Of a stretch of 64,000 bases of DNA, positions 1-64,000 are shown piece by piece. The stretch is from Escherichia coli. GTDB lineage: Bacteria; Pseudomonadota; Gammaproteobacteria; Enterobacterales; Enterobacteriaceae. The translations under genes were made by a program, and so were the position numbers. Under the pieces are notes generated by a model that saw nothing but the letters and a program-made list of their open reading frames with translations, made no database searches and was not told where the DNA came from. How positions within the stretch are numbered: the first letter of the stretch is position 1; the number at the start of each line of letters is the position of its first letter. The stretch lies in the NCBI RefSeq assembly GCF_965641715.1, contig NZ_OZ282453.1, one strand, 5' to 3'.

Positions 1-5535
<5,535 letters not shown>

Positions 5536-7185
5536 GTGAACTGGCGCAGAATCGTCTGGCTATTGGCGTTGGTTACTCTGCCAACGCTTGCGGAGGAGAC
5601 GCCGTTACAACTGGCGCTGCGCGGTGCGCAGCACGATCAACTGTATCAGCTGTCGTCATCAGGCGTGACCAAAGTCTCAGCATTACCTGACACGCTCACC
5701 ACGCCGTTAGGGAGTTTATGGAAACTGTATGTTTACGCCTGGCTGGAGGATACCCATCAACCGGAGCAGCCCTACCAGTGTCGCGGAAACTCCCCGGAAG
5801 AGGTTTATTGTTGTCAGGCTGGGGAGAGCATAACGCGCGATACCGCGCTGGTACGTTCCTGTGGGCTCTATTTTGCGCCGCAGCGGTTGCATATTGGGGC
5901 AGATGTGTGGGGGCAATACTGGCAACAGCGTCAGGCACCTGCGTGGTTAGCGTCTCTTTCTACGCTGAAGCCAGAAACCTCGGTAACGGTTAAATCGCTG
6001 CTTGATTCATTAGCGACGTTACCTGCGCAAAACAAAGCTCAGGAAGTCTTACTGGATGTGGTGCTGGACGAGGCGAAAATCGGTGTCGCATCTATGCTCG
6101 GTAGTCGGGTACGGGTGAAAACCTGGTGCTGGTTTGCCGATGATAAACAGGAAATCCGTCAAGGTGGTTTTGCTGGCTGGTTAACCGATGGTACACCGCT
6201 GTGGGTGACTGGCAGTGGCACCAGCAAAACGGTACTGACCCGTTATGCGACGGTGCTTAATCGGGTTTTGCCAGTGCCGACGCAAGTTGCCAGTGGGCAA
6301 TGTGTAGAGGTGGAGCTATTTGCGCGCTATCCGCTGAAGAAAATCACAGCGGAGAAGAGTACGACGGCAGTAAAACCCGGCGTACTTAATGGGCGCTATC
6401 GTGTGACGTTTGCCAATGGTAACCACATTACGTTTGTCAGCCACGGTGAGACGACCTTACTGAGCGAAAAGGGCAAACTGAAATTGCAGTCGCATCTCGA
6501 TCGTGAAGAGTATGTTGCCAGAGTTCTGGATCGCGAGGCGAAAAGTACGCCACCTGAGGCAGCGAAAGCCATGACCGTGGCGATACGCACTTTTTTACAG
6601 CAAAACGCCAATCGGGAAGGCGATTGCCTGACCATCCCTGACAGCAGCGCCACGCAGCGTGTTTCGGCTTCGCCAGCGACCACGGGGGCGCGAACGATGA
6701 CCGCCTGGACGCAGGATCTCATCTATGCGGGCGATCCGGTTCATTATCACGGCAGTCGCGCTACCGAAGGGACGCTTTCCTGGCAGCAAGCCACGGCCCA
6801 GGCGGGGCAGGGGGAGCGTTACGACCAGATACTCGCGTTTGCTTATCCCGACAACAGCCTTAGCCGCTGGGGAGCGCCACGCTCAACCTGTCAGTTATTA
6901 CCCAAAGCGAAAGCCTGGCTGGCGAAAAAAATGCCGCAGTGGCGGCATATATTACAAGGCGAGACGGGGTACAACGAACCAGACGTGTTTGCGGTCTGTC
7001 GTTTAGTCTCAGGTTTCCCCTATACCGATCGGCAGCAGAAACGGCTGTTTATTCGTAACTTCTTTACGCTTCAGGATCGGCTGGATTTAACCCATGAGTA
7101 TCTGCACCTGGCCTTTGATGGTTATCCTACCGGGCTTGATGAGAACTATATCGAAACGCTGACCCGACAATTATTAATGGACTAA
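5536..7185 (+). CDS. yfaQ: DUF2300-family secreted protein YfaQ
   Basis: 549-aa ORF starting at GTG immediately after the yfaS stop (TAA-GTG); N-terminal signal peptide (LLALVTLPTLA/EE). Confidence 0.85.
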   Translation: MNWRRIVWLLALVTLPTLAEETPLQLALRGAQHDQLYQLSSSGVTKVSALPDTLTTPLGSLWKLYVYAWLEDTHQPEQPYQCRGNSPEEVYCCQAGESITRDTALVRSCGLYFAPQRLHIGADVWGQYWQQRQAPAWLASLSTLKPETSVTVKSLLDSLATLPAQNKAQEVLLDVVLDEAKIGVASMLGSRVRVKTWCWFADDKQEIRQGGFAGWLTDGTPLWVTGSGTSKTVLTRYATVLNRVLPVPTQVASGQCVEVELFARYPLKKITAEKSTTAVKPGVLNGRYRVTFANGNHITFVSHGETTLLSEKGKLKLQSHLDREEYVARVLDREAKSTPPEAAKAMTVAIRTFLQQNANREGDCLTIPDSSATQRVSASPATTGARTMTAWTQDLIYAGDPVHYHGSRATEGTLSWQQATAQAGQGERYDQILAFAYPDNSLSRWGAPRSTCQLLPKAKAWLAKKMPQWRHILQGETGYNEPDVFAVCRLVSGFPYTDRQQKRLFIRNFFTLQDRLDLTHEYLHLAFDGYPTGLDENYIETLTRQLLMD

Positions 7186-7189
7186 TGCT

Positions 7190-7966
7190 ATGCGAAAGAT
7201 TTTTCTTCCGTTGTTACTGGTGGCGCTTTCGCCTGTCGCTCACAGTGAAGGTGTGCAGGAAGTCGAGATTGACGCACCGCTCTCAGGCTGGCATCCGGCA
7301 GAGGGCGAAGATGCCAGTTTTTCACAATCGATCAATTACCCGGCGTCGTCCGTCAACATGGCAGATGATCAAAATATCTCAGCGCAGATCCACGGCAAAA
7401 TAAAGAATTATGCTGCGGCGGGTAAAGTTCAGCAGGGCCGGCTGGTGGTCAACGGTGCCAGTATGCCGCAGAGAGTTGAATCCGATGGTTCATTTGCACG
7501 CCCTTATATTTTCACTGAAGGCAGCAACAGCGTGCAGGTCATCAGCCCGGATGGGCAAAGCCGACAAAAAATGCAGTTTTACTCAACGCCGGGTACAGGA
7601 ACGATTCGTGCACGTTTACGGCTGGTTCTCTCGTGGGATACGGACAATACCGATCTCGATCTCCATGTTGTCACGCCCGATGGAGAACACGCCTGGTACG
7701 GTAACACCGTGCTGAAAAACAGTGGTGCACTGGATATGGATGTCACGACGGGGTATGGACCCGAGATTTTCGCCATGCCAGCGCCAGTTCACGGGCGCTA
7801 TCAGGTGTATATCAACTACTATGGTGGGCGCAGCGAAACGGAATTAACCACCGCCCAACTGACGCTGATCACCGATGAAGGATCGGTCAATGAGAAACAG
7901 GAAACATTTATTGTACCGATGCGTAATGCTGGCGAGCTGACGCTGGTGAAAAGTTTTGACTGGTGA
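7190..7966 (+). CDS. yfaP: DUF2135-family secreted protein YfaP
   Basis: 258-aa ORF, ATG 4 nt after the yfaQ stop; signal peptide (LLLVALSPVAHS/EG). Confidence 0.85.
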   Translation: MRKIFLPLLLVALSPVAHSEGVQEVEIDAPLSGWHPAEGEDASFSQSINYPASSVNMADDQNISAQIHGKIKNYAAAGKVQQGRLVVNGASMPQRVESDGSFARPYIFTEGSNSVQVISPDGQSRQKMQFYSTPGTGTIRARLRLVLSWDTDNTDLDLHVVTPDGEHAWYGNTVLKNSGALDMDVTTGYGPEIFAMPAPVHGRYQVYINYYGGRSETELTTAQLTLITDEGSVNEKQETFIVPMRNAGELTLVKSFDW

Positions 7967-8020
7967 TCCATCCCTTCACACAACCTGGCTCTTTCTTTTT
8001 TCAGATAAGACTGCTGGGCG

Positions 8021-8082
8021 ATCTGCCGACGCCAGGATATAACCATTAACAAGCGTCGGCAGATTGGTCATTTCTTTTTTTT
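8021..8082 (+). terminator. Candidate intrinsic terminator of the yfa operon
   Basis: Perfect 12-bp inverted repeat ATCTGCCGACGC / GCGTCGGCAGAT (8021-8032 and 8053-8064) followed by a T-rich run (8071-8082), about 55 bp after the yfaP stop. Confidence 0.45.
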
Positions 8083-8240
8083 CGTACTGAGAACTGTCCA
8101 TTTACTCCGGCTTTCCTGGTTAAGGCAATGGTTTCTAAGCGATACGCATTATTGCAATGGTGACAGAACATTGCGGTAACACGCTTTTACCGCTACCTTA
8201 ACCACACTCCATCGGTCACCTGAGGCGGAGCTTCGCCCCT

Positions 8241-11090
8241 TTGAAATACCTTGCTTCTTTTCGTACAACCCTGAAAGCCTCGCGCTACATGTTCAGAGCA
8301 TTGGCGTTAGTGCTCTGGCTGTTGATTGCTTTTTCATCCGTTTTTTACATCGTTAATGCGTTACATCAGCGAGAATCGGAAATTCGTCAGGAATTTAATC
8401 TGAGTTCCGATCAGGCTCAGCGCTTTATTCAACGCACCTCTGATGTGATGAAAGAGCTGAAGTACATCGCTGAAAATCGCTTATCGGCAGAAAACGGTGT
8501 GCTTTCCCCGCGTGGACGAGAAACGCAGGCGGATGTGCCTGCGTTTGAACCGCTGTTTGCCGACTCCGATTGTTCCGCAATGAGTAACACCTGGCGAGGT
8601 TCTCTGGAGTCATTGGCGTGGTTTATGCGCTACTGGCGCGATAATTTTTCTGCGGCTTACGATCTCAACCGGGTATTTTTAATCGGCAGCGATAACCTCT
8701 GCATGGCCAATTTCGGTCTGCGTGATATGCCAGTGGAACGCGATACCGCGTTGAAAGCGTTGCATGAACGCATCAATAAATATCGAAATGCACCACAAGA
8801 TGATAGCGGCAGTAACCTCTACTGGATCAGCGAAGGTCCGCGCCCTGGCGTCGGGTATTTTTACGCGTTGACGCCAGTTTATCTGGCGAACAGGTTGCAG
8901 GCGCTTTTGGGTGTCGAGCAGACCATCCGGATGGAGAATTTTTTCTTACCGGGTACGTTGCCGATGGGGGTTACCATTCTTGATGAAAATGGTCATACCC
9001 TGATTTCGCTTACCGGACCAGAAAGCAAAATTAAGGGCGATCCTCGCTGGATGCAGGAACGCTCCTGGTTTGGCTATACGGAAGGTTTCCGGGAGCTGGT
9101 GCTGAAGAAAAATCTGCCTCCCTCATCGCTAAGCATCGTTTATTCGGTGCCGGTTGATAAGGTGCTGGAACGCATTCGCATGTTGATCCTTAACGCAATT
9201 TTGCTGAATGTGCTTGCTGGAGCTGCATTGTTTACTCTCGCGCGGATGTACGAGCGGCGTATTTTCATTCCGGCGGAAAGCGATGCCCTGCGACTGGAAG
9301 AACATGAGCAGTTTAACCGCAAGATTGTCGCCTCCGCGCCAGTGGGTATCTGTATTTTGCGTACCGCAGATGGCGTCAATATTTTAAGTAACGAACTGGC
9401 GCATACCTATCTCAATATGCTTACGCATGAGGACCGCCAACGGCTGACACAAATTATCTGTGGGCAGCAGGTCAATTTTGTTGATGTCCTGACCAGCAAT
9501 AATACCAATCTGCAAATCAGCTTCGTCCATTCGCGCTATCGTAATGAAAACGTGGCCATTTGTGTGCTGGTGGATGTTTCTTCGCGCGTGAAGATGGAAG
9601 AGTCGTTGCAGGAGATGGCACAAGCAGCGGAACAGGCGAGCCAGTCAAAATCGATGTTCCTTGCCACCGTCAGTCATGAGCTGCGAACGCCGCTGTATGG
9701 CATTATCGGTAACCTGGATCTTTTGCAAACCAAAGAGTTACCGAAAGGCGTCGATCGTCTGGTGACGGCAATGAACAACTCTTCCAGCCTGTTGTTGAAA
9801 ATTATCAGCGATATTCTCGATTTCTCGAAGATTGAATCGGAACAGTTGAAGATCGAACCGCGTGAGTTTTCACCGCGTGAAGTGATGAACCACATCACCG
9901 CCAACTATTTACCGCTGGTGGTACGCAAGCAGTTAGGCTTGTACTGCTTTATTGAACCGGATGTGCCAGTGGCTTTAAATGGCGACCCGATGCGTTTACA
10001 GCAGGTCATCTCCAACCTGTTGAGTAACGCCATAAAATTCACCGATACCGGCTGTATAGTTTTGCATGTCCGCGCTGATGGCGATTATCTCTCTATCCGT
10101 GTTCGCGATACCGGCGTGGGGATTCCGGCGAAAGAAGTGGTGCGCTTGTTTGATCCCTTCTTCCAGGTCGGAACGGGCGTACAGCGAAACTTCCAGGGGA
10201 CCGGTCTGGGTCTGGCGATTTGTGAAAAACTGATCAGCATGATGGACGGCGACATCTCGGTAGATTCAGAACCGGGAATGGGCAGCCAGTTTACCGTGCG
10301 TATTCCGTTGTACGGCGCTCAGTACCCGCAGAAAAAAGGCGTGGAAGGGTTGAGTGGTAAACGCTGCTGGCTGGCGGTCCGCAATGCGTCGCTCTGTCAG
10401 TTCCTGGAAACCAGTTTGCAGCGCAGCGGCATCGTCGTTACAACATACGAAGGGCAGGAACCGACTCCCGAAGATGTGTTAATCACTGACGAGGTAGTGA
10501 GTAAAAAATGGCAGGGCAGAGCGGTAGTGACCTTCTGTCGTCGCCATATTGGTATTCCGCTGGAGAAAGCGCCAGGGGAGTGGGTACACAGTGTGGCTGC
10601 TCCGCATGAGCTACCGGCATTGTTGGCGCGTATTTATTTGATCGAGATGGAGAGCGACGATCCTGCTAACGCTCTGCCGTCGACGGACAAAGCGGTCAGC
10701 GATAATGACGATATGATGATTCTGGTCGTGGATGATCATCCGATTAACCGACGTCTGCTGGCAGATCAGTTGGGATCGTTGGGCTATCAATGTAAAACCG
10801 CGAATGATGGCGTCGATGCGCTTAATGTACTTAGCAAGAATCATATTGATATCGTGCTTAGCGACGTCAACATGCCAAATATGGATGGTTACCGCTTGAC
10901 GCAACGCATTCGTCAGTTGGGACTGACGTTGCCGGTAATTGGAGTAACGGCTAATGCGTTGGCTGAAGAGAAGCAGCGGTGTCTGGAGTCCGGTATGGAC
11001 AGCTGCCTGTCGAAGCCGGTAACGCTGGATGTGATAAAACAGACGCTGACGGTATATGCCGAGAGGGTCAGGAAATCGCGGGATTCGTAG
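8241..11090 (+). CDS. rcsC: Hybrid sensor histidine kinase RcsC
   Basis: 949-aa ORF, TTG start, MKYLASFRTTLKASRYMFRAL...; HisKA/HATPase and C-terminal receiver domain motifs; length matches RcsC. Confidence 0.95.
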   Translation: MKYLASFRTTLKASRYMFRALALVLWLLIAFSSVFYIVNALHQRESEIRQEFNLSSDQAQRFIQRTSDVMKELKYIAENRLSAENGVLSPRGRETQADVPAFEPLFADSDCSAMSNTWRGSLESLAWFMRYWRDNFSAAYDLNRVFLIGSDNLCMANFGLRDMPVERDTALKALHERINKYRNAPQDDSGSNLYWISEGPRPGVGYFYALTPVYLANRLQALLGVEQTIRMENFFLPGTLPMGVTILDENGHTLISLTGPESKIKGDPRWMQERSWFGYTEGFRELVLKKNLPPSSLSIVYSVPVDKVLERIRMLILNAILLNVLAGAALFTLARMYERRIFIPAESDALRLEEHEQFNRKIVASAPVGICILRTADGVNILSNELAHTYLNMLTHEDRQRLTQIICGQQVNFVDVLTSNNTNLQISFVHSRYRNENVAICVLVDVSSRVKMEESLQEMAQAAEQASQSKSMFLATVSHELRTPLYGIIGNLDLLQTKELPKGVDRLVTAMNNSSSLLLKIISDILDFSKIESEQLKIEPREFSPREVMNHITANYLPLVVRKQLGLYCFIEPDVPVALNGDPMRLQQVISNLLSNAIKFTDTGCIVLHVRADGDYLSIRVRDTGVGIPAKEVVRLFDPFFQVGTGVQRNFQGTGLGLAICEKLISMMDGDISVDSEPGMGSQFTVRIPLYGAQYPQKKGVEGLSGKRCWLAVRNASLCQFLETSLQRSGIVVTTYEGQEPTPEDVLITDEVVSKKWQGRAVVTFCRRHIGIPLEKAPGEWVHSVAAPHELPALLARIYLIEMESDDPANALPSTDKAVSDNDDMMILVVDDHPINRRLLADQLGSLGYQCKTANDGVDALNVLSKNHIDIVLSDVNMPNMDGYRLTQRIRQLGLTLPVIGVTANALAEEKQRCLESGMDSCLSKPVTLDVIKQTLTVYAERVRKSRDS

Positions 11091-11290
11091 GACGGATAAG
11101 GCGTTTACGCCGCATCCGGCATTCAGTGCAAATGCCAGATGCGACGCTGACGCGTCTTATCTGGCCTACTTTAATGTAATCTGTTGAAATAATGGGATTC
11201 GTAGGACGGATAAGGCGTTTACGCCGCATCCGGCAATCGGTGCAAATGCCAGATAAGACACTAACGCGTCTTATCTGGCCTACAGGTGAT
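11078..11290. repeat. REP/BIME elements, two direct copies of a ~114-bp unit
   Basis: GGGATTCGTAGGACGGATAAGGCGTTTACGCCGCATCCGGCA... occurs at 11080 and 11194; each unit holds a pair of inverted REP palindromes (GCCGGATGCGGCGT / GACGCGTCTTATCTGGCCTAC). Confidence 0.8.
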
Positions 11291-11940
11291 TAGTCTTTAT
11301 CTGCCGGACTTAACGTCACTGAAGAGAGATAATTCAGCAGGGCGATATCGTTCTCGACACCCAGCTTCATCATCGCAGATTTCTTCTGGCTACTGATGGT
11401 TTTAATACTACGGTTCAGCTTTTTAGCGATCTCGGTCACCAGGAAGCCTTCCGCAAACAAGCGCAGAACTTCACTCTCTTTTGGCGAGAGACGTTTGTCA
11501 CCGTAACCTCCAGCACTGATTTTTTCCAACAGGCGAGAAACGCTTTCCGGGGTAAATTTCTTTCCTTTTTGCAGCGCGGCGAGGGCTTTCGGCAGATCGG
11601 TCGGTGCACCTTGTTTCAGCACGATCCCTTCGATATCCAGATCCAATACCGCACTAAGAATCGCCGGGTTGTTGTTCATGGTCAGAACAATAATCGACAG
11701 GCTTGGGAAATGGCGCTTGATGTACTTGATTAAGGTAATGCCATCGCCGTACTTATCGCCAGGCATGGAGAGATCGGTAATCAACACATGCGCATCCAGT
11801 TTCGGCAGGTTGTTGATCAGTGCTGTAGAGTCTTCAAATTCGCCGACAACATTCACCCACTCAATTTGCTCAAGTGATTTGCGAATACCGAACAAGACTA
11901 TCGGATGGTCATCGGCAATAATTACGTTCATATTGTTCAT
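11290..11940 (-). CDS. rcsB: Response regulator RcsB (LuxR/FixJ family)
   Basis: ORF 11290-11985 trimmed to ATG at 11940 (MNNMNVIIADDHPIVLFGIRKSL..., 216 aa); receiver plus HTH domains. Confidence 0.95.
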   Translation of the reverse strand: MNNMNVIIADDHPIVLFGIRKSLEQIEWVNVVGEFEDSTALINNLPKLDAHVLITDLSMPGDKYGDGITLIKYIKRHFPSLSIIVLTMNNNPAILSAVLDLDIEGIVLKQGAPTDLPKALAALQKGKKFTPESVSRLLEKISAGGYGDKRLSPKESEVLRLFAEGFLVTEIAKKLNRSIKTISSQKKSAMMKLGVENDIALLNYLSSVTLSPADKD

Positions 11941-11956
11941 GTAATAGGCTACCTTG

Positions 11957-14629
11957 CTACAGCAAGCTCTTGACATAACTGTCAATGTCGCTGATGTATT
12001 TTTCTATTCCTGGAACATCCTTCTCACGAATCAGATGTTCCAGCGTTTCACATAACTGCTTGCCGGGTACCAGATTTAGCATGGCAAATACGCCTTTAAG
12101 ACGATGAGCCGTTTGGGCTAACGCAGCAAAGTCACTGGTTGCTGCTTCAGTATACAGCCTCTTAACATCATCCGGTACTGTGTCTACAAAGAGCGCATAA
12201 TAGCCGCTGGCATGGAGTTGCGCATTTTCATCTCCGCCCAGAGGCGATTCTGTCACCTCTTCCTGCGCCAGTTGCACTTCAATTAATTGTAAGACCGCTT
12301 CCTGCATAGCGTTGCTCATATTGAAGTTGACGCACAATTGACCAGGCCCAATTTCCCGTACGCCAGACTCATCATCGCTTAAAAGCAAGCCAGAGGCAGT
12401 AAGATTAGACGGATTATCCGTTAAAAAGATATCATAATCTTGACTAATTAATCTTTCATCGGGTGTGATACAGGTTGCACCCCAATTTTCTAACTGGCGA
12501 GTGACAATATTCCGAATTTCTGCCGAAGTAACATCCACCATTACGCAGACATCATCCAGTAAACGCTCTTCTTCCTCTTCAACTTCCGGGTCAGCTGCGA
12601 GCATTTTGATATGCACAGAGTAGCGTGTACCAAGCCCATCCCGCGTTTTGATGTTTAAATGACCGCCCAGTTTACGTGCCAGTTGATCGCTCAGCCAGAA
12701 TGCCAGCGGGTCCGCCTTGCCATAGCGATCGTTTTGGGTCTGGTTGATAAACGGGAAGTGCAAATTATCCATTTCATGAATGCTTACGCCTTCTCCGGTG
12801 TCCAGAATGCGGAACGTCAGGCGGTCTTCGGAGGACTCATCCTGATCAACCTCAAGGGTGATTTTTCCCAATTGCGTTGAGGTCACGGCATATTGCATCA
12901 GTAGCAGCAAAATACGTCGTAAGGCATCGCGATCGCCGCGGCGCATATCGTGTGCTTTCAGATGATTGTTAATCAGCAGTTGCAGACCTTTACGCTTGAT
13001 GGCAGGCAACACTGAAGGCACAACTTCATCAATTAAATCCTGCACGGAGAACAGCACCGTCTCACTTTTCCAGCTATCGTCCGCAAGCATGTTCGCTAAC
13101 TGTATTTCATCGACCAGCCGCACCAGCACATCTGCCTGATTCGCCAGTTGTTTGCTTTCCGGGGCGTTGAGTTTAGCCGCGCTCTCCGCCAGGGACTGTG
13201 CAGGTTCTTTCAGCGCATCGCCAATGTTTTTCATAAAGGTCATCCGCCCCTGCTGGTTTTTCTCATACAGACGCTGCGCCTGCTTGAGTTTCTTGTTTAC
13301 CAGCACTTCGCGATCCTGATCGCGAATAATGAAAATTTGTGTGCGCGGCGCGACCTGGCTGCGGAACATGCGGATCTCATACAGCTCGTTATTGATCGTC
13401 GCCTGAATAATCCCCTGATGCTGTTCCGCCATGGTGGTGATGTTTTGCAGATTCAAATGCGGCAGCAAATGATCGGCAATTTTGTTACTTATGACAGTGC
13501 GGTTCGATTCCTGATCGTGAACCAGCAGGCCGAGCGGCAGCAGTGAGACTATCTCTTCATTGATTGCCCGTAAAATGCGCAATTCGTTATTGACCGCCGT
13601 GTTGGGTAGACTTTCTGTACTGCGACTGGAGAAATGGCGGAATGTGGTATAGCCAAATAACGCCAGCGCCAGCAAACCGATGTTCAGCAGCAGTGGCAGC
13701 AGAATGTTTTGCAACGTATCCAGCAATAAGGTGCCATAAGGAACCTGCCAGACCAGTCGCATATCGGTAGAGTTGAGTGCCGAGGAGATTTCAATCTTCG
13801 TACTGTTAAAGTGGATACTGACGCTATCCGTCCCTTCTTTCTCATTATCATTGTCTCCCGTTGCCGTCGCGTCTGGCTCAAGGCGGAAACTGTCCAGCGG
13901 CATACCCGGTGGGATCAAATCATTAATCGGCAGATCAAAAGCCACGACCGTTGCCAGATGTCCCGGCTGGTTAAAGGTGGTACGCAAGGTAAAGTAATGA
14001 CCGTTCTGCCAGGCCAGGCGGCGCATGTTAGAAAAACTTTCGCGTTCATCGAGGGCGTTGGCCTGTTGCAACATCTCTGCACGACGTGAATCAACAATGT
14101 CACTGACGGTCGATTCTTTAAATCCGGAGGTGAGATCTTTGAGGGGCAGGGTTGAGATCAGCACCAGACTGTTATCCTGACCATTCAGGTAATACATTGA
14201 CCACGGTACATTTTCTGCGCCCCACAATGTGTCCAGATAGGTGGACATCCGTTGAGTCATCTCAAGCGTTGAGTTGTCGTGAGAGCCAAAGATTAACGCT
14301 TCCGTTTTGCGGCGCGGTTTTTCCAGATAGTAGACATCTTGTTTCAGGCGCGTCTCTTGTAAACCTTCGCCGGAGGAGGGGGAGGTCGTCGCGGCAATGT
14401 TGTCGTAGATCTGCCAGGTCACGTAACGCCAGGTATCGACGCGCTTTTGGATAGCGTGGGTAATGTCGACAATCTGGTAACTTTTATCTTTCAGCCAGGC
14501 GTTAACGGCGCTTTGTACCATTACACCCATCGTCACCAGTAACACAATGATCAACAGTAAAAAGAAGCGGGTAATGCTCCCCGGTAGGAGTGAAAAGCGG
14601 GTCGTGGCCGTTGTCTCTTTCTGACGCAT
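11957..14629 (-). CDS. rcsD: Phosphotransfer intermediate protein RcsD
   Basis: 890-aa ORF, MRQKETTATTRFSLLPGSITRFF...; membrane-anchored sensor-like protein with C-terminal HPt domain; stop 16 bp upstream of the rcsB start. Confidence 0.95.
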   Translation of the reverse strand: MRQKETTATTRFSLLPGSITRFFLLLIIVLLVTMGVMVQSAVNAWLKDKSYQIVDITHAIQKRVDTWRYVTWQIYDNIAATTSPSSGEGLQETRLKQDVYYLEKPRRKTEALIFGSHDNSTLEMTQRMSTYLDTLWGAENVPWSMYYLNGQDNSLVLISTLPLKDLTSGFKESTVSDIVDSRRAEMLQQANALDERESFSNMRRLAWQNGHYFTLRTTFNQPGHLATVVAFDLPINDLIPPGMPLDSFRLEPDATATGDNDNEKEGTDSVSIHFNSTKIEISSALNSTDMRLVWQVPYGTLLLDTLQNILLPLLLNIGLLALALFGYTTFRHFSSRSTESLPNTAVNNELRILRAINEEIVSLLPLGLLVHDQESNRTVISNKIADHLLPHLNLQNITTMAEQHQGIIQATINNELYEIRMFRSQVAPRTQIFIIRDQDREVLVNKKLKQAQRLYEKNQQGRMTFMKNIGDALKEPAQSLAESAAKLNAPESKQLANQADVLVRLVDEIQLANMLADDSWKSETVLFSVQDLIDEVVPSVLPAIKRKGLQLLINNHLKAHDMRRGDRDALRRILLLLMQYAVTSTQLGKITLEVDQDESSEDRLTFRILDTGEGVSIHEMDNLHFPFINQTQNDRYGKADPLAFWLSDQLARKLGGHLNIKTRDGLGTRYSVHIKMLAADPEVEEEEERLLDDVCVMVDVTSAEIRNIVTRQLENWGATCITPDERLISQDYDIFLTDNPSNLTASGLLLSDDESGVREIGPGQLCVNFNMSNAMQEAVLQLIEVQLAQEEVTESPLGGDENAQLHASGYYALFVDTVPDDVKRLYTEAATSDFAALAQTAHRLKGVFAMLNLVPGKQLCETLEHLIREKDVPGIEKYISDIDSYVKSLL

Positions 14630-14940
14630 TCGTGTTTATGACCTGTTAAAACTTCGCGAAGTGATAGGGCAGTATAAAGGGTACAGTGTGAAATTCCAGA
14701 CTCTTACCTGATTGATGATTCTCTATTCTCCTGTGATATTTATCATCCTGTATGGGGGGAAATAGATGTACAAGCGCCATTTTGCTGTACAAATAACCTA
14801 CGAAAAGCCCAACGAAATTAATTGCAAATAAACGAAAATTGCTGGAAATTATGCTGATGTTAATTATTTGTGAAATAGTTAACAAGCGTTATAGTTTTTC
14901 TGTGGTAGCACAGAATAATGAAAAGTGTGTAAAGAAGGGT

Positions 14941-15033
14941 AAAAAAAACCGGATGCGAGGCATCCGGTTGAAATAGGGGTAAACAGACATTCAGAAATGA
15001 ATGACGGTAATAAATAAAGTTAATGATGATAGC
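14941..15033 (-). ncRNA. micF: MicF small regulatory RNA (antisense regulator of ompF), divergent from ompC
   Basis: Minus strand reads GCTATCATCATTAACTTTATTTATTACCGTCATTCATTTCTGAATGTCTGTTTACCCCTATTTCAACCGGATGCCTCGCATCCGG + U-run, which matches MicF as I recall it, ending in a terminator hairpin. Confidence 0.9.
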
Positions 15034-15188
15034 GGGAGTTATTCTAGTTGCGAGTGAAGGTTTTGTTTTGACATTCAGTGCTGTCAAATACTTAAGAATA
15101 AGTTATTGATTTTAACCTTGAATTATTATTGCTTGATGTTAGGTGCTTATTTCGCCATTCCGCAATAATCTTAAAAAGTTCCCTTGAA

Positions 15189-15300
15189 TTTACATTTTGA
15201 AACATCTATAGCGATAAATGAAACATCTTAAAAGTTTTAGTATCATATTCGTGTTGGATTATTCTGCATTTTTGGGGAGAATGGACTTGCCGACTGATTA
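15189..15300 (+). promoter_or_regulatory. ompC promoter region with OmpR-binding boxes
   Basis: TTTACATTTTGAAACATCTATAGCGATAAATGAAACATCTTAAAAGTTTTAGTATCATATTCGTGTTGG: repeated GAAACATCT motifs typical of the OmpR C1-C3 boxes upstream of ompC. Confidence 0.75.
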
Positions 15301-15352
15301 ATGAGGGTTAATCAGTATGCAGTGGCATAAAAAAGCAAATAAAGGCATATAA

Positions 15353-16489
<1,137 letters not shown>

Positions 16490-16507
16490 TCTCGATTGAT
16501 ATCGAAC

Positions 16508-16531
16508 AAAGGGCCTGCGGGCCCTTTTTTC
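16508..16531 (+). terminator. ompC intrinsic terminator
   Basis: AAAGGGCCTGCGGGCCCTTTTTT hairpin plus T-run, about 20 bp after the ompC stop. Confidence 0.85.
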
Positions 16532-16600
16532 ATTGTTTTCAGCGTACAAACTCAGTTTTTTGGTGTACTCTTGCGACCGTTCGCATGAGGATAATCACGT

Positions 16601-17656
16601 ATGGAAATAAGCTTTACCCGCGTGGCACTGCTGGCTGCCGCGCTCTTCTTTGTTGGTTGCGATCAAAAACCACAACCCGCCAAAACCCACGCTACTGAAG
16701 TTACCGTTCTTGAAGGCAAAACTATGGGTACCTTCTGGCGTGCCAGCATCCCGGGCATTGACGCCAAACGCAGCGCCGAGCTCAAAGAGAAGATTCAGAC
16801 CCAGCTGGACGCCGACGATCAGCTGCTTTCGACCTATAAAAAAGATTCCGCGCTGATGCGCTTTAACGATTCGCAAAGTTTGTCGCCGTGGCCGGTAAGT
16901 GAAGCGATGGCCGATATCGTCACCACCTCGCTGCGCATTGGCGCAAGGACCGATGGTGCGATGGATATAACCGTCGGGCCGCTGGTGAATCTGTGGGGCT
17001 TTGGCCCGGAACAACAGCCGGTTCAAATTCCGAGCCAGGAACAGATCGATGCGATGAAAGCCAAAACCGGCTTACAGCACCTGACGGTCATTAATCAGTC
17101 GCATCAGCAATATCTGCAAAAAGACCTGCCGGATTTATATGTCGATCTCTCCACCGTCGGTGAAGGTTATGCGGCGGATCACCTGGCACGCTTGATGGAG
17201 CAGGAAGGGATTTCCCGCTATCTGGTGTCGGTGGGCGGCGCGCTGAACAGCCGTGGTATGAACGGTGAAGGCCTGCCGTGGCGGGTAGCGATTCAAAAAC
17301 CAACCGATAAAGAAAACGCGGTTCAGGCTGTGGTGGATATCAACGGTCATGGGATTAGCACCTCTGGCAGCTACCGTAACTATTACGAACTGGACGGCAA
17401 ACGTCTTTCCCATGTTATCGATCCGCAAACCGGGCGTCCCATCGAACACAATCTGGTATCCGTGACGGTGATTGCTCCGACGGCGCTGGAAGCCGATGCC
17501 TGGGATACTGGCTTGATGGTACTCGGGCCGGAGAAAGCCAAAGAGGTTGTTCGCCGGGAAGGGCTGGCGGTTTATATGATCACCAAAGAAGGCGATAGCT
17601 TTAAAACCTGGATGTCACCACAGTTTAAAAGCTTCCTTGTCAGCGAAAAAAATTAA
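16601..17656 (+). CDS. apbE: FAD:protein FMN transferase ApbE (lipoprotein)
   Basis: 351-aa ORF, MEISFTRVALLAAALFFVGC... (lipobox FVGC); ApbE family. Confidence 0.93.
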   Translation: MEISFTRVALLAAALFFVGCDQKPQPAKTHATEVTVLEGKTMGTFWRASIPGIDAKRSAELKEKIQTQLDADDQLLSTYKKDSALMRFNDSQSLSPWPVSEAMADIVTTSLRIGARTDGAMDITVGPLVNLWGFGPEQQPVQIPSQEQIDAMKAKTGLQHLTVINQSHQQYLQKDLPDLYVDLSTVGEGYAADHLARLMEQEGISRYLVSVGGALNSRGMNGEGLPWRVAIQKPTDKENAVQAVVDINGHGISTSGSYRNYYELDGKRLSHVIDPQTGRPIEHNLVSVTVIAPTALEADAWDTGLMVLGPEKAKEVVRREGLAVYMITKEGDSFKTWMSPQFKSFLVSEKN

Positions 17657-17662
17657 AGCGCA
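17655..17662 (+). promoter_or_regulatory. Ada box in the ada promoter
   Basis: AAAGCGCA at 17655-17662 within ...GAATTAAAGCGCAAGATTG..., about 70 bp upstream of the ada start; matches the methylated-Ada binding element. Confidence 0.7.
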
Positions 17663-17729
17663 AGATTGTTGGTTTTTGCGTGATGGTGACCGGGCAGACT
17701 AAAGGCTATCCTTAACCAGGGAGCTGATT

Positions 17730-18794
17730 ATGAAAAACGCCACATGCTTAACTGACGATCAACGCTGGCAATCTGTCTTAGCCCGCGACCCGAATGCCGA
17801 CGGCGAATTCGTTTTCGCCGTGCGCACCACAGGCATCTTTTGCCGTCCGTCTTGCCGCGCCAGACATGCCTTGCGGGAAAATGTCTCCTTCTACGCAAAT
17901 GCCAGCGAGGCACTCGCCGCCGGATTTCGCCCCTGCAAACGCTGCCAACCTGATAAAGCCAATGCCCAGCAACATCGGTTGGATAAAATCACCCACGCGT
18001 GTCGACTGCTGGAACAGGAAACGCCTGTAACGCTGGAAGCCTTAGCCGACCAGGTGGCGATGAGTCCGTTCCATCTGCATCGTTTATTTAAAGCCACCAC
18101 CGGAATGACGCCAAAAGCCTGGCAACAGGCCTGGCGCGCTCGTCGCTTGCGCGCATCGCTGGCGAAAGGCGAGAGCGTCACCCAGGCGATTCTGAACGCT
18201 GGATTTCCCGACGGCAGTAGTTATTACCGCAAAGCCGACGAAACGCTGGGAATGACGGCTAAACAGTTTCGTCACGGTGGCGAAAACCTGGCTGTGCGTT
18301 ATGCGCTGGCTGATTGTGAGTTGGGCCGTTGCCTGGTGGCAGAAAGCGAGCGGGGGATTTGCGCGATTCTGCTGGGCGACGATGACGGGATGTTGATTAA
18401 CGAACTCCGTCAAATGTTTCCTGCCGCCGACAATGCGCCTGCTGACCTGATGTTTCAGCAACATGTGTGTGAAGTGATTGCCAGCCTCAATCAGCGCGAT
18501 ACGCCGCTGATGTTACCGCTGGATATTCGGGGAACCGCTTTTCAACAACAAGTCTGGCAGGCGCTACGCACTATTCCTTGTGGTGAAACGGTGAGTTACC
18601 AGCAACTGGCGAACGCGATTGGCAAACCTAAAGCCGTTCGCGCGGTAGCCAGTGCCTGCGCCGCCAATAGATTAGCTATTATTATCCCTTGTCATCGGGT
18701 AGTACGCGGTGATGGCGCACTTTCTGGTTACCGCTGGGGCGTGTCGCGCAAAGCGCACTTGCTGCGCCGCGAAGCTGAACATGAGGAGAGGTAA
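17730..18794 (+). CDS. ada: Bifunctional transcriptional activator / O6-methylguanine-DNA methyltransferase Ada
   Basis: 354-aa ORF; N-terminal four-Cys zinc site (CRPSCRAR...RPCKRC), AraC-type HTH, C-terminal PCHRV active-site motif. Confidence 0.95.
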   Translation: MKNATCLTDDQRWQSVLARDPNADGEFVFAVRTTGIFCRPSCRARHALRENVSFYANASEALAAGFRPCKRCQPDKANAQQHRLDKITHACRLLEQETPVTLEALADQVAMSPFHLHRLFKATTGMTPKAWQQAWRARRLRASLAKGESVTQAILNAGFPDGSSYYRKADETLGMTAKQFRHGGENLAVRYALADCELGRCLVAESERGICAILLGDDDGMLINELRQMFPAADNAPADLMFQQHVCEVIASLNQRDTPLMLPLDIRGTAFQQQVWQALRTIPCGETVSYQQLANAIGKPKAVRAVASACAANRLAIIIPCHRVVRGDGALSGYRWGVSRKAHLLRREAEHEER

Positions 18795-19444
18795 TGTTGG
18801 ATCTGTTTGCTGATGCTGAACCGTGGCAAGAATCGCTGGCTCCCGGCGCGGTGATTTTGCGCCGTTTTGCTTTTTACTCTGCGGAACAACTGATGCTCGA
18901 TATCAGTGACGTTGCCAGCCAGTCGCCATTTCGCCAGATGGTCACCCCCGGCGGATATACCATGTCGGTAGCGATGACCAACTGCGGGCATCTGGGCTGG
19001 ACAACCAATCGGCAAGGTTATCTCTATTCGCCCATTGATCCGCAAACAAATAAACCGTGGCCCGCCATGCCGCAGAGTTTTAATGATTTATGTCATCACG
19101 CGGCCACGGCGGCGGGTTATCCAGATTTCCAGCCTGACGCTTGCCTAATCAACCGCTACGCCCCTGGTGCGAAACTGTCGCTGCATCAGGATAAAGACGA
19201 ACCGGAGCTGCGTGCACCGATTGTTTCTGTTTCTCTGGGCTTACCCGCGATTTTTCAATTTGGCGGCCTGAAACGAAATGATCCGCTAAAACGTTTGTTG
19301 TTGGAACATGGCGATGTGGTGGTGTGGGGCGGTGAGTCGCGGCTGTTTTATCACGGCATTCAACCGCTCAAAGCGGGGTTTCATCCACTCACCGCCGACT
19401 GCCGCTACAACCTGACATTCCGTCAGGCAGGTAAAAAAGAATAA
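18794..19444 (+). CDS. alkB: Alpha-ketoglutarate/Fe(II)-dependent DNA dioxygenase AlkB
   Basis: 216-aa ORF, MLDLFADAEPWQE...; ATG overlaps the ada stop; H-x-D...H iron-binding residues (LHQDKDE...YHGI). Confidence 0.95.
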   Translation: MLDLFADAEPWQESLAPGAVILRRFAFYSAEQLMLDISDVASQSPFRQMVTPGGYTMSVAMTNCGHLGWTTNRQGYLYSPIDPQTNKPWPAMPQSFNDLCHHAATAAGYPDFQPDACLINRYAPGAKLSLHQDKDEPELRAPIVSVSLGLPAIFQFGGLKRNDPLKRLLLEHGDVVVWGGESRLFYHGIQPLKAGFHPLTADCRYNLTFRQAGKKE

Positions 19445-19519
19445 AAATAAGAATTATTATTGCTGTGCGCGCGAAGATGTTTAAACTGCGGGCTGTAATT
19501 CATTGTCCGGGTTTTCTGC

Positions 19520-21163
19520 ATGGAACTTCTTGTACTTGTCTGGCGGCAGTATCGCTGGCCATTTATCAGTGTGATGGCGCTAAGCCTCGCCAGTGCGGCT
19601 TTAGGCATTGGCTTAATTGCTTTTATCAATCAGCGCCTTATCGAAACGGCGGATACCAGTCTGCTGGTGTTGCCGGAGTTTCTGGGATTATTGCTGCTGT
19701 TGATGGCAGTCACTCTCGGATCGCAACTGGCGCTCACCACTTTGGGGCATCACTTCGTTTACCGACTGCGTAGTGAATTTATCAAGCGGATTCTGGATAC
19801 CCACGTCGAGCGCATTGAACAACTCGGTAGCGCCTCGTTGCTGGCGGGATTAACCAGCGATGTGCGCAATATCACCATTGCTTTTGTGCGTCTGCCGGAA
19901 CTGGTGCAGGGGATCATTCTCACTATCGGTTCAGCGGCGTATCTGTGGATGCTGTCGGGCAAAATGTTGCTGGTAACGGCTATCTGGATGGCGATCACCA
20001 TCTGGGGCGGTTTTGTGCTGGTGGCGCGGGTGTACAAACATATGGCGACCCTGCGTGAAACCGAAGACAAGCTGTACACGGATTTTCAAACCGTACTTGA
20101 AGGGCGCAAAGAGCTGACTCTGAACCGGGAACGCGCCGAGTATGTGTTTAACAACCTCTACATCCCCGATGCGCAAGAGTATCGCCATCATATTATCCGC
20201 GCAGACACCTTCCATCTTAGTGCCGTGAACTGGTCAAACATCATGATGCTGGGCGCAATCGGCCTGGTGTTCTGGATGGCGAACAGTCTCGGTTGGGCTG
20301 ATACCAACGTTGCCGCGACCTATTCGTTGACGCTGTTATTCCTGCGTACGCCGCTGCTTTCGGCGGTTGGTGCGTTGCCGACGCTACTGACTGCGCAGGT
20401 GGCGTTTAACAAGTTAAACAAATTCGCGCTCGCACCTTTCAAAGCGGAGTTTCCGCGCCCGCAGGCGTTTCCCAACTGGCAAACGCTGGAGCTGCGTAAT
20501 GTTACGTTTGCTTATCAGGATAACGCGTTTTCCGTTGGGCCGATTAACCTCACCATTAAACGTGGCGAACTGCTGTTTCTGATAGGTGGCAATGGTAGCG
20601 GCAAATCGACGCTGGCGATGTTGCTGACAGGTTTATATCAGCCGCAAAGTGGCGAAATTTTGCTGGATGGTAACCCCATCAGCGGCGAAAAACCGGAAGA
20701 TTATCGCAAACTGTTTTCGGCAGTGTTTACCGATGTCTGGTTGTTTGATCAACTGCTGGGGCCGGAGGGGAAACCTGCTAACCCACAACTGGTTGAGAAG
20801 TGGCTGGCGCAGCTGAAAATGGGTCATAAGCTTGAGTTAAGTAACGGGCGTATTGTTAACCTGAAGTTATCGAAAGGGCAGAAAAAACGCGTGGCGCTGT
20901 TGCTGGCTTTGGCAGAAGAACGCGATATTATTCTGCTGGATGAATGGGCGGCGGATCAGGATCCACATTTCCGCCGTGAGTTTTATCAGGTGCTGCTGCC
21001 GTTGATGCAGGAAATGGGTAAAACAATTTTCGCTATCAGCCATGATGATCACTACTTCATCCACGCCGACCGTCTGCTGGAGATGCGTAATGGGCAACTT
21101 AGCGAACTGACCGGCGAAGAGCGCGACGCTGCTTCGCGTGATGCCGTTGCCCGGACGGCATAA
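19520..21163 (+). CDS. yojI: ABC exporter YojI (fused permease/ATPase; microcin J25 efflux family)
   Basis: 547-aa ORF; N-terminal TM domain, C-terminal Walker A (GGNGSGKST), ABC signature and Walker B ([12 protein letters not shown]). Confidence 0.92.
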
Positions 21164-21256
21164 TATTTTGACGCTGACCTGGCGGGCTACTGTCGCCAGG
21201 TCAATATTCTAAAAATCCCTGCATTTCTAATAACCCTATAATTAATCAACGAAATT

Positions 21257-21296
21257 ATAATGTTTATAAAATTAGAAGATAATTTATAAACATTAT
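21257..21296. promoter_or_regulatory. Perfect 14-bp inverted repeat in the mqo upstream region
   Basis: ATAATGTTTATAAA (21257-21270) / TTTATAAACATTAT (21283-21296) with a 12-nt spacer, about 85 bp upstream of the mqo start; AT-rich. Confidence 0.4.
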
Positions 21297-21368
21297 TTAA
21301 ATGTTGTTACTTAAGTGTTACCGTTGATGCCGCGCAAATCTCACCTGCAATAAAGCGACTAAAAGTAA

Positions 21369-23027
<1,659 letters not shown>

Positions 23028-23028
23028 T

Positions 23029-23400
23029 GATGTGCCACATCCGGCAGGGTATGCCGGATGTGGCGTATGCTGATAAGACGCGTCAGCGTCGCATCAGGCA
23101 ACCGGCTCGGACGTTGGATGTCGGATGCGGCGTAACCGCCTTATCCGACCTGGCGGTTGCAGCACTTCACAGCGGTGTAGGCCTGATAAGACGCGCCAGC
23201 GTCGCATCAGGCAACCGGCTCGGGCGTTAGATGTCGGATGCGGCGTAACCGCCTTATCCGACCTGGCGGTTGCAGCACTTCACAACGGTGTAGGCCTGAT
23301 AAGACGCGCCAGCGTCGCATCAGGCAACCGGCCAGGGCGTTAGATGTCGGATGCGGCGTAACCGCTTTATCCAACCTACGGGGTGCCGCACTTCACAGCA
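23029..23400. repeat. REP hairpin plus tandem array of about three 113-bp BIME-like units
   Basis: Perfect 13-bp inverted repeat GCCACATCCGGCA/TGCCGGATGTGGC at 23033-23063. Unit TGATAAGACGCGCCAGCGTCGCATCAGGCAACCGGCTCGGGCGTTAGATGTCGGATGCGGCGTAACCGCCTTATCCGACCTGGCGGTTGCAGCACTTCACAACGGTGTAGGCC repeats at 23071, 23184 and 23297. Confidence 0.85.
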
Positions 23401-23402
23401 GT

Positions 23403-23891
23403 TTAGCGAACTACCGCGTTCTCAATCTTCTCTTCCGCCTTCCAGATGCGGTATTTCACATCCACATTGTCTGGCGTATACACCACGATCGGCAGCTTGC
23501 TGTTGTAACGCAGCATTCCGGTATCGCCGAGATATGCAGTGACAAATTTCTTCTCTTTCTTGCCATCCGGGCAGGCCATCATCGTGGAAACCGGCGAGCT
23601 AACTTTATCAAAGACATAATAATCATAGCCCCAGCCTTCCAGCGTTTTGCTTTCCAGCTTCCCACCGAGACGATGCAAATTGCAATCGACTTCCAGCGTC
23701 TGACCGATTAACAGTTCTACTTTCAGGGTAGATTCATCTTCTTGCGGGGTTAACTGAATCACCTGACGCTTCATGCCTTTTTCAGCTTGTGGATAAGGCG
23801 CGATTTTTTCCAGTGGCTGGACGCTCTCTGCCGCCCAGGCGGAAGTGGTGGCGAAAGCGGCAAACAATACTGCAGGTAGAATGGTCTTCAT
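23403..23891 (-). CDS. eco: Ecotin (periplasmic serine protease inhibitor)
   Basis: 162-aa [50 protein letters not shown]...; sequence recognised as ecotin. Confidence 0.95.
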
Positions 23892-24149
23892 TTTTTGCTT
23901 TCCTTCTTCATTTATAGGTTTGCACCGATGATGTCGCTGAAGGTTAACATATTCATCAGATTTATTAATTTGCTTTATGAATAACTTAAAGAATATTAAG
24001 ACAATTTTACCTGCTCTTTTAGTGTTAAATTCTGATGAGAGAGCAAACCAGCAGAAATATCTCTGGTGAATTAATCGCTATATAAATATATTTATAACCA
24101 TTTGAAATGTGAGCAAAAGCCCGTTTTTGCCACGCTTCCCGCCACTCTT

Positions 24150-24184
24150 TTGATCCTGCTACAGGTTTTACCTCGATCGGGGTA
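24150..24184 (+). promoter_or_regulatory. napF promoter elements: FNR-like site and NarP/NarL 7-2-7 site
   Basis: TTGATCCTGCTACA (24150-24163, FNR-like half sites) lies about 20 bp upstream of the centre of TACCTCG-AT-CGGGGTA (24169-24184, inverted heptamers). This spacing matches the described FNR/NarP architecture of napF. Confidence 0.6.
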
Positions 24185-24297
24185 TGCATCTTTGACACAT
24201 CCTTTAATATCTTAGCGGCTATAAAAATGGCTTATTAATTATGCGGTTTATTTGGTCGCTCTCAATTTTCAGAGCGCGTTAATGATGGAAGGTCAAT

Positions 24298-24792
24298 GTG
24301 AAGATTGATGCATCCCGTCGGGGCATACTCACTGGTCGCTGGCGCAAAGCCAGTAACGGTATCCGTCCGCCCTGGTCCGGTGATGAATCTCATTTTCTGA
24401 CCCATTGCACCCGCTGCGACGCCTGTATTAATGCTTGTGAAAACAACATCCTGCAACGCGGCGCGGGCGGCTATCCGAGCGTTAATTTCAAAAATAACGA
24501 GTGCAGCTTCTGTTACGCCTGCGCGCAGGCTTGCCCCGAATCGCTATTTTCTCCGCGCCACACCAGGGCCTGGGATTTGCAGTTCACCATTGGGGACGCG
24601 TGCCTGGCGTATCAGTCAGTTGAATGCCGCCGCTGTCAGGATAGCTGTGAGCCAATGGCAATTATCTTTCGCCCGACGCTCTCCGGGATCTACCAGCCGC
24701 AACTTAATAGCCAACTTTGCAACGGATGTGGAGCATGTGCAGCCAGCTGTCCGGTATCAGCCATAACTGCGGAGTATCTCCATGCACACTAA
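24298..24792 (+). CDS. napF: Ferredoxin-type protein NapF
   Basis: 164-aa ORF with GTG start; multiple CxxCxxC 4Fe-4S clusters. Confidence 0.93.
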   Translation: MKIDASRRGILTGRWRKASNGIRPPWSGDESHFLTHCTRCDACINACENNILQRGAGGYPSVNFKNNECSFCYACAQACPESLFSPRHTRAWDLQFTIGDACLAYQSVECRRCQDSCEPMAIIFRPTLSGIYQPQLNSQLCNGCGACAASCPVSAITAEYLHAH

Positions 24793-25045
24793 CTGGCAAG
24801 TTTGCAGCCTGGTCGTGCAGGCCAAAAGCGAACGAATTTCAGACATCAGCACCCAACTGAACGCCTTTCCCGGCTGTGAAGTTGCTGTCAGCGACGCGCC
24901 GAGCGGTCAGTTGATTGTGGTGGTGGAAGCAGAAGACAGCGAAACGCTGATCCAAACCATTGAGTCAGTACGCAACGTAGAGGGCGTGCTGGCGGTGTCG
25001 CTGGTTTATCACCAGCAGGAAGAGCAAGGTGAGGAAACACCATGA
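24782..25045 (+). CDS. napD: NapA chaperone NapD
   Basis: 87-aa [18 protein letters not shown]...; overlaps the napF 3' end by 11 nt. Confidence 0.92.
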
Positions 25046-27528
25046 AACTCAGTCGTCGTAGCTTTATGAAAGCTAACGCCGTTGCGGCCGCTGCGGCGGC
25101 TGCCGGTCTCAGCGTGCCGGGCGTTGCCCGCGCCGTTGTTGGTCAGCAGGAAGCCATTAAATGGGATAAAGCGCCGTGCCGTTTCTGCGGTACTGGTTGC
25201 GGCGTTCTGGTCGGAACGCAGCAGGGGCGTGTGGTGGCCTGTCAGGGCGACCCGGACGCACCGGTTAACCGTGGCCTGAACTGCATTAAGGGCTATTTCC
25301 TGCCCAAGATCATGTACGGTAAAGACCGTTTGACGCAGCCGCTGCTGCGTATGAAAAACGGTAAATATGACAAAGAAGGCGAATTTACCCCAATCACCTG
25401 GGATCAGGCCTTCGATGTGATGGAAGAGAAATTCAAAACCGCCCTGAAAGAAAAAGGGCCGGAATCGATCGGTATGTTCGGTTCTGGTCAGTGGACTATC
25501 TGGGAAGGTTATGCCGCGTCCAAACTGTTTAAAGCGGGCTTCCGTTCGAACAACATCGACCCGAACGCGCGTCACTGTATGGCGTCGGCAGTAGTTGGCT
25601 TTATGCGTACCTTTGGTATGGATGAGCCGATGGGCTGCTATGACGACATCGAGCAGGCTGACGCGTTTGTGCTGTGGGGCGCAAACATGGCGGAAATGCA
25701 CCCGATCCTCTGGTCGCGCATCACTAACCGTCGTCTCTCTAACCAGAACGTCACCGTGGCGGTGCTTTCTACCTACCAGCATCGTAGCTTCGAGCTGGCG
25801 GATAACGGCATCATCTTTACGCCGCAATCTGACCTGGTGATCCTGAACTACATCGCCAACTATATCATTCAAAACAATGCGATAAATCAGGACTTCTTTA
25901 GCAAACACGTTAACCTGCGCAAAGGTGCGACGGACATCGGCTACGGTTTACGTCCGACCCATCCGCTGGAAAAAGCAGCGAAGAATCCGGGTTCTGATGC
26001 TTCCGAACCGATGAGCTTTGAAGATTACAAAGCCTTCGTTGCTGAGTATACGCTGGAAAAAACCGCTGAAATGACCGGCGTGCCGAAAGACCAGTTAGAA
26101 CAACTGGCGCAGCTGTATGCCGATCCGAACAAGAAAGTCATCTCCTACTGGACGATGGGCTTCAACCAGCATACCCGTGGTGTATGGGCCAACAACCTGG
26201 TCTACAACCTGCACCTGCTGACCGGCAAAATTTCCCAGCCGGGTTGCGGTCCGTTCTCCCTGACCGGGCAGCCTTCTGCGTGTGGTACTGCGCGTGAAGT
26301 GGGCACCTTTGCTCACCGTCTGCCTGCGGACATGGTGGTGACTAACGAGAAACATCGTGATATCTGCGAGAAGAAGTGGAATATCCCGAGCGGCACCATT
26401 CCGGCAAAAATCGGTCTGCACGCGGTGGCACAAGACCGTGCGCTGAAAGACGGCAAGCTGAATGTTTACTGGACCATGTGTACCAACAACATGCAGGCCG
26501 GGCCGAACATCAATGAAGAGCGTATGCCGGGCTGGCGCGATCCGCGCAACTTCATCATCGTCTCCGATCCGTATCCGACAGTCAGTGCGCTGGCCGCCGA
26601 CTTGATCCTGCCGACCGCAATGTGGGTAGAAAAAGAGGGCGCTTACGGTAACGCCGAACGCCGTACTCAGTTCTGGCGTCAGCAAGTACAGGCACCTGGT
26701 GAAGCGAAATCGGATCTCTGGCAGTTAGTTCAGTTCTCCCGTCGCTTCAAAACCGAAGAAGTATGGCCGGAAGAGCTGCTGGCGAAGAAACCGGAACTGC
26801 GTGGCAAAACGCTGTACGAGGTTCTGTATGCCACCCCGGAAGTGAGCAAATTCCCGGTATCCGAACTGGCGGAAGATCAGCTGAACGATGAATCCCGCGA
26901 GCTGGGCTTCTATCTGCAAAAAGGGCTGTTCGAAGAGTACGCATGGTTTGGTCGTGGTCACGGTCACGATCTGGCACCGTTCGATGACTACCATAAAGCG
27001 CGCGGTCTGCGCTGGCCGGTGGTGAACGGTAAAGAAACTCAGTGGCGTTACAGCGAAGGTAACGACCCGTACGTGAAAGCGGGCGAAGGCTACAAGTTCT
27101 ACGGTAAACCGGATGGCAAAGCGGTGATCTTCGCACTGCCGTTCGAACCAGCGGCGGAAGCACCGGATGAAGAGTACGACCTGTGGCTCTCTACCGGACG
27201 CGTCCTGGAGCACTGGCACACCGGCAGTATGACTCGCCGTGTACCGGAACTGCACCGCGCCTTCCCGGAAGCGGTCCTGTTTATTCACCCGCTGGATGCG
27301 AAAGCGCGCGATCTGCGTCGTGGCGACAAAGTGAAAGTGGTTTCTCGCCGTGGCGAAGTGATCTCGATTGTCGAAACGCGCGGTCGTAACCGTCCGCCGC
27401 AGGGCCTGGTGTACATGCCGTTCTTCGACGCCGCACAGCTGGTTAACAAACTAACGCTGGACGCGACCGATCCGCTCTCGAAAGAGACGGACTTCAAGAA
27501 GTGCGCGGTCAAACTGGAGAAGGTGTAA
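25042..27528 (+). CDS. napA: Periplasmic nitrate reductase catalytic subunit NapA
   Basis: 828-aa ORF; twin-arginine signal ([28 protein letters not shown]); molybdopterin oxidoreductase with N-terminal Cys cluster. Confidence 0.96.
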
Positions 27529-27534
27529 GCCATT

Positions 27535-28230
27535 ATGTCCCGGTCAGCGAAACCTCAAAATGGTCGCCGCCGCTTTCTGCGCGATGTTGTTCGCACAGCA
27601 GGCGGGCTGGCTGCCGTGGGTGTGGCGCTGGGGTTACAACAGCAAACCGCACGCGCATCTGGCGTGCGGTTGCGCCCGCCCGGAGCCATAAACGAGAACG
27701 CCTTTGCCAGTGCCTGTGTGCGTTGTGGTCAGTGTGTTCAGGCTTGCCCTTACGACACCTTAAAACTGGCGACGCTGGCCTCTGGTCTGTCGGCGGGCAC
27801 GCCATATTTTGTCGCACGGGATATTCCTTGCGAAATGTGTGAGGACATTCCGTGCGCCAAAGTGTGCCCGAGCGGTGCGCTGGATCGTGAGATCGAATCG
27901 ATCGACGACGCGCGGATGGGGCTGGCGGTGCTGGTAGACCAGGAAAACTGTCTCAACTTTCAGGGGCTGCGCTGCGATGTTTGTTATCGCGAATGCCCGA
28001 AAATTGATGAGGCCATCACCCTGGAGCTGGAGCGCAACACGCGTACCGGTAAGCACGCCCGCTTTCTGCCGACGGTTCACAGCGACGCCTGTACTGGTTG
28101 CGGTAAGTGCGAAAAAGTGTGCGTGCTGGAACAACCGGCAATCAAGGTGTTACCGCTGTCACTGGCGAAAGGGGAGTTAGGTCACCATTACCGCTTCGGC
28201 TGGCTGGAGGGGAACAATGGCAAATCGTAA
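27535..28230 (+). CDS. napG: Ferredoxin-type protein NapG
   Basis: 231-aa ORF; Tat-like RRRFLR signal; four 4Fe-4S Cys motifs. Confidence 0.94.
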
Positions 28231-29080
28231 ACGTGACGCCGGGCGCGAGGCGCTGGAGAAAAAAGGCTGGTGGCGCAGTCACCGTTGGCTGGTGTTACGT
28301 CGCCTTTGTCAGTTCTTCGTGCTGGGGATGTTTTTGAGCGGTCCGTGGTTTGGTGTGTGGATCTTGCACGGCAACTACAGCAGTAGCCTGTTATTCGACA
28401 CCGTTCCGCTGACCGATCCGCTGATGACGCTGCAAAGTCTTGCCAGTGGTCATCTGCCTGCCACGGTGGCGTTGACCGGTGCGGTGATTATCACCGTGCT
28501 CTACGCCCTGGCAGGAAAGCGATTATTTTGCAGCTGGGTCTGCCCGCTGAACCCGATTACCGACTTAGCGAACTGGTTACGCAGGCGCTTTGACCTCAAT
28601 CAGTCTGCGACGATCCCTCGCCACATTCGCTACGTGCTGTTGGTGGTCATTCTGGTGGGATCAGCCTTAACTGGCACGCTCATCTGGGAATGGATCAACC
28701 CCGTTTCCCTGATGGGGCGTAGCCTGGTAATGGGCTTCGGCAGCGGCGCGCTGCTTATTCTCGCGCTGTTTTTATTTGATCTACTGGTCGTTGAACACGG
28801 CTGGTGCGGGCACATTTGTCCGGTTGGCGCGCTGTATGGCGTGCTGGGTAGCAAAGGTGTGATTACCGTTGCGGCCAGCGATCGGCAGAAATGTAACCGC
28901 TGTATGGATTGTTTTCATGTTTGCCCGGAACCGCATGTGCTACGTGCCCCGGTGCTGGATGAACAAAGCCCGGTGCAGGTCACCAGCCGCGATTGCATGA
29001 CGTGCGGTCGCTGCGTGGATGTCTGTTCTGAGGATGTATTTACAATAACTACACGATGGAGTTCGGGAGCGAAATCATGA
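28217..29080 (+). CDS. napH: Membrane-bound ferredoxin-type protein NapH
   Basis: 287-aa ORF; TM helices plus C-terminal CxxCxxCxxxCP motifs. Confidence 0.94.
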
Positions 29081-29526
29081 AAAGCCATGACCTGAAGAAA
29101 GCGCTGTGTCAATGGACGGCGATGCTGGCCCTGGTGGTAAGCGGCGCGGTTTGGGCGGCTAATGGCGTCGATTTTAGCCAGTCGCCGGAAGTATCCGGGA
29201 CGCAGGAAGGGGCCATTCGGATGCCAAAAGAGCAGGATCGGATGCCGCTGAACTATGTGAATCAGCCGCCAATGATCCCGCATAGCGTTGAAGGTTATCA
29301 GGTAACGACCAATACCAACCGCTGCTTGCAGTGCCACGGTGTCGAAAGCTATCGCACCACTGGCGCACCGCGTATCAGTCCTACTCACTTTATGGACAGC
29401 GACGGCAAAGTGGGCGCGGAAGTGGCTCCGCGTCGTTATTTCTGTCTGCAATGTCACGTACCGCAGGCCGATACCGCGCCAATCGTGGGGAATACCTTTA
29501 CCCCATCAAAAGGTTACGGGAAATAA
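29077..29526 (+). CDS. napB: Periplasmic nitrate reductase dihaem cytochrome c subunit NapB
   Basis: ORF 29056-29526 trimmed to ATG 29077 ([13 protein letters not shown]..., 149 aa); two CxxCH haem motifs (CLQCH twice); ATGA overlap with napH. Confidence 0.93.
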   Translation: MKSHDLKKALCQWTAMLALVVSGAVWAANGVDFSQSPEVSGTQEGAIRMPKEQDRMPLNYVNQPPMIPHSVEGYQVTTNTNRCLQCHGVESYRTTGAPRISPTHFMDSDGKVGAEVAPRRYFCLQCHVPQADTAPIVGNTFTPSKGYGK

Positions 29527-29535
29527 GAGGTTATT

Positions 29536-30138
29536 ATGGGAAATTCTGACCGTAAGCCTGGTCTGATTAAGCGCCTGTGGAAATGGTGGCGTACCCCCAG
29601 CCGTCTGGCGCTGGGGACGCTGCTGTTGATCGGTTTTGTCGGCGGCATCGTCTTCTGGGGCGGCTTTAACACTGGGATGGAAAAAGCCAATACCGAAGAG
29701 TTCTGCATTAGCTGCCACGAAATGCGTAACACGGTGTATCAGGAATACATGGATTCCGTGCACTACAACAACCGTAGCGGTGTCCGTGCGACCTGTCCGG
29801 ATTGTCACGTTCCGCACGAGTTTGTGCCGAAGATGATACGCAAGCTCAAAGCAAGTAAAGAGCTGTATGGTAAAATTTTTGGCGTTATTGACACGCCGCA
29901 GAAATTTGAAGCTCATCGCCTGACGATGGCACAGAATGAGTGGCGGCGCATGAAGGACAATAACTCGCAGGAGTGCCGTAACTGTCACAACTTCGAGTAT
30001 ATGGATACAACCGCCCAGAAATCGGTTGCCGCGAAGATGCATGACCAGGCGGTGAAAGATGGGCAAACCTGTATTGATTGCCATAAAGGGATAGCGCACA
30101 AGCTCCCCGATATGCGTGAAGTCGAGCCAGGTTTTTAA
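29536..30138 (+). CDS. napC: Tetrahaem cytochrome c quinol dehydrogenase NapC
   Basis: 200-aa ORF; four CxxCH motifs (CISCH, CPDCH, CRNCH, CIDCH); N-terminal TM anchor. Confidence 0.95.
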   Translation: MGNSDRKPGLIKRLWKWWRTPSRLALGTLLLIGFVGGIVFWGGFNTGMEKANTEEFCISCHEMRNTVYQEYMDSVHYNNRSGVRATCPDCHVPHEFVPKMIRKLKASKELYGKIFGVIDTPQKFEAHRLTMAQNEWRRMKDNNSQECRNCHNFEYMDTTAQKSVAAKMHDQAVKDGQTCIDCHKGIAHKLPDMREVEPGF

Positions 30139-30150
30139 CAGGGTTATTGC

Positions 30151-30774
30151 TTGGGTATGCTTGAAGCCAGAGAGTTACTTTGTGAGCGGGATGAACGAAC
30201 CTTATTTAGTGGTTTATCATTTACGCTGAACGCAGGAGAGTGGGTACAAATCACCGGTAGCAACGGCGCGGGGAAGACAACGCTTCTCCGTTTGCTGACG
30301 GGGTTGTCTCGCCCTGACGCAGGCGAGGTTCTCTGGCAAGGGCAGCCCTTGCATCAGGTACGCGACAGCTACCATCAAAACCTGTTATGGATAGGCCATC
30401 AGCCGGGGATCAAAACCCGGCTGACGGCGTTAGAAAATCTGCACTTTTATCATCGCGATGGCGATACCGCACAATGTCTGGAAGCCCTGGCGCAGGCCGG
30501 GCTTGCCGGATTCGAAGATATTCCGGTAAATCAACTTTCTGCCGGGCAACAACGCCGCGTCGCTTTAGCGCGTCTGTGGCTGACCCGTGCAACGTTATGG
30601 ATCCTCGACGAGCCTTTTACCGCGATTGACGTCAACGGCGTCGATCGTCTGACCCAGCGTATGGCGCAGCATACGGAGCAGGGAGGGATTGTGATTCTGA
30701 CCACCCACCAGCCGCTCAACGTTGCTGAAAGTAAAATCCGCCGCATTTCTCTGACGCATACAAGGGGCGAATGA
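30151..30774 (+). CDS. ccmA: Haem exporter ATP-binding protein CcmA
   Basis: 207-aa ORF; Walker [13 protein letters not shown] signature LSAGQQRR, Walker B ILDEP. Confidence 0.94.
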
Positions 30775-31433
30775 TGTTCTGGCGTATTTTCCGTCTTGAA
30801 CTGCGCATAGCGTTTCGCCATAGCGCCGAAATCGCCAACCCGCTGTGGTTCTTCCTGATTGTAATTACCCTTTTTCCGCTCAGTATCGGTCCGGAGCCGC
30901 AACTGCTGGCGCGTATTGCTCCGGGCATTATCTGGGTTGCTGCGCTGCTTTCATCCTTGCTGGCGCTGGAACGACTGTTCCGTGACGATTTGCAGGACGG
31001 CAGTCTTGAACAATTGATGTTGTTACCGTTACCCTTGCCCGCCGTTGTGCTGGCGAAGGTGATGGCGCACTGGATGGTAACCGGTCTGCCGTTACTCATC
31101 CTTTCGCCACTGGTAGCAATGCTACTGGGAATGGATGTTTATGGCTGGCAAGTGATGGCGTTAACGCTACTGCTGGGAACGCCTACGCTTGGCTTTCTCG
31201 GTGCACCGGGCGTGGCGCTGACAGTGGGACTTAAGCGCGGTGGTGTGCTGCTCAGCATACTGGTGTTACCGCTGACTATCCCATTACTCATCTTTGCCAC
31301 CGCCGCGATGGACGCGGCTTCCATGCATTTGCCCGTTGACGGGTATCTGGCAATTTTAGGCGCGTTGCTGGCAGGCACCGCGACATTAAGTCCTTTTGCG
31401 ACGGCGGCAGCGTTACGAATCAGCATTCAATAA
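30771..31433 (+). CDS. ccmB: Haem exporter membrane protein CcmB
   Basis: 220-aa polytopic membrane ORF; 4-nt overlap with ccmA. Confidence 0.94.
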
Positions 31434-31474
31434 CGCTGGATTACTGATTTTTGTTCGAGTCTGGTATCGAAACT

Positions 31475-32212
31475 ATGTGGAAAACACTGCATCAACTGGC
31501 GATCCCACCACGGCTGTATCAAATCTGTGGCTGGTTTATACCGTGGCTGGCAATTGCCAGTGTGGTCGTGCTTACCGTCGGCTGGATCTGGGGATTCGGC
31601 TTTGCTCCGGCTGATTATCAGCAGGGAAATAGCTACCGCATTATCTACCTGCATGTGCCTGCGGCGATCTGGTCGATGGGCATTTATGCATCAATGGCAG
31701 TGGCAGCGTTTATTGGCCTTGTCTGGCAGATGAAAATGGCCAACCTGGCGGTGGCGGCGATGGCCCCCATTGGTGCCGTGTTTACCTTTATTGCCCTGGT
31801 TACCGGCTCTGCATGGGGAAAACCGATGTGGGGCACCTGGTGGGTATGGGATGCACGTCTGACTTCTGAACTGGTGCTGCTGTTTTTGTATGTGGGTGTG
31901 ATTGCCCTGTGGCACGCCTTCGACGACCGCCGTCTGGCGGGCCGTGCGGCAGGTATCCTGGTGCTGATTGGCGTGGTGAATCTGCCGATTATTCATTACT
32001 CCGTGGAGTGGTGGAACACCCTGCATCAGGGATCAACGCGAATGCAGCAAAGTATCGATCCGGCGATGCGTTCGCCGCTGCGCTGGTCGATTTTTGGCTT
32101 CCTGCTGCTGTCTGCCACGCTGACGCTGATGCGGATGCGTAATTTGATTTTGCTGATGGAAAAACGCCGTCCGTGGGTGAGTGAACTGATACTGAAAAGA
32201 GGCCGTAAATGA
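31475..32212 (+). CDS. ccmC: Haem exporter / haem lyase protein CcmC
   Basis: ORF 31451-32212 trimmed to ATG 31475 (MWKTLHQL..., 245 aa); WGxxWxWD tryptophan-rich motif (WGTWWVWDARL). Confidence 0.93.
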   Translation: MWKTLHQLAIPPRLYQICGWFIPWLAIASVVVLTVGWIWGFGFAPADYQQGNSYRIIYLHVPAAIWSMGIYASMAVAAFIGLVWQMKMANLAVAAMAPIGAVFTFIALVTGSAWGKPMWGTWWVWDARLTSELVLLFLYVGVIALWHAFDDRRLAGRAAGILVLIGVVNLPIIHYSVEWWNTLHQGSTRMQQSIDPAMRSPLRWSIFGFLLLSATLTLMRMRNLILLMEKRRPWVSELILKRGRK

Positions 32213-32418
32213 CCCCTGCATTTGCTTCCTGGAATGAATTTTTCGCAATGGGCGGTTACGCCTTTTTTGTCTGGCTGGCGGTGGTGATGACCGTGATTCC
32301 GCTGGTGGTTTTAGTCGTGCACTCGGTGATGCAGCATCGCGCAATTCTGCGTGGCGTGGCGCAACAGCGGGCGCGTGAGGCGCGTTTACGTGCTTCGCAA
32401 CAGCAGGAGGCTGCATGA
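32209..32418 (+). CDS. ccmD: Haem exporter protein CcmD
   Basis: 69-aa single-TM ORF; ATGA overlaps with ccmC and ccmE. Confidence 0.92.
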
Positions 32419-32894
32419 ATATTCGCCGTAAAAACCGCTTGTGGATTGCCTGTGCTGTGTTGGCAGGTTTGGCGCTGACTATCGGTCTGGTGCTATATGC
32501 GCTGCGCTCGAATATCGATCTCTTTTATACGCCGGGGGAGATTCTCTACGGCAAGCGTGAAACTCAGCAGATGCCGGAAGTTGGGCAGCGTCTGCGCGTT
32601 GGCGGGATGGTGATGCCGGGTAGCGTGCAGCGCGATCCCAATTCGCTGAAAGTGACCTTCACCATTTACGACGCTGAAGGCTCAGTGGATGTCTCTTACG
32701 AAGGCATTTTGCCGGATCTGTTCCGTGAAGGGCAGGGCGTTGTGGTGCAGGGCGAGCTGGAAAAAGGCAATCATATCCTCGCGAAAGAAGTGCTGGCGAA
32801 ACACGATGAAAACTACACACCGCCAGAAGTTGAGAAAGCGATGGAAGCTAACCACCGTCGCCCGGCGAGTGTTTATAAGGACCCAGCATCATGA
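32415..32894 (+). CDS. ccmE: Cytochrome c-type biogenesis haem chaperone CcmE
   Basis: 159-aa [22 protein letters not shown]...; haem-binding His in the [10 protein letters not shown] segment. Confidence 0.94.
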
Positions 32895-34834
32895 TGCCGG
32901 AAATTGGTAACGGGCTGCTGTGCCTGGCGCTGGGAATTGCGCTGCTGCTGTCCGTGTATCCGCTATGGGGCGTGGCGCGCGGAGATGCGCGCATGATGGC
33001 GTCTTCCCGCTTGTTTGCCTGGCTGCTGTTTATGTCTGTGGCTGGCGCATTTCTGGTGCTGGTCAATGCTTTCGTGGTCAACGACTTTACCGTCACCTAT
33101 GTTGCCAGCAACTCCAATACCCAGCTTCCGGTGTGGTATCGCGTGGCGGCTACCTGGGGCGCGCATGAAGGCTCGCTACTGCTGTGGGTGCTGCTGATGA
33201 GCGGCTGGACCTTTGCGGTGGCGATTTTTAGTCAGCGTATTCCGCTGGATATTGTGGCCCGCGTACTGGCGATAATGGGGATGGTCAGCGTCGGCTTTTT
33301 GCTGTTCATTCTCTTTACCTCTAACCCATTCTCACGCACGCTGCCGAACTTCCCGATTGAAGGGCGCGATCTTAACCCGCTGTTACAGGATCCGGGGCTG
33401 ATCTTCCATCCGCCTCTGCTTTATATGGGGTACGTGGGTTTCTCGGTGGCGTTTGCTTTTGCCATTGCTTCTTTGCTGAGCGGGCGTTTGGACAGCACTT
33501 ATGCGCGTTTTACTCGCCCGTGGACGCTGGCGGCGTGGATTTTCCTGACGCTCGGCATTGTGCTCGGTTCCGCATGGGCCTATTACGAACTCGGCTGGGG
33601 TGGCTGGTGGTTCTGGGATCCGGTAGAAAACGCCTCGTTTATGCCGTGGCTGGTGGGGACTGCGCTGATGCACTCACTTGCGGTCACTGAACAACGCGCC
33701 AGCTTCAAAGCGTGGACATTACTGCTGGCAATCAGTGCCTTCTCGTTGTGTCTGTTGGGGACTTTCCTCGTGCGTTCCGGCGTGCTGGTATCGGTACACG
33801 CGTTTGCGTCTGATCCGGCGCGCGGTATGTTTATCCTCGCCTTTATGGTGCTGGTGATTGGCGGTTCGCTGCTGCTGTTTGCCGCGCGTGGACACAAAGT
33901 TCGCTCACGCGTAAACAATGCGCTGTGGTCGCGGGAATCTTTGCTGTTAGCGAACAACGTTTTGCTGGTCGCCGCGATGCTGGTGGTGTTGCTGGGGACG
34001 CTGCTGCCGCTGGTGCACAAGCAACTGGGACTGGGCAGTATTTCGATTGGCGAACCGTTCTTCAACACCATGTTTACCTGGCTGATGGTGCCGTTTGCGC
34101 TACTGCTGGGTGTCGGTCCTCTGGTGCGCTGGGGGCGCGATCGCCCACGTAAAATCCGCAATTTATTGATTATCGCCTTCATCTCTACGCTGGTGCTGTC
34201 TCTGCTGTTGCCGTGGCTCTTCGAAAGCAAAGTTGTGGCGATGACGGTGCTCGGCCTGGCAATGGCCTGCTGGATTGCGGTGCTGGCAATTGCGGAAGCT
34301 GCGCTACGTATTTCACGCGGCACGAAAACCACCTTCAGTTATTGGGGGATGGTGGCGGCTCACCTGGGGCTGGCAGTGACAATTGTTGGCATTGCCTTTA
34401 GCCAGAACTATAGCGTTGAGCGTGATGTGCGCATGAAGTCCGGCGATAGCGTCGATATTCATGAATATCGCTTCACCTTCCGTGATGTCAAAGAGGTGAC
34501 TGGCCCGAACTGGCGTGGCGGTGTGGCGACTATCGGCGTAACGCGAGATGGCAAGCCGGAAACGGTGCTGTATGCGGAAAAACGTTATTACAACACTGCC
34601 GGGTCGATGATGACCGAAGCGGCAATTGACGGCGGCATCACGCGTGACCTGTACGCCGCGCTCGGTGAAGAACTGGAAAACGGTGCCTGGGCTGTTCGTC
34701 TCTACTACAAACCTTTTGTTCGCTGGATCTGGGCGGGCGGGCTGATGATGGCGCTGGGCGGGCTGCTGTGCCTGTTTGATCCTCGCTATCGTAAGCGCGT
34801 GAACCCGCAGAAAACTGCGCCGGAGGCTGTATGA
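32891..34834 (+). CDS. ccmF: Cytochrome c haem lyase subunit CcmF
   Basis: 647-aa polytopic membrane ORF with tryptophan-rich [12 protein letters not shown] motif. Confidence 0.95.
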
Positions 34835-35388
34835 AGCGCAAAGTATTGTTAATTCCGTTGATTATCTTCCTGGCGATTGCCGCGGCGCTGCTGTGGCAGC
34901 TGGCGCGTAATGCCGAAGGGGATGATCCGACCAATCTGGAATCGGCGCTCATTGGCAAGCCTGTGCCGAAGTTTCGTCTCGAATCACTGGACAATCCGGG
35001 GCAGTTTTATCAGGCGGATGTGCTGACTCAGGGCAAACCAGTGCTGCTTAACGTCTGGGCGACCTGGTGTCCGACCTGCCGTGCGGAACATCAATATCTG
35101 AATCAGCTTTCAGCGCAGGGCATTCGCGTGGTCGGCATGAACTATAAAGACGATCGCCAGAAGGCAATCAGCTGGCTGAAAGAGCTGGGCAATCCTTACG
35201 CGCTAAGCCTGTTTGATGGCGACGGCATGTTAGGGCTGGATCTCGGTGTCTATGGCGCGCCAGAAACGTTTCTTATTGACGGCAACGGCATCATTCGCTA
35301 TCGCCATGCGGGCGATCTGAATCCTCGCGTCTGGGAAGAAGAGATCAAGCCGCTGTGGGAGAAATACAGTAAGGAGGCCGCACAATGA
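34831..35388 (+). CDS. ccmG: Thiol:disulfide interchange protein CcmG/DsbE
   Basis: 185-aa ORF; thioredoxin-like WCPTC active site; N-terminal membrane anchor. Confidence 0.95.
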   Translation: MKRKVLLIPLIIFLAIAAALLWQLARNAEGDDPTNLESALIGKPVPKFRLESLDNPGQFYQADVLTQGKPVLLNVWATWCPTCRAEHQYLNQLSAQGIRVVGMNYKDDRQKAISWLKELGNPYALSLFDGDGMLGLDLGVYGAPETFLIDGNGIIRYRHAGDLNPRVWEEEIKPLWEKYSKEAAQ

Positions 35389-36437
35389 GGTTTTTATTGG
35401 GCGTGCTGATGCTGATGATCTCCGGCTCAGCGCTGGCGACCATCGATGTGTTGCAGTTTAAAGATGAAGCACAGGAACAACAGTTCCGTCAGCTCACTGA
35501 AGAACTGCGTTGCCCGAAATGCCAGAACAACAGCATTGCCGATTCCAACTCGATGATTGCCACCGACCTGCGCCAGAAAGTGTATGAACTGATGCAGGAA
35601 GGTAAAAGTAAGAAAGAGATTGTTGATTATATGGTGGCGCGTTACGGCAACTTCGTCACTTACGATCCGCCGTTAACGCCGCTGACCGTGCTGCTGTGGG
35701 TGCTGCCAGTAGTGGCTATTGGCATTGGCGGTTGGGTCATTTACGCCCGCTCGCGGCGTCGGGTACGCGTGGTGCTGGAAGCGTTTCCTGAACAAAGCGT
35801 GCCGGAAGGTAAGCGTGCCGGATATGTTGTTTATCTGCCGGGTATTGTGGTGGCGTTAATTGTGGCTGGCGTCAGCTACTACCAGACTGGCAATTATCAG
35901 CAGGTGAAAATCTGGCAGCAGGCCACGGCACAGGCTCCGGCGTTGCTGGACAGGGCGCTGGATCCGAAAGCCGATCCGCTCAACGAAGAAGAGATGTCGC
36001 GCCTTGCGCTGGGGATGCGTACTCAACTGCAAAAAAATCCGGGAGATATAGAAGGTTGGATTATGTTGGGTCGCGTTGGCATGGCGCTGGGTAACGCCAG
36101 TATCGCCACCGATGCATACGCTACTGCGTATCGCCTCGATCCGAAAAACAGCGATGCCGCACTGGGTTATGCTGAAGCGTTGACACGTTCATCTGATCCC
36201 AACGACAACCGCCTCGGCGGCGAACTGCTGCGCCAGTTGGTGAGAACGGACCATAGCAATATTCGTGTGTTAAGCATGTATGCGTTTAATGCCTTTGAGC
36301 AGCAGCGATTTGGCGAAGCCGTTGCCGCGTGGGAGATGATGTTGAAACTCTTACCTGCCAACGATACTCGCCGTGCGGTGATTGAACGTAGTATCGCGCA
36401 GGCGATGCAACATTTGTCGCCGCAGGAGAGTAAATAA
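35385..36437 (+). CDS. ccmH: Cytochrome c haem lyase subunit CcmH
   Basis: 350-aa ORF; LRCPKC motif; C-terminal TPR-like domain. Confidence 0.94.
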   Translation: MRFLLGVLMLMISGSALATIDVLQFKDEAQEQQFRQLTEELRCPKCQNNSIADSNSMIATDLRQKVYELMQEGKSKKEIVDYMVARYGNFVTYDPPLTPLTVLLWVLPVVAIGIGGWVIYARSRRRVRVVLEAFPEQSVPEGKRAGYVVYLPGIVVALIVAGVSYYQTGNYQQVKIWQQATAQAPALLDRALDPKADPLNEEEMSRLALGMRTQLQKNPGDIEGWIMLGRVGMALGNASIATDAYATAYRLDPKNSDAALGYAEALTRSSDPNDNRLGGELLRQLVRTDHSNIRVLSMYAFNAFEQQRFGEAVAAWEMMLKLLPANDTRRAVIERSIAQAMQHLSPQESK

Positions 36438-36496
36438 AAAGTGGCCCGATGGTGATTCCATCAGGCCAGACTGATGACAAAGTGCGCTTAGTTTAT

Positions 36497-36595
36497 GCCG
36501 GATGCGGCGTGAACGCCTTATCCGGCCTACACAATCGTGTGAATTCAATAAATTGATCGATCCGCGTAGGCCTGATAAGCGTAGCGCATCAGGCA
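36497..36595. repeat. BIME (pair of inverted REP elements)
   Basis: GCCGGATGCGGCGTGAACGCCTTATCCGGCCTAC (36497-36530) and inverted partner GTAGGCCTGATAAGCGTAGCGCATCAGGC (36566-36594). Confidence 0.8.
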
Positions 36596-36617
36596 GTTTT
36601 GCGTTTGTCATAAATCT

Positions 36618-36652
36618 CAGCCCGATGATAAATCCATCGGGCTATTTTTATT
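36618..36652 (+). terminator. Intrinsic terminator at the end of the nap-ccm operon; overlaps the narP stop
   Basis: AGCCCGATG...CATCGGGCT hairpin followed by ATTTTTATT. Confidence 0.6.
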
Positions 36653-37295
36653 GTGCCCCGCGTTGTTGCAGGAACAGAATGGTGGCTGCCACGCGTGAGC
36701 GGACATTGAGTTTGCGCAGCAGATTGCGAATATGTACTTTTACTGTCTGCTCTGAAATATTCAACACCGAGGCAATCTGTTTATTTGACAGCCCCTGTGC
36801 CAGCTCGTGCAGAACATCCAGCTCGCGCTCCGTCAGCACGCTGAAGGGATCTTCTTCCGCGCCAAACATTTCACGTTCATGTAAGTACTGATTGACGCGT
36901 TCGCTAAAGACTTTGCTGCCTTTCGCTCCGGCACGAATCGCTTCCAGCAACACTTCCGGGTCGCTGTCTTTCAACAGATAACCGTCTGCGCCTGCGTCTA
37001 TCAGTGCAAAGACATCGCTGGAGGCATCTGATACGGTCAAGATAATAATTTGCGCGGTAACGCCATCCCTGCGCAAGGCATTGAGGGTATCCAGGCCACT
37101 CATACCTTTCATATTCAGATCCAGCAAGATCACGTCGATATCCAGTCTATTCGCCAGATCGATCGCGCTCGCGCCGTCGCCCGCTTCGGCGACCACTTCA
37201 AAGCCAGGATCAAGCTCCAGTAACTGACGAACACCGCGTCGCATAAGTGGATGATCATCCACAATCATCACCTGAAAAGGCGTTGCTTCAGGCAT
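36648..37295 (-). CDS. narP: Nitrate/nitrite response regulator NarP
   Basis: ORF 36648-37325 trimmed to ATG 37295 (MPEATPFQVMIVDDHPLMRRG..., 215 aa); receiver plus LuxR-type HTH. Confidence 0.93.
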   Translation of the reverse strand: MPEATPFQVMIVDDHPLMRRGVRQLLELDPGFEVVAEAGDGASAIDLANRLDIDVILLDLNMKGMSGLDTLNALRRDGVTAQIIILTVSDASSDVFALIDAGADGYLLKDSDPEVLLEAIRAGAKGSKVFSERVNQYLHEREMFGAEEDPFSVLTERELDVLHELAQGLSNKQIASVLNISEQTVKVHIRNLLRKLNVRSRVAATILFLQQRGAQ

Positions 37296-37614
37296 AGTAG
37301 TCTCCTGAGGTTTTATTAGAATCATTATGTTTGAGCGTAGCGTTGGTAACGCTACCAGGCGCGTGAATGTTACCCCATTTTATGTATGGACATGTAGTGA
37401 AAACTACAACCTTGCCGTTCGCTTTGGCATCATTTTCATTATAAAGACGGAATTTTGCATCAGCTTCTCATCAAGAAAAACAACTAAAAAATCAATCACA
37501 ATACTTGTGCATTTCTTTAAACAGTTTTTAAAAACTGATTCCGGGTATGGAGCTATGGGTATTTTCTGTACCCAATGCTTTTAACAGCAATTAATTTCAT
37601 AGGATGAAAGCTCA

Positions 37615-40206
37615 ATGCATCAATCTGGTTCTGTTTCTCTTTGTCGTTCCGCAATATCTGTTCTGGTGGCTACAGCGTTATATTCACCCATAGCATTGGC
37701 ATCAACAGTTGAGTATGGTGAGACAGTTGATGGTGTTGTCCTGGAAAAAGATATCCAGCTGGTTTATGGGACCGCCAATAATACGAAAATCAATCCTGGC
37801 GGAGAACAGCATATTAAAGAATTTGGTATAAGTAGTAATACTGAAATTAACGGCGGGTATCAGTACATTGAAATGAATGGCACCGCAGAATACTCCGTAT
37901 TAAATGATGGTTATCAAATTGTTCAAATGGGTGGCGCGGCAAACCAGACTACCCTCAATAATGGTGTGCTACAGGTTTATGGCGCAGCGAATGATCCCAC
38001 GATTAAAGGCGGGCGCTTAATCGTTGAAAAAGATGGGATTACCGTCCTTGCCGCTATCGAAAAGGGAGGATTACTGGAGGTTAAAGAGGGGGGATTAGCG
38101 ATTGCGGTAGATCAGAAAGCAGGCGGTGCTATTAAAGCAACCACGCGGGTCATGGAGGTATTCGGAACAAACCGTCTCGGTCAGTTCGATATCAAGAATG
38201 GAATTGCAAACAATATGCTGTTGGAAAACGGCGGAAGTTTGCGAGTTGAAGAAAATGACTTCGCTTATAATACTACTGTAGATAGTGGCGGCTTACTGGA
38301 GGTTATGGATGGCGGGACTGCAACTGGCGTTGATAAAAAAGCAGGCGGAAAATTAATTGTCTCAACGAATGCGCTGGAAGTGAGTGGTACAAACAGTAAA
38401 GGCCAATTTAGTATAAAAGATGGTGTGTCAAAAAATTATGAACTGGATGATGGTTCCGGGCTTATTGTTATGGAGGACACGCAGGCCATTGACACTATCC
38501 TCGATGAGCATGCCACTATGCAATCGCTGGGAAAGGATACTGGTACGAGAGTGCAGGCAAATGCGGTATATGATCTCGGTCGATCAGATCAGAATGGAAG
38601 TATAACGTATTCCTCTAAAGCCATCTCTGAAAATATGGTTATCAACAATGGCCGCGCTAACGTCTGGGCTGGCACAATGGTTAACGTTTCAGTCAGAGGG
38701 AATGATGGCATTCTTGAGGTCATGAAGCCGCAAATAAATTATGCACCCGCAATGTTGGTGGGTAAGGTAGTGGTTTCTGAGGGCGCTTCTTTTAGAACGC
38801 ATGGTGCCGTGGATACCAGCAAAGCGGACGTTTCGCTCGAAAATAGCGTATGGACCATCATTGCCGATATCACTACGACGAACCAAAACACCCTCCTCAA
38901 CTTAGCCAACCTTGCGATGTCTGACGCAAATGTGATTATGATGGATGAGCCAGTGACTCGTTCATCTGTGACGGCAAGTGCGGAAAATTTCATTACGTTG
39001 ACCACCAATACCCTGTCGGGAAACGGCAATTTTTATATGCGTACCGATATGGCTAATCATCAGAGCGATCAGCTCAACGTCACCGGTCAGGCAACAGGTG
39101 ATTTCAAAATATTCGTGACGGACACCGGTGCCAGCCCGGCAGCAGGAGATAGCCTTACACTGGTAACAACGGGCGGCGGTGATGCTGCATTTACGTTGGG
39201 CAATGCCGGAGGCGTTGTTGATATCGGTACGTATGAATATACCTTGCTGGATAATGGTAACCATAGCTGGAGTCTGGCAGAGAATCGCGCGCAAATTACC
39301 CCTTCAACCACTGATGTGCTAAATATGGCGGCAGCACAACCGCTGGTATTTGATGCAGAACTGGACACCGTGCGTGAGCGTCTTGGTAGCGTAAAAGGCG
39401 TTAGTTACGATACGGCGATGTGGAGTTCGGCAATTAACACCCGCAACAACGTGACCACTGATGCGGGAGCTGGTTTTGAGCAAACATTGACGGGCCTGAC
39501 GCTCGGTATCGATAGCCGTTTCTCCCGTGAAGAAAGCAGTACAATTCGCGGCTTGTTCTTTGGTTACTCTCATTCTGATATTGGTTTTGATCGCGGCGGA
39601 AAAGGTAATATCGATAGCTATACCCTGGGGGCTTATGCCGGTTGGGAGCATCAGAACGGTGCCTATGTTGATGGGGTGGTGAAAGTTGACCGTTTTGCCA
39701 ACACCATCCATGGCAAGATGAGTAATGGGGCAACAGCGTTTGGCGATTACAATAGTAACGGCGCGGGTGCTCATGTTGAGAGCGGGTTCCGTTGGGTTGA
39801 CGGATTGTGGAGTGTTAGACCCTATCTGGCCTTTACCGGCTTTACCACAGATGGTCAGGACTACACGTTATCAAACGGCATGCGCGCGGACGTGGGAAAT
39901 ACCCGGATATTACGCGCTGAAGCGGGAACGGCGGTAAGCTATCACATGGACCTGCAAAACGGTACGACGCTGGAACCCTGGCTGAAAGCCGCCGTGCGTC
40001 AGGAATACGCCGATTCTAACCAGGTGAAAGTTAATGACGATGGCAAATTTAATAATGATGTGGCTGGAACCAGTGGCGTTTATCAGGCTGGGATAAGGTC
40101 ATCGTTTACCCCGACGTTAAGCGGTCATTTGTCAGTCAGCTATGGCAATGGCGCAGGGGTAGAATCGCAGTGGAATACTCAGGCGGGTGTGGTCTGGACG
40201 TTCTGA
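37615..40206 (+). CDS. yejO: Autotransporter adhesin-like protein YejO, uninterrupted
   Basis: 863-aa ORF; signal peptide (SVLVATALYSPIALA/STVE); repetitive Gly/Asn-rich passenger region; C-terminal beta-barrel translocator ending ...QAGVVWTF (terminal aromatic). Confidence 0.85.
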   Translation: MHQSGSVSLCRSAISVLVATALYSPIALASTVEYGETVDGVVLEKDIQLVYGTANNTKINPGGEQHIKEFGISSNTEINGGYQYIEMNGTAEYSVLNDGYQIVQMGGAANQTTLNNGVLQVYGAANDPTIKGGRLIVEKDGITVLAAIEKGGLLEVKEGGLAIAVDQKAGGAIKATTRVMEVFGTNRLGQFDIKNGIANNMLLENGGSLRVEENDFAYNTTVDSGGLLEVMDGGTATGVDKKAGGKLIVSTNALEVSGTNSKGQFSIKDGVSKNYELDDGSGLIVMEDTQAIDTILDEHATMQSLGKDTGTRVQANAVYDLGRSDQNGSITYSSKAISENMVINNGRANVWAGTMVNVSVRGNDGILEVMKPQINYAPAMLVGKVVVSEGASFRTHGAVDTSKADVSLENSVWTIIADITTTNQNTLLNLANLAMSDANVIMMDEPVTRSSVTASAENFITLTTNTLSGNGNFYMRTDMANHQSDQLNVTGQATGDFKIFVTDTGASPAAGDSLTLVTTGGGDAAFTLGNAGGVVDIGTYEYTLLDNGNHSWSLAENRAQITPSTTDVLNMAAAQPLVFDAELDTVRERLGSVKGVSYDTAMWSSAINTRNNVTTDAGAGFEQTLTGLTLGIDSRFSREESSTIRGLFFGYSHSDIGFDRGGKGNIDSYTLGAYAGWEHQNGAYVDGVVKVDRFANTIHGKMSNGATAFGDYNSNGAGAHVESGFRWVDGLWSVRPYLAFTGFTTDGQDYTLSNGMRADVGNTRILRAEAGTAVSYHMDLQNGTTLEPWLKAAVRQEYADSNQVKVNDDGKFNNDVAGTSGVYQAGIRSSFTPTLSGHLSVSYGNGAGVESQWNTQAGVVWTF

Positions 40207-40267
40207 TAACAGAAAATAAACAGGCTGTGATGTGTCACGGTCTGTTTATCGAATTAATTGCAGATAT

Positions 40268-40300
40268 AAAAAAACCAACCGTAAGGGTTGGTTTTTTTTG
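40268..40300. terminator. Bidirectional intrinsic terminator (yejO on plus, proL on minus)
   Basis: AAAAAAACCAACCGTAAGGGTTGGTTTTTTTT: hairpin flanked by an A-run and a T-run. Confidence 0.85.
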
Positions 40301-40307
40301 GGATTTT

Positions 40308-40384
40308 TGGTCGGCACGAGAGGATTTGAACCTCCGACCCCCGACACCCCATGACGGTGCGCTACCAGGCTGCGCTACGTGCCG
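40308..40384 (-). tRNA. proL: tRNA-Pro (anticodon GGG)
   Basis: Minus strand reads CGGCACGTAGCGCAGCCTGGTAGCGCACCGTCATGGGGTGTCGGGGGTCGGAGGTTCAAATCCTCTCGTGCCGACCA: cloverleaf with GGG anticodon and encoded CCA end. Confidence 0.95.
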
Positions 40385-40458
40385 ACTCGTGGCTGTTAAT
40401 ACTACCGTTTTCCACACCGATTGCAAGTAAGATATTTCGCTAACTGATTTATAATTAA

Positions 40459-42219
40459 TCAGTTAGCGATAAAACGCTTCTCGTCTGTCAGTACTTGCAA
40501 TAACAAACTTAACTGTGGTTTTTCATCTTTCACTCTTTCACCACGTAAGTTGTAAGTGCGGTATTTACCGTTATTGTTCAGCACCAGCGTCTTTTTCGGG
40601 GTGGTAATTGCCAGCGTATCGTTATCCGCTGCGGTAACCCAGTAATGACGGCGTTGAGGGTTGAACAAATCCTGACCTTGCGAATATTCGCTGGCAGGTG
40701 TGCTGACATGTAGCAGGCGTTGCATCAGCGTCGTCATCAGATCGGTATGATCAGTCAGCGCATTAATACGCTGCGCCGGCGTGCCTGGCCAGTGAATCAC
40801 TAATGGCACCTGCAGATGACCGTGGGACCAGTCAAAGGTTTCTTCCTCTTCGCTCAGTGGAATACCCCGACCGGCAGTGATAATCACCACCGTATTGTCC
40901 AGTTTGCCAGAATCACGCAGTGCATTGAGCACGCGGTTGATCTGGTCATCGACATTGCCTGCCGCCCGGCTATATTTCCGTGCAAAAGCCTGCTGATTGC
41001 TGTCGTCAATGTTAGTACCATTGAAAGAGACCCACGAGAACCAGCGGTTATCTTCTTGTGCGTAGCGGCCAAGCCAGTTGATCCACTGCGTGGCGGTCTG
41101 CTCGTCGGATTGGGTGCGTACGCTCGGCATCGAGAAATCTGACAACAATGCCTGGCGATACAGCGGGCTGGTAAAGCCATCTGATGAGAATAACCCCAGC
41201 TGATAGCCTTGCTGATTAAGCGCAGTAATTAATGCCGCAGGCGTACGGGTCGACAGAATGCCGTCCATATAGCTCGGCGAGATGCCATAGAACAGGCCAA
41301 AGATGCCGTTGTCTGTAGTGTTGCCGGAGCTCATATGGCGCGTGAACGAAATATTTTGCTCAGCAAAACCTGCCAGCGCAGGCATCTGCTTCTCGAAGCG
41401 TGAGTAGTTCAGGCCATCGACAGTAATCAACAGCACATTCTGCCCGGTGCCCATATCGCGATAGCGCAGTTCGCTTAACGGATACTGAACGGAAACGGCG
41501 TCTGGATTACCTTGCTCAATAAGACGGCGTTGATACTCCTGCGCATCAAGCAGGCCATGCTTCTCAAGAAAACGTCGCGCCGTCATCGGGTACGAAAGCG
41601 GCAGGTTAGCGCGCTGCATGGTGATCGGGCGATAGAAGTTGGCATCGGCCCAGATATACACCACATGCGAGGCGATAAAGGCGATAAATAAGAATGCGGC
41701 CAGCGGGCGCGCGAAGCGTCGACGACGCGTCAGGCTGCGCAGCTTTTGCCAGCTCCACGTCGCAAACACCAGTTCAAGCAATAAAATAACCGGCACGCTG
41801 ATGAACATCAGCTGCCAGTCGCGCGCCATCTCATTTTCGTCTGGGTTGATAACCAGTTGCCAGACGATGGGATTAAGATGGAGATGGAAACGAGTAAAGA
41901 CTTCGCTATCGATCAGTAATAGCGTCATTCCCGCCGTTGCCAGAATGACGGACAAAAACCTCATCAGCCTCTGGGAGCCGACGATAAAGGTCAGCGGGAA
42001 GAGGATCAGCAAGTAGGCGGCGAACACCAGGAAGCTGAAATGGCCGATAATGCTTACGTAGGAATAAATGCGACCAGCAAGCGTGGTCGGCCAGTCGGCG
42101 ATAAACAGGTAACGGCTGCCAATGACGAGCGAAAGCAGAATATTGAACAGTGCAAACCAGTGCCCCCAACTGACCATCTGGGAGACTTTTTCACGGTAGC
42201 GCTGACGATGAGTTACCAT
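40459..42219 (-). CDS. yejM: Inner-membrane protein YejM/PbgA (LapC; sulfatase-like periplasmic domain)
   Basis: 586-aa ORF; N-terminal TM helices plus alkaline-phosphatase-superfamily domain. Confidence 0.93.
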   Translation of the reverse strand: MVTHRQRYREKVSQMVSWGHWFALFNILLSLVIGSRYLFIADWPTTLAGRIYSYVSIIGHFSFLVFAAYLLILFPLTFIVGSQRLMRFLSVILATAGMTLLLIDSEVFTRFHLHLNPIVWQLVINPDENEMARDWQLMFISVPVILLLELVFATWSWQKLRSLTRRRRFARPLAAFLFIAFIASHVVYIWADANFYRPITMQRANLPLSYPMTARRFLEKHGLLDAQEYQRRLIEQGNPDAVSVQYPLSELRYRDMGTGQNVLLITVDGLNYSRFEKQMPALAGFAEQNISFTRHMSSGNTTDNGIFGLFYGISPSYMDGILSTRTPAALITALNQQGYQLGLFSSDGFTSPLYRQALLSDFSMPSVRTQSDEQTATQWINWLGRYAQEDNRWFSWVSFNGTNIDDSNQQAFARKYSRAAGNVDDQINRVLNALRDSGKLDNTVVIITAGRGIPLSEEEETFDWSHGHLQVPLVIHWPGTPAQRINALTDHTDLMTTLMQRLLHVSTPASEYSQGQDLFNPQRRHYWVTAADNDTLAITTPKKTLVLNNNGKYRTYNLRGERVKDEKPQLSLLLQVLTDEKRFIAN

Positions 42220-42238
42220 AACCTGTTATCTGTTTCCC

Positions 42239-42466
42239 TTAGTGCGCTTTGTCTTCGTTGATAGAGGACTGTAAGGCGCGGGCAAAAGAGTTGGCAATTG
42301 CCTGGCGTTGGGCCGGGGCAATGCTGGTGTTGATAAGGTTAGTGACCATGTTGCCTAACACCATCAGGGAAAGGTCGGTCGGAGCCTTATGTTTTTCCAG
42401 TACGTTGAGCAGCTCTGCGAGCAATTGTTCAACCTGTTCATCACTGTAGCGGGAAATTTGTGGCAT
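42239..42466 (-). CDS. yejL: UPF0352 family protein YejL
   Basis: 75-aa [44 protein letters not shown]... Confidence 0.9.
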
Positions 42467-42647
42467 AAATCGAAATCAGTTAATTGATGAAAGGGCAACA
42501 TATTACCGTAGCAACGGTTTTTTTTCTGCTTTTTTATGCGTTAAATCATTCTCGTTACGCCGCCTTCTGTAAAATGACCGCCATCTTTTATTGCGTCGCT
42601 TAACCGGCGGTGGTTGAATACCGCCCGGTCTTAAAGGAGAGTTTATC

Positions 42648-43655
42648 ATGAGTCTGGATATCAACCAGATTGCTCTGCACCAGCTTATCAAGCGTGATGA
42701 GCAGAACCTTGAGCTGGTGTTGCGCGATTCATTGCTGGAACCGACAGAAACCGTCGTTGAGATGGTGGCAGAACTGCATCGGGTCTATAGCGCCAAAAAT
42801 AAAGCTTACGGCTTGTTTAGCGAAGAGAGTGAACTGGCGCAGACGCTGCGCTTACAGCGTCAGGGCGAAGAGGACTTTCTGGCATTTAGCCGCGCGGCAA
42901 CCGGTCGCCTGCGTGACGAATTAGCGAAATATCCTTTTGCTGACGGTGGATTCGTGCTGTTTTGCCACTACCGTTATCTGGCGGTGGAGTATCTGCTGGT
43001 GGCAGTCCTGAGCAACCTGAGCAGTATGCGCGTTAACGAAAATCTCGACATCAACCCAACCCATTATCTTGATATCAATCATGCGGATATTGTTGCGCGT
43101 ATCGATTTAACCGAATGGGAAACCAATCCAGAGTCCACCCGCTATCTCACTTTCCTGAAAGGGAGAGTAGGGCGCAAAGTGGCGGATTTCTTTATGGATT
43201 TCCTCGGGGCAAGCGAAGGTTTAAACGCGAAAGCGCAAAACCGTGGGCTGTTGCAAGCGGTTGATGATTTCACTGCCGAAGCACAACTGGATAAAGCAGA
43301 GCGACAGAACGTGCGCCAGCAGGTTTATAGCTACTGTAATGAGCAGCTGCAGGCAGGCGAAGAGATCGAACTGGAATCGCTGTCGAAAGAGCTGGCAGGC
43401 GTAAGCGAAGTGAGCTTCACGGAGTTTGCGGCTGAAAAAGGCTACGAACTGGAAGAGAGCTTCCCGGCAGACCGTAGCACACTGCGTCAGTTGACGAAGT
43501 TTGCCGGTAGCGGCGGTGGCTTGACTATTAACTTTGATGCGATGCTGTTAGGTGAACGCATCTTCTGGGATCCAGCAACCGATACCTTGACCATTAAAGG
43601 CACGCCGCCGAATTTGCGCGACCAATTGCAGCGCCGGACGTCTGGCGGCAATTAA
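42648..43655 (+). CDS. yejK: Nucleoid-associated protein YejK (NdpA)
   Basis: 335-aa [35 protein letters not shown]... Confidence 0.93.
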
Positions 43656-43670
43656 TCGGTTTTGTGTTCT

Positions 43671-43708
43671 GAATGCCAGATGCGGCGTGAACGCCTTATC
43701 TGGCCTGC
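43671..43708. repeat. REP element
   Basis: GAATGCCAGATGCGGCGTGAACGCCTTATCTGGCCTGC palindromic unit. Confidence 0.8.
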
Positions 43709-43749
43709 AAAAAATAGCAATACCGTAATCAGGCATAATCTGCAGATAC

Positions 43750-43777
43750 AAAAAACCCCGCCGGAGCGGGGTTTTTT
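43750..43777 (-). terminator. rplY intrinsic terminator (bidirectional hairpin)
   Basis: AAAAAACCCCGCCGGAGCGGGGTTTTTT just downstream of the rplY stop. Confidence 0.85.
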
Positions 43778-43793
43778 ACAACTTATTCAGCAA

Positions 43794-44186
<393 letters not shown>

Positions 44187-44202
44187 TCAATCAAAACTAC
44201 CA

Positions 44203-45963
44203 TTAACCGCGTAATTCGTGCGCCCGACGAAAACGACCTTCGTAATCGAACACTTTTTCACGCACTTGCCAGTACTGACCTTTCATGCGGGCGACGACAA
44301 AATCCGGATGTCGCAGTAAGGCTTGCTGGGCGAGGATATCGGCGGCGGTGATCCAGCGCAGAGGGATGCCCGGTGTGCGCGTATGCGGGCGGATAAAAAG
44401 CTGCTCGAAAGCAGTTCGCTGGGCGGGCGTTTGCAGACGGAAACGCTCACTCACATCCGCGCCGTCTTCATCGTAATAGGTGATTTTCAACCATTCGCCT
44501 TTCTCGTCGTGCCCATGCTGCAAAGACATGCCGCTACAGCGTAATACCAGCGCATCTTTCAGTCGTAGCGCCGCTTTTAACATATCATCCGGATCAACCA
44601 GTACCGTGTCACATTCGCGGCAGCGGCGAGCGGCAATATCATTTTCCGCGTTACATTGCGGGCAATTTTTAAAACGGAAACGGAAGTCACACTGTTCGCG
44701 ATGACCGTCGTCATCTTCAAACCATCCCTGACAGCGGCGACCAAAGTGTTCAATCAATGTCCCGTCGGCGGTCGTTTTCCCCCAAAAGGTGTTGGCAAAA
44801 CCGCAGGCAGGGCAGAAAACCTGTACCGGAACGTTGTCACTTTTGCCTTTCGGTGTACCAACTTCCGGCGCGTAGAGATCGTGAGGATTACCCGCATAAT
44901 CAAGGATTAAACAATCAGTCTTGCCCGGAGCGAGACGCAGACCGCGCCCGACAATCTGTTGGTAAAGACTCACTGATTCGGTAGGGCGCAGAATGGCGAT
45001 AAGATCGACGTGCGGGGCGTCAAATCCGGTGGTCAGTACTGCGACGTTGACCAGATAGCGAAAACGCTGGGCTTTAAAATCTTCAATTAACACATCGCGC
45101 TCAGCGCCGGGGGTGTCGCCAGTAATCAGTGCAGCATCTTCGGCGGGTAGTAATCCCACAATCTCTTTTGCGTGTTCAACGGTGGCGGCGAAAATCATCA
45201 CCCCTTTGCGCGTTGCAGCAAACTCCATAATCTGGCTGATGATGTGCGGGGTAATACGTTGTTGTTTTTTTAGCTCGCGGTTGAGATCGGCTTCGCTGAA
45301 CAGCCCATTACTCTGTGCCTGCAAGCGGCTGAAATCGTATTGCACTACTGGCATATCCAGTCGTTCTGGCGGCGTCAGATAGCCGTGTTTAATCATATAA
45401 CGCAGCGGCAGCTCATAAATGCAGTCACGGAAAAGGGCTTTCTCATCGCCGCGTACCATGCCGTGATAATGGAACTGGTAGATCCAGCCTTTGCCCAATC
45501 GAAAAGGCGTGGCAGTCAGCCCCAGCAGGCGTAAGTGGGGATTCACTTTTGTCAGGTGAGTGAGGATTTGCTGATACTGGCTCTCTTCATCGTCACCAAT
45601 ACGGTGACATTCATCGACAATCAACAGCGAAAATTCACCCTGAAAGGCATCAAGATTACGGGCGACCGACTGCACGCTGCCAAATACCACTTTACCGTGG
45701 CTCTCTTTGCGCTTTAGCCCGGCGGCAAAAATATCGGCTTCCAGCCCCAGCGCCTGATACTTTGCATGGTTTTGCGCCACCAGTTCTTTAACGTGTGCCA
45801 GCACCAGCACGCGACCACGAGCCAGCCGCGCAAGTTCCGCTATCACCAGGCTTTTACCTGCACCGGTGGGCAGCACGATAACGGCAGGGGTTTTATGACG
45901 ACGAAAATGGTTGAGCGTGGCATCCACGGCTTCTTGCTGATATGGGCGGAGTGTAAAAATCAT
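44203..45963 (-). CDS. radD: Superfamily-2 ATP-dependent DNA helicase RadD (YejH)
   Basis: 586-aa ORF; Walker A PTGAGKS, DECH box, helicase C motifs, C-terminal zinc-finger-like Cys pairs (CPACG, CPQC, CREC). Confidence 0.93.
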
Positions 45964-46111
45964 GGTCTCGCGTAGGTAGATTATTCTGCTAATAGTATGC
46001 CACGGTTCTTTTTCCCTTGAGGGAAGTTATTAGACCGCTATACTGGGCAGACAACAGTTCAGATTTTCGGGTCAATGCCCGACCTCCGTTTTTACAGGCA
46101 AAATCACACAC

Positions 46112-46807
46112 ATGCGACTTGATAAATTTATCGCACAGCAACTCGGCGTTAGCCGTGCTATTGCCGGGCGTGAAATCCGCGGCAATCGTGTCACCGTCGA
46201 TGGCGAAATCGTCCGTAATGCAGCGTTCAAACTGCTTCCTGAACATGATGTCGCTTACGATGGCAACCCGCTGGCGCAGCAACACGGTCCACGTTACTTC
46301 ATGCTCAATAAGCCTCAGGGCTATGTTTGCTCCACGGACGACCCTGATCACCCAACGGTGCTCTATTTTCTTGATGAACCAGTGGCGTGGAAACTGCACG
46401 CAGCAGGGCGGCTGGATATCGATACCACCGGTCTGGTGCTAATGACTGATGATGGTCAGTGGTCGCACCGCATTACTTCTCCGCGCCATCATTGCGAGAA
46501 GACCTATCTGGTGACGCTGGAATCACCCGTAGCTGACGATACGGCAGAGCAATTTGCTAAAGGCGTGCAGTTACATAACGAAAAAGATCTCACTAAGCCG
46601 GCGGTGCTGGAAGTGATTACCCCAACGCAGGTTCGTCTGACCATCAGCGAAGGGCGTTATCATCAGGTGAAACGCATGTTCGCCGCTGTGGGTAACCATG
46701 TGGTTGAGCTGCATCGTGAACGTATTGGCGGCATTACGCTGGATGCTGATTTAGCCCCCGGTGAATATCGTCCGTTAACTGAAGAAGAAATTGCCAGCGT
46801 CGTCTAA
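46112..46807 (+). CDS. rsuA: 16S rRNA pseudouridine(516) synthase RsuA
   Basis: 231-aa ORF; S4 domain then RsuA-family catalytic region ([17 protein letters not shown]). Confidence 0.94.
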
Positions 46808-46834
46808 CTTTTCAATGACTTTCAGGAGCCCGTT

Positions 46835-48025
46835 GTGACCACCCGACAGCATTCGTCGTTTGCTATTGTTTTTATCCTTGGCCTGCTGGCCATGTTGATG
46901 CCGCTGTCGATTGATATGTATCTGCCCGCGCTACCGGTAATTTCAGCGCAGTTTGGCGTACCGGCGGGCAGTACGCAGATGACCCTCAGTACTTATATTC
47001 TGGGCTTTGCGTTGGGGCAGTTAATCTACGGGCCGATGGCAGACAGCTTCGGGCGTAAGCCGGTGGTTCTTGGCGGTACGCTGGTGTTTGCCGCCGCCGC
47101 GGTGGCGTGTGCGTTGGCACAAACCATCGATCAGCTGATTGTGATGCGTTTCTTCCACGGGCTGGCGGCGGCTGCGGCCAGCGTGGTTATCAACGCTTTG
47201 ATGCGTGATATCTACCCGAAAGAAGAGTTCTCGCGGATGATGTCGTTTGTCATGCTGGTGACAACCATTGCACCGCTGATGGCACCGATAGTTGGCGGCT
47301 GGGTGCTGGTGTGGCTGAGCTGGCATTACATCTTCTGGATCCTCGCCGTGGCGGCGATTCTGGCTTCGGCAATGATCTTCTTTCTGATCAAAGAAACCTT
47401 ACCACCGGAGCGTCGCCAGCCTTTTCACATTCGTACCACTATTGGTAACTTTGCGGCGCTGTTCCGTCATAAGCGTGTCCTGAGTTATATGCTGGCCAGT
47501 GGTTTCAGCTTTGCCGGGATGTTCTCGTTCTTAAGCGCCGGACCGTTTGTCTACATTGAAATTAACCACGTCGCGCCGGAAAACTTTGGTTATTACTTTG
47601 CACTAAACATTGTTTTCCTGTTCGTGATGACCATCTTTAATAGCCGCTTCGTCCGCCGTATTGGCGCGTTAAATATGTTCCGCTCGGGGTTGTGGATACA
47701 ATTTATTATGGCAGCGTGGATGGTCATCAGTGCGCTGCTGGGGCTGGGATTTTGGTCGCTGGTGGTTGGCGTTGCGGCGTTTGTGGGCTGCGTGTCGATG
47801 GTGTCATCCAATGCGATGGCGGTCATTCTTGATGAGTTTCCCCATATGGCGGGAACGGCATCTTCGCTGGCAGGAACCTTCCGTTTTGGCATAGGGGCAA
47901 TTGTTGGCGCATTGCTTTCTCTTGCGACCTTTAACTCTGCATGGCCGATGATTTGGTCAATTGCATTCTGCGCAACCAGCTCCATTCTCTTCTGTCTGTA
48001 CGCCAGTCGGCCGAAAAAACGGTGA
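46835..48025 (+). CDS. bcr: MFS efflux transporter Bcr (bicyclomycin/multidrug resistance)
   Basis: 396-aa ORF with GTG start and AGGAG Shine-Dalgarno; 12-TM MFS protein. Confidence 0.93.
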
Positions 48026-48357
48026 TCTATTGCACAACGAGGAAGCTAAAAGGCTTCCTTTGTTGATGCATGTCAACCACAAATCTATCATTCCCCCGAT
48101 ATATGTTTATTTTATGTAAAATCAATTTATGTAAAAAGTCACATCATTGTAGTTAAAAAGGTTGAGTTAGATCGCAGAAACGGGTACATATAGCCCCGCA
48201 AACGTGACCACGCCCGCAGATATTACTTAAATCAGAGCCATAGAGGCCACGCAGGCGAGGCATCAATCTTTACGATCTGTATAAAGACGGATTGTTGATG
48301 ATGTGTTAAAATTGATATAAATAAATTGTGAAGTAAATGTGCTTCCGGGGAAAATAA

Positions 48358-48702
48358 GTGACTTCATTACAACTCTCAATCGTCCATCGACTGCCGCAGA
48401 ACTATCGCTGGTCTGCTGGTTTCGCAGGTTCGAAGGTTGAACCGATTCCGCAAAATGGACCGTGCGGTGACAACAGCCTGGTGGCGCTTAAATTGCTTAG
48501 CCCGGATGGTGATAATGCATGGTCGGTGATGTATAAACTAAGCCAGGCGTTAAGCGACATCGAAGTTCCATGTTCGGTGCTGGAGTGTGAAGGTGAGCCG
48601 TGCCTGTTTGTAAATCGCCAGGACGAGTTTGCTGCAACATGCCGATTGAAAAATTTTGGTGTGGCAATTGCCGAACCCTTTTCAAACTACAATCCTTTTT
48701 AA
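48358..48702 (+). CDS. yejG: Uncharacterised protein YejG
   Basis: 114-aa [38 protein letters not shown]...; recognised by sequence and position. Confidence 0.85.
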
Positions 48703-48705
48703 GCG

Positions 48706-50295
48706 TCAGCTCAACGCCAGTAGCTGACGCGTATACTCCTGCTGCGGTGTGGCAAACACGCGCGCGCACGGTCCTTGTTCCACTACTTCCCCTTGTCGCA
48801 GTACGATAACCTGATGACATAACGCGCGGACAACGTGCAAATCGTGGCTGATAAACAAATAGGCCAGTTGATGCTTTTGTTGCAATGATTTCAATAGCGT
48901 CAATATTTGCGCCTGTACCGTTTTGTCGAGTGATGATGTCGGTTCATCAAGTATGATCAGCGAGGGCTTAAGAATTAATGCCCTGGCAATCGCAATACGT
49001 TGTCGCTGACCACCAGAGAACTCCGCCGGATAACGGTGGCGTGTTTCAGGATCTAATCCCACTTCATGCATCACGGCTATCACTTGTTGTTCGCGTTGTG
49101 CGGCAGAAAGCGTCGGCTGGTGAACCCGTAAGCCTTCCTCAATAATCTGCAAAACGTTGAGTCGTGGGTTGAGCGAGGAGTTTGGATCCTGAAATACCAC
49201 CTGAATGCGATGACGAATAGGTAACAGCTGGTGGCGATTTAAATTTTGCAGTGGCTGACCGTCAAAGATGATGCTGCCCTGAGAATTAATCAGTCGCAGC
49301 AGCGCCAGTCCCGTCGTGCTTTTCCCGGAACCAGACTCGCCTACTAAACCCAGTGTTTCACCCGCTCGTAGCGTAAAACTGATGTTTTTCACCACCACAT
49401 TATGATCCACAATGCGCTTCAAAATCCCTTTGCGAATGGGGAAGGCAACCTGAAGCTGTTCAACATCCAGCAACGTTGAGGCAGGTTCTGGCAATGGCAC
49501 CGGGTCGCCTGACGGTTCACTGTTGAGTAGCTTTTGTGTGTAAGGATGAGTGGGTGAGGCAAATAGCGTAGCGGCGTTATTTTGCTCGACACAGCGACCG
49601 TTTTGCATTACCGCCACGCGGTGGGCCAGTTTTCTGACAATGCTGAGGTTATGAGTAATAAACAGCATGCCCATATTCAGCTCGCCTTGCAGTTCGCGCA
49701 ACAGCTGTAAAATCTGCGCCTGGACAGAGACGTCCAGTGCGGTGGTCGGTTCATCGGCAATTAATAATTCCGGTCGCGTTAACAGCGCCATCGCAATCAT
49801 CACCCGCTGGCGTTCGCCGCCGGAGAGCTGATGTGGATAATCTGTCAGCCGTTTTGCCGCCTGGCGGATACCAACGCGATCAAGGCAGTTAAGAATTTCA
49901 CCACGAGCCGCTTCCCGACGCATCCCGCGGTGGAGTGAAAGCACTTCATAAAGCTGTTTTTCCAGGGTATGCAATGGATTTAACGACACCATCGGCTCTT
50001 GAAAAATCATGGCGATCTTATTACCGCGTACACCGCGCAACGTTTGATCGCTGGCATGAAGCAGCGATTCGCCATGAAAACGAATATCGCCGGAGAGATA
50101 TTCAACCGGCGGGGAAGGGAGCAGGCGTAAAATTGACAGCGCGGTAACGCTTTTGCCTGAACCTGACTCACCCACCAGCGCCAGCGTTTCGCCAGCCTCA
50201 ATCTGTAGTGAAACATCATTGACTACTGTACGTACGGTTTGCTGATGGCGAAAACCCACCGACAAATCTTCAATCGCTAACAGAGTTTGCGTCAT
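48706..50295 (-). CDS. yejF: Peptide/microcin C ABC importer, double ATP-binding protein YejF
   Basis: ORF 48706-50343 trimmed to ATG 50295 ([13 protein letters not shown]..., 529 aa); two ABC cassettes, each with Walker A GESGSGKS. Confidence 0.9.
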
Positions 50296-50296
50296 G

Positions 50297-51322
50297 CTAC
50301 ACCGCCTTATTAGGATCAAATGCGTCGCGGACGGCTTCACCAATAAAGATCAGCAAAGACAATAATATCGCCACCGACAAGAAGGCGGTGATCCCAAGCC
50401 ACGGAGCCTGAAGGTTATTTTTCCCTTGTAACAGCAGTTCACCGAGTGACGGTGAACCGAGCGGCAGACCGAAGCCGAGGAAATCGAGTGAGGTCAGGGT
50501 GGTGATCGAACTACATAAAATAAACGGTAAAAAGGTGAGGGTCGCGACCATGGCATTAGGCAACATATGACGCAGGATGATACTGCGATCGCTGACGCCA
50601 AGCGCCTGCGCCGCACGAATGTAGTCGAAATTACGGGTACGTAAAAACTCCGCCCGCACCACGCCGACCAGACTCATCCAGCCAAACAAGACAGTAATTG
50701 CCAGCAGCCACCAGAAGTTAGGCTGTACGACGCTGGAAAGTAAAATAATCAAAAACAGCGTCGGCATCCCCGACCATACTTCAATAAAGCGTTGTCCCCA
50801 GAGATCGACTTTACCGCCGTAATAGCCTTGTAGCGCCCCCGCCAGCACGCCCATCACGCTGGAACAGAGAGTCAGCATCAGGCCAAACAGAACCGAGATC
50901 CGCGTGCCATAGAGAATACGTGCCAGCACATCGCCGCCGTTGGCATCCGTTCCCAGCCAGTTTTGCCGGGAGGGTGGAGAAGGGAAGGGCTTATCGGTAG
51001 CAAAGTTGATACTGGTAGCACCAAAGCGAATCGGTGCCCACAGTACCCAGCCGTTATTTTCCAGCCGTTGTTTCAGCCACGGGTCCTGATAATCAGCCTG
51101 ACTTGCCAGAGGGCCGCCAAAATCGCTTTCACTGTAATTTTTCAACAACGGGAAATACCAACTGCCGTCATAACGCACCAGCAACGGTTTATCGTTGGCG
51201 ATAAGTTCAGAACACAAACTCAAACCAAACAAAACGAGGAAAATCCATAACGACCAGTAGCCGCGACGGTTATGGCGAAAACGCGCCCAACGGGCCTGAT
51301 TGACGGGGCTGAGTCGCGACAT
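50297..51322 (-). CDS. yejE: ABC importer permease YejE
   Basis: 341-aa polytopic ORF; binding-protein-dependent transport permease. Confidence 0.92.
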   Translation of the reverse strand: MSRLSPVNQARWARFRHNRRGYWSLWIFLVLFGLSLCSELIANDKPLLVRYDGSWYFPLLKNYSESDFGGPLASQADYQDPWLKQRLENNGWVLWAPIRFGATSINFATDKPFPSPPSRQNWLGTDANGGDVLARILYGTRISVLFGLMLTLCSSVMGVLAGALQGYYGGKVDLWGQRFIEVWSGMPTLFLIILLSSVVQPNFWWLLAITVLFGWMSLVGVVRAEFLRTRNFDYIRAAQALGVSDRSIILRHMLPNAMVATLTFLPFILCSSITTLTSLDFLGFGLPLGSPSLGELLLQGKNNLQAPWLGITAFLSVAILLSLLIFIGEAVRDAFDPNKAV

Positions 51323-52416
51323 TAACGTCCCTCAAAATCTATACGCGGATCGACCAGCGTATAGCTGATATCACTGACAATATTCAGCAGCAGGCCAATC
51401 AAGGTGAAAATATACAAGGTACCAAACATTACAGGATAATCGCGCGAGACGGTCGCTTCGTAGCCCAGTAAGCCAAGACCATTGAGTGAAAACATCACCT
51501 CAATCAGCAGCGAGCCGGTAAAAAACATGCTGATAAACGTCGCCGGAAAACCGGCAATCACCAGTAGCATGGCGTTGCGGAACACATGTTTCCAGAGAAT
51601 ATTTTTTTCACTTACCCCTTTCGCACGCGCGGTCACCACGTATTGCTTGCGTACTTCATCAAGGAATGAGTTTTTTGTCAGCATAGTCAGCGCCGCAAAG
51701 CCACCAATCACCGTCGCCAGCACCGGCAGCGTGATATGCCACAGATAATCGGTGATTTTCTGATACCACGGCAGCGAATCAAAGTTAGCGGAAACCAGGC
51801 CGCGTAGAGGGAACAGGTCGAAATAGCTGCCGCCTGCGAAGAAGACAATCAGCAGGATGGCAAACAAAAAGGCCGGAATGGCGTAGCCGATGATGATAAA
51901 TGCGCTACTCCAGACGTCAAAGCGGCTCCCATTATAAACAGCTTTGCGAATGCCTAACGGAATCGACACCAGATAGATAATCAGCGTGCTCCACAATCCG
52001 AGGGTGATGGAAACCGGCAGACTGTCTTTAATCAGCGTCAGCACCGAGGCGCTGCGAAACAGGCTATCGCCAAAATCAAAGCGGATGTAGTCCCAGAGCA
52101 TTTTGAAGTAACGTTCGTGGATCGGCTTATCGAAACCGTAGCGATGAGTGATCTCGGCGATCACTTCTGGATCTAATCCGCGTCCGCTACGGTAATTACT
52201 GTCGCTGATATTACCGACGCCTGTTTGCGCATGGCTGGCGCGAACGCCTTCACCGCCTGCGCCGGGTAATACTCCGGCATTACCAAACTCAATGGCGGCG
52301 ATGGCCTGGTCGACCGGACCGCCAGGCGCAATTTGCACGATGAAAAAGTTGATAGTGATAATCGCCCATAACGTTGGGATCACCAGCAACAGACGGCGAA
52401 TCAGATAAGCGCCCAT
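51322..52416 (-). CDS. yejB: ABC importer permease YejB
   Basis: 364-aa polytopic ORF; OppB-like permease. Confidence 0.92.
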
Positions 52417-54237
52417 CTACTCTCCCTGTTGTCTGGCTGACGGCAGTTTGGCCGCTTTATTAACATCATACCACCAGGTATCGATACCCAGACTGTAAAC
52501 AGGGCGCACAGCGGGTTGGGAGAATTTATCCCACCAGGCGAGACGGTCTTCCGCCATGTACCACATTGGCAGCATGTAATAATTCCACGTTAATACGCGA
52601 TCCAGTGCTCGCCCTAACGGCAGTAATTTTTCTTTATTTCCCTGCGCGGCAATAATTTGGTTGATCAGCGAGTCGATAACCGGGCTTTGCACGCCGGGGG
52701 CATTATAAGTGGAATTGATATATTCCGATGACCAGGAAATCTGTAAATCGGAACTGGGCCACGGCATCGCCCGCCATAGGCGCGGCATCATGTCATAATC
52801 GCGACTGCGCATGCGGTTGGTGATTTGCGAGTTATCCACCTTGCGAATGTCCATGTTGATACCCAGCCGTTGCAGGCTGTGCTGGAACGGCAATACCCAC
52901 TGACTATTGCTGCTTGCGGGAAGCAATAATTCAAAGCTGAGCGGCTGACCCGTTGTGGCATTAACGCGTTGCTGACCCTTCAGCACCCAGCCCGCTTCGT
53001 TGAGAAGTTTGTCGGCTTTTAACAGGTTGTCACGATCGTAGCCATCGCCTTTGGATACCGGCGGCTGGTAGATTTGTGTGAAGACTTCTGGCGGTAGATC
53101 TTTTTTCATTGGTGCCAGAAGCACCAGCTCCGCGGCGTCGGGGTAATTTCTGGCCGCGTATTCGGTATTCTGAAAATAACTGTTCGTGCGACTCCAGGCA
53201 TTGTAAAACAACGCCTTGTTCATCCATTCAAAGTCAAAGGCGAGGGTGATCGCTTCGCGGACCCGGCGATCGCTGAATACCGGACGTTGGATATTAAACG
53301 CCAGCCAGCGCGTATCCTGGGCTGATTCGTTCTTTTGCTCATCTTTGATGATGTATTTTTTATCGAAATTTTTACCGGTATAACGCGTGGCCCAGTTTTT
53401 AGCGTCGTTTTCCATACGCAAATCAAAAGCACCTGCTTTAAACGCTTCAAAGGCGACATTATCATCGAGGTAATAATCGTAGCGAATGGTGTCGAAATTC
53501 CAGCGTCCACGGTTCACCGGTAAGTTTGCTGCCCAGTAATCTTTCACGCGGGAATAGACAATATTTTGCCCCATTTTCCAGGACGTAATTCGGTACGGAC
53601 CACTGGCAAGCGGAGGCGTGGCGAGCGGATCGCTAAGTTTGTGATCCTTCCAGTACTTTTCTGGAAATACCGGCAGCGAAAACAGACTCAACATATCTTC
53701 TTTGCCGGGTTTAGCTAACTCAATGCGCACGGTTAACGGCGCAATGGCTTTGACGGTGGTGCCTTTGTAGACCAGACGAAATTGCGGCACGCCTTCGGTC
53801 ATAAATTTTTGAAAAGTAAACTCTACATCGCGGGCAGTAATGGGCGAACCATCATGAAAACGGGCGCGCGGATTAATAGCGACCTCCACCCAGGAATAAT
53901 CGTCAGCATAGCGTGCGCTTTCAGCAATCAGCGGGTAATAACTGCCTGGTTCGTCATCGGAAGTCGTAAATAGCGTGTCGTACAGCTGCTCGGTGCGTGC
54001 GCCCGGGTTGCCGCGCAGTGCATAGCGGTTGAAATTATCGAAGGTACCGAGGGCTGACAACGTTATCTGCCCACCTTTTGGCGCGGCGGGGTTCACATAA
54101 TCAAAATGGTTGAAATTAAACGCGTACCGGGGTTCGCCCAGCACGGCAAAGGCATAGCTTTCCTTGATAGCCTGCGCCTGCGCACCAAAGGTGAACAGAG
54201 CGATAAACAGCAGCAGTATGCGCACAATCATCTGCAA
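52417..54237 (-). CDS. yejA: Periplasmic substrate-binding protein YejA of the YejABEF importer
   Basis: 606-aa ORF with signal peptide; true start may be the ATG two codons in (MIVRILLL...). Confidence 0.9.
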   Translation of the reverse strand: MQMIVRILLLFIALFTFGAQAQAIKESYAFAVLGEPRYAFNFNHFDYVNPAAPKGGQITLSALGTFDNFNRYALRGNPGARTEQLYDTLFTTSDDEPGSYYPLIAESARYADDYSWVEVAINPRARFHDGSPITARDVEFTFQKFMTEGVPQFRLVYKGTTVKAIAPLTVRIELAKPGKEDMLSLFSLPVFPEKYWKDHKLSDPLATPPLASGPYRITSWKMGQNIVYSRVKDYWAANLPVNRGRWNFDTIRYDYYLDDNVAFEAFKAGAFDLRMENDAKNWATRYTGKNFDKKYIIKDEQKNESAQDTRWLAFNIQRPVFSDRRVREAITLAFDFEWMNKALFYNAWSRTNSYFQNTEYAARNYPDAAELVLLAPMKKDLPPEVFTQIYQPPVSKGDGYDRDNLLKADKLLNEAGWVLKGQQRVNATTGQPLSFELLLPASSNSQWVLPFQHSLQRLGINMDIRKVDNSQITNRMRSRDYDMMPRLWRAMPWPSSDLQISWSSEYINSTYNAPGVQSPVIDSLINQIIAAQGNKEKLLPLGRALDRVLTWNYYMLPMWYMAEDRLAWWDKFSQPAVRPVYSLGIDTWWYDVNKAAKLPSARQQGE

Positions 54238-54312
54238 CGGATTTCCTTTTACTCATCATTAGCCGCAATCCGGCATGCTTTCACTATGAATAATAAGGGA
54301 CGTAAGCACACC

Positions 54313-55869
54313 TTACCACTGCGGCGTATACGGTTTCTTCAGCCAGCGGACAAAATCGTCCAGCGGTAACGGGCGACTAATCCAGTAGCCTTGCATGAAA
54401 TTAACGCCGCGTTCGCTTAGCCATCGCGCCTGTTCCGGCGTTTCGACCCCTTCAGCAACCGTCAGCATATTGAGGCGTTTCGCCAGCGTCAGCACCGCGT
54501 CAAGTACGGGGGAAGTGATCGTTTCCGTACCGATGGCGTTGATAAATCCACGGTCAATTTTCAGATAATCGAGCGTAAAACGCTCAAGATAGATAAGCGC
54601 GCTGTGCCCGGTGCCGAAGTCATCAATAGCAATTTCTATGCCGACCGAGTGCAGCCAGGCGAAGAGTTGTGTGGCTTCTTGCTCTTTCAGCATATCGCGC
54701 TCGGTAATTTCCAGCACAATCTGGAAATGGTGTGCGGGTAGGGAAGTGAGCAGTTTCTGGATATCTGCTTTAAAGCTTTCGCTGTGCAGATGGTCCGGCG
54801 CAATGTTAATGCCAAATTTGACGCCTACCGGCAGAACTTTTTCTAATTCTGCGGCATCGCGGGCAATTAACTCAAACAGGTGCTGAGTCAGCGGCACAAT
54901 CATCTTTTGCGATTCGGCAAAGTTAATGAAGGCATCCGGGGGAATTTCTCCCGCGACAGGATGCCGCCAGCGTAGCAGTACTTCCAGGCCCGTTACTCGC
55001 AAAGCTTGTGTATCCACCACCGGTTGATACGCCACGTAAAATTGTTCGCGCTTGATGGCGGTCATGATTTCTCTGCCGGGGCGCATACGTACGCTCATCA
55101 GGTAATAGCAGAGCAGGCCAACGACAGTTCCACTCATGCCGCCCAGTAAAAATGCGTACCACACATCGTTCCATGTCCAGTCATCTGCATAAAGCCGAAC
55201 GGTCAGAGGAATGCCCGCAATTTTAGTTTCACGGACTGGCATGTCGGTTAATTCGTTAACGTTCATCAAACGTGAAGAAAAGGTAGATAGCGCAGTATTG
55301 CCAATAATGAGGGCGACGCCATCGTAATCTTCCTGCCGTGAACTATAAAAGAGTGAAGGCGTCAGGTTGAGATTCAGAGCGGCAAAGACGCCGCTATTTT
55401 TCAGCAAAGGGTTGCGATACCAGATGACGATTGCGGGTTTGTTCGGCACCATCGGCGTGCCGGGTAAGATCGCCATATCGACATTTTTATTAATGTCGAG
55501 CGCCGGAATCAATTCATTGAGTGGAATGTCCATCTCACCGGTCGCAGATGAACAGAATGTTTTTTTATCTTTCACCAGCACAAACGTACGGACATTCATG
55601 CTAAACGCCGCGCGGGCGGTCAGTTCGGGGTTAGCCTGCTGGCAGGTATCTAAGGTCAGCGGCTGAAGCCGGTCAGTAGTGGATTTCAGGTCGGCAAAAT
55701 AGGTATCGAGATACTTTTGTACGTCGGTAATCAGTGTGTCGTATTTGACTTCGTGCTTATGCCAGGCCACCAAAAACTGAAGGCAGCTCACCAGTATCGC
55801 AATCATCACGCCTGCAACAATGCAGGTAAGCAGGAGCTTACGTCCAGAATTGGGAGCGCGTATGAACAT
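54313..55869 (-). CDS. pdeN: c-di-GMP phosphodiesterase PdeN (Rtn); CSS-motif sensor plus EAL domain
   Basis: 518-aa ORF; N-terminal TM/periplasmic sensor; C-terminal EAL domain (motif ELTE at ...QIVLEITERDM...). Confidence 0.9.
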   Translation of the reverse strand: MFIRAPNSGRKLLLTCIVAGVMIAILVSCLQFLVAWHKHEVKYDTLITDVQKYLDTYFADLKSTTDRLQPLTLDTCQQANPELTARAAFSMNVRTFVLVKDKKTFCSSATGEMDIPLNELIPALDINKNVDMAILPGTPMVPNKPAIVIWYRNPLLKNSGVFAALNLNLTPSLFYSSRQEDYDGVALIIGNTALSTFSSRLMNVNELTDMPVRETKIAGIPLTVRLYADDWTWNDVWYAFLLGGMSGTVVGLLCYYLMSVRMRPGREIMTAIKREQFYVAYQPVVDTQALRVTGLEVLLRWRHPVAGEIPPDAFINFAESQKMIVPLTQHLFELIARDAAELEKVLPVGVKFGINIAPDHLHSESFKADIQKLLTSLPAHHFQIVLEITERDMLKEQEATQLFAWLHSVGIEIAIDDFGTGHSALIYLERFTLDYLKIDRGFINAIGTETITSPVLDAVLTLAKRLNMLTVAEGVETPEQARWLSERGVNFMQGYWISRPLPLDDFVRWLKKPYTPQW

Positions 55870-56049
55870 GATTCCGTTAATTTCCTGAAATTACGACAAC
55901 ATTTAAAAGATAACAATGACCGGACTATAGCCTGGATCAAGACGCGGAAACATCATTTTCTCTGATGAATGAAAACAAAAAAGCACTGCCTAAGCAGTGC
56001 TTTCAGTTAACTCGTCAGGATAGCCAAGGGATTGCATCCAAACGGTTTA

Positions 56050-56616
56050 TTAGCTGCGGCTGAGAACCCGGCGTGCTTCGTTGTAACGCTTCTTCCAGTA
56101 CGGTTCATTCATGCTGGAAATAATAACACCACTGCTGGTGGAAGCATGGACAAACTGATTGTTGCCGATATAAATACCGACATGGCGTCCCGTTGAACCG
56201 GCACGGAACAGAACTAAATCACCCGTACGCAAATTACTGCGGGAAACAGATTTACCCATTTCCTGCTGTTCGTAAGTCGAACGCGGAAGTTCTAAGCCAA
56301 ATTGCTCACGGAATGTACGCTGTACGAAACCAGAACAATCGATACCTTTTTTAGTGCTGCCGCCCAGACGATAACGTACGCCTTTCCAGTCAGCATACTG
56401 ATCCATAATTCGCGATTTTACGTCGACATTACGAACCAGGTTTTCAAATTCATCCTGAGAAGCTTGCAGTGATGATGTTTCACTACCCACTGCACGTGTC
56501 TCAGGATGCATATTCTTTGCGGTGTTATTTGCACTACATGCAGAAAGCAGAACCGCTACTGCAATCGCGGGGATCCCGCGCAAGATATATCTCAAAATCG
56601 GTTGAGATTTGACCAT
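56050..56616 (-). CDS. mepS: Peptidoglycan DD-endopeptidase MepS (Spr), NlpC/P60 lipoprotein
   Basis: 188-aa ORF; lipobox LLSAC; catalytic Cys in GIDCSGFV; His pair in [17 protein letters not shown]. Confidence 0.95.
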
Positions 56617-57027
56617 GTTGTTTGTTTTCCCTTGAAGTCCTTAACGACAAATATCGTTATAAAAAAATGCCAAGCGACACGAGACTAATTACCTGGGCAT
56701 GTTGAAACAATTCCTTAAGGCCAAATCTGTGGACTAACGCACAAAATTATATGCTGTGAGGATAATCTACCGCCGAGGCAAAACGAGTTCGAGATTACCC
56801 GATTGGTGCGGTCTTGGCGAGCGGTTTTACATGATTTTTTATAAGAAAAAGTGATACAGAAAGTTAATAAGCGGGATTGGTCAATTAAAGTACGATTGAG
56901 TGAAACGCATGCAATCCATTCATTTACTTAGAGAATGATTTTTGCTTTCGATGGATGAAAGCACGGTGCGCATCATCAGGATTATCCTCACTATAAAAAT
57001 AAACCTGATGATGTTAATTACTGTGAG

Positions 57028-57741
57028 TTATTTGTTTTGGAAATGTTTGTTTTTTCCCGGTAGTGATTTGTCAAAAAAGGTGATTAATCGATCACTTAAT
57101 GGCGTCAGCAACACCCAGGGCAAACCGATCAATATCACGGTCATCGAACCGACAATGATGTCAGAAAACCAGTGTGCGCCAATCATTACTCTGGGAAACG
57201 CAAAAACCACAAAAATAATAAGGGCGATAAGACCTGCAACTTTGCCGAAATAACGCCACATGAATGCCGAAAAAATAAGCAGCATCATGCCGTGATCGCC
57301 GGGAAAGCTATCTCGTGAGGCATCTTTCGTGGGGACAGAGAGCAGTTCGCTGACGCGGTTAATATCGGTAAAAGTCAATGTTGGGCTGGCCCGTTTTACA
57401 GGAATTAATGCCTGACCCAGCTGATTTAATACCACTGCAGTTAATAGCATGACCAGACCAATAATCACGATACGTCGTCTGCCTGGGGCGTTTTCTTTCA
57501 GCCAGAAACTCAGCATCAACATTCCCATCGCCAGCAGTGAACAACCGTCGAAAGCGCGATTGTTGGTCAATGCAACCAGCCACAAAAAGGCCTTACTTTC
57601 GACCAGTTTCTGATTAAAGAAATAAAAAATATCCGCATCAATCGGCAACCAGAATCCATGATTAACGGGAATATACCAGGAAAGAAACAGCGCTAGGCCG
57701 ACAATATTCAACAACACTATTTGCGGCAAATTTTTAATCAT
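57028..57741 (-). CDS. lpxT: Lipid A 1-diphosphate synthase LpxT (YeiU), PAP2 family
   Basis: ORF 57028-57777 trimmed to ATG 57741 (MIKNLPQIVLLNIVGLALF..., 237 aa); PAP2 motif residues (PGDHG, RVMIGAHWFSD). Confidence 0.9.
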   Translation of the reverse strand: MIKNLPQIVLLNIVGLALFLSWYIPVNHGFWLPIDADIFYFFNQKLVESKAFLWLVALTNNRAFDGCSLLAMGMLMLSFWLKENAPGRRRIVIIGLVMLLTAVVLNQLGQALIPVKRASPTLTFTDINRVSELLSVPTKDASRDSFPGDHGMMLLIFSAFMWRYFGKVAGLIALIIFVVFAFPRVMIGAHWFSDIIVGSMTVILIGLPWVLLTPLSDRLITFFDKSLPGKNKHFQNK

Positions 57742-57779
57742 ATTTTCTCTAATTATCTTACTGAAAAACGCAGGCAACC

Positions 57780-58766
57780 TTACGCGGTAGTCGCTAAACG
57801 AAGCTTCAACAGCGCGCTCTGCAAGCCATTCCAGTCAGCTTCGCTGCTGGAAATCAGCTCAATACGGCTGTCCGGTGGCGCAACGTTTTGCGTTTCAATG
57901 TGCAGGTCATCGCCCTGACGGTTGATTCGCACCAGCCCTTCGGGAATACGCAGCACGCCTTTGACGCGTTCCACCGGTGCAAGTCGCGCCCATTCCAGAA
58001 TGCCAATGGTGTCGAATACCGTATCAGCGTCGAATATCCAGCCGCAGGCCTGATGTCCTTGTCCACTGTTCAGACTGCGACGCCAGCGTTGATGCTCTGG
58101 CAGGCTTAACGCTGCTAACCCTTTTTTCACGACATGCTGATGAGAATGCGCGGCGCTGGCGGGCAACTCGGCTAAATTGCGACGCGGCAAATCCAGAAGA
58201 TGACCGTCAACTTTCCCATGCTCACTGTGAATTAATTGTCGATCGCCACCATTTTGCTGCCACCAACGCTGTAGCGCTTGCTCACTTTCGGGCGTCGCAC
58301 GGTCGGATTTATTGGCGACAATAATGTCTGCGGCAGCCAGCTGGTCACGGAAGTTTTCATTGCTGGCGCTTTTTTCGTCCAGCAGCAGGCGTGGATCGAG
58401 AATGCACAACGTGGCGCGCAGATCTATCCACGGTTCATAGACTGGTGCGGTTAACAGATCGAGGATCTGTTTCGGATGGCCCAGCCCGGTCGGCTCTATC
58501 AACAAGCGGTCTGGTTTTCCCTGACGCAATAAGGTATTCAACCCTACCTGCATGGGTAAACCATTAACGCAGCACATGCAGCCGCCGGGGATCTCTTTCA
58601 GCAATGCGCCGCTATCGGCGAGCAAAGCACCATCAATTCCGACTTCCCCAAATTCATTAACCAGTACCGCCCATTTTTCGTTGGGATCTTTATGGGCTAA
58701 CAGATGAAGAATCGACGTGGTTTTCCCGCTGCCGAGAAAACCGGTGATGAGGTTGGTCCTGGTCAC
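57780..58766 (-). CDS. yeiR: CobW/COG0523-family zinc-associated GTPase YeiR
   Basis: 328-aa ORF; P-loop GFLGSGKTT; CxCC motif (GGCMCC). Confidence 0.92.
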   Translation of the reverse strand: MTRTNLITGFLGSGKTTSILHLLAHKDPNEKWAVLVNEFGEVGIDGALLADSGALLKEIPGGCMCCVNGLPMQVGLNTLLRQGKPDRLLIEPTGLGHPKQILDLLTAPVYEPWIDLRATLCILDPRLLLDEKSASNENFRDQLAAADIIVANKSDRATPESEQALQRWWQQNGGDRQLIHSEHGKVDGHLLDLPRRNLAELPASAAHSHQHVVKKGLAALSLPEHQRWRRSLNSGQGHQACGWIFDADTVFDTIGILEWARLAPVERVKGVLRIPEGLVRINRQGDDLHIETQNVAPPDSRIELISSSEADWNGLQSALLKLRLATTA

Positions 58767-58883
58767 AACGGCTCCGCAATACTCTGGTAAGTTAACTGAG
58801 CGTTAATCCTGGCTAAAAATGGCAGAAAAGAGAAGAGGAGAGCGGACGAAGGCGAGCTTCATCCGCTTTAACCGCAGAAATCG

Positions 58884-60359
58884 TTAAATTTTGAGGGTAT
58901 TTAATAGCGCCTGATGCGCGCCGAATTGTGCGATTTGTTGCCAGGCTTGTTCGATGGCCTGCACAAAATGCGGGTTATCTGGCAGATCATCACCGAAAAC
59001 TTCACGCAGGGAAAGCAGGGCGGTGACGCGTTGCTCACTGCTGCTGCCCGCAACAAGATCGCGAATTTTATCGCTAAGCGGATCGCGAACATCAATGGCA
59101 TTTCCGGCATCATCAACGCCGCTGACGTAACGCATCCAGCCTGCAACGCCTAATGCCAGCAACGACCAGTCCGTTTCGCGCCCCAGATGTATGCGAATAC
59201 CTGCCAGCATGCGTTGCGGTAATTTCTGGCTGCCATCCATCGCGATTTGCCAGGTCTTATGTTTCAGCGCCGGATTAGCAAAACGTGCAATTAACTTATC
59301 CGCATATTGTGTTAAATCGACATCTTTAATCCGCAGTGTCGGCGCTTGCTCATCCAGCATTAATGTTCTGGCGGCATGGCGAAATGCGCGATCCTGCATG
59401 CAATCACTGATATGGGCGAATCCTGAGAGGTAACCCAGATAAGCGAGAAAAGAGTGGCTGCCATTAAGCATCCGCAGTTTCATCTCTTCCCATGGCAGGA
59501 CATCATTCACCATTTGTACACCTGCGACTTCCCAGGCAGGACGCCCAGCGACGAAGTTATCTTCCACCACCCACTGGATAAACGGTTCGCAGCTAATCGC
59601 GCAGGGATCATTCACCCCCAGATGCTGGCTGATTTCCGCCAGTGATTCGTCGGTTGCAGCCGGAACAATGCGGTCGACCATGGTTCCCGGAAAACTGACG
59701 TGTTCTTTTATCCACCCGGCGAGTTCTGGCGAACGTTTTTCTGCCATTCCCAGCACCGCGTTTTTCACCACATGGCCATTGTCGGGAATATTGTCGCAGG
59801 AGAGCACGGTAAACGGTGTAAGGCCGCGCTCACGGCGGCGTTTCAGTGCTTCGACGAGAATACCTGGTGCGGAGTGAGGTTCTTCAGGGGTTTGTAGATC
59901 GTGAATAATCCGCGGATTGCTGGTGTCGAGTGCACCGGTGGCCGGGTCAATACAATAGCCTTTTTCGGTAATCGTCAGGGAAACAATTGCCACCTGTGGC
60001 TCGCAAAACTTCTCAATAATTGCCGCTAAGGAATCCAGTTTTGCATTAAGGCATTCGTGAACGGCACCGACAATTATCGCCTGATTGCCGTCCGCACCTT
60101 TCTCCAGCACGGTATATAAATGGTTCTGTGCGCGGAGCTGGCTCATCAGTTGATCACCGCTGAACAAGCTGATTTCACAGATCCCCCAGTCGCCGCCCTG
60201 GGCATTCAGCACACGATCGGTCAGTAACGCCTGATGTGCGCGGTGAAAGGCTCCAAAGCCAAAATGAACGATACGTGATTGCAACTGCTGGCGATCGTAG
60301 CGTGGAGCGTGTACATGATGCGGGAGCGTAACGGAGGCGATTGTATTCATAGGAGTCAC
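58884..60359 (-). CDS. yeiQ: Mannitol dehydrogenase-family oxidoreductase YeiQ
   Basis: 491-aa ORF; N-terminal Rossmann GFGAFHRAH motif; start may be 3 codons downstream (MNTIAS...). Confidence 0.9.
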   Translation of the reverse strand: MTPMNTIASVTLPHHVHAPRYDRQQLQSRIVHFGFGAFHRAHQALLTDRVLNAQGGDWGICEISLFSGDQLMSQLRAQNHLYTVLEKGADGNQAIIVGAVHECLNAKLDSLAAIIEKFCEPQVAIVSLTITEKGYCIDPATGALDTSNPRIIHDLQTPEEPHSAPGILVEALKRRRERGLTPFTVLSCDNIPDNGHVVKNAVLGMAEKRSPELAGWIKEHVSFPGTMVDRIVPAATDESLAEISQHLGVNDPCAISCEPFIQWVVEDNFVAGRPAWEVAGVQMVNDVLPWEEMKLRMLNGSHSFLAYLGYLSGFAHISDCMQDRAFRHAARTLMLDEQAPTLRIKDVDLTQYADKLIARFANPALKHKTWQIAMDGSQKLPQRMLAGIRIHLGRETDWSLLALGVAGWMRYVSGVDDAGNAIDVRDPLSDKIRDLVAGSSSEQRVTALLSLREVFGDDLPDNPHFVQAIEQAWQQIAQFGAHQALLNTLKI

Positions 60360-60572
60360 GTCTTAGTAACGATTAATTAACAATAACAGTGTAAAGTTAT
60401 ATGACAGCAATTGAAATTGGTCTGGATTGTTAATGCGATGAAGTGTGAGGGCGATCAATCAACGAGTGAATATTGCGGGCGTAAGGTGTTCAGGAAGCGC
60501 AAAATAGAAGATTGGTATAATAAATTAAAAAAGGGACAGCCTGAGCTATCCCTTTTCTGCCTGCGGCTGAAG

Positions 60573-61145
60573 TTAGTCAGCACGCCCCATATAACGGCGT
60601 TCTTCGATATGGATACGAATTTTTTCGCCCGGGCTTAAGTATTCTGGTACCTGAATCACCAGACCAGTGCTCAATGTCGCCGGTTTGTTACGGGCGCTGG
60701 CAGATGCCCCTTTGATGCCTGGTGCGGTTTCAACGATTTCCAGATCAACGGTCTGCGGCAGCTCAAGCGCCAGCAGTTGACCGTCCCAGGTCAGCACCTG
60801 CATGTCCGGCATGCCGCCTTCTGGCATAAACAGCAACTCTTCTTCAATCTGATCTTTGGTGAAGGTATACGGGGTATAGTCTTCTTTATCCATAAAGACA
60901 TATTCGTTACCATCGACATAGGAGAAGTCAACGTAACGGCGGGTCAGCGTCACGGTGTCAACGATATCATCACCTTTGAAACGCTCTTCTACTTTCAGCC
61001 CGGTACGGACATCAGAAAAACGCATTTTGTACAGCGTAGCGGCACCGCGGGCAGTGGGCGACTGAATATCAATGTCCTTAACCAGTAGCAGTTTGCCGTT
61101 GTAATTCAGTACCATACCTTTTTTAATTTCGTTCGCTCTTGGCAT
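60573..61145 (-). CDS. yeiP: Elongation factor P-like protein YeiP (EfpL)
   Basis: ORF 60573-61400 trimmed to ATG 61145 ([30 protein letters not shown]..., 190 aa); hairpin terminator with T-run downstream of the stop. Confidence 0.92.
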
Positions 61146-61299
61146 CGAAAAATTCCTGTAGTCGAAAATGTCAAAAATATCGCGACAAAGTACTCGCGAC
61201 GGGCCTTTCGGGCAAGTGGTATTCGCACTTTTGCTGGTGCAAAAAAGGTGGTACTGTGCGCGCTCATCAATCCGGTGGTTAACCTTAAGAGAACAACGT

Positions 61300-61554
61300 A
61301 TGGAATGCCGTCCGGGTTGCGGGGCGTGTTGCACTGCCCCTTCAATTTCCAGCCCTATTCCCGGTATGCCAGATGGCAAGCCCGCCAATACGCCCTGCAT
61401 TCAGCTTGATGAACAGCAACGCTGTAAAATTTTCACCTCGCCACTGCGGCCGAAAGTCTGTGCAGGCTTACAAGCCAGCGCTGAAATGTGCGGTAACTCG
61501 CGTCAGCAGGCAATGACCTGGCTTATCGATCTGGAAATGCTGACCGCGCCTTAA
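61300..61554 (+). CDS. yeiW: UPF0153 cysteine-cluster protein YeiW
   Basis: ORF 61168-61554 trimmed to ATG 61300 ([17 protein letters not shown]..., 84 aa); Cys-rich (CRPGCGACC, later single Cys residues). Confidence 0.8.
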
Positions 61555-62732
61555 ACATCTTTAATCCGCAGTAAGCAAAACAGAGTGGCGATAATCATCA
61601 CCATCGCAAACCAGAACACAGCGTGATAATTCCAGATCTCGGCGACGATGCCCGCTACAGATCCAGCGATGATCCAGCCCACGCGCGACGTGTTGGTATA
61701 GAGCGTGGTGGCTGAACCTGCCTGACCGGGCATCAAATCCTGAAAATAGAGCATCCCGATGCCGCCCAGAATGCCAATAAAAATAGCATTTAGCAGCTGC
61801 AAGCCCAACAGAATGGCAGGTGAATGCGCCATCAGCATTCCTGCGTAAAAACAGACGCCACCCACGGCAGCAACGCGCATTAAGAAACGCTTACCCAGAC
61901 GTTTGGCAAAATATCCGGCAATCAACATGGTCGGGATTTCCAGCCCGGCGGCGGTCCCCATCATCACGCCTGCCAGTTTCTCGGGAAGATGCAGTTCGTT
62001 GATTATAAATAGCGGCATGTTGATGATGTACAGACTGTTCGAGCCCCACATCAATGTACAAATGACAAACAGCAGCAGCGTATCGCGACGGTTACGGCGC
62101 GGCGCTTCGATCGTGCCGGTCGCCAGCGGAAGCTCTTTTTGCATCGACGGTAAAAACAGCCACACCATCACGCCGCAAACAATAAATGCTACCGCTGCGC
62201 TCAGATACATTACCGTAAAGCTGAAACCCATCGCTAAGGCATAAGCCAGCGGTGGGCCAATGACCCATGCCAGTGAAACCTGAGCGCGTAAAAAAGAGCT
62301 GAACATCACCGCCTCACGTCCGGTTTTGTCGGCATGTTCACGGGCAAGGGCAAACATTTGCGGGTTAGCGGTCGAGCCAAAGCTGCTAAGAAAGACGCCA
62401 ACGAATAGCAAAACAAAGTAGTTGCGATTCCAGGCAAAAAGGGTGCAGGCCAGCACGCCTAACAGGCAGCAAAAGACAATCAGCGATTTGCGATCGCCGC
62501 GCTTATCAGAGCGCCCGGCGAGAAACTGACTCACCAGAATCCCAATGACAGCGCTGTCGGTAAAGAAGAATCCCACCATCGCCGGACGGGCATGTACTTC
62601 ATCGGTAAGAAAAATACTGAGTGTCGGGGTTTGCAGAGCGCCCGCAATACCGGTGAGAAAGGCAACGATTAAAAACGCCGTCGAGGTCAGGTCAAACGAT
62701 TTCGCGCTGGAGACTGCGGGGGAGTTATGCAT
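61551..62732 (-). CDS. setB: MFS sugar efflux transporter SetB
   Basis: 393-aa polytopic [31 protein letters not shown]... Confidence 0.92.
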
Positions 62733-62997
62733 GCTGGTCGATCACTGGAAGAGGAAGACGCGGAGTTTACGCTGCTTGTCAGAAAATAAACATACAGCGA
62801 AATCAAAAGCGCCACGAATAATCAAAATGCCATTTCACTGTTGCTGATTGGCTGCTGACGCTGCTGAAATGAAATTGCTGATAACGGATTTTCCCATCAG
62901 CAATTAGGAAAAATGACAAAAAATTGTGCAGCACATCAAACTTTTGCTCATAACTTTACGGCTTTCCTTGCGTGCTGAAACAGAAGTATTATGCTTT

Positions 62998-63080
62998 CTT
63001 GAAACGTTTCAGCGCGATCTTGTCTTTAACCCTAAGCCAGGTTGGCGCTTTTTTTCTCATAGAAGCTGAATCGTTTCAAT
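62998..63080 (+). promoter_or_regulatory. fruBKA promoter region with two Cra (FruR) operator-like palindromes
   Basis: CTTGAAACGTTTCAGC (62998-63013) and GCTGAATCGTTTCAAT (63065-63080) match the Cra TGAA-N-CG-N-TTCA type consensus, immediately upstream of fruB. Confidence 0.7.
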
Positions 63081-63099
63081 TCAGCAAGAGAGGAGAACT

Positions 63100-64000
63100 A
63101 TGTTCCAGTTATCCGTACAGGACATCCATCCGGGCGAAAAGGCCGGAGACAAAGAAGAGGCGATTCGCCAGGTCGCTGCGGCGCTGGTGCAGGCCGGTAA
63201 TGTAGCAGAAGGCTACGTCAATGGCATGCTGGCGCGCGAACAGCAAACCTCAACGTTCCTCGGCAATGGTATTGCTATTCCACACGGCACTACTGACACC
63301 CGCGATCAGGTGCTGAAAACCGGCGTTCAGGTATTTCAGTTCCCGGAAGGCGTCACCTGGGGTGACGGTCAGGTAGCGTACGTGGCAATCGGTATTGCTG
63401 CCAGCTCGGATGAACATCTGGGCCTGCTACGCCAGCTGACCCACGTACTGAGCGATGATTCCGTTGCTGAACAACTGAAGTCAGCAACAACAGCAGAAGA
63501 ACTTCGCGCATTGCTGATGGGCGAAAAACAGAGTGAGCAGCTGAAGCTCGACAACGAAATGCTGACGCTGGATATCGTCGCCAGCGATCTGCTGACTCTT
63601 CAGGCGCTGAACGCTGCGCGTCTGAAAGAGGCGGGGGCAGTTGACGCCTCTTTCGTCACCAAAGCCATCAATGAACAACCGCTGAATCTCGGACAGGGTA
63701 TCTGGCTGAGCGATAGCGCCGAAGGCAATCTGCGTAGCGCGATTGCTGTAAGCCGTGCGGCAAATGCTTTTGATGTGGACGGAGAAACGGCAGCCATGCT
63801 GGTGAGTGTGGCGATGAATGACGATCAGCCCATTGCGGTTCTTAAGCGTCTCGCTGATTTGTTGCTCGACAATAAAGCTGACCGCTTGCTGAAAGCGGAT
63901 GCGGCAACGTTGCTGGCGCTGCTGACCAGCGATGATGCGCCGACCGACGACGTGTTAAGCGCGGAGTTTGTGGTGCGCAATGAACACGGCCTGCATGCTC
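63100..64000 (+). CDS. fruB: Fructose PTS multiphosphoryl transfer protein FruB (EIIA-Fru / FPr), 5' portion; runs off the window end
   Basis: ATG at 63100 preceded by AGGAG; [35 protein letters not shown]...; frame open to position 64000. Absent from the ORF track because no stop lies within the window. Confidence 0.9.

Follow-up and report, generated by a model that had tools for sequence, protein, structure and literature searches.

An ato-less yfaP-rcsC junction in Escherichia coli carries a diverged atoS remnant and very probably represents an old, widespread deletion allele

The window analysed here is a stretch of 64,000 nucleotides of Escherichia coli DNA. According to its list of open reading frames, the plus strand carries yfaS (916-5535), yfaQ (5536-7185), yfaP (7190-7966) and rcsC (8241-11090). 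The last gene of the yfa (alpha-2-macroglobulin) cluster, yfaP, encodes a DUF2135 protein of 258 aa that is 98.8% identical to K-12 YfaP. Matching genomes annotate the same ORF as yfaP, and its stop codon occupies 7964-7966. The co-oriented rcsC gene encodes a hybrid sensor kinase of 949 aa, which is 99.8% identical to K-12 RcsC over 949 aa and matches the NCBIfam equivalog NF008099 (RcsC) end to end with 1841 bits (cut-off 920). Its TTG start at 8241 is the annotated start of K-12 b2218. The two genes are separated by a spacer of 274 bp (7967-8240), which an earlier sequence-only reading of this DNA had put at about 275 bp. Within the same cluster, yfaS is an intact ORF of 1,539 codons in the window and a pseudogene in the K-12 annotation.

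In strain MG1655 the order of genes is rcsC(-), atoS, atoC, atoD, atoA, atoE, atoB(+), yfaP(-), with 7,490 bp from the yfaP stop to the rcsC start. The sequence-only reading had placed atoS-atoC-atoDAEB between yfaP and rcsC on the K-12 map, and the MG1655 annotation agrees. It had further claimed that ato is missing at this junction; tblastn searches with the six K-12 Ato proteins likewise found no ato genes in the 64-kb window, the only matches being to paralogous kinase and receiver domains inside rcsC.

On the yfaP side of the spacer, homology to K-12 stops 1 nt past the stop codon in pairwise alignment. What follows is a fast-evolving junction filler (7967-7990), for which no homology to the K-12 ato region was detected. 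In local alignment to K-12 rcsC-ato-yfaP, both the filler (24-27 nt, 7967-7993) and the segment 8066-8117 score no better than shuffles, and 7967-7993 is only 63% identical to E. whittamii. Beyond the filler, on the minus strand at approximately 7991-8071, blastn and BLASTP identified a pseudogene fragment that derives from the 5' part of the atoS coding sequence, roughly codons 23-49 in K-12. Positions 7992-8059 match K-12 atoS codons 27-49 with 78% DNA identity over 69 bp (blastn E = 1e-9 pairwise and E = 2e-4 against 28 Gb), and the translation shares 15/27 identities with AtoS residues 23-49 (BLASTP E = 1e-7). This relic is collinear with the K-12 rcsC-atoS intergenic region and lies in atoS orientation. 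Its coding integrity is gone, as the first ~22 atoS codons are unrecognisable, everything beyond about codon 50 is missing, and stops are found in other alleles. The relic is single-copy in E. coli genomes (median 1 place). Identity over the relic segment divides these genomes into a class at ≥95% (relic, n=1,541) and a class at 60-80% (intact atoS, n=3,880), with no E. coli genome falling between the two.

Toward rcsC the affinities of the spacer change again. The distal rcsC upstream region (8118-8164, plus strand) is homologous to the K-12 rcsC-atoS intergenic region and only ~65% identical to it; this diverged haplotype is nearly invariant among ato-less alleles. The proximal upstream region and leader (8165-8240, plus strand, 76 nt) is near-identical to K-12, is common to ato-plus and ato-less haplotypes, and is 96% identical to E. 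whittamii. Neither flanking direct repeats nor element ends, as a mobile-element scar would have, were found at the borders. The earlier suggestion that ato remnants might persist in the spacer was borne out by the diverged atoS 5' relic; the target-site scars proposed alongside it were not, the spacer having no direct repeats of the target-site type.

A hairpin with perfect 12-bp arms, extendable to 14+3 bp, was located by inverted-repeat search and folding at 8015-8070 on the plus strand. The arms at 8021-8032 (ATCTGCCGACGC) and 8053-8064 (GCGTCGGCAGAT) are 12 nt each, 100% complementary, and 20 nt apart. By chance, a perfect 12-nt repeat with a loop of at most 40 nt is expected ~7e-4 times per 274 bp (274 x 41 x 4^-12). 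As plus-strand RNA, a 76-nt segment folds at -29.7 kcal/mol, with z = -4.6 versus shuffles. The extended stem (14 bp + 3 bp) ends at 8070 and U3CU8 stands immediately 3' of it, corresponding to a T-run at 8071-8082 (TTTCTTTTTTTT, plus strand), a candidate terminator tail for yfaP transcripts. The perfect 12-bp inverted repeat plus T-run that had been read at 8021-8082 was exact. Both lie inside the atoS relic, and the 20-nt loop corresponds to codons for L-T-I-G-Y-I-V. When the alignment was read directly, the K-12 counterpart of the arms was not self-complementary, with 5/12 positions able to pair.

Comparison of alleles gave a mixed picture for this hairpin. The arms are invariant in the four E. 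coli alleles examined. The T-run differs by allele and is interrupted or degraded outside the window, being TTATTTTT in O157 and O103, TTGTTGTT in GF43, and TCATTGTG in E. whittamii. In E. whittamii the stem carries three changes and folds at -20.4 kcal/mol (z -1.0). Two of these changes were initially considered compensatory, but this was rejected, as each of the three disrupts a pair in the fold computed from the alignment; 0/24 pairs had a compensatory change. No Rfam match was obtained in 7800-8400 at E <= 10, and a consensus terminator scan did not call the hairpin and T-run, because the loop is 20 nt. In E. coli BS-04 (L025, 2987-3185) the yfaP-rcsC spacer is rearranged to 199 bp, with the hairpin loop kept, the arms altered, and a T8 run 3 nt past the stem. 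This spacer was considered as a third haplotype and set aside, since it is unique among 5,426 genomes and is either a singleton or an assembly oddity.

The hairpin, its loop, and 26 nt upstream together form a block of 83 nt (7994-8076) that is conserved between E. coli and E. whittamii above neutral expectation, with 79/83 positions identical (95.2%). As yardsticks for the same pair of species, neighbouring coding sequence is 88-93% identical, fourfold sites 61-73%, and the rcsC-rcsB intergenic region 61%; relic sub-blocks flanking the core are 63-75% identical. The core has three or four differences where ~25 are expected (binomial P ~1e-8 to 1e-10). No Rfam family and no ORF accounts for this conservation, which, judged from the alignments, points to constraint on the core or possibly to a short, more recent exchange. 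Metagenomes were also searched for diverged copies of the relic core (GATATAACCATTAACAAG); of 33 matches, only two came from the junction, each E. coli-like with 99% identity, and the others were due to chance.

A contiguous junction, counted where at least 80% of window positions 7000-9200 was covered in one piece (98.9-99.6% identity), was found in 1,539/5,426 complete E. coli genomes, including O157:H7, O104:H4 and O103. The remaining E. coli genomes match 7000-9200 as two pieces, broken where ato sits. At least 80% of the K-12 ato locus is present in 3,899 complete E. coli genomes, and 1,494 contain no ato DNA. Because the 1,539 genomes with the junction and the 3,899 with ato add up to more than 5,426, at least about a dozen must contain both. 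Such genomes are in keeping with the published presence of atoSC-atoDAEB in LEE-negative STEC, where the LAA pathogenicity island carries these genes (PMC5539235). Among 178 beef-plant isolates, the prevalence of atoA was 98% in phylogroup A, 11% in B1, 100% in B2, 100% in C, 67% in D, and 0% in E (PMC9602453, Table 2). Three Shigella reference strains, S. dysenteriae 1617, S. flexneri 2a 301 and S. boydii Sb227, are also listed without AtoS/AtoC (PMC9496106, Table 1). The ato-less junction is a common and already documented accessory-locus polymorphism of E. coli and is not specific to this strain. The sequence-only reading had called it a known variable junction, in line with the 28% of complete E. 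coli genomes that share it and with the published prevalence of atoA by phylogroup (PMC9602453).

The junction alone finds matches of 99.6-100% among the 5,426 complete E. coli genomes, while over the 25 kb of window positions 1-25000 the best of them reaches only 97.8%; the window is mosaic, and none of these genomes is a close relative. Several other differences were observed in it. The ada/alkB segment (18001-19000) is 87-88% identical to K-12 and ompC (15501-16500) 90-94%, compared with 98-99% elsewhere, and from these identities both segments look like divergent alleles introduced by recombination. Positions 23070-23406 align to the region between eco and mqo in K-12 in several registers, offset by ~113 bp, a sign of a tandem repeat array whose copy number differs from that in K-12. 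The IS5K element that splits yejO in K-12 (2288919-2290113) is absent at 37678-37681, where the alignment is continuous across the site. Among O157:H7 genomes, only the first 216 nt of 7000-9200 match in strain AC-3 (NZ_CP169544.1), where the annotated features are yfaQ and apbE, which suggests deletion of yfaP, rcsC, rcsB, rcsD and ompC; in strain AC-5 (L022, 1-686) the annotation has yfaQ as a pseudogene, its frame broken by an internal stop.

A YfaP search of species-representative genomes yielded four loci that bear on the history of ato. E. whittamii shares both the junction and the relic. Between its flanking genes and those of the window, 27-39% of fourfold-degenerate sites differ, the same as between K-12 and E. 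whittamii. A relic common to both species, together with species-level divergence of the flanks, implies that the haplotype is approximately at least as old as the species separation, or that there was an ancient exchange. Escherichia sp. MOD1-EC7003 carries another deletion, in which K-12-like atoS codons 1-90, the atoB 3' end, and REP elements are kept. E. albertii proteins in the database include truncated AtoS N-terminal fragments fused to unrelated sequence. Within E. coli, strain PCP06171 (L026, 2501-3667) has an IS1A that adjoins truncated copies of atoS (its first 414 nt) and yfaQ; this IS1A-associated deletion runs from atoS through yfaP into yfaQ, and atoC to yfaP are gone. As these deletions differ from one another, ato has been lost repeatedly, and there are at least three further independent ato deletions in Escherichia.

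We consider it very probable that the window carries an ato-null haplotype of the rcsC-yfaP interval, an old and widespread deletion allele of E. coli and its relatives. The ancestor would have had atoS-atoC-atoDAEB at this site, as in K-12. A deletion of ~7.2 kb, spanning from about atoS codon 50 to the base after the yfaP stop, would have taken out the rest of atoS, the genes up to and including atoB, and the bidirectional terminator shared by atoB and yfaP. The site would have been left with a short stretch of filler, a decayed remnant of atoS (5' end and promoter side), and an intact rcsC upstream region. The event would have put yfaP and rcsC side by side and co-directional, without the original terminator. 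The relic match on which this rests is short (69 bp), and the 64 kb in view are a part of the genome, so that ato may be present elsewhere. The 22% divergence of the relic was also considered as the import of another functional atoS allele. This was rejected, since the relic differs from IGYIVETEGRSAVLSEKEKKLS, a segment of AtoS that does not vary among the fragments from Salmonella, Klebsiella and Citrobacter; deviation at residues that are invariant across enterobacterial AtoS indicates decay and not import.

Two other histories of the site have to be weighed against a deletion. The ato-less junction could be an ancestral empty site, with K-12-type strains having acquired ato as an inserted island. 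Salmonella is not known to have ato or yfa at this position, which would suit an empty site, as would the break in K-12 homology exactly 1 nt beyond the yfaP stop codon and the mobility of ato in some strains by way of the LAA island (PMC5539235). However, the atoS fragment in the spacer sits where atoS would be expected and in the matching orientation, which means that an atoS gene was once at the site and that the ato-less state arose by deletion. The borders are also free of direct repeats and element ends, and other Escherichia lineages have differing partial ato deletions at the same site. Given the relic, an empty site is already largely refuted, and we regard it as extremely improbable. 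Alternatively, ato could have been lost very early, near the base of Escherichia, and re-acquired later by most E. coli through homologous recombination in the rcsC and yfaP flanks, instead of persisting without a break as a polymorphism. Three features of the relic would suit this: its 22% divergence from atoS, against 1-2% overall and 3-6% at fourfold sites between the flanks and K-12; its presence in E. whittamii as well; and the 63-75% identity of its unconstrained sub-blocks between the two species, approximately the neutral rate. Yet the K-12-like atoS fragments in E. albertii and MOD1-EC7003 indicate that intact ato was also distributed across the genus, and no donor was found. Raised flank divergence was looked for as a mark of an old linked haplotype and gave no signal, the window flanks being 98-99% identical to K-12 up to the junction on both sides. 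Such identity is expected if recombination homogenised the flanks, and ordinary recombination of this kind fits the pattern equally well. Early loss followed by re-acquisition is an unlikely, though not a negligible, history.

The hairpin raises its own alternatives. In K-12 the converging atoB and yfaP genes are separated by a canonical bidirectional terminator (ACACCCGATA...TATCGGGTGTTTTT / AAAACACCCGATA...TATCGGGTGTTTTT), and this terminator is missing from the window. Following the deletion, the hairpin and T-run within the relic would take over from it. On this structural model, that the hairpin and T-run end yfa transcripts and shield rcsC from read-through is a proposition we hold to be evenly poised. 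The yfa terminator proposed in the sequence-only reading is plausible, and the stable stem with the U-tract next to it in the window allele favours it; the 20-nt loop, the silent scan, and a T-run that is not conserved count against it. These same features, apart from the stem, would be natural if decay of the pseudogene had produced the hairpin and T-run as a by-product with no function, and yfa transcripts were ended otherwise, for example by Rho, as would the pairs broken by all three E. whittamii stem changes and the existence of BS-04 with its rearranged, shorter spacer. Against a by-product stand the ~10 directed changes needed to turn K-12-like atoS into a perfect 12-bp repeat, the unchanged arms in 4/4 E. 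coli alleles examined, an 83-nt core that is 95% conserved between species when neutral sites are at 61-73%, and the departure of the canonical terminator with the deletion. A by-product has a considerable chance of being the right account, if somewhat short of an even one.

The relic could also be read as a gene. A minus-strand ORF of 41 codons occupies 7976-8101 (MDSSQYEKKEMTNLPTLVNGYILASADRPAVLSEKRKSQVV); strain ET350 has it annotated as a hypothetical protein, WP_000378476.1. A GGAG stands 5 nt upstream of its ATG and a hypothetical protein is listed in some RefSeq genomes, as a genuine small-protein gene might predict. However, the ORF is open because the window allele has an uninterrupted T8 run. 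In the O157:H7 and O103 alleles, members of the commonest relic identity class (1,180/1,541 genomes at 95-99%), codon 9 is TAA, and the E. whittamii sequence also contains stops, so that the frame is not conserved. By BLASTP the only similarity of the ORF is to the AtoS relic fragment, a transmembrane-flanking piece of AtoS without its context. We judge the ORF to be spurious, an annotation artefact of the relic, and give a genuine small-protein gene scarcely any credence.

Upstream of rcsC, two segments are complementary to each other, GGTTAAGG at 8118-8125 and CCTTAACC at 8195-8202. The conservation of 8118-8240, including this pair, across both haplotypes and both species fits a control region for rcsC as far as alignments can tell. 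A consensus scan for sigma-70 promoters (-35/-10, 16-18 nt spacing) returned 0 sites in 7800-8400 on either strand, and no usable mapped rcsC transcription start was found in the searchable literature. Given the conservation of 8165-8240 with K-12 and E. whittamii, a non-consensus rcsC promoter in the spacer is possible. The earlier proposal of an rcsC promoter at this place is plausible, given the conservation of 8118-8240 with K-12, but lacks a called sigma-70 consensus. An 11-codon upstream ORF ahead of rcsC (8129-8164; ATG GTT TCT AAG CGA TAC GCA TTA TTG CAA TGG TGA) was also observed. It is frameshifted in E. whittamii and probably without meaning.

Taking the deletion together with the conserved core, a broader scenario can be put forward tentatively. 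After the deletion, the relic might have been reshaped into a hairpin element (7994-8076) that is under purifying selection in E. coli and E. whittamii and acts in cis on yfa and rcsC expression, whether by terminating transcription, by insulating or in another way, and the ato polymorphism might be as old as the species split. If it is true that the relic controls yfa read-through into rcsC, this would bear on the sensor kinase of the envelope-stress phosphorelay.

From the gene content of the window we infer that the strain would lack both the two-component system AtoSC and the enzymes and transporter encoded by atoDAEB, unless ato is present elsewhere in the genome. By K-12 genetics, loss of ato means no use of acetoacetate, butyrate or valerate by the AtoDAEB route, with the same proviso. 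The most likely consequence for the strain is that AtoDAEB catabolism of these three substrates and AtoSC signalling are both absent. As a marker, ato follows phylogroup (A, B2, C versus B1, E) and possibly niche (PMC9602453). For annotation, the "hypothetical protein" placed in the spacer of some RefSeq genomes is better read as an atoS remnant. Relative to published ato variation, the added value of the present analysis lies in the atoS relic, the age of the allele, the recurrent loss, the loss of the native terminator, and the conserved relic core.

Compared with K-12 MG1655 rcsC-atoSC-atoDAEB-yfaP (b2218-b2225), the window is alike in the flanking genes and in the rcsC-proximal 76 nt upstream. 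It is without ~7.2 kb that in K-12 comprise atoS past about codon 50, atoC, atoD, atoA, atoE, atoB and the atoB/yfaP bidirectional terminator. This leaves yfaP and rcsC next to each other and co-directional in the window, whereas the K-12 pair is parted by the opposing ato cluster. The hairpin and T-run resemble Rho-independent terminators in having a GC-rich perfect stem, a U-tract right after the extended stem, and a position just downstream of the last gene of an operon. They differ in the loop, which is usually 3-8 nt in such terminators and is 20 nt here, in a U-tract that varies between alleles, and in showing no covariation.

The other ato deletions, in MOD1-EC7003, E. albertii and PCP06171, have likewise lost ato function between rcsC and yfaP, yet they have other breakpoints than the window and K-12-like remnants. 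The LAA island copy consists of the same six genes as the K-12 locus but lies away from rcsC-yfaP, on a mobile island that occupies a tRNA site (PMC5539235), and with it strains that have the ato-less junction can have ato elsewhere. The ato-less O157:H7, O103, O104:H4 and other (mostly B1 and E) strains share the architecture and relic of the window and are 96-100% identical within E. coli. The window allele differs from those of O157:H7 and O103 in its uninterrupted T8 run and hence an open 41-codon ORF, their TTATTTTT placing a stop in that ORF. Outside E. coli, the ato-less junction of E. whittamii has the same architecture and relic as the window, with the relic part 87% identical.

Follow-up and report, generated by a model that had tools for sequence, protein, structure and literature searches.

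Few E. coli promoters are repressed by ArcA as strongly as that of mqo, and the original paper on mqo-lacZ and ArcA is reportedly that of van der Rest and colleagues from 2000. The consensus for UP elements is said to come from Estrem and colleagues in 1998. Quasi-palindromes are known to be corrected to full symmetry by template switching, and the resulting hotspots are reportedly described by the Ripley model and by work of the Lovett laboratory with lacZ and thyA reporters in E. coli. At mqo itself, Park et al. 2013 (PMC3798270) described an ArcA ChIP peak and a 20.5-bit ArcA box (ttgttacttaagtgttac), 31.8-fold derepression of the gene in an arcA mutant, and a lower sigma-70 occupancy under anaerobic conditions. 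The mqo entry in Kim et al. 2012 (PMC3415461) gives one transcription start site (TSS), at K-12 position 2304825 with a 49-nt leader, and a promoter sequence that ends in ...GTGTTACCGTTGATGCCG; this start comes from one high-throughput data set and 10 reads. By genomic SELEX, the RpoD holoenzyme of RNA polymerase alone binds the K-12 yojI-mqo spacer, which also carries an H-NS site placed at spacer resolution only (Shimada et al. 2014, PMC3946193). In all, 987 genomic-SELEX H-NS sites are reported by Shimada and Ishihama. K-12 is thus the strain in which the TSS and the ArcA site were determined, and in which dependence of expression on ArcA and binding of RNA polymerase and H-NS to the spacer were demonstrated.

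The DNA analyzed here, a stretch of 64 kb that we call the window, carries the perfect dyad ATAATGTTTATAAA-ATTAGAAGATAA-TTTATAAACATTAT at 21257-21296 upstream of mqo. Its 14-nt arms are 100% complementary and flank a 12-nt spacer, just as the preliminary description had it, and 85 nt separate its end from the mqo ATG (21381), in agreement with the earlier figure of about 85 bp. No longer perfect inverted repeat exists in the window among those with spacers of up to 30 nt. On balance, we favor reading this dyad not as a discrete operator but as the AT-rich DNA that makes up the upstream half of the characterized, ArcA-repressed sigma-70 promoter of mqo, from -75 to -36. Only a few Escherichia lineages have the single base change that makes the symmetry perfect, and the most probable account is therefore one of ordinary promoter DNA rather than a dedicated operator. 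The features of the region are collected in Table 1.

Table 1. Features of the yojI-mqo region in window coordinates; negative positions are relative to the mapped mqo TSS.
Feature	Position	Strand	Remarks
yojI CDS (microcin J25 efflux ABC transporter)	19520..21163	+	upstream gene, same strand as mqo
G+C-rich hairpin TGACCTGGCG-N9-CGCCAGGTCA, 3' of yojI	21175..21203	+	upstream limit of the AT-rich tract
Dyad left arm ATAATGTTTATAAA	21257..21270		-75 to -62
ArcA half-site-like heptamer ATGTTTA in left arm	21260..21266	+	half-site PWM 7.0 bits
Dyad spacer ATTAGAAGATAA, 12 nt	21271..21282		
UP-element-like stretch	21273..21294	+	-59 to -38; covers dyad spacer and right arm
Dyad right arm TTTATAAACATTAT	21283..21296		-49 to -36; conserved part of the dyad
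ArcA-P operator, three direct repeats, TTATTTAAATGTTGTTACTTAAGTGTTACCGT	21293..21324	+	-39 to -8; Park et al. 2013, Tables S4 and S6
Putative -35 hexamer TTTAAA	21296..21301	+	17 bp 5' of the -10; fits the K-12 TSS
Core 18-bp ArcA box TTGTTACTTAAGTGTTAC	21304..21321	+	20.5 bits with a PWM built without the mqo box; 8 bp downstream of the dyad
Putative extended -10 TGtTACCGT	21316..21324	+	hexamer 21319-21324 (-13 to -8), 7 nt 5' of the TSS
mqo TSS (G)	21332	+	K-12 2304825 (mqo entry of Kim et al. 2012), placed by sequence identity
mqo 5' leader	21332..21380	+	identical in five Escherichia species
mqo CDS (malate:quinone oxidoreductase, 548 aa)	21381..23027	+	

The gene yojI is followed by two G+C-rich hairpins (21141-21161 and 21175-21203) and then by the AT-rich tract that contains the dyad. 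The hairpin at 21175-21203 shows compensatory changes between Escherichia species. The tract (21205-21320) is about 116 bp long and 81% A+T, and the whole 217-bp yojI-mqo spacer is 67% A+T; the leader described earlier as very AT-rich over 200 bp is strongly AT-rich only over those 116 bp. The window falls outside E. coli proper: its yojI-mqo spacer has a best E. coli match of 96.8%, and the upstream region is identical to that of Escherichia sp. E1V33, with an Mqo protein that is 100% identical and an mqo DNA sequence that differs by 1.5%. A generic promoter and terminator scan was uninformative: apart from the hairpin at the stop codon of yojI, it returned only one promoter-like match, on the minus strand, and the number of sites equaled the shuffle expectation. 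We also considered an upstream promoter that would transcribe the dyad through the perfect TATAAT at 21237-21242, and rejected it for want of a usable -35 element and a mapped TSS.

The promoter-proximal sequence of the window is identical to that of K-12, and the K-12 data therefore transfer to it directly. With the TSS at G21332, as the entry of Kim et al. implies, the dyad spans -75 to -36. The core elements in Table 1 agree with this start, and the same arrangement, TGNTA(C/A)CGT with TTTAAA, TTTAAT, TTTGAT or TTTATT exactly 17 bp 5' of it, was found at all 38 mqo loci compared (38 species and seven genera: Escherichia, Citrobacter, Enterobacter, Lelliottia, Leclercia, Pseudenterobacter and one further enterobacterium). 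This conservation of the promoter architecture supports the published TSS. No Klebsiella mqo start was found in the part of the Kim et al. supplements that was searched. The purely sequence-based mqo promoter proposed by Shimada et al. 2014 (TTGATG-16-TGCAAT, window 21324-21351) disagrees with the mapped TSS and would place the dyad at about -100 to -60.

Promoters of the Enterobacter group lack 11 bp (CTTAAGTGTTA, one ArcA repeat) that are present in Escherichia and Citrobacter, and their -35 TTTAAA is consequently homologous to the TATAAA within the right arm of the dyad, part of the T(A/T)TAAAC of that arm. The right-arm TATAAA could thus be a displaced ancestral -35 element, lying one helical turn (11 bp) further upstream in Escherichia and Citrobacter because of the extra ArcA direct repeat there. 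Counted from the mapped sigma-70 start, the DNA at about -59 to -38, where an UP element would be expected, is AT-rich at this locus; the dyad spacer and right arm together occupy -61 to -36. The UP consensus (NNAAAWWTWTTTTNNAAAANNN) matches 21273-21294 at 11 of 15 positions, and the K-12 sequence at 12 of 15 (P = 0.038 and 0.010 against composition-matched 22-mers); the support from this match is modest. From position and composition we infer that the dyad spacer and right arm, at -59 to -38, may serve as an UP-like tract contacted by the alpha-CTDs of RNA polymerase. Such a tract would aid aerobic recruitment of polymerase to a promoter with the weak core TTTAAA-17-TGtTACCGT. Being AT-rich, the tract is also the likely place within the spacer for H-NS to bind. 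The left arm would then be faster-evolving AT-rich DNA, and the perfect symmetry would be incidental: E. coli has a 13/14 quasi-palindrome here, which one C-to-A change at 21266 presumably completed. Both the UP-element function and the placement of H-NS on the dyad tract in particular are putative.

For anaerobic repression, the target of ArcA-P would be the three-repeat operator next to the dyad (-39 to -8) and not the dyad itself. The published operator sequence is identical in the window, and its coordinates (21293-21324) show that the dyad abuts it with an overlap of 4 nt. An ArcA PWM that we rebuilt without the mqo box, using 114 published ones, had a training range of 9.5-21.5 bits. The best 18-mer within the dyad scored 8.5 bits, below the weakest training site, and the hallmark of ArcA operators (at least two same-strand TGTTA-type repeats 11 bp apart with a box-like score) is absent from the dyad and present at 21304-21321. 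The ArcA ChIP-chip and ChIP-seq peaks at mqo are centered near the core box, at a resolution too coarse to place occupancy as far out as -75.

One alternative is that the two arms are low-affinity auxiliary ArcA-P half-sites, such that cooperative extension or looping from the three-repeat operator deepens anaerobic repression. With a half-site PWM, the ATGTTTA in each arm (plus strand on the left, minus strand on the right) reaches 7.0 bits, close to the 7.2 bits of the accepted repeat DR3. Four half-sites of this quality fall within the 116-bp tract, whereas each strand of the window has only about one per 590 nt. From the start of the plus-strand copy to DR2 downstream the distance is 44 bp (4 x 11), which puts the two in helical phase; the prior for this is about 1 in 11. 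Park et al. 2013 (PMC3798270) reported ArcA footprints of 30-60 bp and more, with distal repeats and one opposite-strand site, but their systematic search for extra repeats returned only three at mqo, ending at -39. In the Citrobacter freundii complex, a 17- to 18-bit ArcA box lies on the minus strand over the equivalent of the left arm, although it may serve the divergent transporter-like upstream gene of those genomes. The dyad's 18-mer score also counts against auxiliary sites, as do the poor scores of repeats between 21271 and 21292, and, since ArcA binds head-to-tail direct repeats, the inverted arrangement is not normal ArcA architecture. We consider such auxiliary sites unlikely.

We compared the dyad with consensus strings, rather than matrices of a curated library, for 12 regulators, H-NS, IHF, Fis, Fur, CRP, FNR, Nac, Lrp, PhoP, NarL, TyrR and ArgR, and none of them beat composition-matched shuffles. 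PhoP came closest (10/12, P = 0.08), on the minus strand over the right arm and the -35, in a match that is not conserved. The high-affinity H-NS motif matched 8/10 in the dyad tract, which was not above shuffles. The preliminary description had recognized no specific regulator consensus; this stands for the 12 sequences compared, and what it missed was the adjacent 20.5-bit ArcA box and the UP- and -35-proximal position of the dyad. Its suggestion of a nucleoid-protein site gains some ground from the H-NS SELEX mark on the K-12 spacer, at the resolution of that spacer and with a motif match at chance. Our survey of the literature on mqo regulators (SELEX and ChIP-exo) found only ArcA, the H-NS SELEX mark, the RpoD SELEX peak and the small RNA FnrS. 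The 5' end of FnrS has short complementarity to the mqo leader. Full-length FnrS, evaluated against the leader with RNAduplex, gave an energy equal to that of shuffles and was uninformative. Other half-site copies in a promoter-like setting were not found in the 64-kb window; a further half-site match at 52456-52469 (two mismatches) is unrelated, lying in G+C-rich, apparently coding sequence.

The symmetry itself exceeds the expectation from base composition in both the window (14/14) and E. coli (13/14). In dinucleotide-preserving shuffles, a perfect arm of at least 14 nt arose in 0/5000 shuffles of the 217-bp yojI-mqo spacer and in 0/5000 of the 116-bp AT-rich tract, and with P = 4e-4 for the 86-bp core. 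When mismatches were allowed in 14-nt arms, 0/1500 shuffles reached 14/14; the P value was 0.007 for 13/14 and 0.56 for 11/14. These results place the dyad above local chance, and the earlier claim that it is improbable by chance was accordingly confirmed at the scale of the tract. Genome-wide the matter is different: AT-rich promoter tracts number in the hundreds, so that a 13/14 dyad should turn up somewhere, and perfect ones, by extrapolation, at roughly 0.1-0.4 per genome.

Conservation of the dyad was evaluated as arm-to-arm complementarity at aligned columns, using the 80 loci kept from a scan; E. fergusonii, E. marmotae and E. ruysiae are not among them, and E. coli P276M (a single 86%-identity match) was left out as an apparently poor-quality assembly with mqo annotated as a pseudogene. 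All 14 pairs are complementary in the window, in E1V33 (L041) and in L007, which represents another cryptic Escherichia lineage, a genome mislabeled as E. coli whose mqo is about 7% diverged from K-12. The count is 13/14 in E. coli and E. whittamii, where C replaces A at 21266, 11/14 in E. albertii, 7-11 of 14 in Citrobacter, and 2-5 of 14 in Enterobacter, Lelliottia and Leclercia. Values of 11/14 or less, as in E. albertii, Citrobacter and the Enterobacter group, are at or below the shuffle expectation. Across genera, the right arm is conserved (T.TAAACA(A/T)TAT) and the left arm is not, Enterobacter being one example; orthologous promoters therefore keep neither both half-sites nor the symmetry, and retain the right arm alone. 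The dyad spacer varies among Escherichia lineages at 21274 and 21278, and the GATAAT that closes it in the window is TATAAT at the same place in E. coli and Citrobacter.

The dyad differs from K-12 at 2/40 positions and from E. albertii at 4/40, and the 84 nt that follow it differ at 0/84 and 2/84, respectively. Third codon positions of mqo differ by 14.6% from K-12 and by 25% from E. albertii. Given that the dyad is less diverged than synonymous sites within Escherichia, some constraint acts on it, and this constraint is much less than that on the core promoter and leader. At column 21266, the window has A, E. coli, E. whittamii and E. albertii have C, and Citrobacter and Enterobacter have T. 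Of the 5,421 complete genomes of E. coli, about 4,459 have the exact 121-nt K-12 promoter sequence with C at this column. The same sequence with A occurs in one of the 5,421, the otherwise ordinary E. coli strain PSS-13; genomes with A plus a second change were not counted, so the number with A is at least one. In mqo distance, the window falls with E. whittamii (C at 21266) and not with L007 (A).

We weighed three further explanations against these data. A dyad of this kind could be the candidate operator of a homodimeric or tetrameric regulator, with half-sites about 26 bp apart center to center, acting as a class I-type activator site or as an upstream repressor site for mqo. This would account for the statistically unusual symmetry, for the constraint seen within Escherichia and for a dyad center at about -55.5, in the zone of upstream activators, and the recurrence of the dyad-perfecting C-to-A change in separate lineages would fit it as well. 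However, the symmetry is at chance in E. albertii, Citrobacter and Enterobacter although the promoter is kept, nearly all E. coli carry the imperfect version, the motif comparison and the search for half-site copies in the window returned no match, and the literature found names only ArcA, plus H-NS binding and FnrS, for mqo. The operator option of the preliminary description does not survive the conservation test, with its symmetry falling to chance and its left arm unconserved, and we regard a dimeric regulator as quite unlikely. If the dyad instead had no function of its own, it would be a neutral AT-rich quasi-palindrome perfected by template-switch mutation. One substitution perfects the repeat, A for C at 21266, and the new base equals that templated by the other arm; A is found in the window lineage, the L007 lineage and PSS-13, which are non-sister by mqo distances, and the base in the outgroup, E. 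albertii, is C. Which of the two bases came first is nonetheless ambiguous, with T at this column in Citrobacter and Enterobacter, and recombination between lineages could also explain the pattern. The region is, moreover, less diverged than synonymous sites, and the meaningful promoter position of the right arm makes a complete lack of function unlikely for that arm. Taken as an account of the whole dyad, neutrality seems improbable to us.

A C-to-A change that arose independently in the window, L007 and PSS-13 would point either to a template-switch hotspot within a promoter or to selection for symmetry creating a lineage-specific mqo operator for a dimeric regulator, and we rate this possibility as decidedly doubtful; if true, such recurrent perfection or lineage-specific operator would make a small case study in promoter evolution. 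It is highly improbable that the repeat works through structure, whether as a cruciform extruded from supercoiled DNA or as a hairpin in read-through RNA. In favor of structure, the folding energies are -9.4 kcal/mol (z = -4.5) for the 54-nt segment as single-stranded DNA and -7.4 (z = -3.1) for the K-12 version, and the yojI hairpins have no good T-tract, which makes some read-through conceivable. Against this, the dyad lies upstream of the one mqo TSS in the Kim et al. entry, an all-A-T stem with a 12-nt loop is unfavorable for cruciform extrusion, and there are no compensatory changes, the E. coli and E. albertii substitutions instead breaking pairs. A permissive Rfam scan of 21050-21500 for known RNA elements gave only a subthreshold ctRNA_pGA1 hit (23 versus a gathering threshold of 45 bits) inside the mqo coding start.

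Our preferred reading, an AT-rich upstream promoter half with incidental symmetry, has points against it as well. The perfect dyad is locally unusual, and so is the imperfect one of E. coli (13/14; P = 0.007 per tract), and the dyad is more conserved within Escherichia than synonymous sites are. The match to the UP consensus is modest, H-NS binding is resolved only to the spacer, and the mqo TSS, as given in the Kim et al. entry, has 10 reads and differs from the promoter proposed by Shimada et al. The C-to-A change in at least two non-sister Escherichia lineages and one E. coli strain could reflect selection for symmetry rather than mutational bias. Collectively, the observation is real and its biology is ordinary, the element lying within a promoter for which earlier papers give both TSS and ArcA operator. 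What is useful in the result is negative, namely that a striking symmetry here should not be taken as a new operator, and otherwise the dyad has little importance beyond correct annotation. What our analysis adds is an mqo promoter architecture conserved over seven enterobacterial genera, the UP-like assignment, and the gain or loss of an 11-bp ArcA repeat between genera.

The dyad shares individual traits with four known systems. Like the H-NS-bound AT-rich tracts of proU and bgl, its tract is rich in A+T (81-91%), has many TpA steps and belongs to a spacer that is on the K-12 SELEX list, but mqo is a core, well-expressed metabolic gene and not a silenced, horizontally acquired one, and its H-NS motif match is 8/10. 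As at quasi-palindrome template-switch hotspots, the 13/14 mqo dyad has been perfected by a single templated base, apparently more than once, although the recurrence at mqo could equally be due to selection or recombination. The mqo promoter is itself one of the sigma-70 promoters covered by ArcA-P multi-direct-repeat operators, along with those of icdA, acs, lpdA, cyoA and sthA (Park et al. 2013). The dyad arms hold TGTTTA heptamers that resemble ArcA half-sites; in contrast to these operators, the half-sites are inverted, no 18-mer reaches the score of an accepted box, and the dyad falls outside the published operator save for 4 nt. Compared with UP elements of the rrnB P1 type, the mqo match is moderate, the role of the alpha-CTD is putative and the dyad extends to -75, past a canonical UP element. 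Nevertheless, the dyad likewise provides an AT-rich block at -59 to -38, just 5' of the -35, with 11-12 of 15 consensus positions matched, and the weak core hexamers of mqo would make the help of an UP element useful.

The preliminary description took the window to be E. coli DNA, and this attribution had to be abandoned, with the stretch reassigned to a cryptic Escherichia lineage like Escherichia sp. E1V33. Its spacer upstream of mqo is at most 96.8% identical to that of any E. coli among 5,421 complete genomes, and its mqo differs from that of K-12 by 5.5%. In one complete E. coli genome, P276M, many small indels and substitutions are scattered through the promoter of mqo and the start of the gene itself, which is annotated as a pseudogene; this damage looks like a fault of assembly quality rather than biology.

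The mqo leader contains an octamer, TCACCTGC, that is the exact complement of nucleotides 1 to 8 of the sRNA FnrS. The identity of the FnrS query sequence was checked against Rfam (RF01796, 134.8 bits). By a rough estimate, an 8-mer match would arise by chance with a probability of about 0.07. The motif is kept in all three main genera compared, Escherichia, Citrobacter, and Enterobacter, and is not kept in the mqo leaders of Pseudenterobacter; with the variants TCACCTGT in some Enterobacter and TCATCTGC in Leclercia, G-U pairs with FnrS would remain. All 49 nt of the leader are free of differences among five Escherichia species, and one paper lists mqo among FnrS targets, predicted or demonstrated (PMC10993149). 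The octamer may be the FnrS pairing site. The same nucleotides are overlapped by the TGCAAT of a promoter that Shimada et al. (2014) proposed for mqo, which lies downstream of the transcription start site of Kim et al. (2012), placing the two assignments in conflict; an additional, weaker promoter is conceivable.

The ArcA-binding part of the promoter differs in length between genera. In a comparison of the window with the aligned mqo loci L015 and L021-L036, Escherichia and Citrobacter have 11 bp more (CTTAAGTGTTA) than Enterobacter, Lelliottia, and Leclercia. These 11 bp make up a single ArcA direct repeat and equal one turn of the helix, so that a different TTTAAA would act as the -35 element in the two groups. 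ArcA-box scores are weak in most Enterobacter-group promoters (about 9.4 bits, with about 12 for L028 and L039), the exception being L029 at 21.4 bits.

Coordinates of features in and around the mqo upstream region
Feature	Sequence	Position	Orientation or location	Score
Hairpin	10-bp G+C-rich stem	window 21175-21203	3' of yojI	
IS element, E. coli PEC240	at CTAA	window ~21227	~105 bp upstream of mqo TSS	
TATAAT hexamers	TATAAT	window 21237-21242, 21256-21261; K-12 equivalent of 21277-21282	mqo strand	
Region with the 11-bp difference	CTTAAGTGTTA	window 21304-21324	mqo promoter	
Promoter proposed by Shimada et al.	TTGATG-16-TGCAAT	window 21324-21351	upstream of mqo	
FnrS-complementary motif	TCACCTGC	window 21341-21348	mqo leader, 21332-21380	
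Second strong ArcA box	ATGTTATTAATACGTTGA	L016 2356-2373 (Citrobacter werkmanii)	opposite to mqo	17-18 bits
Conserved block, ~45 bp	GC(A/T)TCCGTGCG..GA(A/T).A.CAAAG(C/T)GCAGCATAGTA	L016 2262-2300 and aligned Citrobacter/Enterobacter loci	upstream of mqo	

The opposite-strand ArcA box of C. werkmanii also occurs in L014, L018-L020, L037, and L040, and it covers the equivalent of the left arm of the dyad. In genomes of this type, the upstream neighbor of mqo is not yojI but a divergent 414-aa open reading frame resembling a membrane transporter, which makes the spacer there a bidirectional control region. The conserved block, highly conserved in Citrobacter, Enterobacter, Lelliottia, and Leclercia, can be read on its opposite strand as a small frame that starts with ATG (in C. 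werkmanii, MLRFAIHRTDA...) and may represent a leader peptide or RNA of the divergent gene.

Within Escherichia, base changes on the two sides of the yojI-distal hairpin stem compensate each other from species to species, from GACC/GGTC to AACC/GGTT in L007 (a genome mislabeled E. coli) and from CCTGGCG/CGCCAGG to CCTGGTG/CACCAGG in E. albertii, with one G-U pair in K-12. These changes indicate an RNA stem under selection, though no T-tract follows it. The IS5-family (ISKpn26-like) element of PEC240 replaces the yojI-proximal portion of the spacer and leaves the dyad and promoter undamaged; it sits where spacer homology between Escherichia and Citrobacter starts. In the AT-rich tract, a stretch of about 45 bp holds several perfect TATAAT hexamers. 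The window has two of them and E. coli has three, and no copy comes with a usable -35 element or a mapped start site. Such clusters of promoter-like hexamers are typical of H-NS-bound DNA.

Follow-up and report, generated by a model that had tools for sequence, protein, structure and literature searches.

The convergent genes mqo and eco are separated by a spacer that is, as judged from its sequence, a BIME-2-type REP array, a three-unit allele of the eco–mqo BIME-2 of Escherichia coli K-12 (REP161, six units). It lies in the window, the 64,000-nucleotide stretch of E. coli DNA (contig NZ_OZ282453.1) that was analysed here. The explanation as a whole, comprising the BIME-2 identity, the roles at the RNA and DNA levels and a stepwise expansion, is held with high confidence. 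The array is a well-formed BIME-2, and its locus had already been studied in E. coli K-12. Elements of this class have been known since the 1980s–90s, and the K-12 locus has been used for gyrase-cleavage mapping and is listed in a catalogue of bidirectional terminators.

Architecture and class of the array

The left flank of the array is mqo (malate:quinone oxidoreductase; 21381-23027, + strand, stop codon 23025-23027), an ORF of 548 aa that matches Pfam PF06039 (Mqo) with 795 bits and is annotated as mqo in the matching E. coli genomes. The right flank, convergent with mqo, is eco (ecotin; 23403-23891, - strand), an ORF of 162 aa matching PF03974 (Ecotin) with 172 bits. Because mqo ends at 23027 on the + strand and eco ends at 23403 on the - strand, the array occupies the 375-bp spacer between the two convergent genes, and the ORF list places it wholly outside genes, between the two stops. 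The initial annotation had proposed about three 113-bp units at this position, and the periodicity was confirmed. Tandem Repeats Finder gave a single array at 23070-23406 with 3.0 copies of 113 bp, 92% matches, 0% indels and a score of 569. An independent seed-and-extend search placed copies in register at 23070, 23183, and 23296, with identities to the first copy of 100, 96 and 86%. The unit starts proposed earlier (23071, 23184, and 23297) equal this computed register offset by one base, and the unit motif quoted with them, TGATAAGACGCG(T/C)CAGCGTCGCATCAGGCAACCGG, is seen directly in the letters. Compared with dinucleotide shuffles, the spacer folds with z values of -6.65 and -6.23 on the two strands, and none of 100 shuffles folded equally well. 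This both-strand folding and the occurrence of the same array at the same locus in other genomes exclude a chance origin of the repeat structure.

Palindromic units were assigned by their match to published REP consensus sequences (Y and Z2). In each 113-bp unit, an inverted Z2 palindromic unit is joined by a head-to-head linker of 20 nt (AACCGGCTCGGGCGTTAGAT) to a palindromic unit of the Y type, which is followed by a tail-to-tail linker of 23 nt. The order along the array is Z2(-) Y(+) Z2(-) Y(+) Z2(-) Y(+). The Z2 of the first unit (23064-23099, - strand; fold of -15.7 kcal/mol) departs from the consensus at 7 of 36 positions, every one of them in the tail. Here the GTAGGC tail has decayed, and in the alignment GTATG-C replaces GTAGGCC by one substitution and one deletion. 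The head-to-head linker AACCGGCTCGGACGTTGGAT (23100-23119) and the Y-type unit (23120-23153, + strand) follow, and the tail-to-tail linker (23154-23176) carries, together with the Y bases 23149-23153, the lineage-specific variant CCTGGCGGTTGC (23149-23160). The second unit is composed of Z2 (23177-23212, - strand), the head-to-head linker (23213-23232), Y (23233-23266, + strand) and the tail-to-tail linker (23267-23289), with CCTGGCGGTTGC again at 23262-23273, beginning in the preceding Y tail. The third unit contains Z2 (23290-23325, - strand), a head-to-head linker with the CCAGG variant (23326-23345), Y (23346-23379, + strand) and a terminal 23-nt linker (23380-23402), the remainder of the last unit up to the eco stop. 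The Z2 of units 2 and 3 reads GTAGGCCTGATAAGACGCGCCAGCGTCGCATCAGGC and has no mismatch to the 36 consensus positions, and each of these two copies contains a natural target of IS621 on the - strand (23177-23187 and 23290-23300). The Y-type units, consisting of the Y variant GTCGGATGCGGCGTAACCGCCTTATCCGAC plus the tail, have 6 mismatches to the 34 positions of the Y consensus. The sequence GCAACCGGCCAGG at 23324-23336, in the linker region of unit 3, and the tail-to-tail variant CCTGGCGGTTGC are mutually complementary.

The tetranucleotide GTAG/CTAC is present in three of the six palindromic units, namely the Z2 of units 2 and 3 and the Y of unit 3, where CTAC is kept at 23376-23379. It is altered in the other three, with GTATG in the Z2 of unit 1 and a tail of CTGG for CTAC in the Y of units 1 and 2. 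GTAG at the foot of the palindrome is needed for binding and cleavage by TnpA_REP (Ton-Hoang 2012, PMC3333891), and three palindromic units without the required tetranucleotide speak against a mobilisation step.

As expected of REPs, which are imperfect palindromes of 30-40 nt, all palindromic units fold on both strands into a stem of 7-8 bp plus 4-5 bp split by a mismatch (-15 to -21 kcal/mol). In the Y of unit 3, one position of the stem is limited to a G·U pair on the - strand. A comparison of 24 distinct units taken from nine genomes found 98.1% of the stem cells paired, versus 26-42% in slid controls. Covariation of the stems in these 24 units was not significant, with one compensatory change (C-G to U-A) and 70 of 500 shuffles reaching the observed score, because the units are 95% identical.

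BIME-2 elements consist of z2 and y REPs in inverse orientation with short linkers, in tandem copies that are conserved within a locus and variable in number between strains (Ton-Hoang 2012, PMC3333891). The BIME-type label that had been given to the array is thus correct and was sharpened to BIME-2 by the alternation of Z2 with Y palindromic units. With the BIME-2 family (Gilson, Bachellier, Hofnung; PMC3333891) the array shares alternating inverted y and z2, short linkers, polymorphic tandem copies and near-identical units, and there is no architectural difference. BIME-2 linkers are of the named S, s, l or r types, and those of the array measure 20 and 23 nt.

The claim that the array binds IHF was not borne out, and it is the only part of the initial interpretation that fails: the L linker of BIME-1 is what binds IHF, not BIME-2. 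No match to the IHF consensus WATCAANNNNTTR with up to one mismatch occurs in 23029-23402. As a positive control, the BIME-1-like element in the window (36497-36594, with Y at 36497-36530, a linker and Z1 at 36566-36594) has two overlapping one-mismatch sites at 36543-36558, in its linker. An assignment of the array as a BIME-1/RIP-type IHF-binding element is therefore highly improbable, and apart from the general statement that some BIMEs bind IHF (PMC3333891) nothing further favours it. In BIME-1, which is found as a single copy, a long L linker containing an IHF site separates Y from Z1 (PMC3333891). The Y palindromic unit and the position at gene 3' ends are common to the array and to BIME-1/RIP/RIB, but the array is tandem, its Z units are Z2 with no Z1 among them, and it has linkers of 20 and 23 nt in place of an L linker with an IHF site.

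On the eco-sense (-) strand, the Rfam family RF02564 (naRNA4/CssrE) matches the array three times above its gathering score of 59.5, at 23068-23150 (61.9 bits), 23180-23263 (77.4 bits) and 23293-23376 (66.1 bits). These matches, and the original report that naRNA4 is an RNA derived from the six-unit REP325, would be in line with units that are genes for naRNA4-like nucleoid-associated ncRNAs acting with HU to condense the chromosome. However, the RF02564 model is that of a Y-linker-Z2 pair and will therefore be matched by any BIME-2 unit. A second BIME-2 in the window (11087-11283 by consensus matching) also matches RF02564, at 11090-11280. In addition, no promoter-like site is present in or near the array, a consensus scan finding no sigma-70 promoter in 22500-24100, and the role of REP325 in nucleoid condensation is disputed, with no measurable nucleoid compaction. 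The array resembles REP325/naRNA4 (yjdM–yjdN) in its tandem Y-linker-Z2 pairs, but the head-to-head linker of REP325 is 13 nt versus 20 nt here (a 6- to 7-nt insertion in the Rfam alignments), and REP325 lies inside an operon whereas the mqo–eco array lies between convergent genes. Dedicated naRNA genes are thus very unlikely on the sequence, and the RF02564 matches are read as indicating a BIME-2 unit.

Consensus matching assigned further palindromic units at 43675-43708, besides those of the second BIME-2 and the BIME-1-like element. A tblastn search of the window for a RAYT gene, a weak test given its approximate YafM query, found none (best E-value 0.16). The mqo–eco array is a dispersed REP copy, not a REPtron.

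The leader hairpin and the K-12 orthologue

A perfect 13-bp hairpin had been noted after the mqo stop, and an inverted-repeat search confirmed it at 23034-23064 (arms 23034-23046 and 23052-23064, 5-nt loop), beginning 6 nt past the stop codon. As RNA of the + strand the stem lengthens to 17 bp (23030-23068, from 3 nt past the mqo stop; -29.8 kcal/mol), and on the - strand it comprises 13 bp (-27.2 kcal/mol). The folding z values of the hairpin are -5.5 and -6.9 on the two strands. Stable REP hairpins within ~15 nt of a stop codon reportedly stall terminating ribosomes and lower the expression of the upstream gene. The leader hairpin, located 3-6 nt past the mqo stop, would presumably qualify for this effect. 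The hairpin is a conserved single-copy feature specific to this locus: of 5426 E. coli genomes, 5414 have it, in 5386 it is at least 95% identical, and the median is one place per genome. The 15-nt TGCCGGATGTGGCGT (23052-23066), which comprises the 3' arm and the next two bases, matches the head consensus of the Y unit at 14 of 15 positions, suggesting that the hairpin may be a palindromised Y head.

A canonical intrinsic bidirectional terminator was considered for the leader hairpin and rejected. The stem is present but lacks a U tract, and a consensus scan called neither the hairpin nor any other intrinsic terminator in 22500-24100. The K-12 version likewise has only 2 A and 2 U in its 8-nt flanks (Table 16, 2026 preprint).

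The same Table 16, which draws on an earlier transcript-end screen, lists as entry 365 the K-12 segment 2305063-2305108, flagged 'REP161, Convergent'. The entry is a bidirectional terminator at which the convergent eco and mqo transcripts overlap by 46 nt, and its sequence is the K-12 version of the leader hairpin. The leader hairpin is the orthologue of this K-12 eco:mqo bidirectional terminator. The K-12 mqo CDS has its end at 2305108, which means that both transcripts have their 3' ends at the hairpin and that the eco transcript has to run through the array from one side to the other. The published map of transcript overlap thus supports a 3'-end role of the kind first suggested for the array, in termination and mRNA stability between convergent genes. 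The K-12 3' ends mapped at the hairpin could instead reflect exonuclease trimming and not termination. The RefSeq feature table of NC_000913.3 has no repeat feature at eco–mqo, so the name REP161 is taken from the table of the preprint only.

The K-12 eco–mqo BIME-2 lies at the same convergent mqo/eco locus, with yojI upstream and yojO/napF beyond eco. It has the common leader hairpin, the 113-nt unit, the Z2–linker–Y–linker order and the 107-nt last unit, and in units 1 and 2 of the window the Y cores do not differ from their counterparts in K-12 units 2 and 4. The two arrays differ in the number of units, with three in the window and six in K-12. They also differ in the hairpin, which has a 13-bp stem and a loop G in the window, whereas the K-12 stem is perfect over 15 bp and the loop base is T. 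In the internal tail-to-tail linkers, CCTACGGGGTGG of K-12 is changed to CCTGGCGGTTGC by five clustered substitutions that remove CTAC. Finally, one head-to-head linker in the window has CCAGG, unlike K-12, and the genes on either side share only 93–96% identity with their K-12 counterparts.

Unit number at the locus across E. coli

A 2-kb query consisting of the flanks only was compared with 5426 complete E. coli genomes, of which 5421 matched. Units were then derived from the implied spacer length in 59 evenly spaced E. coli genomes, one further genome being split by an insertion. The locus contained one unit in 40 genomes, three units in one, four in three, five in two, six in 11 (K-12 among them) and seven in two; 68% of the sampled genomes thus carry a single unit. 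Two-unit alleles were found in a separate genome sample. The mqo–eco spacer lengths of 149, 262, 375, 488-490, 714 and 829 bp correspond to one to seven units of 113 nt each. The variation in copy number between strains that had been anticipated for this array therefore holds at the mqo–eco locus. An independent count fits the sampled distribution, as a three-unit query aligns in one joined place in 3635 of 5425 genomes (67%). In nine arrays compared base by base, every unit is exactly 113 nt apart from the last, which is 107 nt, and the leader is common to all. In the window, this shortened last unit ends at the eco stop.

Identical units occur within single arrays, with unit 2 equal to unit 4 in K-12, and unit 2 equal to unit 5 and unit 3 equal to unit 6 in JX21CE33. 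This indicates block duplication, by unequal recombination or by slippage in register. From the alleles of one to seven units and the duplicated blocks, it is proposed that the array grows and shrinks in exact 113-bp steps via these processes. The head-to-head linker with the adjoining unit heads was found at a median of one place per E. coli genome (maximum four) and is locus-specific in this species, whereas a query containing the array was found at a median of 13 places. This difference shows that the palindromic units occur genome-wide and that the 113-bp unit is a local amplification. The palindromic units themselves are members of the REP family that is spread over the genome and mobilised by TnpA_REP, a REP-associated transposase (RAYT).

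The same alleles bear on the ORFs in the array, which lie at 23027-23230, 23125-23343 and 23238-23711 on the + strand and at 23094-23207 and 23207-23374 on the - strand. These ORFs, which occur on both strands and are 37 to 157 aa long, had been regarded as artefactual, and this judgement stands: no Pfam family matches any of them, and the eight E. coli RefSeq records checked show no annotated CDS in the spacer. Moreover, 113 nt is not a multiple of three, so the frame shifts with each gain or loss of a unit and the alleles of one to seven units would destroy or remake the ORFs, and the 157-aa ORF is mostly antisense to eco. That they encode real small proteins has a negligible probability. 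Annotations should mark the spacer as a REP/BIME-2 repeat region and call no genes from its internal ORFs, and RF02564 matches at the locus should be entered as 'BIME-2 unit' and not taken as evidence for an sRNA gene.

The locus in the window is not typical of E. coli, as far as sequence identity indicates. Its 2-kb flanks are 95.3-96.4% identical to the E. coli genomes, with none of the 5421 matched genomes above 96.4%, and the 3' half of mqo is 93.3% identical to K-12, giving a range of 93–96% for the flanks. The closest relative appears to be Escherichia sp. E1V33, whose flanks reach 98.2% identity to the window on the mqo side and 96.8% on the eco side. E1V33 was the only species-representative genome with the linker variant specific to the window, and its array likewise has three units. 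On this evidence the window was assigned to a non-coli Escherichia lineage near E1V33.

Proposed roles of the array

The likeliest roles of the array would be those of a two-way block at transcript 3' ends, a gyrase site and a recombination-prone repeat, every functional step proposed for the window being carried over from E. coli K-12. Both convergent transcripts would enter palindromes able to fold on either strand. As the 3' ends of both K-12 transcripts map to the leader hairpin, the hairpin would define both ends, and the eco mRNA would carry the whole array as its 3' UTR. The hairpins of the palindromic units may act as partial terminators and as barriers to 3'-exonucleases, by analogy with the BIME-2 REP325, for which others have described a partly Rho-dependent termination or attenuation, a protected upstream mRNA and truncated transcripts that form a ladder. 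Where REPs lie between convergent genes, both genes tend to be expressed more highly. In genome-wide data, no association is seen between REPs at transcript ends and longer mRNA half-lives.

At the DNA level, the gyrase action claimed for the array is documented at the orthologous K-12 locus. The gyrase list of Sutormin et al. 2019 contains the entry 'BIMEs2 2308874-2309528, 654 bp, eco>-<mqo', with 11 cleavage sites with ciprofloxacin, 7 with rifampicin + ciprofloxacin, 2 with microcin B17 and 5 with oxolinic acid. For the same K-12 element it notes 'Espeli, Boccard 1997: 6 cuts'. The study also reports that y REPs are cleaved by gyrase more than z2 and that the BIME-2 signal rises under a transcription block. 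Given the identical Y cores at the K-12 orthologue, the Y units of the window would be gyrase cleavage sites that are independent of transcription and lie between converging polymerases. Six cuts for the six Y units of K-12 would predict three in the window.

It is possible, although we regard it as the less likely reading, that the extra units have no function for the cell, being selfish or neutral repeats produced by REP spread and local slippage, and that what counts is the single-copy hairpin with no more than one Z2–Y pair. The copy number varies freely from one to seven, 40 of the 59 sampled genomes have one unit, and the units of the window and of its closest relative follow different, scrambled orders. 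One strain has no leader hairpin and another has IS621 inside the array. This tolerance of deletion and insertion, together with the one-unit majority, indicates that the units beyond one, and even the hairpin, are dispensable. The half-life data cited above, which reveal no general REP effect, point in the same direction. On the other hand, every array that was examined keeps at least one unit, and a match to the flanks plus array was found in 5421 of 5426 genomes. The K-12 array is cleaved by gyrase at many sites in a transcription-independent manner, and deletion of REP325 alters the expression of neighbouring genes. As regards the first unit, this reading is compatible with the preferred explanation of a functional BIME-2, and the two differ only on whether the number of units has a phenotype.

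A further proposal, which we consider doubtful, is that the number of units (one to seven across Escherichia) is a heritable dial of eco and mqo expression, with CCTGGCGGTTGC and GCAACCGGCCAGG arising in the lineage of the window by templated mutation and locking the units. If such a dial existed, the unit number would set the length of the eco 3' UTR, the hairpin load and the number of gyrase sites between the convergent genes. If the locking held, the complementary CCTGGCGGTTGC and GCAACCGGCCAGG, produced by quasi-palindrome mutation, would add a long-range helix around Z2. The same variants would remove the GTAG/CTAC signal on which the REP transposase depends and thereby 'lock' the units in place. 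In practical terms, the locus is a length-polymorphic marker in 113-bp steps and a natural target of IS621.

Relationship of the mqo–eco array to other Escherichia

The regions flanking the array of three tandem 113-bp BIME-2 units in the mqo–eco spacer were compared, over positions 22028-24402, with the 5421 complete genomes of E. coli that match them. Identity lay between 95.3 and 96.4%, with none above, and the 3' half of mqo shares 93.3% identity with K-12. Among the genomes found, an unclassified one, Escherichia sp. E1V33, comes closest, with 98.2% and 96.8% identity on the two flanks. Judged by these flanks, the window is atypical for E. coli. E1V33 and the window (23070-23402) each carry three units, but the unit order is permuted: unit 1 of the window is identical to unit 3 of E1V33, and the third window unit is identical in its 5' part (CCAGG linker) to unit 1 of E1V33. 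The first Z2 of E1V33 retains an intact GTAGGC tail.

Five clustered substitutions distinguish the internal tail-to-tail linkers of the window array (23149-23160 and 23262-23273) from those of E. coli; they change CCTACGGGGTGG to CCTGGCGGTTGC and abolish the CTAC signal used by TnpA_REP. The clustering suggests that the variant may have arisen by a templated (quasi-palindrome) mutation. The variant CCTGGCGGTTGC is also complementary to a lineage-specific variant of the head-to-head linker, GCAACCGGCCAGG, at 23324-23336. In the predicted fold, the two linker variants together form an extra long-range helix of about 12 bp around Z2, with predicted folding energies of -41.3/-42.1 kcal/mol for the window variants as compared with -35.5/-30.1 kcal/mol for the K-12-type sequence.

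Leader hairpin and IS621 at orthologous loci

The hairpin that follows the mqo stop codon, whose K-12 orthologue is listed as the bidirectional terminator of eco and mqo, is missing in E. coli RMDEC465 (NZ_CM177019.1), where mqo ends at 999, eco starts from 1460 and the array has four units. The loss is a clean 28-nt deletion bounded by two GATGTG direct repeats, by which TGATGTG[...]GATGTGGCG became TGATGTGGCG. At least one natural isolate can therefore do without this 'bidirectional terminator' hairpin. In two other strains (L004 and L007), the 3' arm of the hairpin has a GG insertion.

IS621 is a bridge-RNA recombinase element of the IS110 family. In E. coli 2017-02-2CC (NZ_AP027764.1), it interrupts the orthologous array 3' of the third unit (2233-4000 of that locus, transposase CDS 2717-3697), with the junctions ...GGTGTAG/ATACTG... 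and ...ATAATACA/AGGCCTGATAAG. The insertion point is the Z2 tail GTAGGCCTGAT, which on the opposite strand reads ATCAGGCCTAC, published as the natural target of IS621. This target occurs at three positions on the minus strand of the window, 23177, 23290 and 36566.

Other repeats and landmarks of the window

A second BIME-2 at 11087-11283, presumably between rcsB and rcsC as judged by synteny with K-12, consists of two Y–Z2 units with a period of 114 and a 13-nt head-to-head linker, and gives two plus-strand matches to Rfam naRNA4 (77.5 and 73.7 bits). In the BIME-1-like element at 36497-36594, a perfect Y unit (36497-36530) is separated from a perfect Z1 unit (36566-36594) by a 35-nt linker, which holds two overlapping matches to the IHF consensus with one mismatch each (36543-36558). 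At 43675-43708 lies a solitary palindromic unit of the Y type, with three consensus mismatches and the tail CCTGC.

With Rfam and ARAGORN, MicF RNA (14941-15034, 116.8 bits), tRNA-Pro with anticodon GGG (40308-40384) and the ribosomal protein L25 leader (44100-44125) were detected, all on the minus strand; these are ordinary landmarks, consistent with the ompC–nap region of K-12 read in the opposite direction. A minus-strand ORF of 57 aa (24025-24198), 134 nt past the eco start, is a candidate for the small protein YojO (165 nt), which is annotated at this position, between eco and napF, in E. coli RefSeq records.

Follow-up and report, generated by a model that had tools for sequence, protein, structure and literature searches.

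An ordinary nap-ccm locus of Escherichia coli whose overlapping genes are probably coupled in blocks

The fifteen co-directional open reading frames at 24298-36437 (+) of the window, by which we mean the whole 64,000-nucleotide stretch of E. coli DNA that was analyzed, make up napFDAGHBC-ccmABCDEFGH. The best explanation, to which we assign a probability of roughly 0.9, is that this is the standard and ordinary E. coli aeg-46.5 nap-ccm locus, in which overlapping genes are probably coupled in translation. How the locus is ordered and regulated is already known and has stood in textbooks since the 1990s; the preliminary description of this DNA had likewise called the block well known. The napFDAGHBC products would constitute the periplasmic nitrate reductase, with NapA as the catalytic subunit, NapD as its chaperone, NapB and NapC as c-type cytochromes and NapG, NapH and NapF as iron-sulfur proteins. 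The ccmABCDEFGH products would provide System I cytochrome c maturation, as required by the cytochromes NapB and NapC.

None of the fifteen frames is broken (Table 1). NCBIfam models were passed by NapF, D, A, G, H, B and C, as well as by CcmA, B, C, D, E, F and G (DsbE). CcmH scored below the NCBIfam cut-off and combines an NrfF-like N-terminal part with a TPR (NrfG-like) C-terminal part. Besides the family models, matches of CcmA and CcmC to PDB 7F02 identify the system as System I. The gene coordinates agree one-to-one with RefSeq (PGAP, strain ET350) and, after mapping, with K-12 MG1655, such that the identities, order and positions given in the preliminary description all match models and annotation. 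In K-12 (b2208-b2194), the 15 genes agree with those of the window in order, length and junction distance, and the flanks are shared, with eco and yojO upstream and a convergent narP downstream. Nucleotide identity to K-12 is 98.2% over 14.6 kb in a single alignment; the best RefSeq E. coli matches reach 98.8-99.0%. The 189 nucleotide differences between the block and K-12 translate into 10 amino-acid differences, the ccmA start codon apart, including Q203H, A206G and A207E in the C-terminal tail of CcmA. Downstream, yejO is intact in the window and IS5-disrupted in K-12. The motifs found are the NapA twin-arginine signal, two CxxCH in NapB and four in NapC, the 4Fe-4S cysteines of NapF, NapG and NapH (NapF with three CxxCxxCxxxC), the CcmA Walker A and signature motifs, WWD in CcmC and CcmF, His130 of CcmE, CxxC of CcmG and LRCxxC of CcmH. 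With few amino-acid changes and every cofactor or catalytic motif present, the function of the block appears to be retained.

Table 1 Features of the nap-ccm block and its flanks. Distances to the preceding gene are in nucleotides (negative, overlap; positive, gap) and were read from the sequence.
Feature	Coordinates	Strand	Distance	Description
ModE-like palindrome CGCTATATAAATATATTTATAACC	24076..24099	+		putative, read from sequence; upstream of napF
FNR-like site TTGATcctgCTACA	24150..24163	+		putative; 3 mismatches to TTGAT-N4-ATCAA
NarP/NarL 7-2-7 heptamer pair TACCTCGatCGGGGTA	24169..24184	+		putative
napF	24298..24792	+		164 aa, GTG start, ferredoxin-type; TIGR00402 248 bits; coordinates same in PGAP and K-12
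napD	24782..25045	+	-11	87 aa, NapA chaperone; NF007840 168 bits
napA	25042..27528	+	-4 (ATGA)	828 aa, catalytic subunit; TIGR01706 1655 bits; SRRSFMK Tat motif
napG	27535..28230	+	+6	231 aa; NF007012 416 bits
napH	28217..29080	+	-14	287 aa; NF007013 471 bits
napB	29077..29526	+	-4 (ATGA)	149 aa, dihaem cytochrome c
napC	29536..30138	+	+9	200 aa, tetrahaem quinol dehydrogenase; NF007906 463 bits; four CxxCH
Candidate extended -10 TGGTAAAAT	29868..29876	+		inside napC, ~275 nt upstream of ccmA; possible internal ccmA promoter
ccmA	30151..30774	+	+12	207 aa, TTG start; NF010061 332 bits
ccmB	30771..31433	+	-4 (ATGA)	220 aa; TIGR01190 318 bits
ccmB-ccmC spacer	31434..31474	+		41 nt; main break of overlap chain
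ccmC	31475..32212	+	+41	245 aa, ATG start; WGTWWVWD motif
ccmD	32209..32418	+	-4 (ATGA)	69 aa; TIGR03141
ccmE	32415..32894	+	-4 (ATGA)	159 aa, haem chaperone; NF009635 322 bits; H130 in HDENY
ccmF	32891..34834	+	-4 (ATGA)	647 aa, haem lyase subunit; TIGR00353 1016 bits
ccmG/dsbE	34831..35388	+	-4 (ATGA)	185 aa; NF011941 422 bits; CPTC motif
ccmH	35385..36437	+	-4 (ATGA)	350 aa; NrfF-like residues 5-120, NrfG-like TPR 154-334; LRCPKC
Terminator-like hairpin and T-run	36619..36652	+		abuts narP stop codon; consensus scan only

Joint transcription of the nap and ccm genes would start at the napF promoter, which is under anaerobic and nitrate control, and a promoter inside napC would probably contribute as well. 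The napF control region differs from that of K-12 at 3 of 298 positions. The assignment of the ModE-like palindrome presumes the K-12 napF control region, in which ModE lies near -133.5. The FNR-like site precedes the NarP site by 20 bp, which fits the -64.5/-44.5 geometry. At three mismatches, however, the FNR pattern has 327 matches in the window and the site is not significant alone; nor is the NarP/NarL site, as at up to two mismatches 2 matches in 64 kb compare with 2.6 expected by chance. The NarP site of K-12 is a perfect palindrome, TACCCCGATCGGGGTA, whereas the window carries C>T at 24173.

According to published work, nap and ccm belong to one operon and are activated together anaerobically (PMC10937671, PMC3893208). 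The preliminary description called the whole a super-operon. This term suits Escherichia, Citrobacter and Salmonella with their close relatives; other Enterobacterales among the 80 loci compared have no fusion, a partial one or an inverted one. In 29 of the 80, ccmA directly follows napC; 11 loci, all from Providencia, have only ccmC-H after nap, in 7 from Pectobacterium/Samsonia ccm is inverted, and the remaining loci have no ccm genes within 10 kb. Unlike in the window, nap and ccm are unlinked in Serratia, Edwardsiella, Yersinia and Pantoea, and Yersinia and Pantoea also miss napGH. The nap-ccm fusion is thus lineage-restricted.

Such restriction would also suit a pair of neighboring transcription units, in which the napF promoter serves napFDAGHBC and ccmABCDEFGH has a promoter of its own inside napC; "super-operon" would then overstate the linkage. 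We regard this as possible, albeit rather doubtful. In its favor, ccmA has no Shine-Dalgarno (SD) sequence, a start other than ATG and a 12-nt gap before it, and the extended -10-like TGGTAAAAT, the single TGnTAnnnT match on the plus strand within napC, may correspond to a published ccmA promoter. Tanapongpipat et al. 1998 reportedly described a promoter of ccmA inside napC. Nonetheless, the window shows no enrichment of the pattern and the motif is kept in the 3 Escherichia loci only, while the separation of napC and ccmA is just 12 nt, with no terminator-like site found there by the scan. Promoter-like sites in the block number 6, against 9.9 expected, and neither the promoter nor the terminator scan shows enrichment. 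An internal promoter would, moreover, add to read-through from napF rather than replace it, and joint anaerobic activation within the nap operon, as published, also speaks against separate units.

Turning from transcription to the junction geometry, the overlap lengths claimed earlier for ten junctions proved numerically exact, eight of the ten being ATGA. The view of them as one coupled serial chain is not overturned but needs qualifying, as the chain breaks at +9, +12 and +41. With four junctions that do not overlap, and with +41 in a range (~38 nt) that left hardly any reinitiation in experiments (Huber et al. 2023, PMC10666635), the chain is modular rather than continuous. Nine of the 14 junctions fall in the -8..+6 class, to which 24% of all unidirectional gene pairs in E. 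coli belong (PMC10666635); there are two further overlaps of 11 and 14 nt, and the junctions at +9, +12 and +41 do not qualify. The corresponding binomial P of 0.0014 overstates the enrichment, because the baseline includes pairs that span different operons.

Conservation of the distances is better evidence against chance than this P value. Across the 80 Enterobacterales loci, for which the number scored varies by junction, the distance seen most often at each junction, genera taken together, is the one found in the window, and the internal geometry of nap and of ccmC-H is near-invariant. In nap, napF and napD overlap in 72/72 loci (by 11 nt in 48), napD/A is -4 in 65/73, napG/H -14 in 52/61 and napH/B -4 in 55/61, while +6 and +5 are the commonest gaps at napA/G (43/56). 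In ccm, a distance of -4 is found at ccmA/B in 26/28 loci, at ccmC/D in 28/39 (-1 in 8/39), at ccmD/E in 39/39, at ccmE/F in 38/38, at ccmF/G in 34/36 and at ccmG/H in 35/36. By contrast, ccmB/C ranges from +28 to +149 across 28 loci, and no overlap occurs at napA/G, napC/ccmA or ccmB/C in the scored loci. The ccmB-ccmC spacer contains REP-like palindromes in other genera, with ~18 nt adjoining the ATG conserved.

From this geometry and the SD motifs, we infer coupling at the nap-ccm junctions, probably by termination-reinitiation within napF-D-A, napG-H-B, ccmA-B and ccmC-D-E-F-G-H. The likely blocks would be napFDA(G), with napG loosely attached at +6, napGHB, napC, ccmAB and ccmCDEFGH. Anti-SD pairing lies within the top 10% of background at 13 of the 15 starts, the exceptions being ccmA and ccmC, and at all ten overlapping junctions it does so at -5.8 kcal/mol or stronger. 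When five native ATGA pairs of E. coli were examined experimentally, four proved strictly coupled and bioBF did not (Huber et al. 2019, PMC6728339). As in the tested pairs (PMC6728339, PMC10666635), the eight ATGA junctions here mostly have the SD inside the upstream gene. The overlaps of napF/D and napG/H are longer than the experimentally studied -8..+6 class, and +9, +12 and +41 are in the range of weak or absent coupling. Among gene pairs with short overlaps, those encoding subunits of complexes are 4.5-fold enriched (PMC10666635), and the overlapping pairs here are partners in known complexes, namely NapD-NapA, NapG-NapH, CcmA-B, CcmC-D-E and CcmF-H. NapA in complex with NapD is the stated subject of PMC4159696, structures of CcmABCD/E have been solved, and the coupling blocks match known complexes.

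It should be considered that the overlaps could also be a neutral by-product of start/stop turnover and genome compaction, with each gene initiating independently at its own SD. Throughout the prokaryotes, no spacing of co-directional genes is commoner than -4 (PMC10666635), the majority of downstream genes in the block have a good SD of their own, such that de novo initiation is possible, and bioBF is uncoupled despite its ATGA overlap. We nevertheless consider this unlikely, as genera in which NapC is only 74-90% identical still share precisely these distances, even the odd -11 and -14, as gapped junctions drift freely, which demonstrates that spacing can change where unconstrained, and as the tested ATGA pairs were mostly strictly coupled (PMC6728339). 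Probable coupling within blocks is thus the reading that we retain.

Initiation at napC, ccmA and ccmC would then be largely de novo. No SD sequence was found for ccmA, the anti-SD pairing of which (-3.3 kcal/mol) is at background level. The TTG start of ccmA, where K-12 has GTG, was absent from the preliminary description. It is a minority allele (90 of 5,426 genomes), PGAP places the ccmA start at TTG in genomes carrying it, and the product matches PDB 7F02_A over residues 1-206. The weak ccmA and ccmC start sites may limit Ccm output. The boundaries before these two genes coincide with evolutionary breakpoints, Providencia keeping napC followed by ccmC-H without ccmAB.

Only for napB and ccmC do the starts in the open-reading-frame track differ from the annotation, in 2 of 15 genes. 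The longest frames begin at 29056 for napB and at TTG 31451 for ccmC, while the PGAP and K-12 starts both map to 29077 and to ATG 31475, with no differing reference start for either gene. The preliminary description had called the longer starts over-extended, which PGAP, K-12 and cross-genus comparison all bear out; its warning that they would mislead automated annotation applies to a naive longest-ORF caller only, as PGAP calls both correctly. The NapB model (149 positions) aligns from residue 8 of the long napB frame, and PDB 7F02_C (residues 1-245) matches the long ccmC frame from residue 9 to residue 253. The napB ATGA junction is kept in 56/61 loci, 18 of which (in Providencia, Edwardsiella, Serratia and Hafnia) have no in-frame start between the preceding in-frame stop and the ATGA; in Providencia, a change that is silent in napH gives rise to this upstream stop. 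The ATG/MWKTLHQL start of ccmC is conserved in 28/28 loci. In-frame stops in many genera thus exclude both longer forms, and comparison of the sequences gives 29077 and 31475 as the correct starts. That the longer forms are nonetheless real is very improbable: each of their starts is the first start codon past an in-frame stop, and the napB ATG at -7 occurs in many Enterobacteriaceae, but this ATG falls on a conserved Trp codon of napH, pairing at 29056 is +0.9 kcal/mol (no SD) against -6.6 at 29077 (GGGAG), 22/25 non-Escherichia loci lack an in-frame start upstream of the conserved ccmC ATG, just as the 18 loci do for napB, and curated K-12, PGAP and PDB entries use the short forms.

At the other end of the block, the hairpin with its T-run is the likely, predicted 3' end of the ccm transcript. 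The likely narP terminator adjoins the ccmH stop codon, as the likely ccm terminator adjoins that of narP. If both terminators are true, the operon and its activator gene would have ~200 nt of complementary 3' UTR; more speculatively, this could allow antisense feedback between narP and the operon.

The practical outcomes of the check are the modular rather than continuous nature of the overlap chain and the lineage-specific nature of the nap-ccm fusion. Some practical value also lies in the cross-genus evidence, beyond citing annotation, that a longest-ORF rule misplaces the starts of napB and ccmC. As a tentative proposal with a low chance of being right, the operon may consist of conserved coupling modules, between which ccmA and ccmC act as uncoupled entry points that are deliberately weak. 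It is similarly conceivable, if improbable, that ccmA (GTG/TTG, no SD, +12) and ccmC (no SD, +41, REP-tolerant) could keep Ccm protein low relative to Nap although both are made from one mRNA. The minority TTG allele of ccmA could slightly alter Ccm expression.

The nap-ccm operon and its gene starts are already known, and the finding is correct and ordinary; what the analysis adds are refinements only, namely a probably modular pattern of coupling, a lineage-restricted nap-ccm fusion and a minority TTG start. In the mechanical list of longest ORFs, 24298-36437 (+) is occupied by a ladder of 15 co-directional ORFs, 14 of which exceeded the curated NCBIfam cut-offs (NapF, NapD, NapA, NapG, NapH, NapB, NapC, CcmA, CcmB, CcmC, CcmD, CcmE, CcmF and DsbE/CcmG). 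The fifteenth is of the CcmH type; its N-terminal part is NrfF-like, its C-terminal part NrfG-like and TPR-containing. NapA carries SRRSFMK, NapB and NapC contain two and four CxxCH motifs, respectively, and Fe-S motifs are found in NapF, NapG and NapH. CcmA presents Walker A and LSAGQ motifs, CcmC and CcmF both carry WWD motifs, and CcmE H130, CcmG CPTC and CcmH LRCPKC are all present. The annotations of strain ET350 (PGAP) and K-12 MG1655 (curated) both correspond one-to-one with the window, where positions equal those of L001 plus 21499. This is the aeg-46.5 locus of E. coli, and the family models and both annotations bear out its preliminary description as well known.

By megablast, 5,417 of the 5,426 complete E. 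coli genomes carry 24000-36700, the highest identity being 99.0%. As the best RefSeq match reached only this value, a divergent or decaying copy was considered and rejected, since all 15 ORFs are full length, all motifs are kept and the proteins differ little from those of K-12. Relative to the K-12 block, there are 189 nucleotide differences and only 10 amino-acid differences apart from the ccmA start codon, pointing to strong purifying selection. A mobile element within the operon, prompted by the approximately 38 matching places per genome, was likewise rejected, as REP/BIME copies in the ccmH-narP spacer are the source of these matches.

These copies lie between two similar hairpins of the convergent spacer. 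The T-runs of the hairpins are opposed, such that each gene's likely terminator abuts the stop codon of the other gene, and this reading of the sequence implies that the ccmH and narP 3' UTRs would be complementary over ~200 nt. In other genera, the spacer measures 9-140 nt and contains one hairpin or a REP. An Rfam scan of the whole window found no RNA family within the block; matches elsewhere are listed below. MicF, the tRNA and the L25 leader reach gathering score, and five naRNA4 copies make up two tandem clusters, of which one separates mqo from eco a short way upstream of the block.

Coordinates of candidate control sites and neighbouring features in the window
Feature	Position	Strand	Remark
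naRNA4 cluster	11090-11280	+	REP-derived nucleoid-associated RNA
MicF sRNA	14941-15034	-	Rfam
naRNA4 cluster	23068-23376	-	REP-derived nucleoid-associated RNA
yojO	24025-24189	-	small annotated gene, within napF control region, opposite strand
ModE-like palindrome	24076-24099		upstream of napF, read from sequence
FNR-like site	24150-24163		upstream of napF, read from sequence
NarP/NarL 7-2-7 site	24169-24184		upstream of napF, read from sequence; differs from K-12 at 24173
Promoter-like site for yojO	24238-24265	-	TTGAGA-16-CATAAT; overlaps napF leader
Extended -10 motif in napC	29868-29876	+	candidate ccmA promoter
ccmH-narP spacer	36438-36647		convergent
Hairpin	36442-36468		T-run on minus strand
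REP/BIME copies	~36488-36596
Hairpin	36619-36643		T-run on plus strand
narP	36648-37325	-	over-extended in ORF track, 225 aa; annotated as 215 aa at 36648-37295
yejO autotransporter ORF	37615-40206	+	863 aa; intact here, IS5-inserted in K-12
tRNA	40311-40384	-	Rfam
L25 ribosomal-protein leader	44100-44125	-	Rfam

Consensus scanning of 23700-37700 yielded 6 promoter-like sites where 9.9 were expected, i.e. no enrichment, and the + strand of the block has none. Terminator-like sites showed a mild excess (24 vs 15.8 expected), with the top scorers in the ccmH-narP spacer. Searches with the FNR and NarP consensus sequences returned matches upstream of napF that are not significant alone. At the napF promoter, FNR and NarP reportedly bind at -64.5 and -44.5, respectively, according to Darwin, Stewart and colleagues; the spacing of the putative sites in the window fits this geometry, and the transcription start would then fall near 24221. 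The 7-2-7 site reads TACCTCGATCGGGGTA in the window, whereas K-12 has the perfect palindrome TACCCCGATCGGGGTA. Tanapongpipat et al. are said to have described, in 1998, an extended -10 type ccmA promoter inside napC. The + strand of napC contains a single match to this motif, TGGTAAAAT, kept only in the three Escherichia loci, which is a candidate for that internal promoter.

The ORF track and the annotations differ in the starts of only two of the 15 genes, napB and ccmC, both of which the preliminary description held to be over-extended in the track. PGAP, K-12 and the comparison across genera agree with that view, and as neither annotation gives a start other than 29077 (napB) or 31475 (ccmC), the earlier interpretation stands. 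The warning that automated annotation would be misled holds for a naive longest-ORF caller, not for PGAP, which called both starts correctly. For napB, the track starts at 29056, where there is no SD (anti-SD pairing +0.9 kcal/mol), while the ATG at 29077 has GGGAG at 7-nt spacing (-6.6 kcal/mol). In the long ORF, the match to the NapB model (149 positions) begins at residue 8, and the short N-terminus, MKSHDLKK..., looks like a typical signal peptide. ATGA is retained at the junction in 56/61 loci, and in 18 loci of Providencia, Edwardsiella, Serratia and Hafnia there is no in-frame start between the preceding in-frame stop and this ATGA; in Providencia, a napH-synonymous change has created that stop. 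The upstream ATG persists because it falls on a conserved napH Trp codon (…RWSSGAKS*). For ccmC, the track starts at a TTG (31451), an 8-codon extension confined to Escherichia loci. The annotated ATG and the N-terminal MWKTLHQL are conserved in 28/28 loci, and 22 of 25 non-Escherichia loci have no in-frame start between the preceding in-frame stop and the ATG, making the extension impossible there. In the solved E. coli CcmABCD structures, CcmC is the 245-residue form.

At ccmA, the start at 30151 is TTG in the window and GTG in K-12 and ET350. This TTG start is a minority allele that the preliminary description missed: 90 of the 5,426 complete E. coli genomes contain the exact 41-mer centred on it, and where the allele is carried PGAP still places the ccmA start at the TTG. 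An ATG lies two codons downstream, at 30157 (window 30151-30159). The codon-1 GTG is conserved in 15 of the 29 loci with ccmA directly after napC, four of which lack an ATG at codon 3; in other Citrobacter species the ATG is the only one of the two. The sequence offers two candidate starts for E. coli ccmA, codon 1 and the ATG.

For the conservation of junctions, the 15 genes were mapped by tblastn onto 80 Enterobacterales loci around NapC homologues (10-kb flanks), and junctions were then measured. Every overlap length reported earlier was exact upon re-measurement, and eight of the overlaps are of the ATGA type.

Junction distances (negative, overlap; positive, gap) and their conservation
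Junction	Window (nt)	Loci
napF/D	-11	-11 in 48/72; overlap of some length in 72/72
napD/A	-4	-4 in 65/73
napA/G	+6	+6 and +5 commonest, 43/56
napG/H	-14	-14 in 52/61
napH/B	-4	-4 in 55/61
napB/C	+9
napC/ccmA	+12	range +3 to +20
ccmA/B	-4	-4 in 26/28
ccmB/C	+41	range +28 to +149
ccmC/D	-4
ccmD/E	-4	-4 in 39/39
ccmE/F	-4	-4 in 38/38
ccmF/G	-4	-4 in 34/36
ccmG/H	-4	-4 in 35/36

Nine of the 14 junctions fall at -8 to +6 nt, a class that holds 707/2,987 (24%) of E. coli unidirectional gene pairs, with 7% at +9 to +12 nt (PMC10666635). The resulting binomial P of 0.0014 overstates the case, as this baseline includes pairs outside single operons. Conservation is the stronger argument against chance: overlapping junctions are close to invariant, while napA/G, napC/ccmA and ccmB/C never overlap among the loci measured. 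Spacing is thus held where genes overlap and free elsewhere. In four loci (L011, L027, L028 and L034), a 33-132 nt repeat, which we take to be ERIC-like from short matches to the ERIC core, replaces the final napH codons and breaks the napH/napB overlap, with the GGGAG SD remnant and the napB ATG retained.

Of five native E. coli ATGA pairs tested, four showed strict coupling (PMC6728339), and reinitiation drops steeply with distance, +14 nt costing 40-80% and ~+38 nt nearly abolishing it (PMC10666635). On this geometry, the probable coupled blocks would be napF-D-A (with napG at +6), napG-H-B, ccmA-B and ccmC-D-E-F-G-H, and napC (+9), ccmA (+12) and ccmC (+41) would be largely independent translation entries. 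Coupling would accordingly be modular rather than continuous along the block. The blocks match known physical partners (NapD-NapA, NapG-NapH, CcmA-CcmB, CcmC-D-E and CcmF-H), and subunits of complexes are 4.5-fold enriched among short overlaps (PMC10666635).

The nap-ccm fusion is itself lineage-restricted, and the term super-operon applies to the 29 of 80 loci with ccmA directly after napC (Escherichia, Salmonella, Citrobacter, Leclercia, Trabulsiella and relatives), not to loci where ccm is partial, inverted or absent within 10 kb. No ccm genes lie within 10 kb in 31 loci (Serratia, Edwardsiella, Atlantibacter, Yersinia, Pantoea and others), the ccm cluster is inverted downstream of nap in seven (Pectobacterium, Samsonia), and two (Cedecea, Hafnia) have too little downstream sequence to judge. 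In 11 Providencia loci (L016, L030, L031, L033, L036-L040, L045 and L046), ccmCDEFGH begins 136-686 nt beyond the end of napFDAGHBC; ccmAB are absent from these loci and are thus elsewhere or missing. Together with the ccmB/C gap, this arrangement marks the ccmB/ccmC boundary as both a probable coupling break and an evolutionary breakpoint. The spacer there contains REP-like palindromes in other genera, and the ~18 nt adjoining the ccmC ATG, GAGTCTGGTGACTGAACT, with a GGTGA SD-like core, are conserved across genera.

Anti-SD pairing is in the top 10% of background at 13 of 15 starts, the exceptions being ccmA (-3.3 kcal/mol) and ccmC (-3.0 kcal/mol), each of which heads a ccm module. We infer that these weak entries may keep Ccm output below Nap output on the shared transcript.

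Follow-up and report, generated by a model that had tools for sequence, protein, structure and literature searches.

An uninterrupted allele of the AIDA-I/Ag43-like autotransporter gene yejO in the narP–proL interval of an Escherichia coli chromosome

The yejO gene found in the 64,000-nucleotide stretch of E. coli DNA analysed here (hereafter, the window) is an intact chromosomal allele. In our judgement, with a probability of roughly 85%, its product is an AIDA-I/Ag43-like autotransporter of the classical type (type Va) whose surface β-helix most likely serves in adhesion or aggregation, and the gene represents an old resident of the chromosome that is kept by purifying selection and has been lost in many lineages. 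This reading is built on an open frame, a complete type Va domain set, an Ag43-like β-helix fold of the passenger and purifying selection, each of which is documented below. An intact yejO is the common, ancestral and already known state, and the finding is in this sense correct but ordinary; it matters little beyond the correct annotation of a potentially functional adhesin-like surface protein that is absent from K-12. K-12 does not serve well as a reference for yejO, and the intact natural allele of the window could readily be used as a template to study expression and adhesion.

The yejO coding sequence spans positions 37615..40206 of the window on the plus strand and comprises 863 codons followed by a stop codon. 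Its re-translation yielded an ATG start, 863 amino acids and neither an internal stop nor a frameshift, in agreement with the single uninterrupted ORF claimed by an earlier, sequence-only reading of this DNA. The encoded protein begins with MHQSGSVSLCRSAISVLVATALYSPIALA, followed after the inferred cleavage site by STVEY, and ends in ...AGVVWTF; its length, together with three concordant domain matches, places the frame far beyond what chance would produce. Within the 64-kb window, the gene is preceded by ccmG/dsbE, ccmH and the divergent narP, and followed by proL, yejM/lapC, yejL and yejK. ARAGORN identified a tRNA-Pro(GGG) at 40308..40384 on the minus strand as the sole tRNA of the window. 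This tRNA gene (Rfam RF00005, 54.9 bits), which carries the name proL in the K-12 annotation, lies 101 nt past the yejO stop codon, and an Rfam scan of positions 36000-42600 returned nothing beyond it. A hairpin at 40268..40298, consisting of a 13-pair stem followed by a T run and bordered by A/T runs on both sides, separates the yejO stop codon from the 3′ end of proL and resembles a terminator usable from either direction. The order narP–yejO–proL–yejM, the near-identity to named YejO proteins and the RefSeq annotation of the same gene in the same narP–proL slot as "yejO: autotransporter YejO" bear out both the gene identity and the adjacency to proL that had been proposed from the sequence.

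The N-terminal Sec signal peptide of a type Va autotransporter was recognized by inspection at codons 1-29 (37615..37701), with an inferred cleavage site between ALA and ST. It comprises the basic residue R11, a hydrophobic core (residues 12-25) and the A-L-A stretch preceding S30, and residues 1-28 are unstructured in the AlphaFold2 (AF2) model. The sole cysteine of the protein, C10, precedes the hydrophobic core in a context that is not lipobox-like; thus, on inspection, the N-terminus was read as an ordinary Sec signal peptide. The passenger domain that follows (codons 30-560, 37702..39294) was recognized from the AF2 model, Foldseek and phmmer against the PDB as a right-handed β-helix, and its composition (Gly 12.2%, Asn 8.7%) makes the earlier description of a repetitive Gly/Asn-rich passenger a fair one. 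Its repetitive character resides in two tandem 74-aa AIDA-type units at codons 151-298 (38065..38508), which correspond to residues 151-224 and 225-298 and are identical at 36 of their 74 positions. The Pfam AIDA profile PF16168 matched YejO in two stretches (2.9e-51, 171.8 bits) and the strand-loop-strand repeat profile TIGR04415 in three (62.5 bits, cutoff 30), so that the passenger contains the AIDA-type strand-loop-strand repeats characteristic of the AIDA-I type. A DNA-level repeat search within yejO gave just short, chance-level pairs, and the repeats are therefore visible in the protein only. One repeat unit (222 nt) has been lost exactly and in frame from the yejO gene of strain F070.

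The distal part of the passenger contains a pertactin-type junction (autochaperone) region at codons 431-555 (38905..39279), matched by PF03212 (6.7e-46) and by pertactin in the PDB (1dab, 6.8e-18). The linker and the C-terminal translocator β-barrel occupy codons 561-863 (39295..40203). The Autotransporter β-domain profile PF03797 aligned with residues 602-841 over profile positions 1-254 of 255 (6.2e-46, 157.7 bits, cutoff 26), TIGR01414 with residues 456-863 over positions 2-432 of 432 (6e-110, 368 bits, cutoff 16), and the BrkA barrel 3qq2 with residues 582-863 over positions 3-284 of 284 (phmmer against the PDB, 1.6e-17), indicating that the barrel required of a type Va protein is complete. 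Outer-membrane barrels usually have a C-terminal phenylalanine, and the terminal Phe of VVWTF provides the aromatic residue of such an outer-membrane β-signal. Hence, the signal peptide (by inspection) and the barrel ending in VVWTF (by PF03797 and TIGR01414), both put forward earlier, hold up, and the domain prediction that had been suggested as a check for a pertactin-like β-helix and an autotransporter barrel returned matches to the AIDA, Pertactin and Autotransporter profiles.

The AF2 model, built on a 12-sequence alignment of close homologues, shows short β-strands throughout residues 30-500 with a pLDDT of about 95. With this alignment, the pLDDT remained below 50 over residues 505-863, which were left unfolded, and the barrel, not being modelled with confidence, is therefore assigned from the sequence profiles. 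When the passenger model was compared with the PDB by Foldseek, Ag43 came out on top (7koh, 1.5e-21; 4kh3, 7.4e-18), followed by TibA (1.2e-09) and pertactin (4.5e-05), which supplies the β-helix passenger fold of the type Va class. A phmmer search of YejO against the PDB also retrieved Ag43 (1.6e-36), together with Vag8 (1.8e-34).

Ag43 (Flu; PDB 4kh3, 7koh) and TibA (4q1q) are thus the best sequence and fold matches of YejO, with which they share the type Va architecture and a β-helix passenger bearing AIDA-type repeats. However, the identity to these proteins is just about 25%, and the YejO passenger is shorter. The family models specific to Ag43 and AIDA-I scored YejO far below their cutoffs of 1200 bits (129 bits for the Ag43 equivalog NF033177 and 68 bits for the AIDA-I equivalog NF033176). 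On these scores, YejO appears as a separate member of the broad AIDA-I type and is to be regarded as neither Ag43 nor AIDA-I. The likeness to the Bordetella proteins pertactin, BrkA and Vag8 is of another kind: their junction (PF03212) and translocator barrel align over the full length with those of YejO, whereas their N-terminal passengers are unrelated to the YejO passenger, and host and biology differ as well. In AIDA-I-type autotransporters, the repeats are glycosylated by a heptosyltransferase of the Aah/TibC kind; within the window, no heptosyltransferase gene (Aah/TibC) adjoins yejO, whose neighbours are narP and proL/yejM only.

Ag43, AIDA-I and TibA are self-associating autotransporters of the AIDA-I type. 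By analogy with type Va secretion in general, the YejO precursor would cross the inner membrane through Sec, the BAM complex would insert its C-terminal barrel into the outer membrane, and the passenger would be threaded out with its C-terminus first. Once outside, the passenger would fold into a surface β-helix rod, nucleated by the junction region, and this rod would most likely mediate adhesion or cell-cell aggregation, as Ag43 and TibA do. Such a role is considered the likeliest because these two proteins are the closest structural relatives of YejO. The E. coli literature searched contained no experimental evidence for the expression, surface display, adhesion or function of YejO.

The window differs from K-12 in the state of the gene. 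The K-12 counterpart, b2190, occupies the same narP–proL slot, with 98.2-98.6% nucleotide identity to the window across the locus, and the MG1655 annotation describes it as a two-piece pseudogene ("adhesin-like autotransporter YejO") whose first fragment of 67 nt and second fragment of 2525 nt are separated by IS5K (insH8). Junction alignment revealed that the 1195-bp IS5 of MG1655 is inserted after window position 37681, corresponding to yejO nt 67 in codon 23, and that the target TTAT (37678..37681, plus strand) is duplicated on both sides of the element; in the window this site is empty and the frame is open. Removal of IS5 and one TTAT copy from the K-12 sequence restored an 863-aa ORF with 19 substitutions relative to the window protein (844/863 identical), so that K-12 yejO carries no lesion other than IS5. 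The disruption of the K-12 gene by IS5 is likewise stated in PMC11005336 and PMC11677980. Thus, annotation, alignment and published statement (PMC11005336) concur with the earlier view that K-12 yejO is a disrupted pseudogene, and alignment with the K-12 region, which had been proposed as a check, showed a K-12 copy that is not intact next to a window copy without frameshift or stop.

The intact allele is widespread. NCBI lists the exact 863-aa window protein on 32 contigs under the name "autotransporter YejO [Escherichia coli]", and the 90%-identity cluster to which it belongs contains 16,859 member sequences. Among chromosomes, that of strain A16 matches best, with 99.8% identity across the locus and an annotated intact yejO. 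The intact proteins WP_001625518.1 (strain A16) and WP_000554210.1 (ERL06-2503) are likewise 863 aa long with the same architecture, and differ from the window protein by allelic substitutions only, nothing of substance. A match to the yejO locus was found in 5425 of 5426 complete E. coli genomes, and 4281 of them hold at least 80% of the locus in one place; the remaining 1145 genomes carry large internal deletions at the locus, as exemplified by strain DA33135, which is deleted for window positions 38087-39090 and 39548-40176. These deletion genomes agree with a report (Wells et al. 2010, as cited in PMC3426408) in which commensal and diarrhoeagenic E. coli possess yejO and UPEC genomes all have a truncated copy. 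In addition, yejO has been reported missing from ST131 (PMC5654935).

Besides deletions, a widespread pseudogene allele was detected by hit sampling and allele probes at codon W789 (39979..39981, plus strand), which reads TGG in the window and TGA in that allele. Allele-specific 30-mer probes counted the W789* form in 1158 complete E. coli genomes and TGG in 2968, so that a single nonsense allele, found on at least two allelic backgrounds, accounts for 21% of complete genomes. A 33-mer probe across the K-12 IS5 junction was present in 357 complete genomes. On the deletion, W789* and IS5 junction counts alone, at least 2660 of 5426 genomes (49%) have an inactivated yejO. The variety of lesions was also apparent when 39 chromosomal rows were sampled at even steps down the match ranking, 28 of which were classified and 11 left unclassified, the state of rows H8, H9 and H28 and of seven of the eight deletion rows being taken from coverage and feature names only. 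Among the 28 classified rows, nine had an intact 863-codon ORF, two an in-frame loss of one 74-aa repeat unit, four the W789* nonsense codon, three the K-12-type IS5 insertion, one an IS3 insertion, one a frameshift and eight a large deletion. On this basis, strains with an uninterrupted yejO make up roughly one-third to one-half of the E. coli that have been sequenced. With the gene lost from roughly half, or more, of the complete E. coli genomes, yejO must be regarded as dispensable, and its mixture of intact and inactivated alleles illustrates on a small scale how surface proteins disappear from particular lineages. A mildly interesting by-product of this analysis is how often and in how many ways yejO has been inactivated across E. 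coli, with one nonsense allele reaching such a frequency.

An intact YejO orthologue of 862 aa, with 76% amino acid identity, was found in a genome 87-89% identical to the window in nucleotides, which would belong to another Escherichia species or to a deep clade. The gene lies there between narP and yejM, in the same arrangement as in the window, and this shared position in a divergent Escherichia identifies yejO as an old resident of the narP–proL interval. The dN/dS ratio between the window gene and this orthologue is 0.21 for the whole gene and falls from 0.32 in the passenger to 0.12 in the junction and 0.07 in the linker and barrel; the flanking narP, yejM, ccmH and yejK give 0.00-0.03 in the same comparison of genomes. 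Among 11 intact E. coli alleles, the corresponding values are 0.17 for the whole gene, 0.24 for the passenger and 0.08 for the barrel. These ratios (dN/dS 0.17-0.21) point to purifying selection on the intact alleles, and the gradient, in which the translocator is conserved and the exposed part evolves faster, is the pattern that a functional surface protein, and not neutral drift, would leave. In view of this selection, it is plausible that the window strain, as had been suggested, may express a functional adhesin.

The promoter and leader of yejO presumably lie in the 319-bp divergent narP–yejO intergenic region (37296..37614; 36.4% G+C). An AGGA sequence at 37601-37604 is placed 10 nt before the yejO ATG. 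A consensus scan of the upstream region revealed no σ70 match of at least 9/12, and a relaxed scan returned 8/12 matches only. The best candidate for a NarL/NarP 7-2-7 site in the intergenic region, TACCCCATTTTATGTA at 37371, has three mismatches and is at chance level. Neither this region (37296-37614) nor the yejO coding sequence contains slippery simple-sequence tracts. Furthermore, whereas agn43 has a Dam/OxyR switch, the yejO regulatory region (37296-37614) is devoid of GATC sites, so that yejO has no switch of the agn43 type.

An alternative reading is that the intact gene is cryptic, that is, transcriptionally silent (for example, silenced by H-NS), and that the phenotype of a strain carrying it would equal that of K-12 under ordinary conditions. 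Other E. coli autotransporter adhesin genes are H-NS-silenced, and the base composition, with an A+T-rich upstream region and a G+C content of 42-47% in the first half of yejO as opposed to 51-58% in the flanks, makes H-NS silencing a reasonable inference here. The lack of a σ70 match of at least 9/12 upstream points in the same direction, and so does the detection of the K-12 yejO fragment in just 106 of 3,376 RNA-seq sets, which places it among the least often detected genes (PMC10392735). However, this last observation concerns a copy disrupted by IS5, and the low dN/dS ratios imply that YejO is made and matters somewhere. We consider that expression of yejO is probably low under laboratory conditions, and give silence of the intact gene somewhat less than even odds.

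A more tentative proposal concerns the coexistence of conserved and ruined alleles. Independent lesions have inactivated the gene in many lineages of E. coli, and where it is intact, it is under purifying selection. The IS5 insertion in K-12, the IS3 insertion, the UPEC/B2-type deletions, the frameshift of an O111:H8 strain and the W789* codon could together reflect conflicting selection, in which yejO is kept where intact, yet repeatedly and independently knocked out, and the window allele would then represent a testable form of this trade-off. Should this proposal, which we regard as rather unlikely, be true, loss of YejO would pay in some niches, for instance if phages used the protein as a receptor, if immune responses targeted it or if it counteracted virulence.

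The same lesions, with the addition of an ATG>ATT start change and counting two or more deletion forms, would also be expected if yejO were functionless across E. coli and the window copy were merely one not yet hit; inactivation in at least 49% of complete genomes fits such neutral decay. Nevertheless, dN/dS lies far below 1 both within E. coli and between species, the barrel-to-passenger gradient is steep, and the frame is still open after about 12% nucleotide divergence, which makes the absence of any function improbable and favours a gene maintained by purifying selection in the lineages that retain it.

The location beside a tRNA gene does not account for this variability. The window is colinear with K-12 from 37678 to 64000 (98.6% identity, a single gap), with no integrase, att repeat or extra DNA near yejO and proL, in keeping with the earlier remark that this stretch lacks an integrase or island. 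The notion that yejO varies among strains because it belongs to an island inserted at the proL tRNA gene draws on its adjacency to proL, the lower G+C of the passenger region relative to the flanks and the use of proL as an integration site in other strains (PMC4924310), but it is contradicted by synteny and has hardly any chance of being correct, since the K-12 sequence runs colinear with this region, at least a yejO remnant occupies this place in 5425 of 5426 genomes, another Escherichia carries the gene in the same slot, and true islands sit between yejO and proL with yejO outside. The sequence-only reading had regarded a tRNA neighbourhood as a typical setting for strain-variable surface genes, which does not explain the case of yejO: strains differ by the decay of yejO, and the divergent Escherichia keeps the same slot.

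In other strains, proL is a real integration site, at which elements insert between yejO and proL. These elements leave yejO outside; the variation of yejO reflects gene decay and not the gain of an island. In the O111:H8 strain, where yejO is frameshifted, homology to the window stops about 22 nt inside the 3′ end of proL, and the element located between the two genes encodes an integrase, a RepA-type helicase, an Icd-like protein, a capsid protein and a small terminase. In Shigella flexneri 1c, tRNA-Pro and yejO are separated by the remnant of the gtrIC prophage (PMC4924310).

Of 5426 complete E. coli genomes, 1158 carry a nonsense allele of yejO, designated W789*, as counted with an allele-specific 30-mer probe. 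In this allele TGA replaces the TGG codon of the window (39979–39981), and its stop codon lies inside the YejO barrel. The observation at codon W789 draws on seven further loci (L007, L011, L012, L014, L015, L016 and L019). The allele occurs on at least two backgrounds, which differ from one another by 26–27 nt, and in three of four sampled copies the start codon was also changed, from ATG to ATT.

In strain RM10410 (L020, locus 316–2907), RefSeq places the start of yejO inside the frame, at codon 18, which gives a gene of 2541 nt; the full 863-codon frame is open in this strain, with the same ATG as in the window. The codon-18 start is an inconsistency of start-site annotation, and it would remove half of the signal peptide.

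Within the passenger, the yejO gene of strain F070 (L008) carries a 222-nt in-frame deletion (74 aa; equivalent to window 38127–38286 plus the repeat overlap) that eliminates exactly one of the two tandem AIDA-type repeat units, leaving an ORF of 789 aa. This one-unit deletion suggests that recombination between the AIDA-type units gives rise to a variable repeat number. Further length variants of 799, 823 and 829 aa were present in the list of homologues.

In E. coli O111:H8 strain 7-32 9A, whose yejO gene is frameshifted, a phage-satellite-like element (L007 12028–21011) separates yejO from proL, at whose 3' end it is integrated. This element encodes an integrase, a RepA-family helicase, an Icd-like protein, a major capsid protein and a small terminase. 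Upstream of yejO, the ccmH–narP interval (window 36467–36619) contains a REP/BIME-like insert of approximately 153 bp, which was found in the window and in K-12 and is missing from strains A16, DA33135 and O111:H8 7-32 9A, and from the L011 genome. Another REP-like sequence, a 113-bp unit, forms a tandem array of 3.0 copies (92% match) in the eco–mqo intergenic region (window 23070–23406); the corresponding K-12 array (approximately 2304400–2305065) appears to hold about twice that copy number.

Elsewhere in the window, the atoSCDAEB cluster, which spans approximately 7.4 kb in K-12 (2319955–2327366), is missing in full from the rcsC–yfaP interval (window 7967–8162), its place being filled by approximately 195 bp of unrelated sequence. 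Furthermore, the yfaS counterpart (window 916–5535, + strand) is a single ORF of 1539 aa, whereas the K-12 MG1655 annotation lists yfaS as a pseudogene (b4500); besides yejO, yfaS is a second gene of the window that is open here and broken in K-12.

Follow-up and report, generated by a model that had tools for sequence, protein, structure and literature searches.

A perfect inverted repeat lies across the stop codon of yejM (lapC/pbgA) in Escherichia coli, upstream of the tRNA gene proL, and its position raises the question of which of the two neighbours it serves, as it could act as RNA, at the 3' end of the yejM message, or as DNA, at the promoter of the tRNA gene. The sequence-only reading of this DNA had proposed either a protein-binding palindrome or a 3' stabilising stem-loop. 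The locus is described here in a window of 64 kb, which is the whole stretch of DNA that was analysed, is 100% identical to O145 strains and provides the coordinates used throughout, and is compared with the same junction in other Enterobacterales.

Anatomy and rarity of the palindrome

The palindrome is a 13+13 bp perfect inverted repeat of 33 bp overall at window 40437-40469, which corresponds to MG1655 2286126-2286158, with the following parts:

40437-40449, left arm, TCGCTAACTGATT, the exact reverse complement of the right arm
40450-40456, spacer, TATAATT, 7 nt, A/T-only
40457-40469, right arm, AATCAGTTAGCGA, the exact reverse complement of the left arm
40434-40472, the segment that encloses the repeat, TTTCGCTAACTGATT TATAATT AATCAGTTAGCGATAA

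The description previously made of it, 13-bp perfect arms around a 7-nt A/T spacer over the yejM stop, is thus confirmed in coordinates and arms. The stop codon TGA (40461-40459, minus strand) falls within the arm at 40457-40469, and the last three codons of yejM, ATC GCT AAC, belong to the same arm, which is the promoter-distal one. Perfect inverted repeats with arms of at least 13 bp and loops of at most 12 nt number four in the 64-kb window, whereas 200 dinucleotide-preserving shuffles of it hold 0.01 on average and never more than one. Other perfect inverted repeats, with arms of 12-14 bp, are found at 21257-21296, 23034-23064, 11248-11279 and 43750-43777; the first of them, at 21257, is rich in A/T and has arms of 14 bp around a spacer of 12 nt, and the other three look like REP or terminator hairpins. 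The palindrome is itself enclosed by a 9-bp outer inverted repeat, TTGCAAGTA / TACTTGCAA (40492-40500 and 40421-40429), which includes the proL -35 hexamer; this outer repeat is found in Escherichia only and is therefore probably due to chance.

Of 5425 complete E. coli genomes, 5408 carry the 33-mer with an identity of at least 99%, and the search for it elsewhere returned one locus per genome, the two places counted in each being the two strands of a single site. At the palindrome, Rfam reports no family, only sub-threshold noise. A REP element or other dispersed palindromic repeat, as well as a known RNA family, is rejected on these grounds. An intrinsic terminator is also rejected: a T-run after the palindrome is absent on both strands, the sequences beyond the arms being AAATATCTTAC and TAAAACGC, and the terminator scan gives nothing at 40437-40469, which bears out the earlier statement that this is not a canonical terminator.

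Position with respect to the proL promoter

Along the minus strand, yejL is followed by yejM, the palindrome, the proL promoter, tRNA-Pro(GGG) and the terminator. The features on which the argument depends are these:

40459..42219, minus strand, yejM (lapC/pbgA) coding sequence, from the ORF and annotation
between the palindrome and the -35 hexamer, minus strand, a 10-nt stretch, AATATCTTAC
40421..40426, minus strand, proL -35 hexamer, TTGCAA
40399..40404, minus strand, proL -10 hexamer, TAGTAT, separated from the -35 by a 16-bp spacer
after the -10 hexamer, minus strand, discriminator TAACAGCC, G+C-rich at its 3' end
40390 (A, M+6) and 40391 (C, M+7), minus strand, proL start sites, transferred from published primer extension (PMC5291269)
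between the start A (40390) and the tRNA, minus strand, CGAGT
40308..40384, minus strand, proL, tRNA-Pro(GGG)
40268..40298, intrinsic terminator hairpin flanked by an A-run and a T-run, placed after proL and also facing the convergent yejO

Primer extension has mapped the proL start sites at M+6/M+7, and the gene is monocistronic, as no longer precursors were seen in northern blots or among more than 350 cDNA clones (Mohanty 2016, PMC5291269). The start lies 9 nt past the -10 hexamer, the gap between the end of yejM and the tRNA measures 73 nt, and the proL promoter has no conserved UP element. The dyad centre, at 40453, stands at -62/-63 from the mapped starts, and 27 bp separate it from the first base of the -35 hexamer downstream, so that the palindrome occupies the upstream activating region of this promoter, which the sequence-only reading had not noticed. 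In this respect it is comparable to class I sites such as that of CRP at lac (-61.5), as a dyad of dimer size is centred some 62 bp before the start and the promoter lacks a conserved UP element. It differs from CRP sites in that the dyad does not fit TGTGA-N6-TCACA and its half-site spacing is 12 bp instead of 11 bp. On the other side of the tRNA gene, yejO (window 37615-40206) is an intact autotransporter ORF of 863 aa in this strain, while the annotation of K-12 MG1655 has it as a split pseudogene.

A Fis-type core at the centre of the dyad

The central part of the palindrome matches the description of a binding site for Fis:

40445..40461, minus-strand reading, centre 40453, candidate Fis-type core with flanking bases, T-GATTAATTATAAATC-A

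The inner 15 bp plus the two flanking bases read tGATTAATTATAAATCa, with G at -7, C at +7 and 13 of 13 A/T positions between them, and with T at -8 and A at +8. Fis sites have been described as A/T tracts of about 15 nt with conserved G/C flanks (PMC3064808), in which T and A are over-represented at ±8, where G is strongly inhibitory; a pyrimidine-purine step at ±(3-4) is present in about 80% of half-sites, and contacts of Fis with the backbone reach ±10 to ±13 (PMC4784862). The candidate has the T-A step at -4/-3 in one half-site only, the other half reading A-A. The pattern G-[A/T]13-C gives four matches in the 64-kb window with both strands counted, two of which are this site. TGATT-N7-AATCA occurs in the window at this site alone, and a looser version of the pattern is no rarer than chance.

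The classical site of this kind, Fis site I of rrnB P1, is centred at -71, and the proL core therefore lies 8-9 bp nearer to its promoter. The two are alike in other ways, as are the upstream activating sequences of tyrT and thrU(tufB): all have a core of 15 bp, rich in A/T, that runs from a G to a C, and T/A at ±8. As at Fis-activated stable-RNA promoters, the candidate site precedes the promoter of a tRNA gene, in which a 16-bp spacer is combined with a discriminator rich in G+C. Arrays of three phased Fis sites are not found at proL, which has a single obvious candidate; two weaker G-N13-C candidates, tGAAAGATGAAAAACCa and cGAGAAGCGTTTTATCg, centred at 40524 (-134) and 40475 (-85) within the yejM coding sequence, could be additional low-affinity Fis sites. 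A further departure from a usual Fis upstream activating sequence is that the proL core, which is predicted from sequence, is embedded in a perfect palindrome with 13-bp arms over the stop codon of an essential upstream gene.

A network derived from RegulonDB had already placed proL, among other tRNA operons, in a module of Fis and stable RNAs (PMC544888), so that it resembles the Fis-regulated tRNA operons in being listed among them. The kind of element is already known, and Fis control of proL is already recorded in regulatory databases. Taken together with anatomy, position with respect to the mapped starts, motif match and the conservation described below, this prior link supports the proposal, held with moderate confidence, that the palindrome serves proL, at its sigma-70 promoter, as the upstream activating site and would most likely be bound by a Fis dimer.

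The other monocistronic tRNA-Pro gene, proK, lies 91 nt downstream of eptB (MG1655, L091:2617-2830). eptB encodes a membrane enzyme of the PF00884 sulfatase family, and its ORF ends in GCT AAC TAA, similar to the GCT AAC of yejM; the EptB and YejM proteins are distant relatives (E = 0.008). The DNA upstream of proK contains no comparable Fis-like core at this spacing, and its intergenic DNA cannot be aligned with that of proL.

Conservation within Enterobacteriaceae

For the comparison within the family, 80 loci were retrieved, giving 76 distinct Enterobacteriaceae sequences. All of them keep the yejM end ...RFIAN, a tRNA 71-77 nt later and the conserved CTTGCA (-35) and TAnTAT (-10) motifs. 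The palindrome is conserved, and its long perfect arms are specific to the family. Two clades are distinguished, one of 40 E. coli-like sequences and another of 36 that carry a tandem duplication of GATT (TGATTGATT) just after the stop codon. GATT-N7-AATC is centred 25-28 bp before the -35 hexamer in both. In the duplication clade the stop codon, including its G, falls outside the 15-bp core, and the stops found there are TGA (31), TAA (4) and TAG (1); non-TGA stops are counted in 5-6 of the 36 sequences, versus none of the 40 in the other clade.

The sequence of the spacer varies freely, even by inversion, yet it stays A/T-rich. With identical arms, Citrobacter sedlakii (L003:3259-3290) has TATAATT where its relatives have AATTATA, and a second pair of reverse-complement spacers, in L004 and L038 on one side and L019, L023, L026 and L031 on the other, is formed by TATTATT and AATAATA. 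The arms have also responded to the duplication in different ways: in Klebsiella (L056) the right arm is re-matched to the new left arm (AATCAATCAG, 7-nt loop), while Phytobacter (L047) and Kosakonia kept the old arm with an 11-nt loop.

The third positions of GCT and AAC (window 40462-40467) are invariant in 76 of 76 sequences, whereas the synonymous sites around them are saturated; where GATT is duplicated, the T of GCT is outside the dyad and is invariant nonetheless. Throughout the family, the outer right arm AnTTAGC (+8 to +14), together with GATT/AATC (±4 to ±6), is conserved to the same degree as the promoter hexamers, with T at +10, A at +12 and G at +13 nearly invariant in the 76 sequences. 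The inner AATCA has never changed, even by transitions that would be compatible with RNA pairing.

The core follows the promoter in outgroups

Six outgroup sequences (Sodalis, Biostraticola, two Serratia, Gibbsiella and Yersinia) bring the comparison to 82 Enterobacterales. All six keep the order yejK-yejL-yejM-tRNA-Pro(GGG), with yejM ORFs that end in GCC/GCG AAT/AAC TAA/TAG. The dyad is shorter in Sodalis (ACTGCTT-N7-AAGCAGT) and imperfect in Serratia and Gibbsiella. Between families, the bases at ±6 have switched from A/T to C/G on both sides, preserving the dyad. Yersinia, whose intergenic region is of 97 nt, lacks a dyad at the stop codon, and it has GGTTAAAAAAACAGC exactly 18 bp before the -35 hexamer.

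A G-N13-C core placed 17-19 bp before the -35 hexamer is present in 82 of the 82 sequences, next to a CTTGCA that is conserved in nearly all of them. T occupies -8 in 81 (Yersinia has C) and A occupies +8 in 80, and the A/T content of the core, which at Fis sites goes with a narrow minor groove, is 12-13 of 13 in 74 sequences and 9-11 of 13 in the remainder. What is constant is therefore that a Fis-type core stands at a set distance from the -35; its position relative to the stop is not constant. The stop codon starts 8 nt upstream of the dyad centre in E. coli, 12 in Klebsiella, 12 in Sodalis and about 72 in Yersinia, while the centre is found 25-28 bp before the -35 throughout. The yejM stop of Yersinia is some 60 nt further upstream and the dyad has decayed, but the core remains at the promoter, from which it follows that the element tracks the proL promoter and not the 3' end of yejM. 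Two distant yejM homologues without a downstream tRNA have no dyad at their stop codon, and one of them has an ordinary terminator.

These comparisons favour the first of the functions that had been put forward, a protein-binding palindrome, on account of the core at the promoter, its motif match and its presence in all 82 sequences; the partner, Fis, is a prediction.

A possible RNA hairpin at the yejM 3' end

It could also be argued that the palindrome functions in the transcript. A read-through yejLM RNA would fold a 13-bp stem, which could block 3'-to-5' exonucleases or mark a point of processing or termination before proL. The folding of the yejM 3' end does predict a stable hairpin on the sense strand (-18.1 kcal/mol, z = -6.5 with respect to shuffles), located right at the end of the ORF as in known 3' stabilising stem-loops and terminators. 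The potential to form it persists in Enterobacteriaceae (-8.8 to -17 kcal/mol), where the 4-nt insertion is absorbed by re-registering of the arms. The outermost pair is exchanged between C-G and U-A (18:7, with 11 unpaired), G-U wobbles are common in the insertion clade, and the change at ±6 between families affects both sides. Moreover, as proL is monocistronic, yejLM transcripts must end or be processed within the 73-nt gap.

The evidence from mapped RNA ends goes in the opposite direction. Term-seq (Adams 2021) lists no 3' end at 22861xx, that is, at the base of the hairpin near MG1655 2286158, in a dataset that is thresholded, although the same tables include a weak end inside yejM (2284559) and the proL 3' end (2286287). 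The U-tract is absent, and the stop codon lies in the stem, unlike in usual 3' stem-loops. Apart from the outermost pair, covariation is essentially nil, the 5' arm being frozen by coding; +9, in the middle of the stem, mismatches repeatedly, and in about 10 Enterobacter species the third pair, counted from the loop, is an A-C mismatch. The loop consists of A and T only, and the inner stem does not vary even by changes that wobble pairing would tolerate, neither of which a stem alone would need. In Gibbsiella (z = +0.9) and Yersinia (z = +0.07) no significant hairpin is predicted, yet the core is at the same distance from the promoter; the Yersinia stop has no hairpin, and the core there is about 60 nt downstream, beside the promoter. 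A hairpin function is consequently considered unlikely as the explanation of the palindrome, and the earlier suggestion of a stabilising stem-loop as its main role is not supported, in view of the Term-seq data, the weak covariation and the outgroup core that stays with the promoter. A stabilising hairpin is possible as a secondary role.

Origin and conservation of the long arms

The perfect arms of 11-13 bp are an extension specific to Enterobacteriaceae and are longer than Fis needs. One way of accounting for them is that a different dimeric protein recognizes the extended dyad CTAACTGATT-N7-AATCAGTTAG as its operator, acting on proL or on yejM read-through. The conservation of specific bases out to ±14 in 76 species would agree with this, as would the free position +9 between fixed neighbours, which is the pattern left by base-specific protein contacts. 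Against it, a second copy of the motif is found neither in E. coli genomes nor in the window, so that no regulon is visible, and the adjacent genes include no dedicated regulator; in Serratia, Gibbsiella and Yersinia it is the Fis-like core that is conserved, and not the outer arms. By eye, the dyad does not fit the known operators of CRP, FNR, LexA, Fur, IHF, ArgR, Cra, SlyA, PmrA or NikR. Such an additional operator is regarded as improbable. A Xer/lox-like recombination core, with 13-bp arms and a spacer of 6-8 bp, was also compared by eye with known sites and does not fit, and no recombinase or island junction is present upstream of proL.

The arms could instead be a mutational by-product, in which one arm is frozen by yejM coding and the other is copied from it by intrastrand template switching, with no function beyond the core. 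Spacer inversions with unchanged arms are a signature of hairpin template switching, the right arm was re-matched after the GATT duplication in some lineages (Klebsiella: AATCAATCAG), and long arms are found only where the stop codon falls inside the dyad. Inversion of the spacer and re-matching after an insertion are likewise seen at the quasipalindrome template-switch hotspots of E. coli; these are mutational phenomena without function, while the proL core is under long-term constraint. This explanation assumes a rate of correction relative to point mutation, and it does not account for the fixed distance between core and -35 in every genus, even where the core is wholly outside the coding sequence, nor for the invariant synonymous third positions of GCT and AAC. 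As a full account of the element it is improbable. On the other hand, as a process acting upon a Fis-type site, quasipalindrome correction against the coding-constrained arm may have produced the long arms, or these may add a minor role as an RNA hairpin. The excess conservation of the outer arm and of the synonymous sites would possibly reflect such a minor RNA role, an additional protein, or repeated hairpin-templated correction, the last being suggested by the spacer inversions and the Klebsiella re-matching.

Proposed model and its implications

According to the model favoured here, Fis, which is abundant in fast growth, would bind the 15-bp core GATTAATTATAAATC centred at -62/-63, bend the DNA and aid RNA polymerase at a promoter that is built like rrnB P1, with the -35 TTGCAA, a 16-bp spacer, the -10 TAGTAT, a G+C-rich discriminator and a start 9 nt past the -10. 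Binding of Fis at this candidate site, and activation from it, are what the model would predict for proL. Because there are only 73 nt from the end of yejM to the tRNA, the stop of yejM and the three codons before it would double as the promoter-distal half-site, an overlap that would be an accident of gene spacing.

The arguments for a Fis site are the position at the promoter, the motif match, the rarity of the pattern, the conservation of the core with an invariant AATCA, a spacer that keeps its composition without a fixed sequence, the freedom of the stop codon once it is outside the core, and the previous listing of proL (PMC544888). The arguments against it are the centre at -62/-63 instead of -71, the pyrimidine-purine step in a single half-site, the lack of a comparable core at proK, the paired change at ±6 that keeps the dyad, and the fact that GATT/AATC and the outer right arm are more sequence-specific than the mostly backbone contacts of Fis require.

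It is tempting to consider a dual use, in which the end of yejM forms half of the proL activator site and, through an extension of the dyad in Enterobacteriaceae, the same 33 nt of the yejLM read-through transcript fold a hairpin that would insulate or stabilise the mRNA ahead of the tRNA promoter. This is a doubtful proposition; if true, a gene that regulates LPS and a rare proline tRNA would be linked in expression through one sequence. For the most part, the Fis-type site would be ordinary, a normal upstream activator site of a tRNA promoter whose control by Fis has been recorded. It is nonetheless a clear case in which the promoter of a neighbour constrains the end of a coding sequence and its stop codon, GCT and AAC being fixed at their synonymous sites in 76 species. 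It also carries a warning for genome engineering, as C-terminal tagging or deletion of yejM/lapC would destroy the upstream half of the proL activator site. Finally, the Enterobacteriaceae provide a natural series in which the arms of the palindrome re-register following a duplication of 4 bp and its spacer is inverted.
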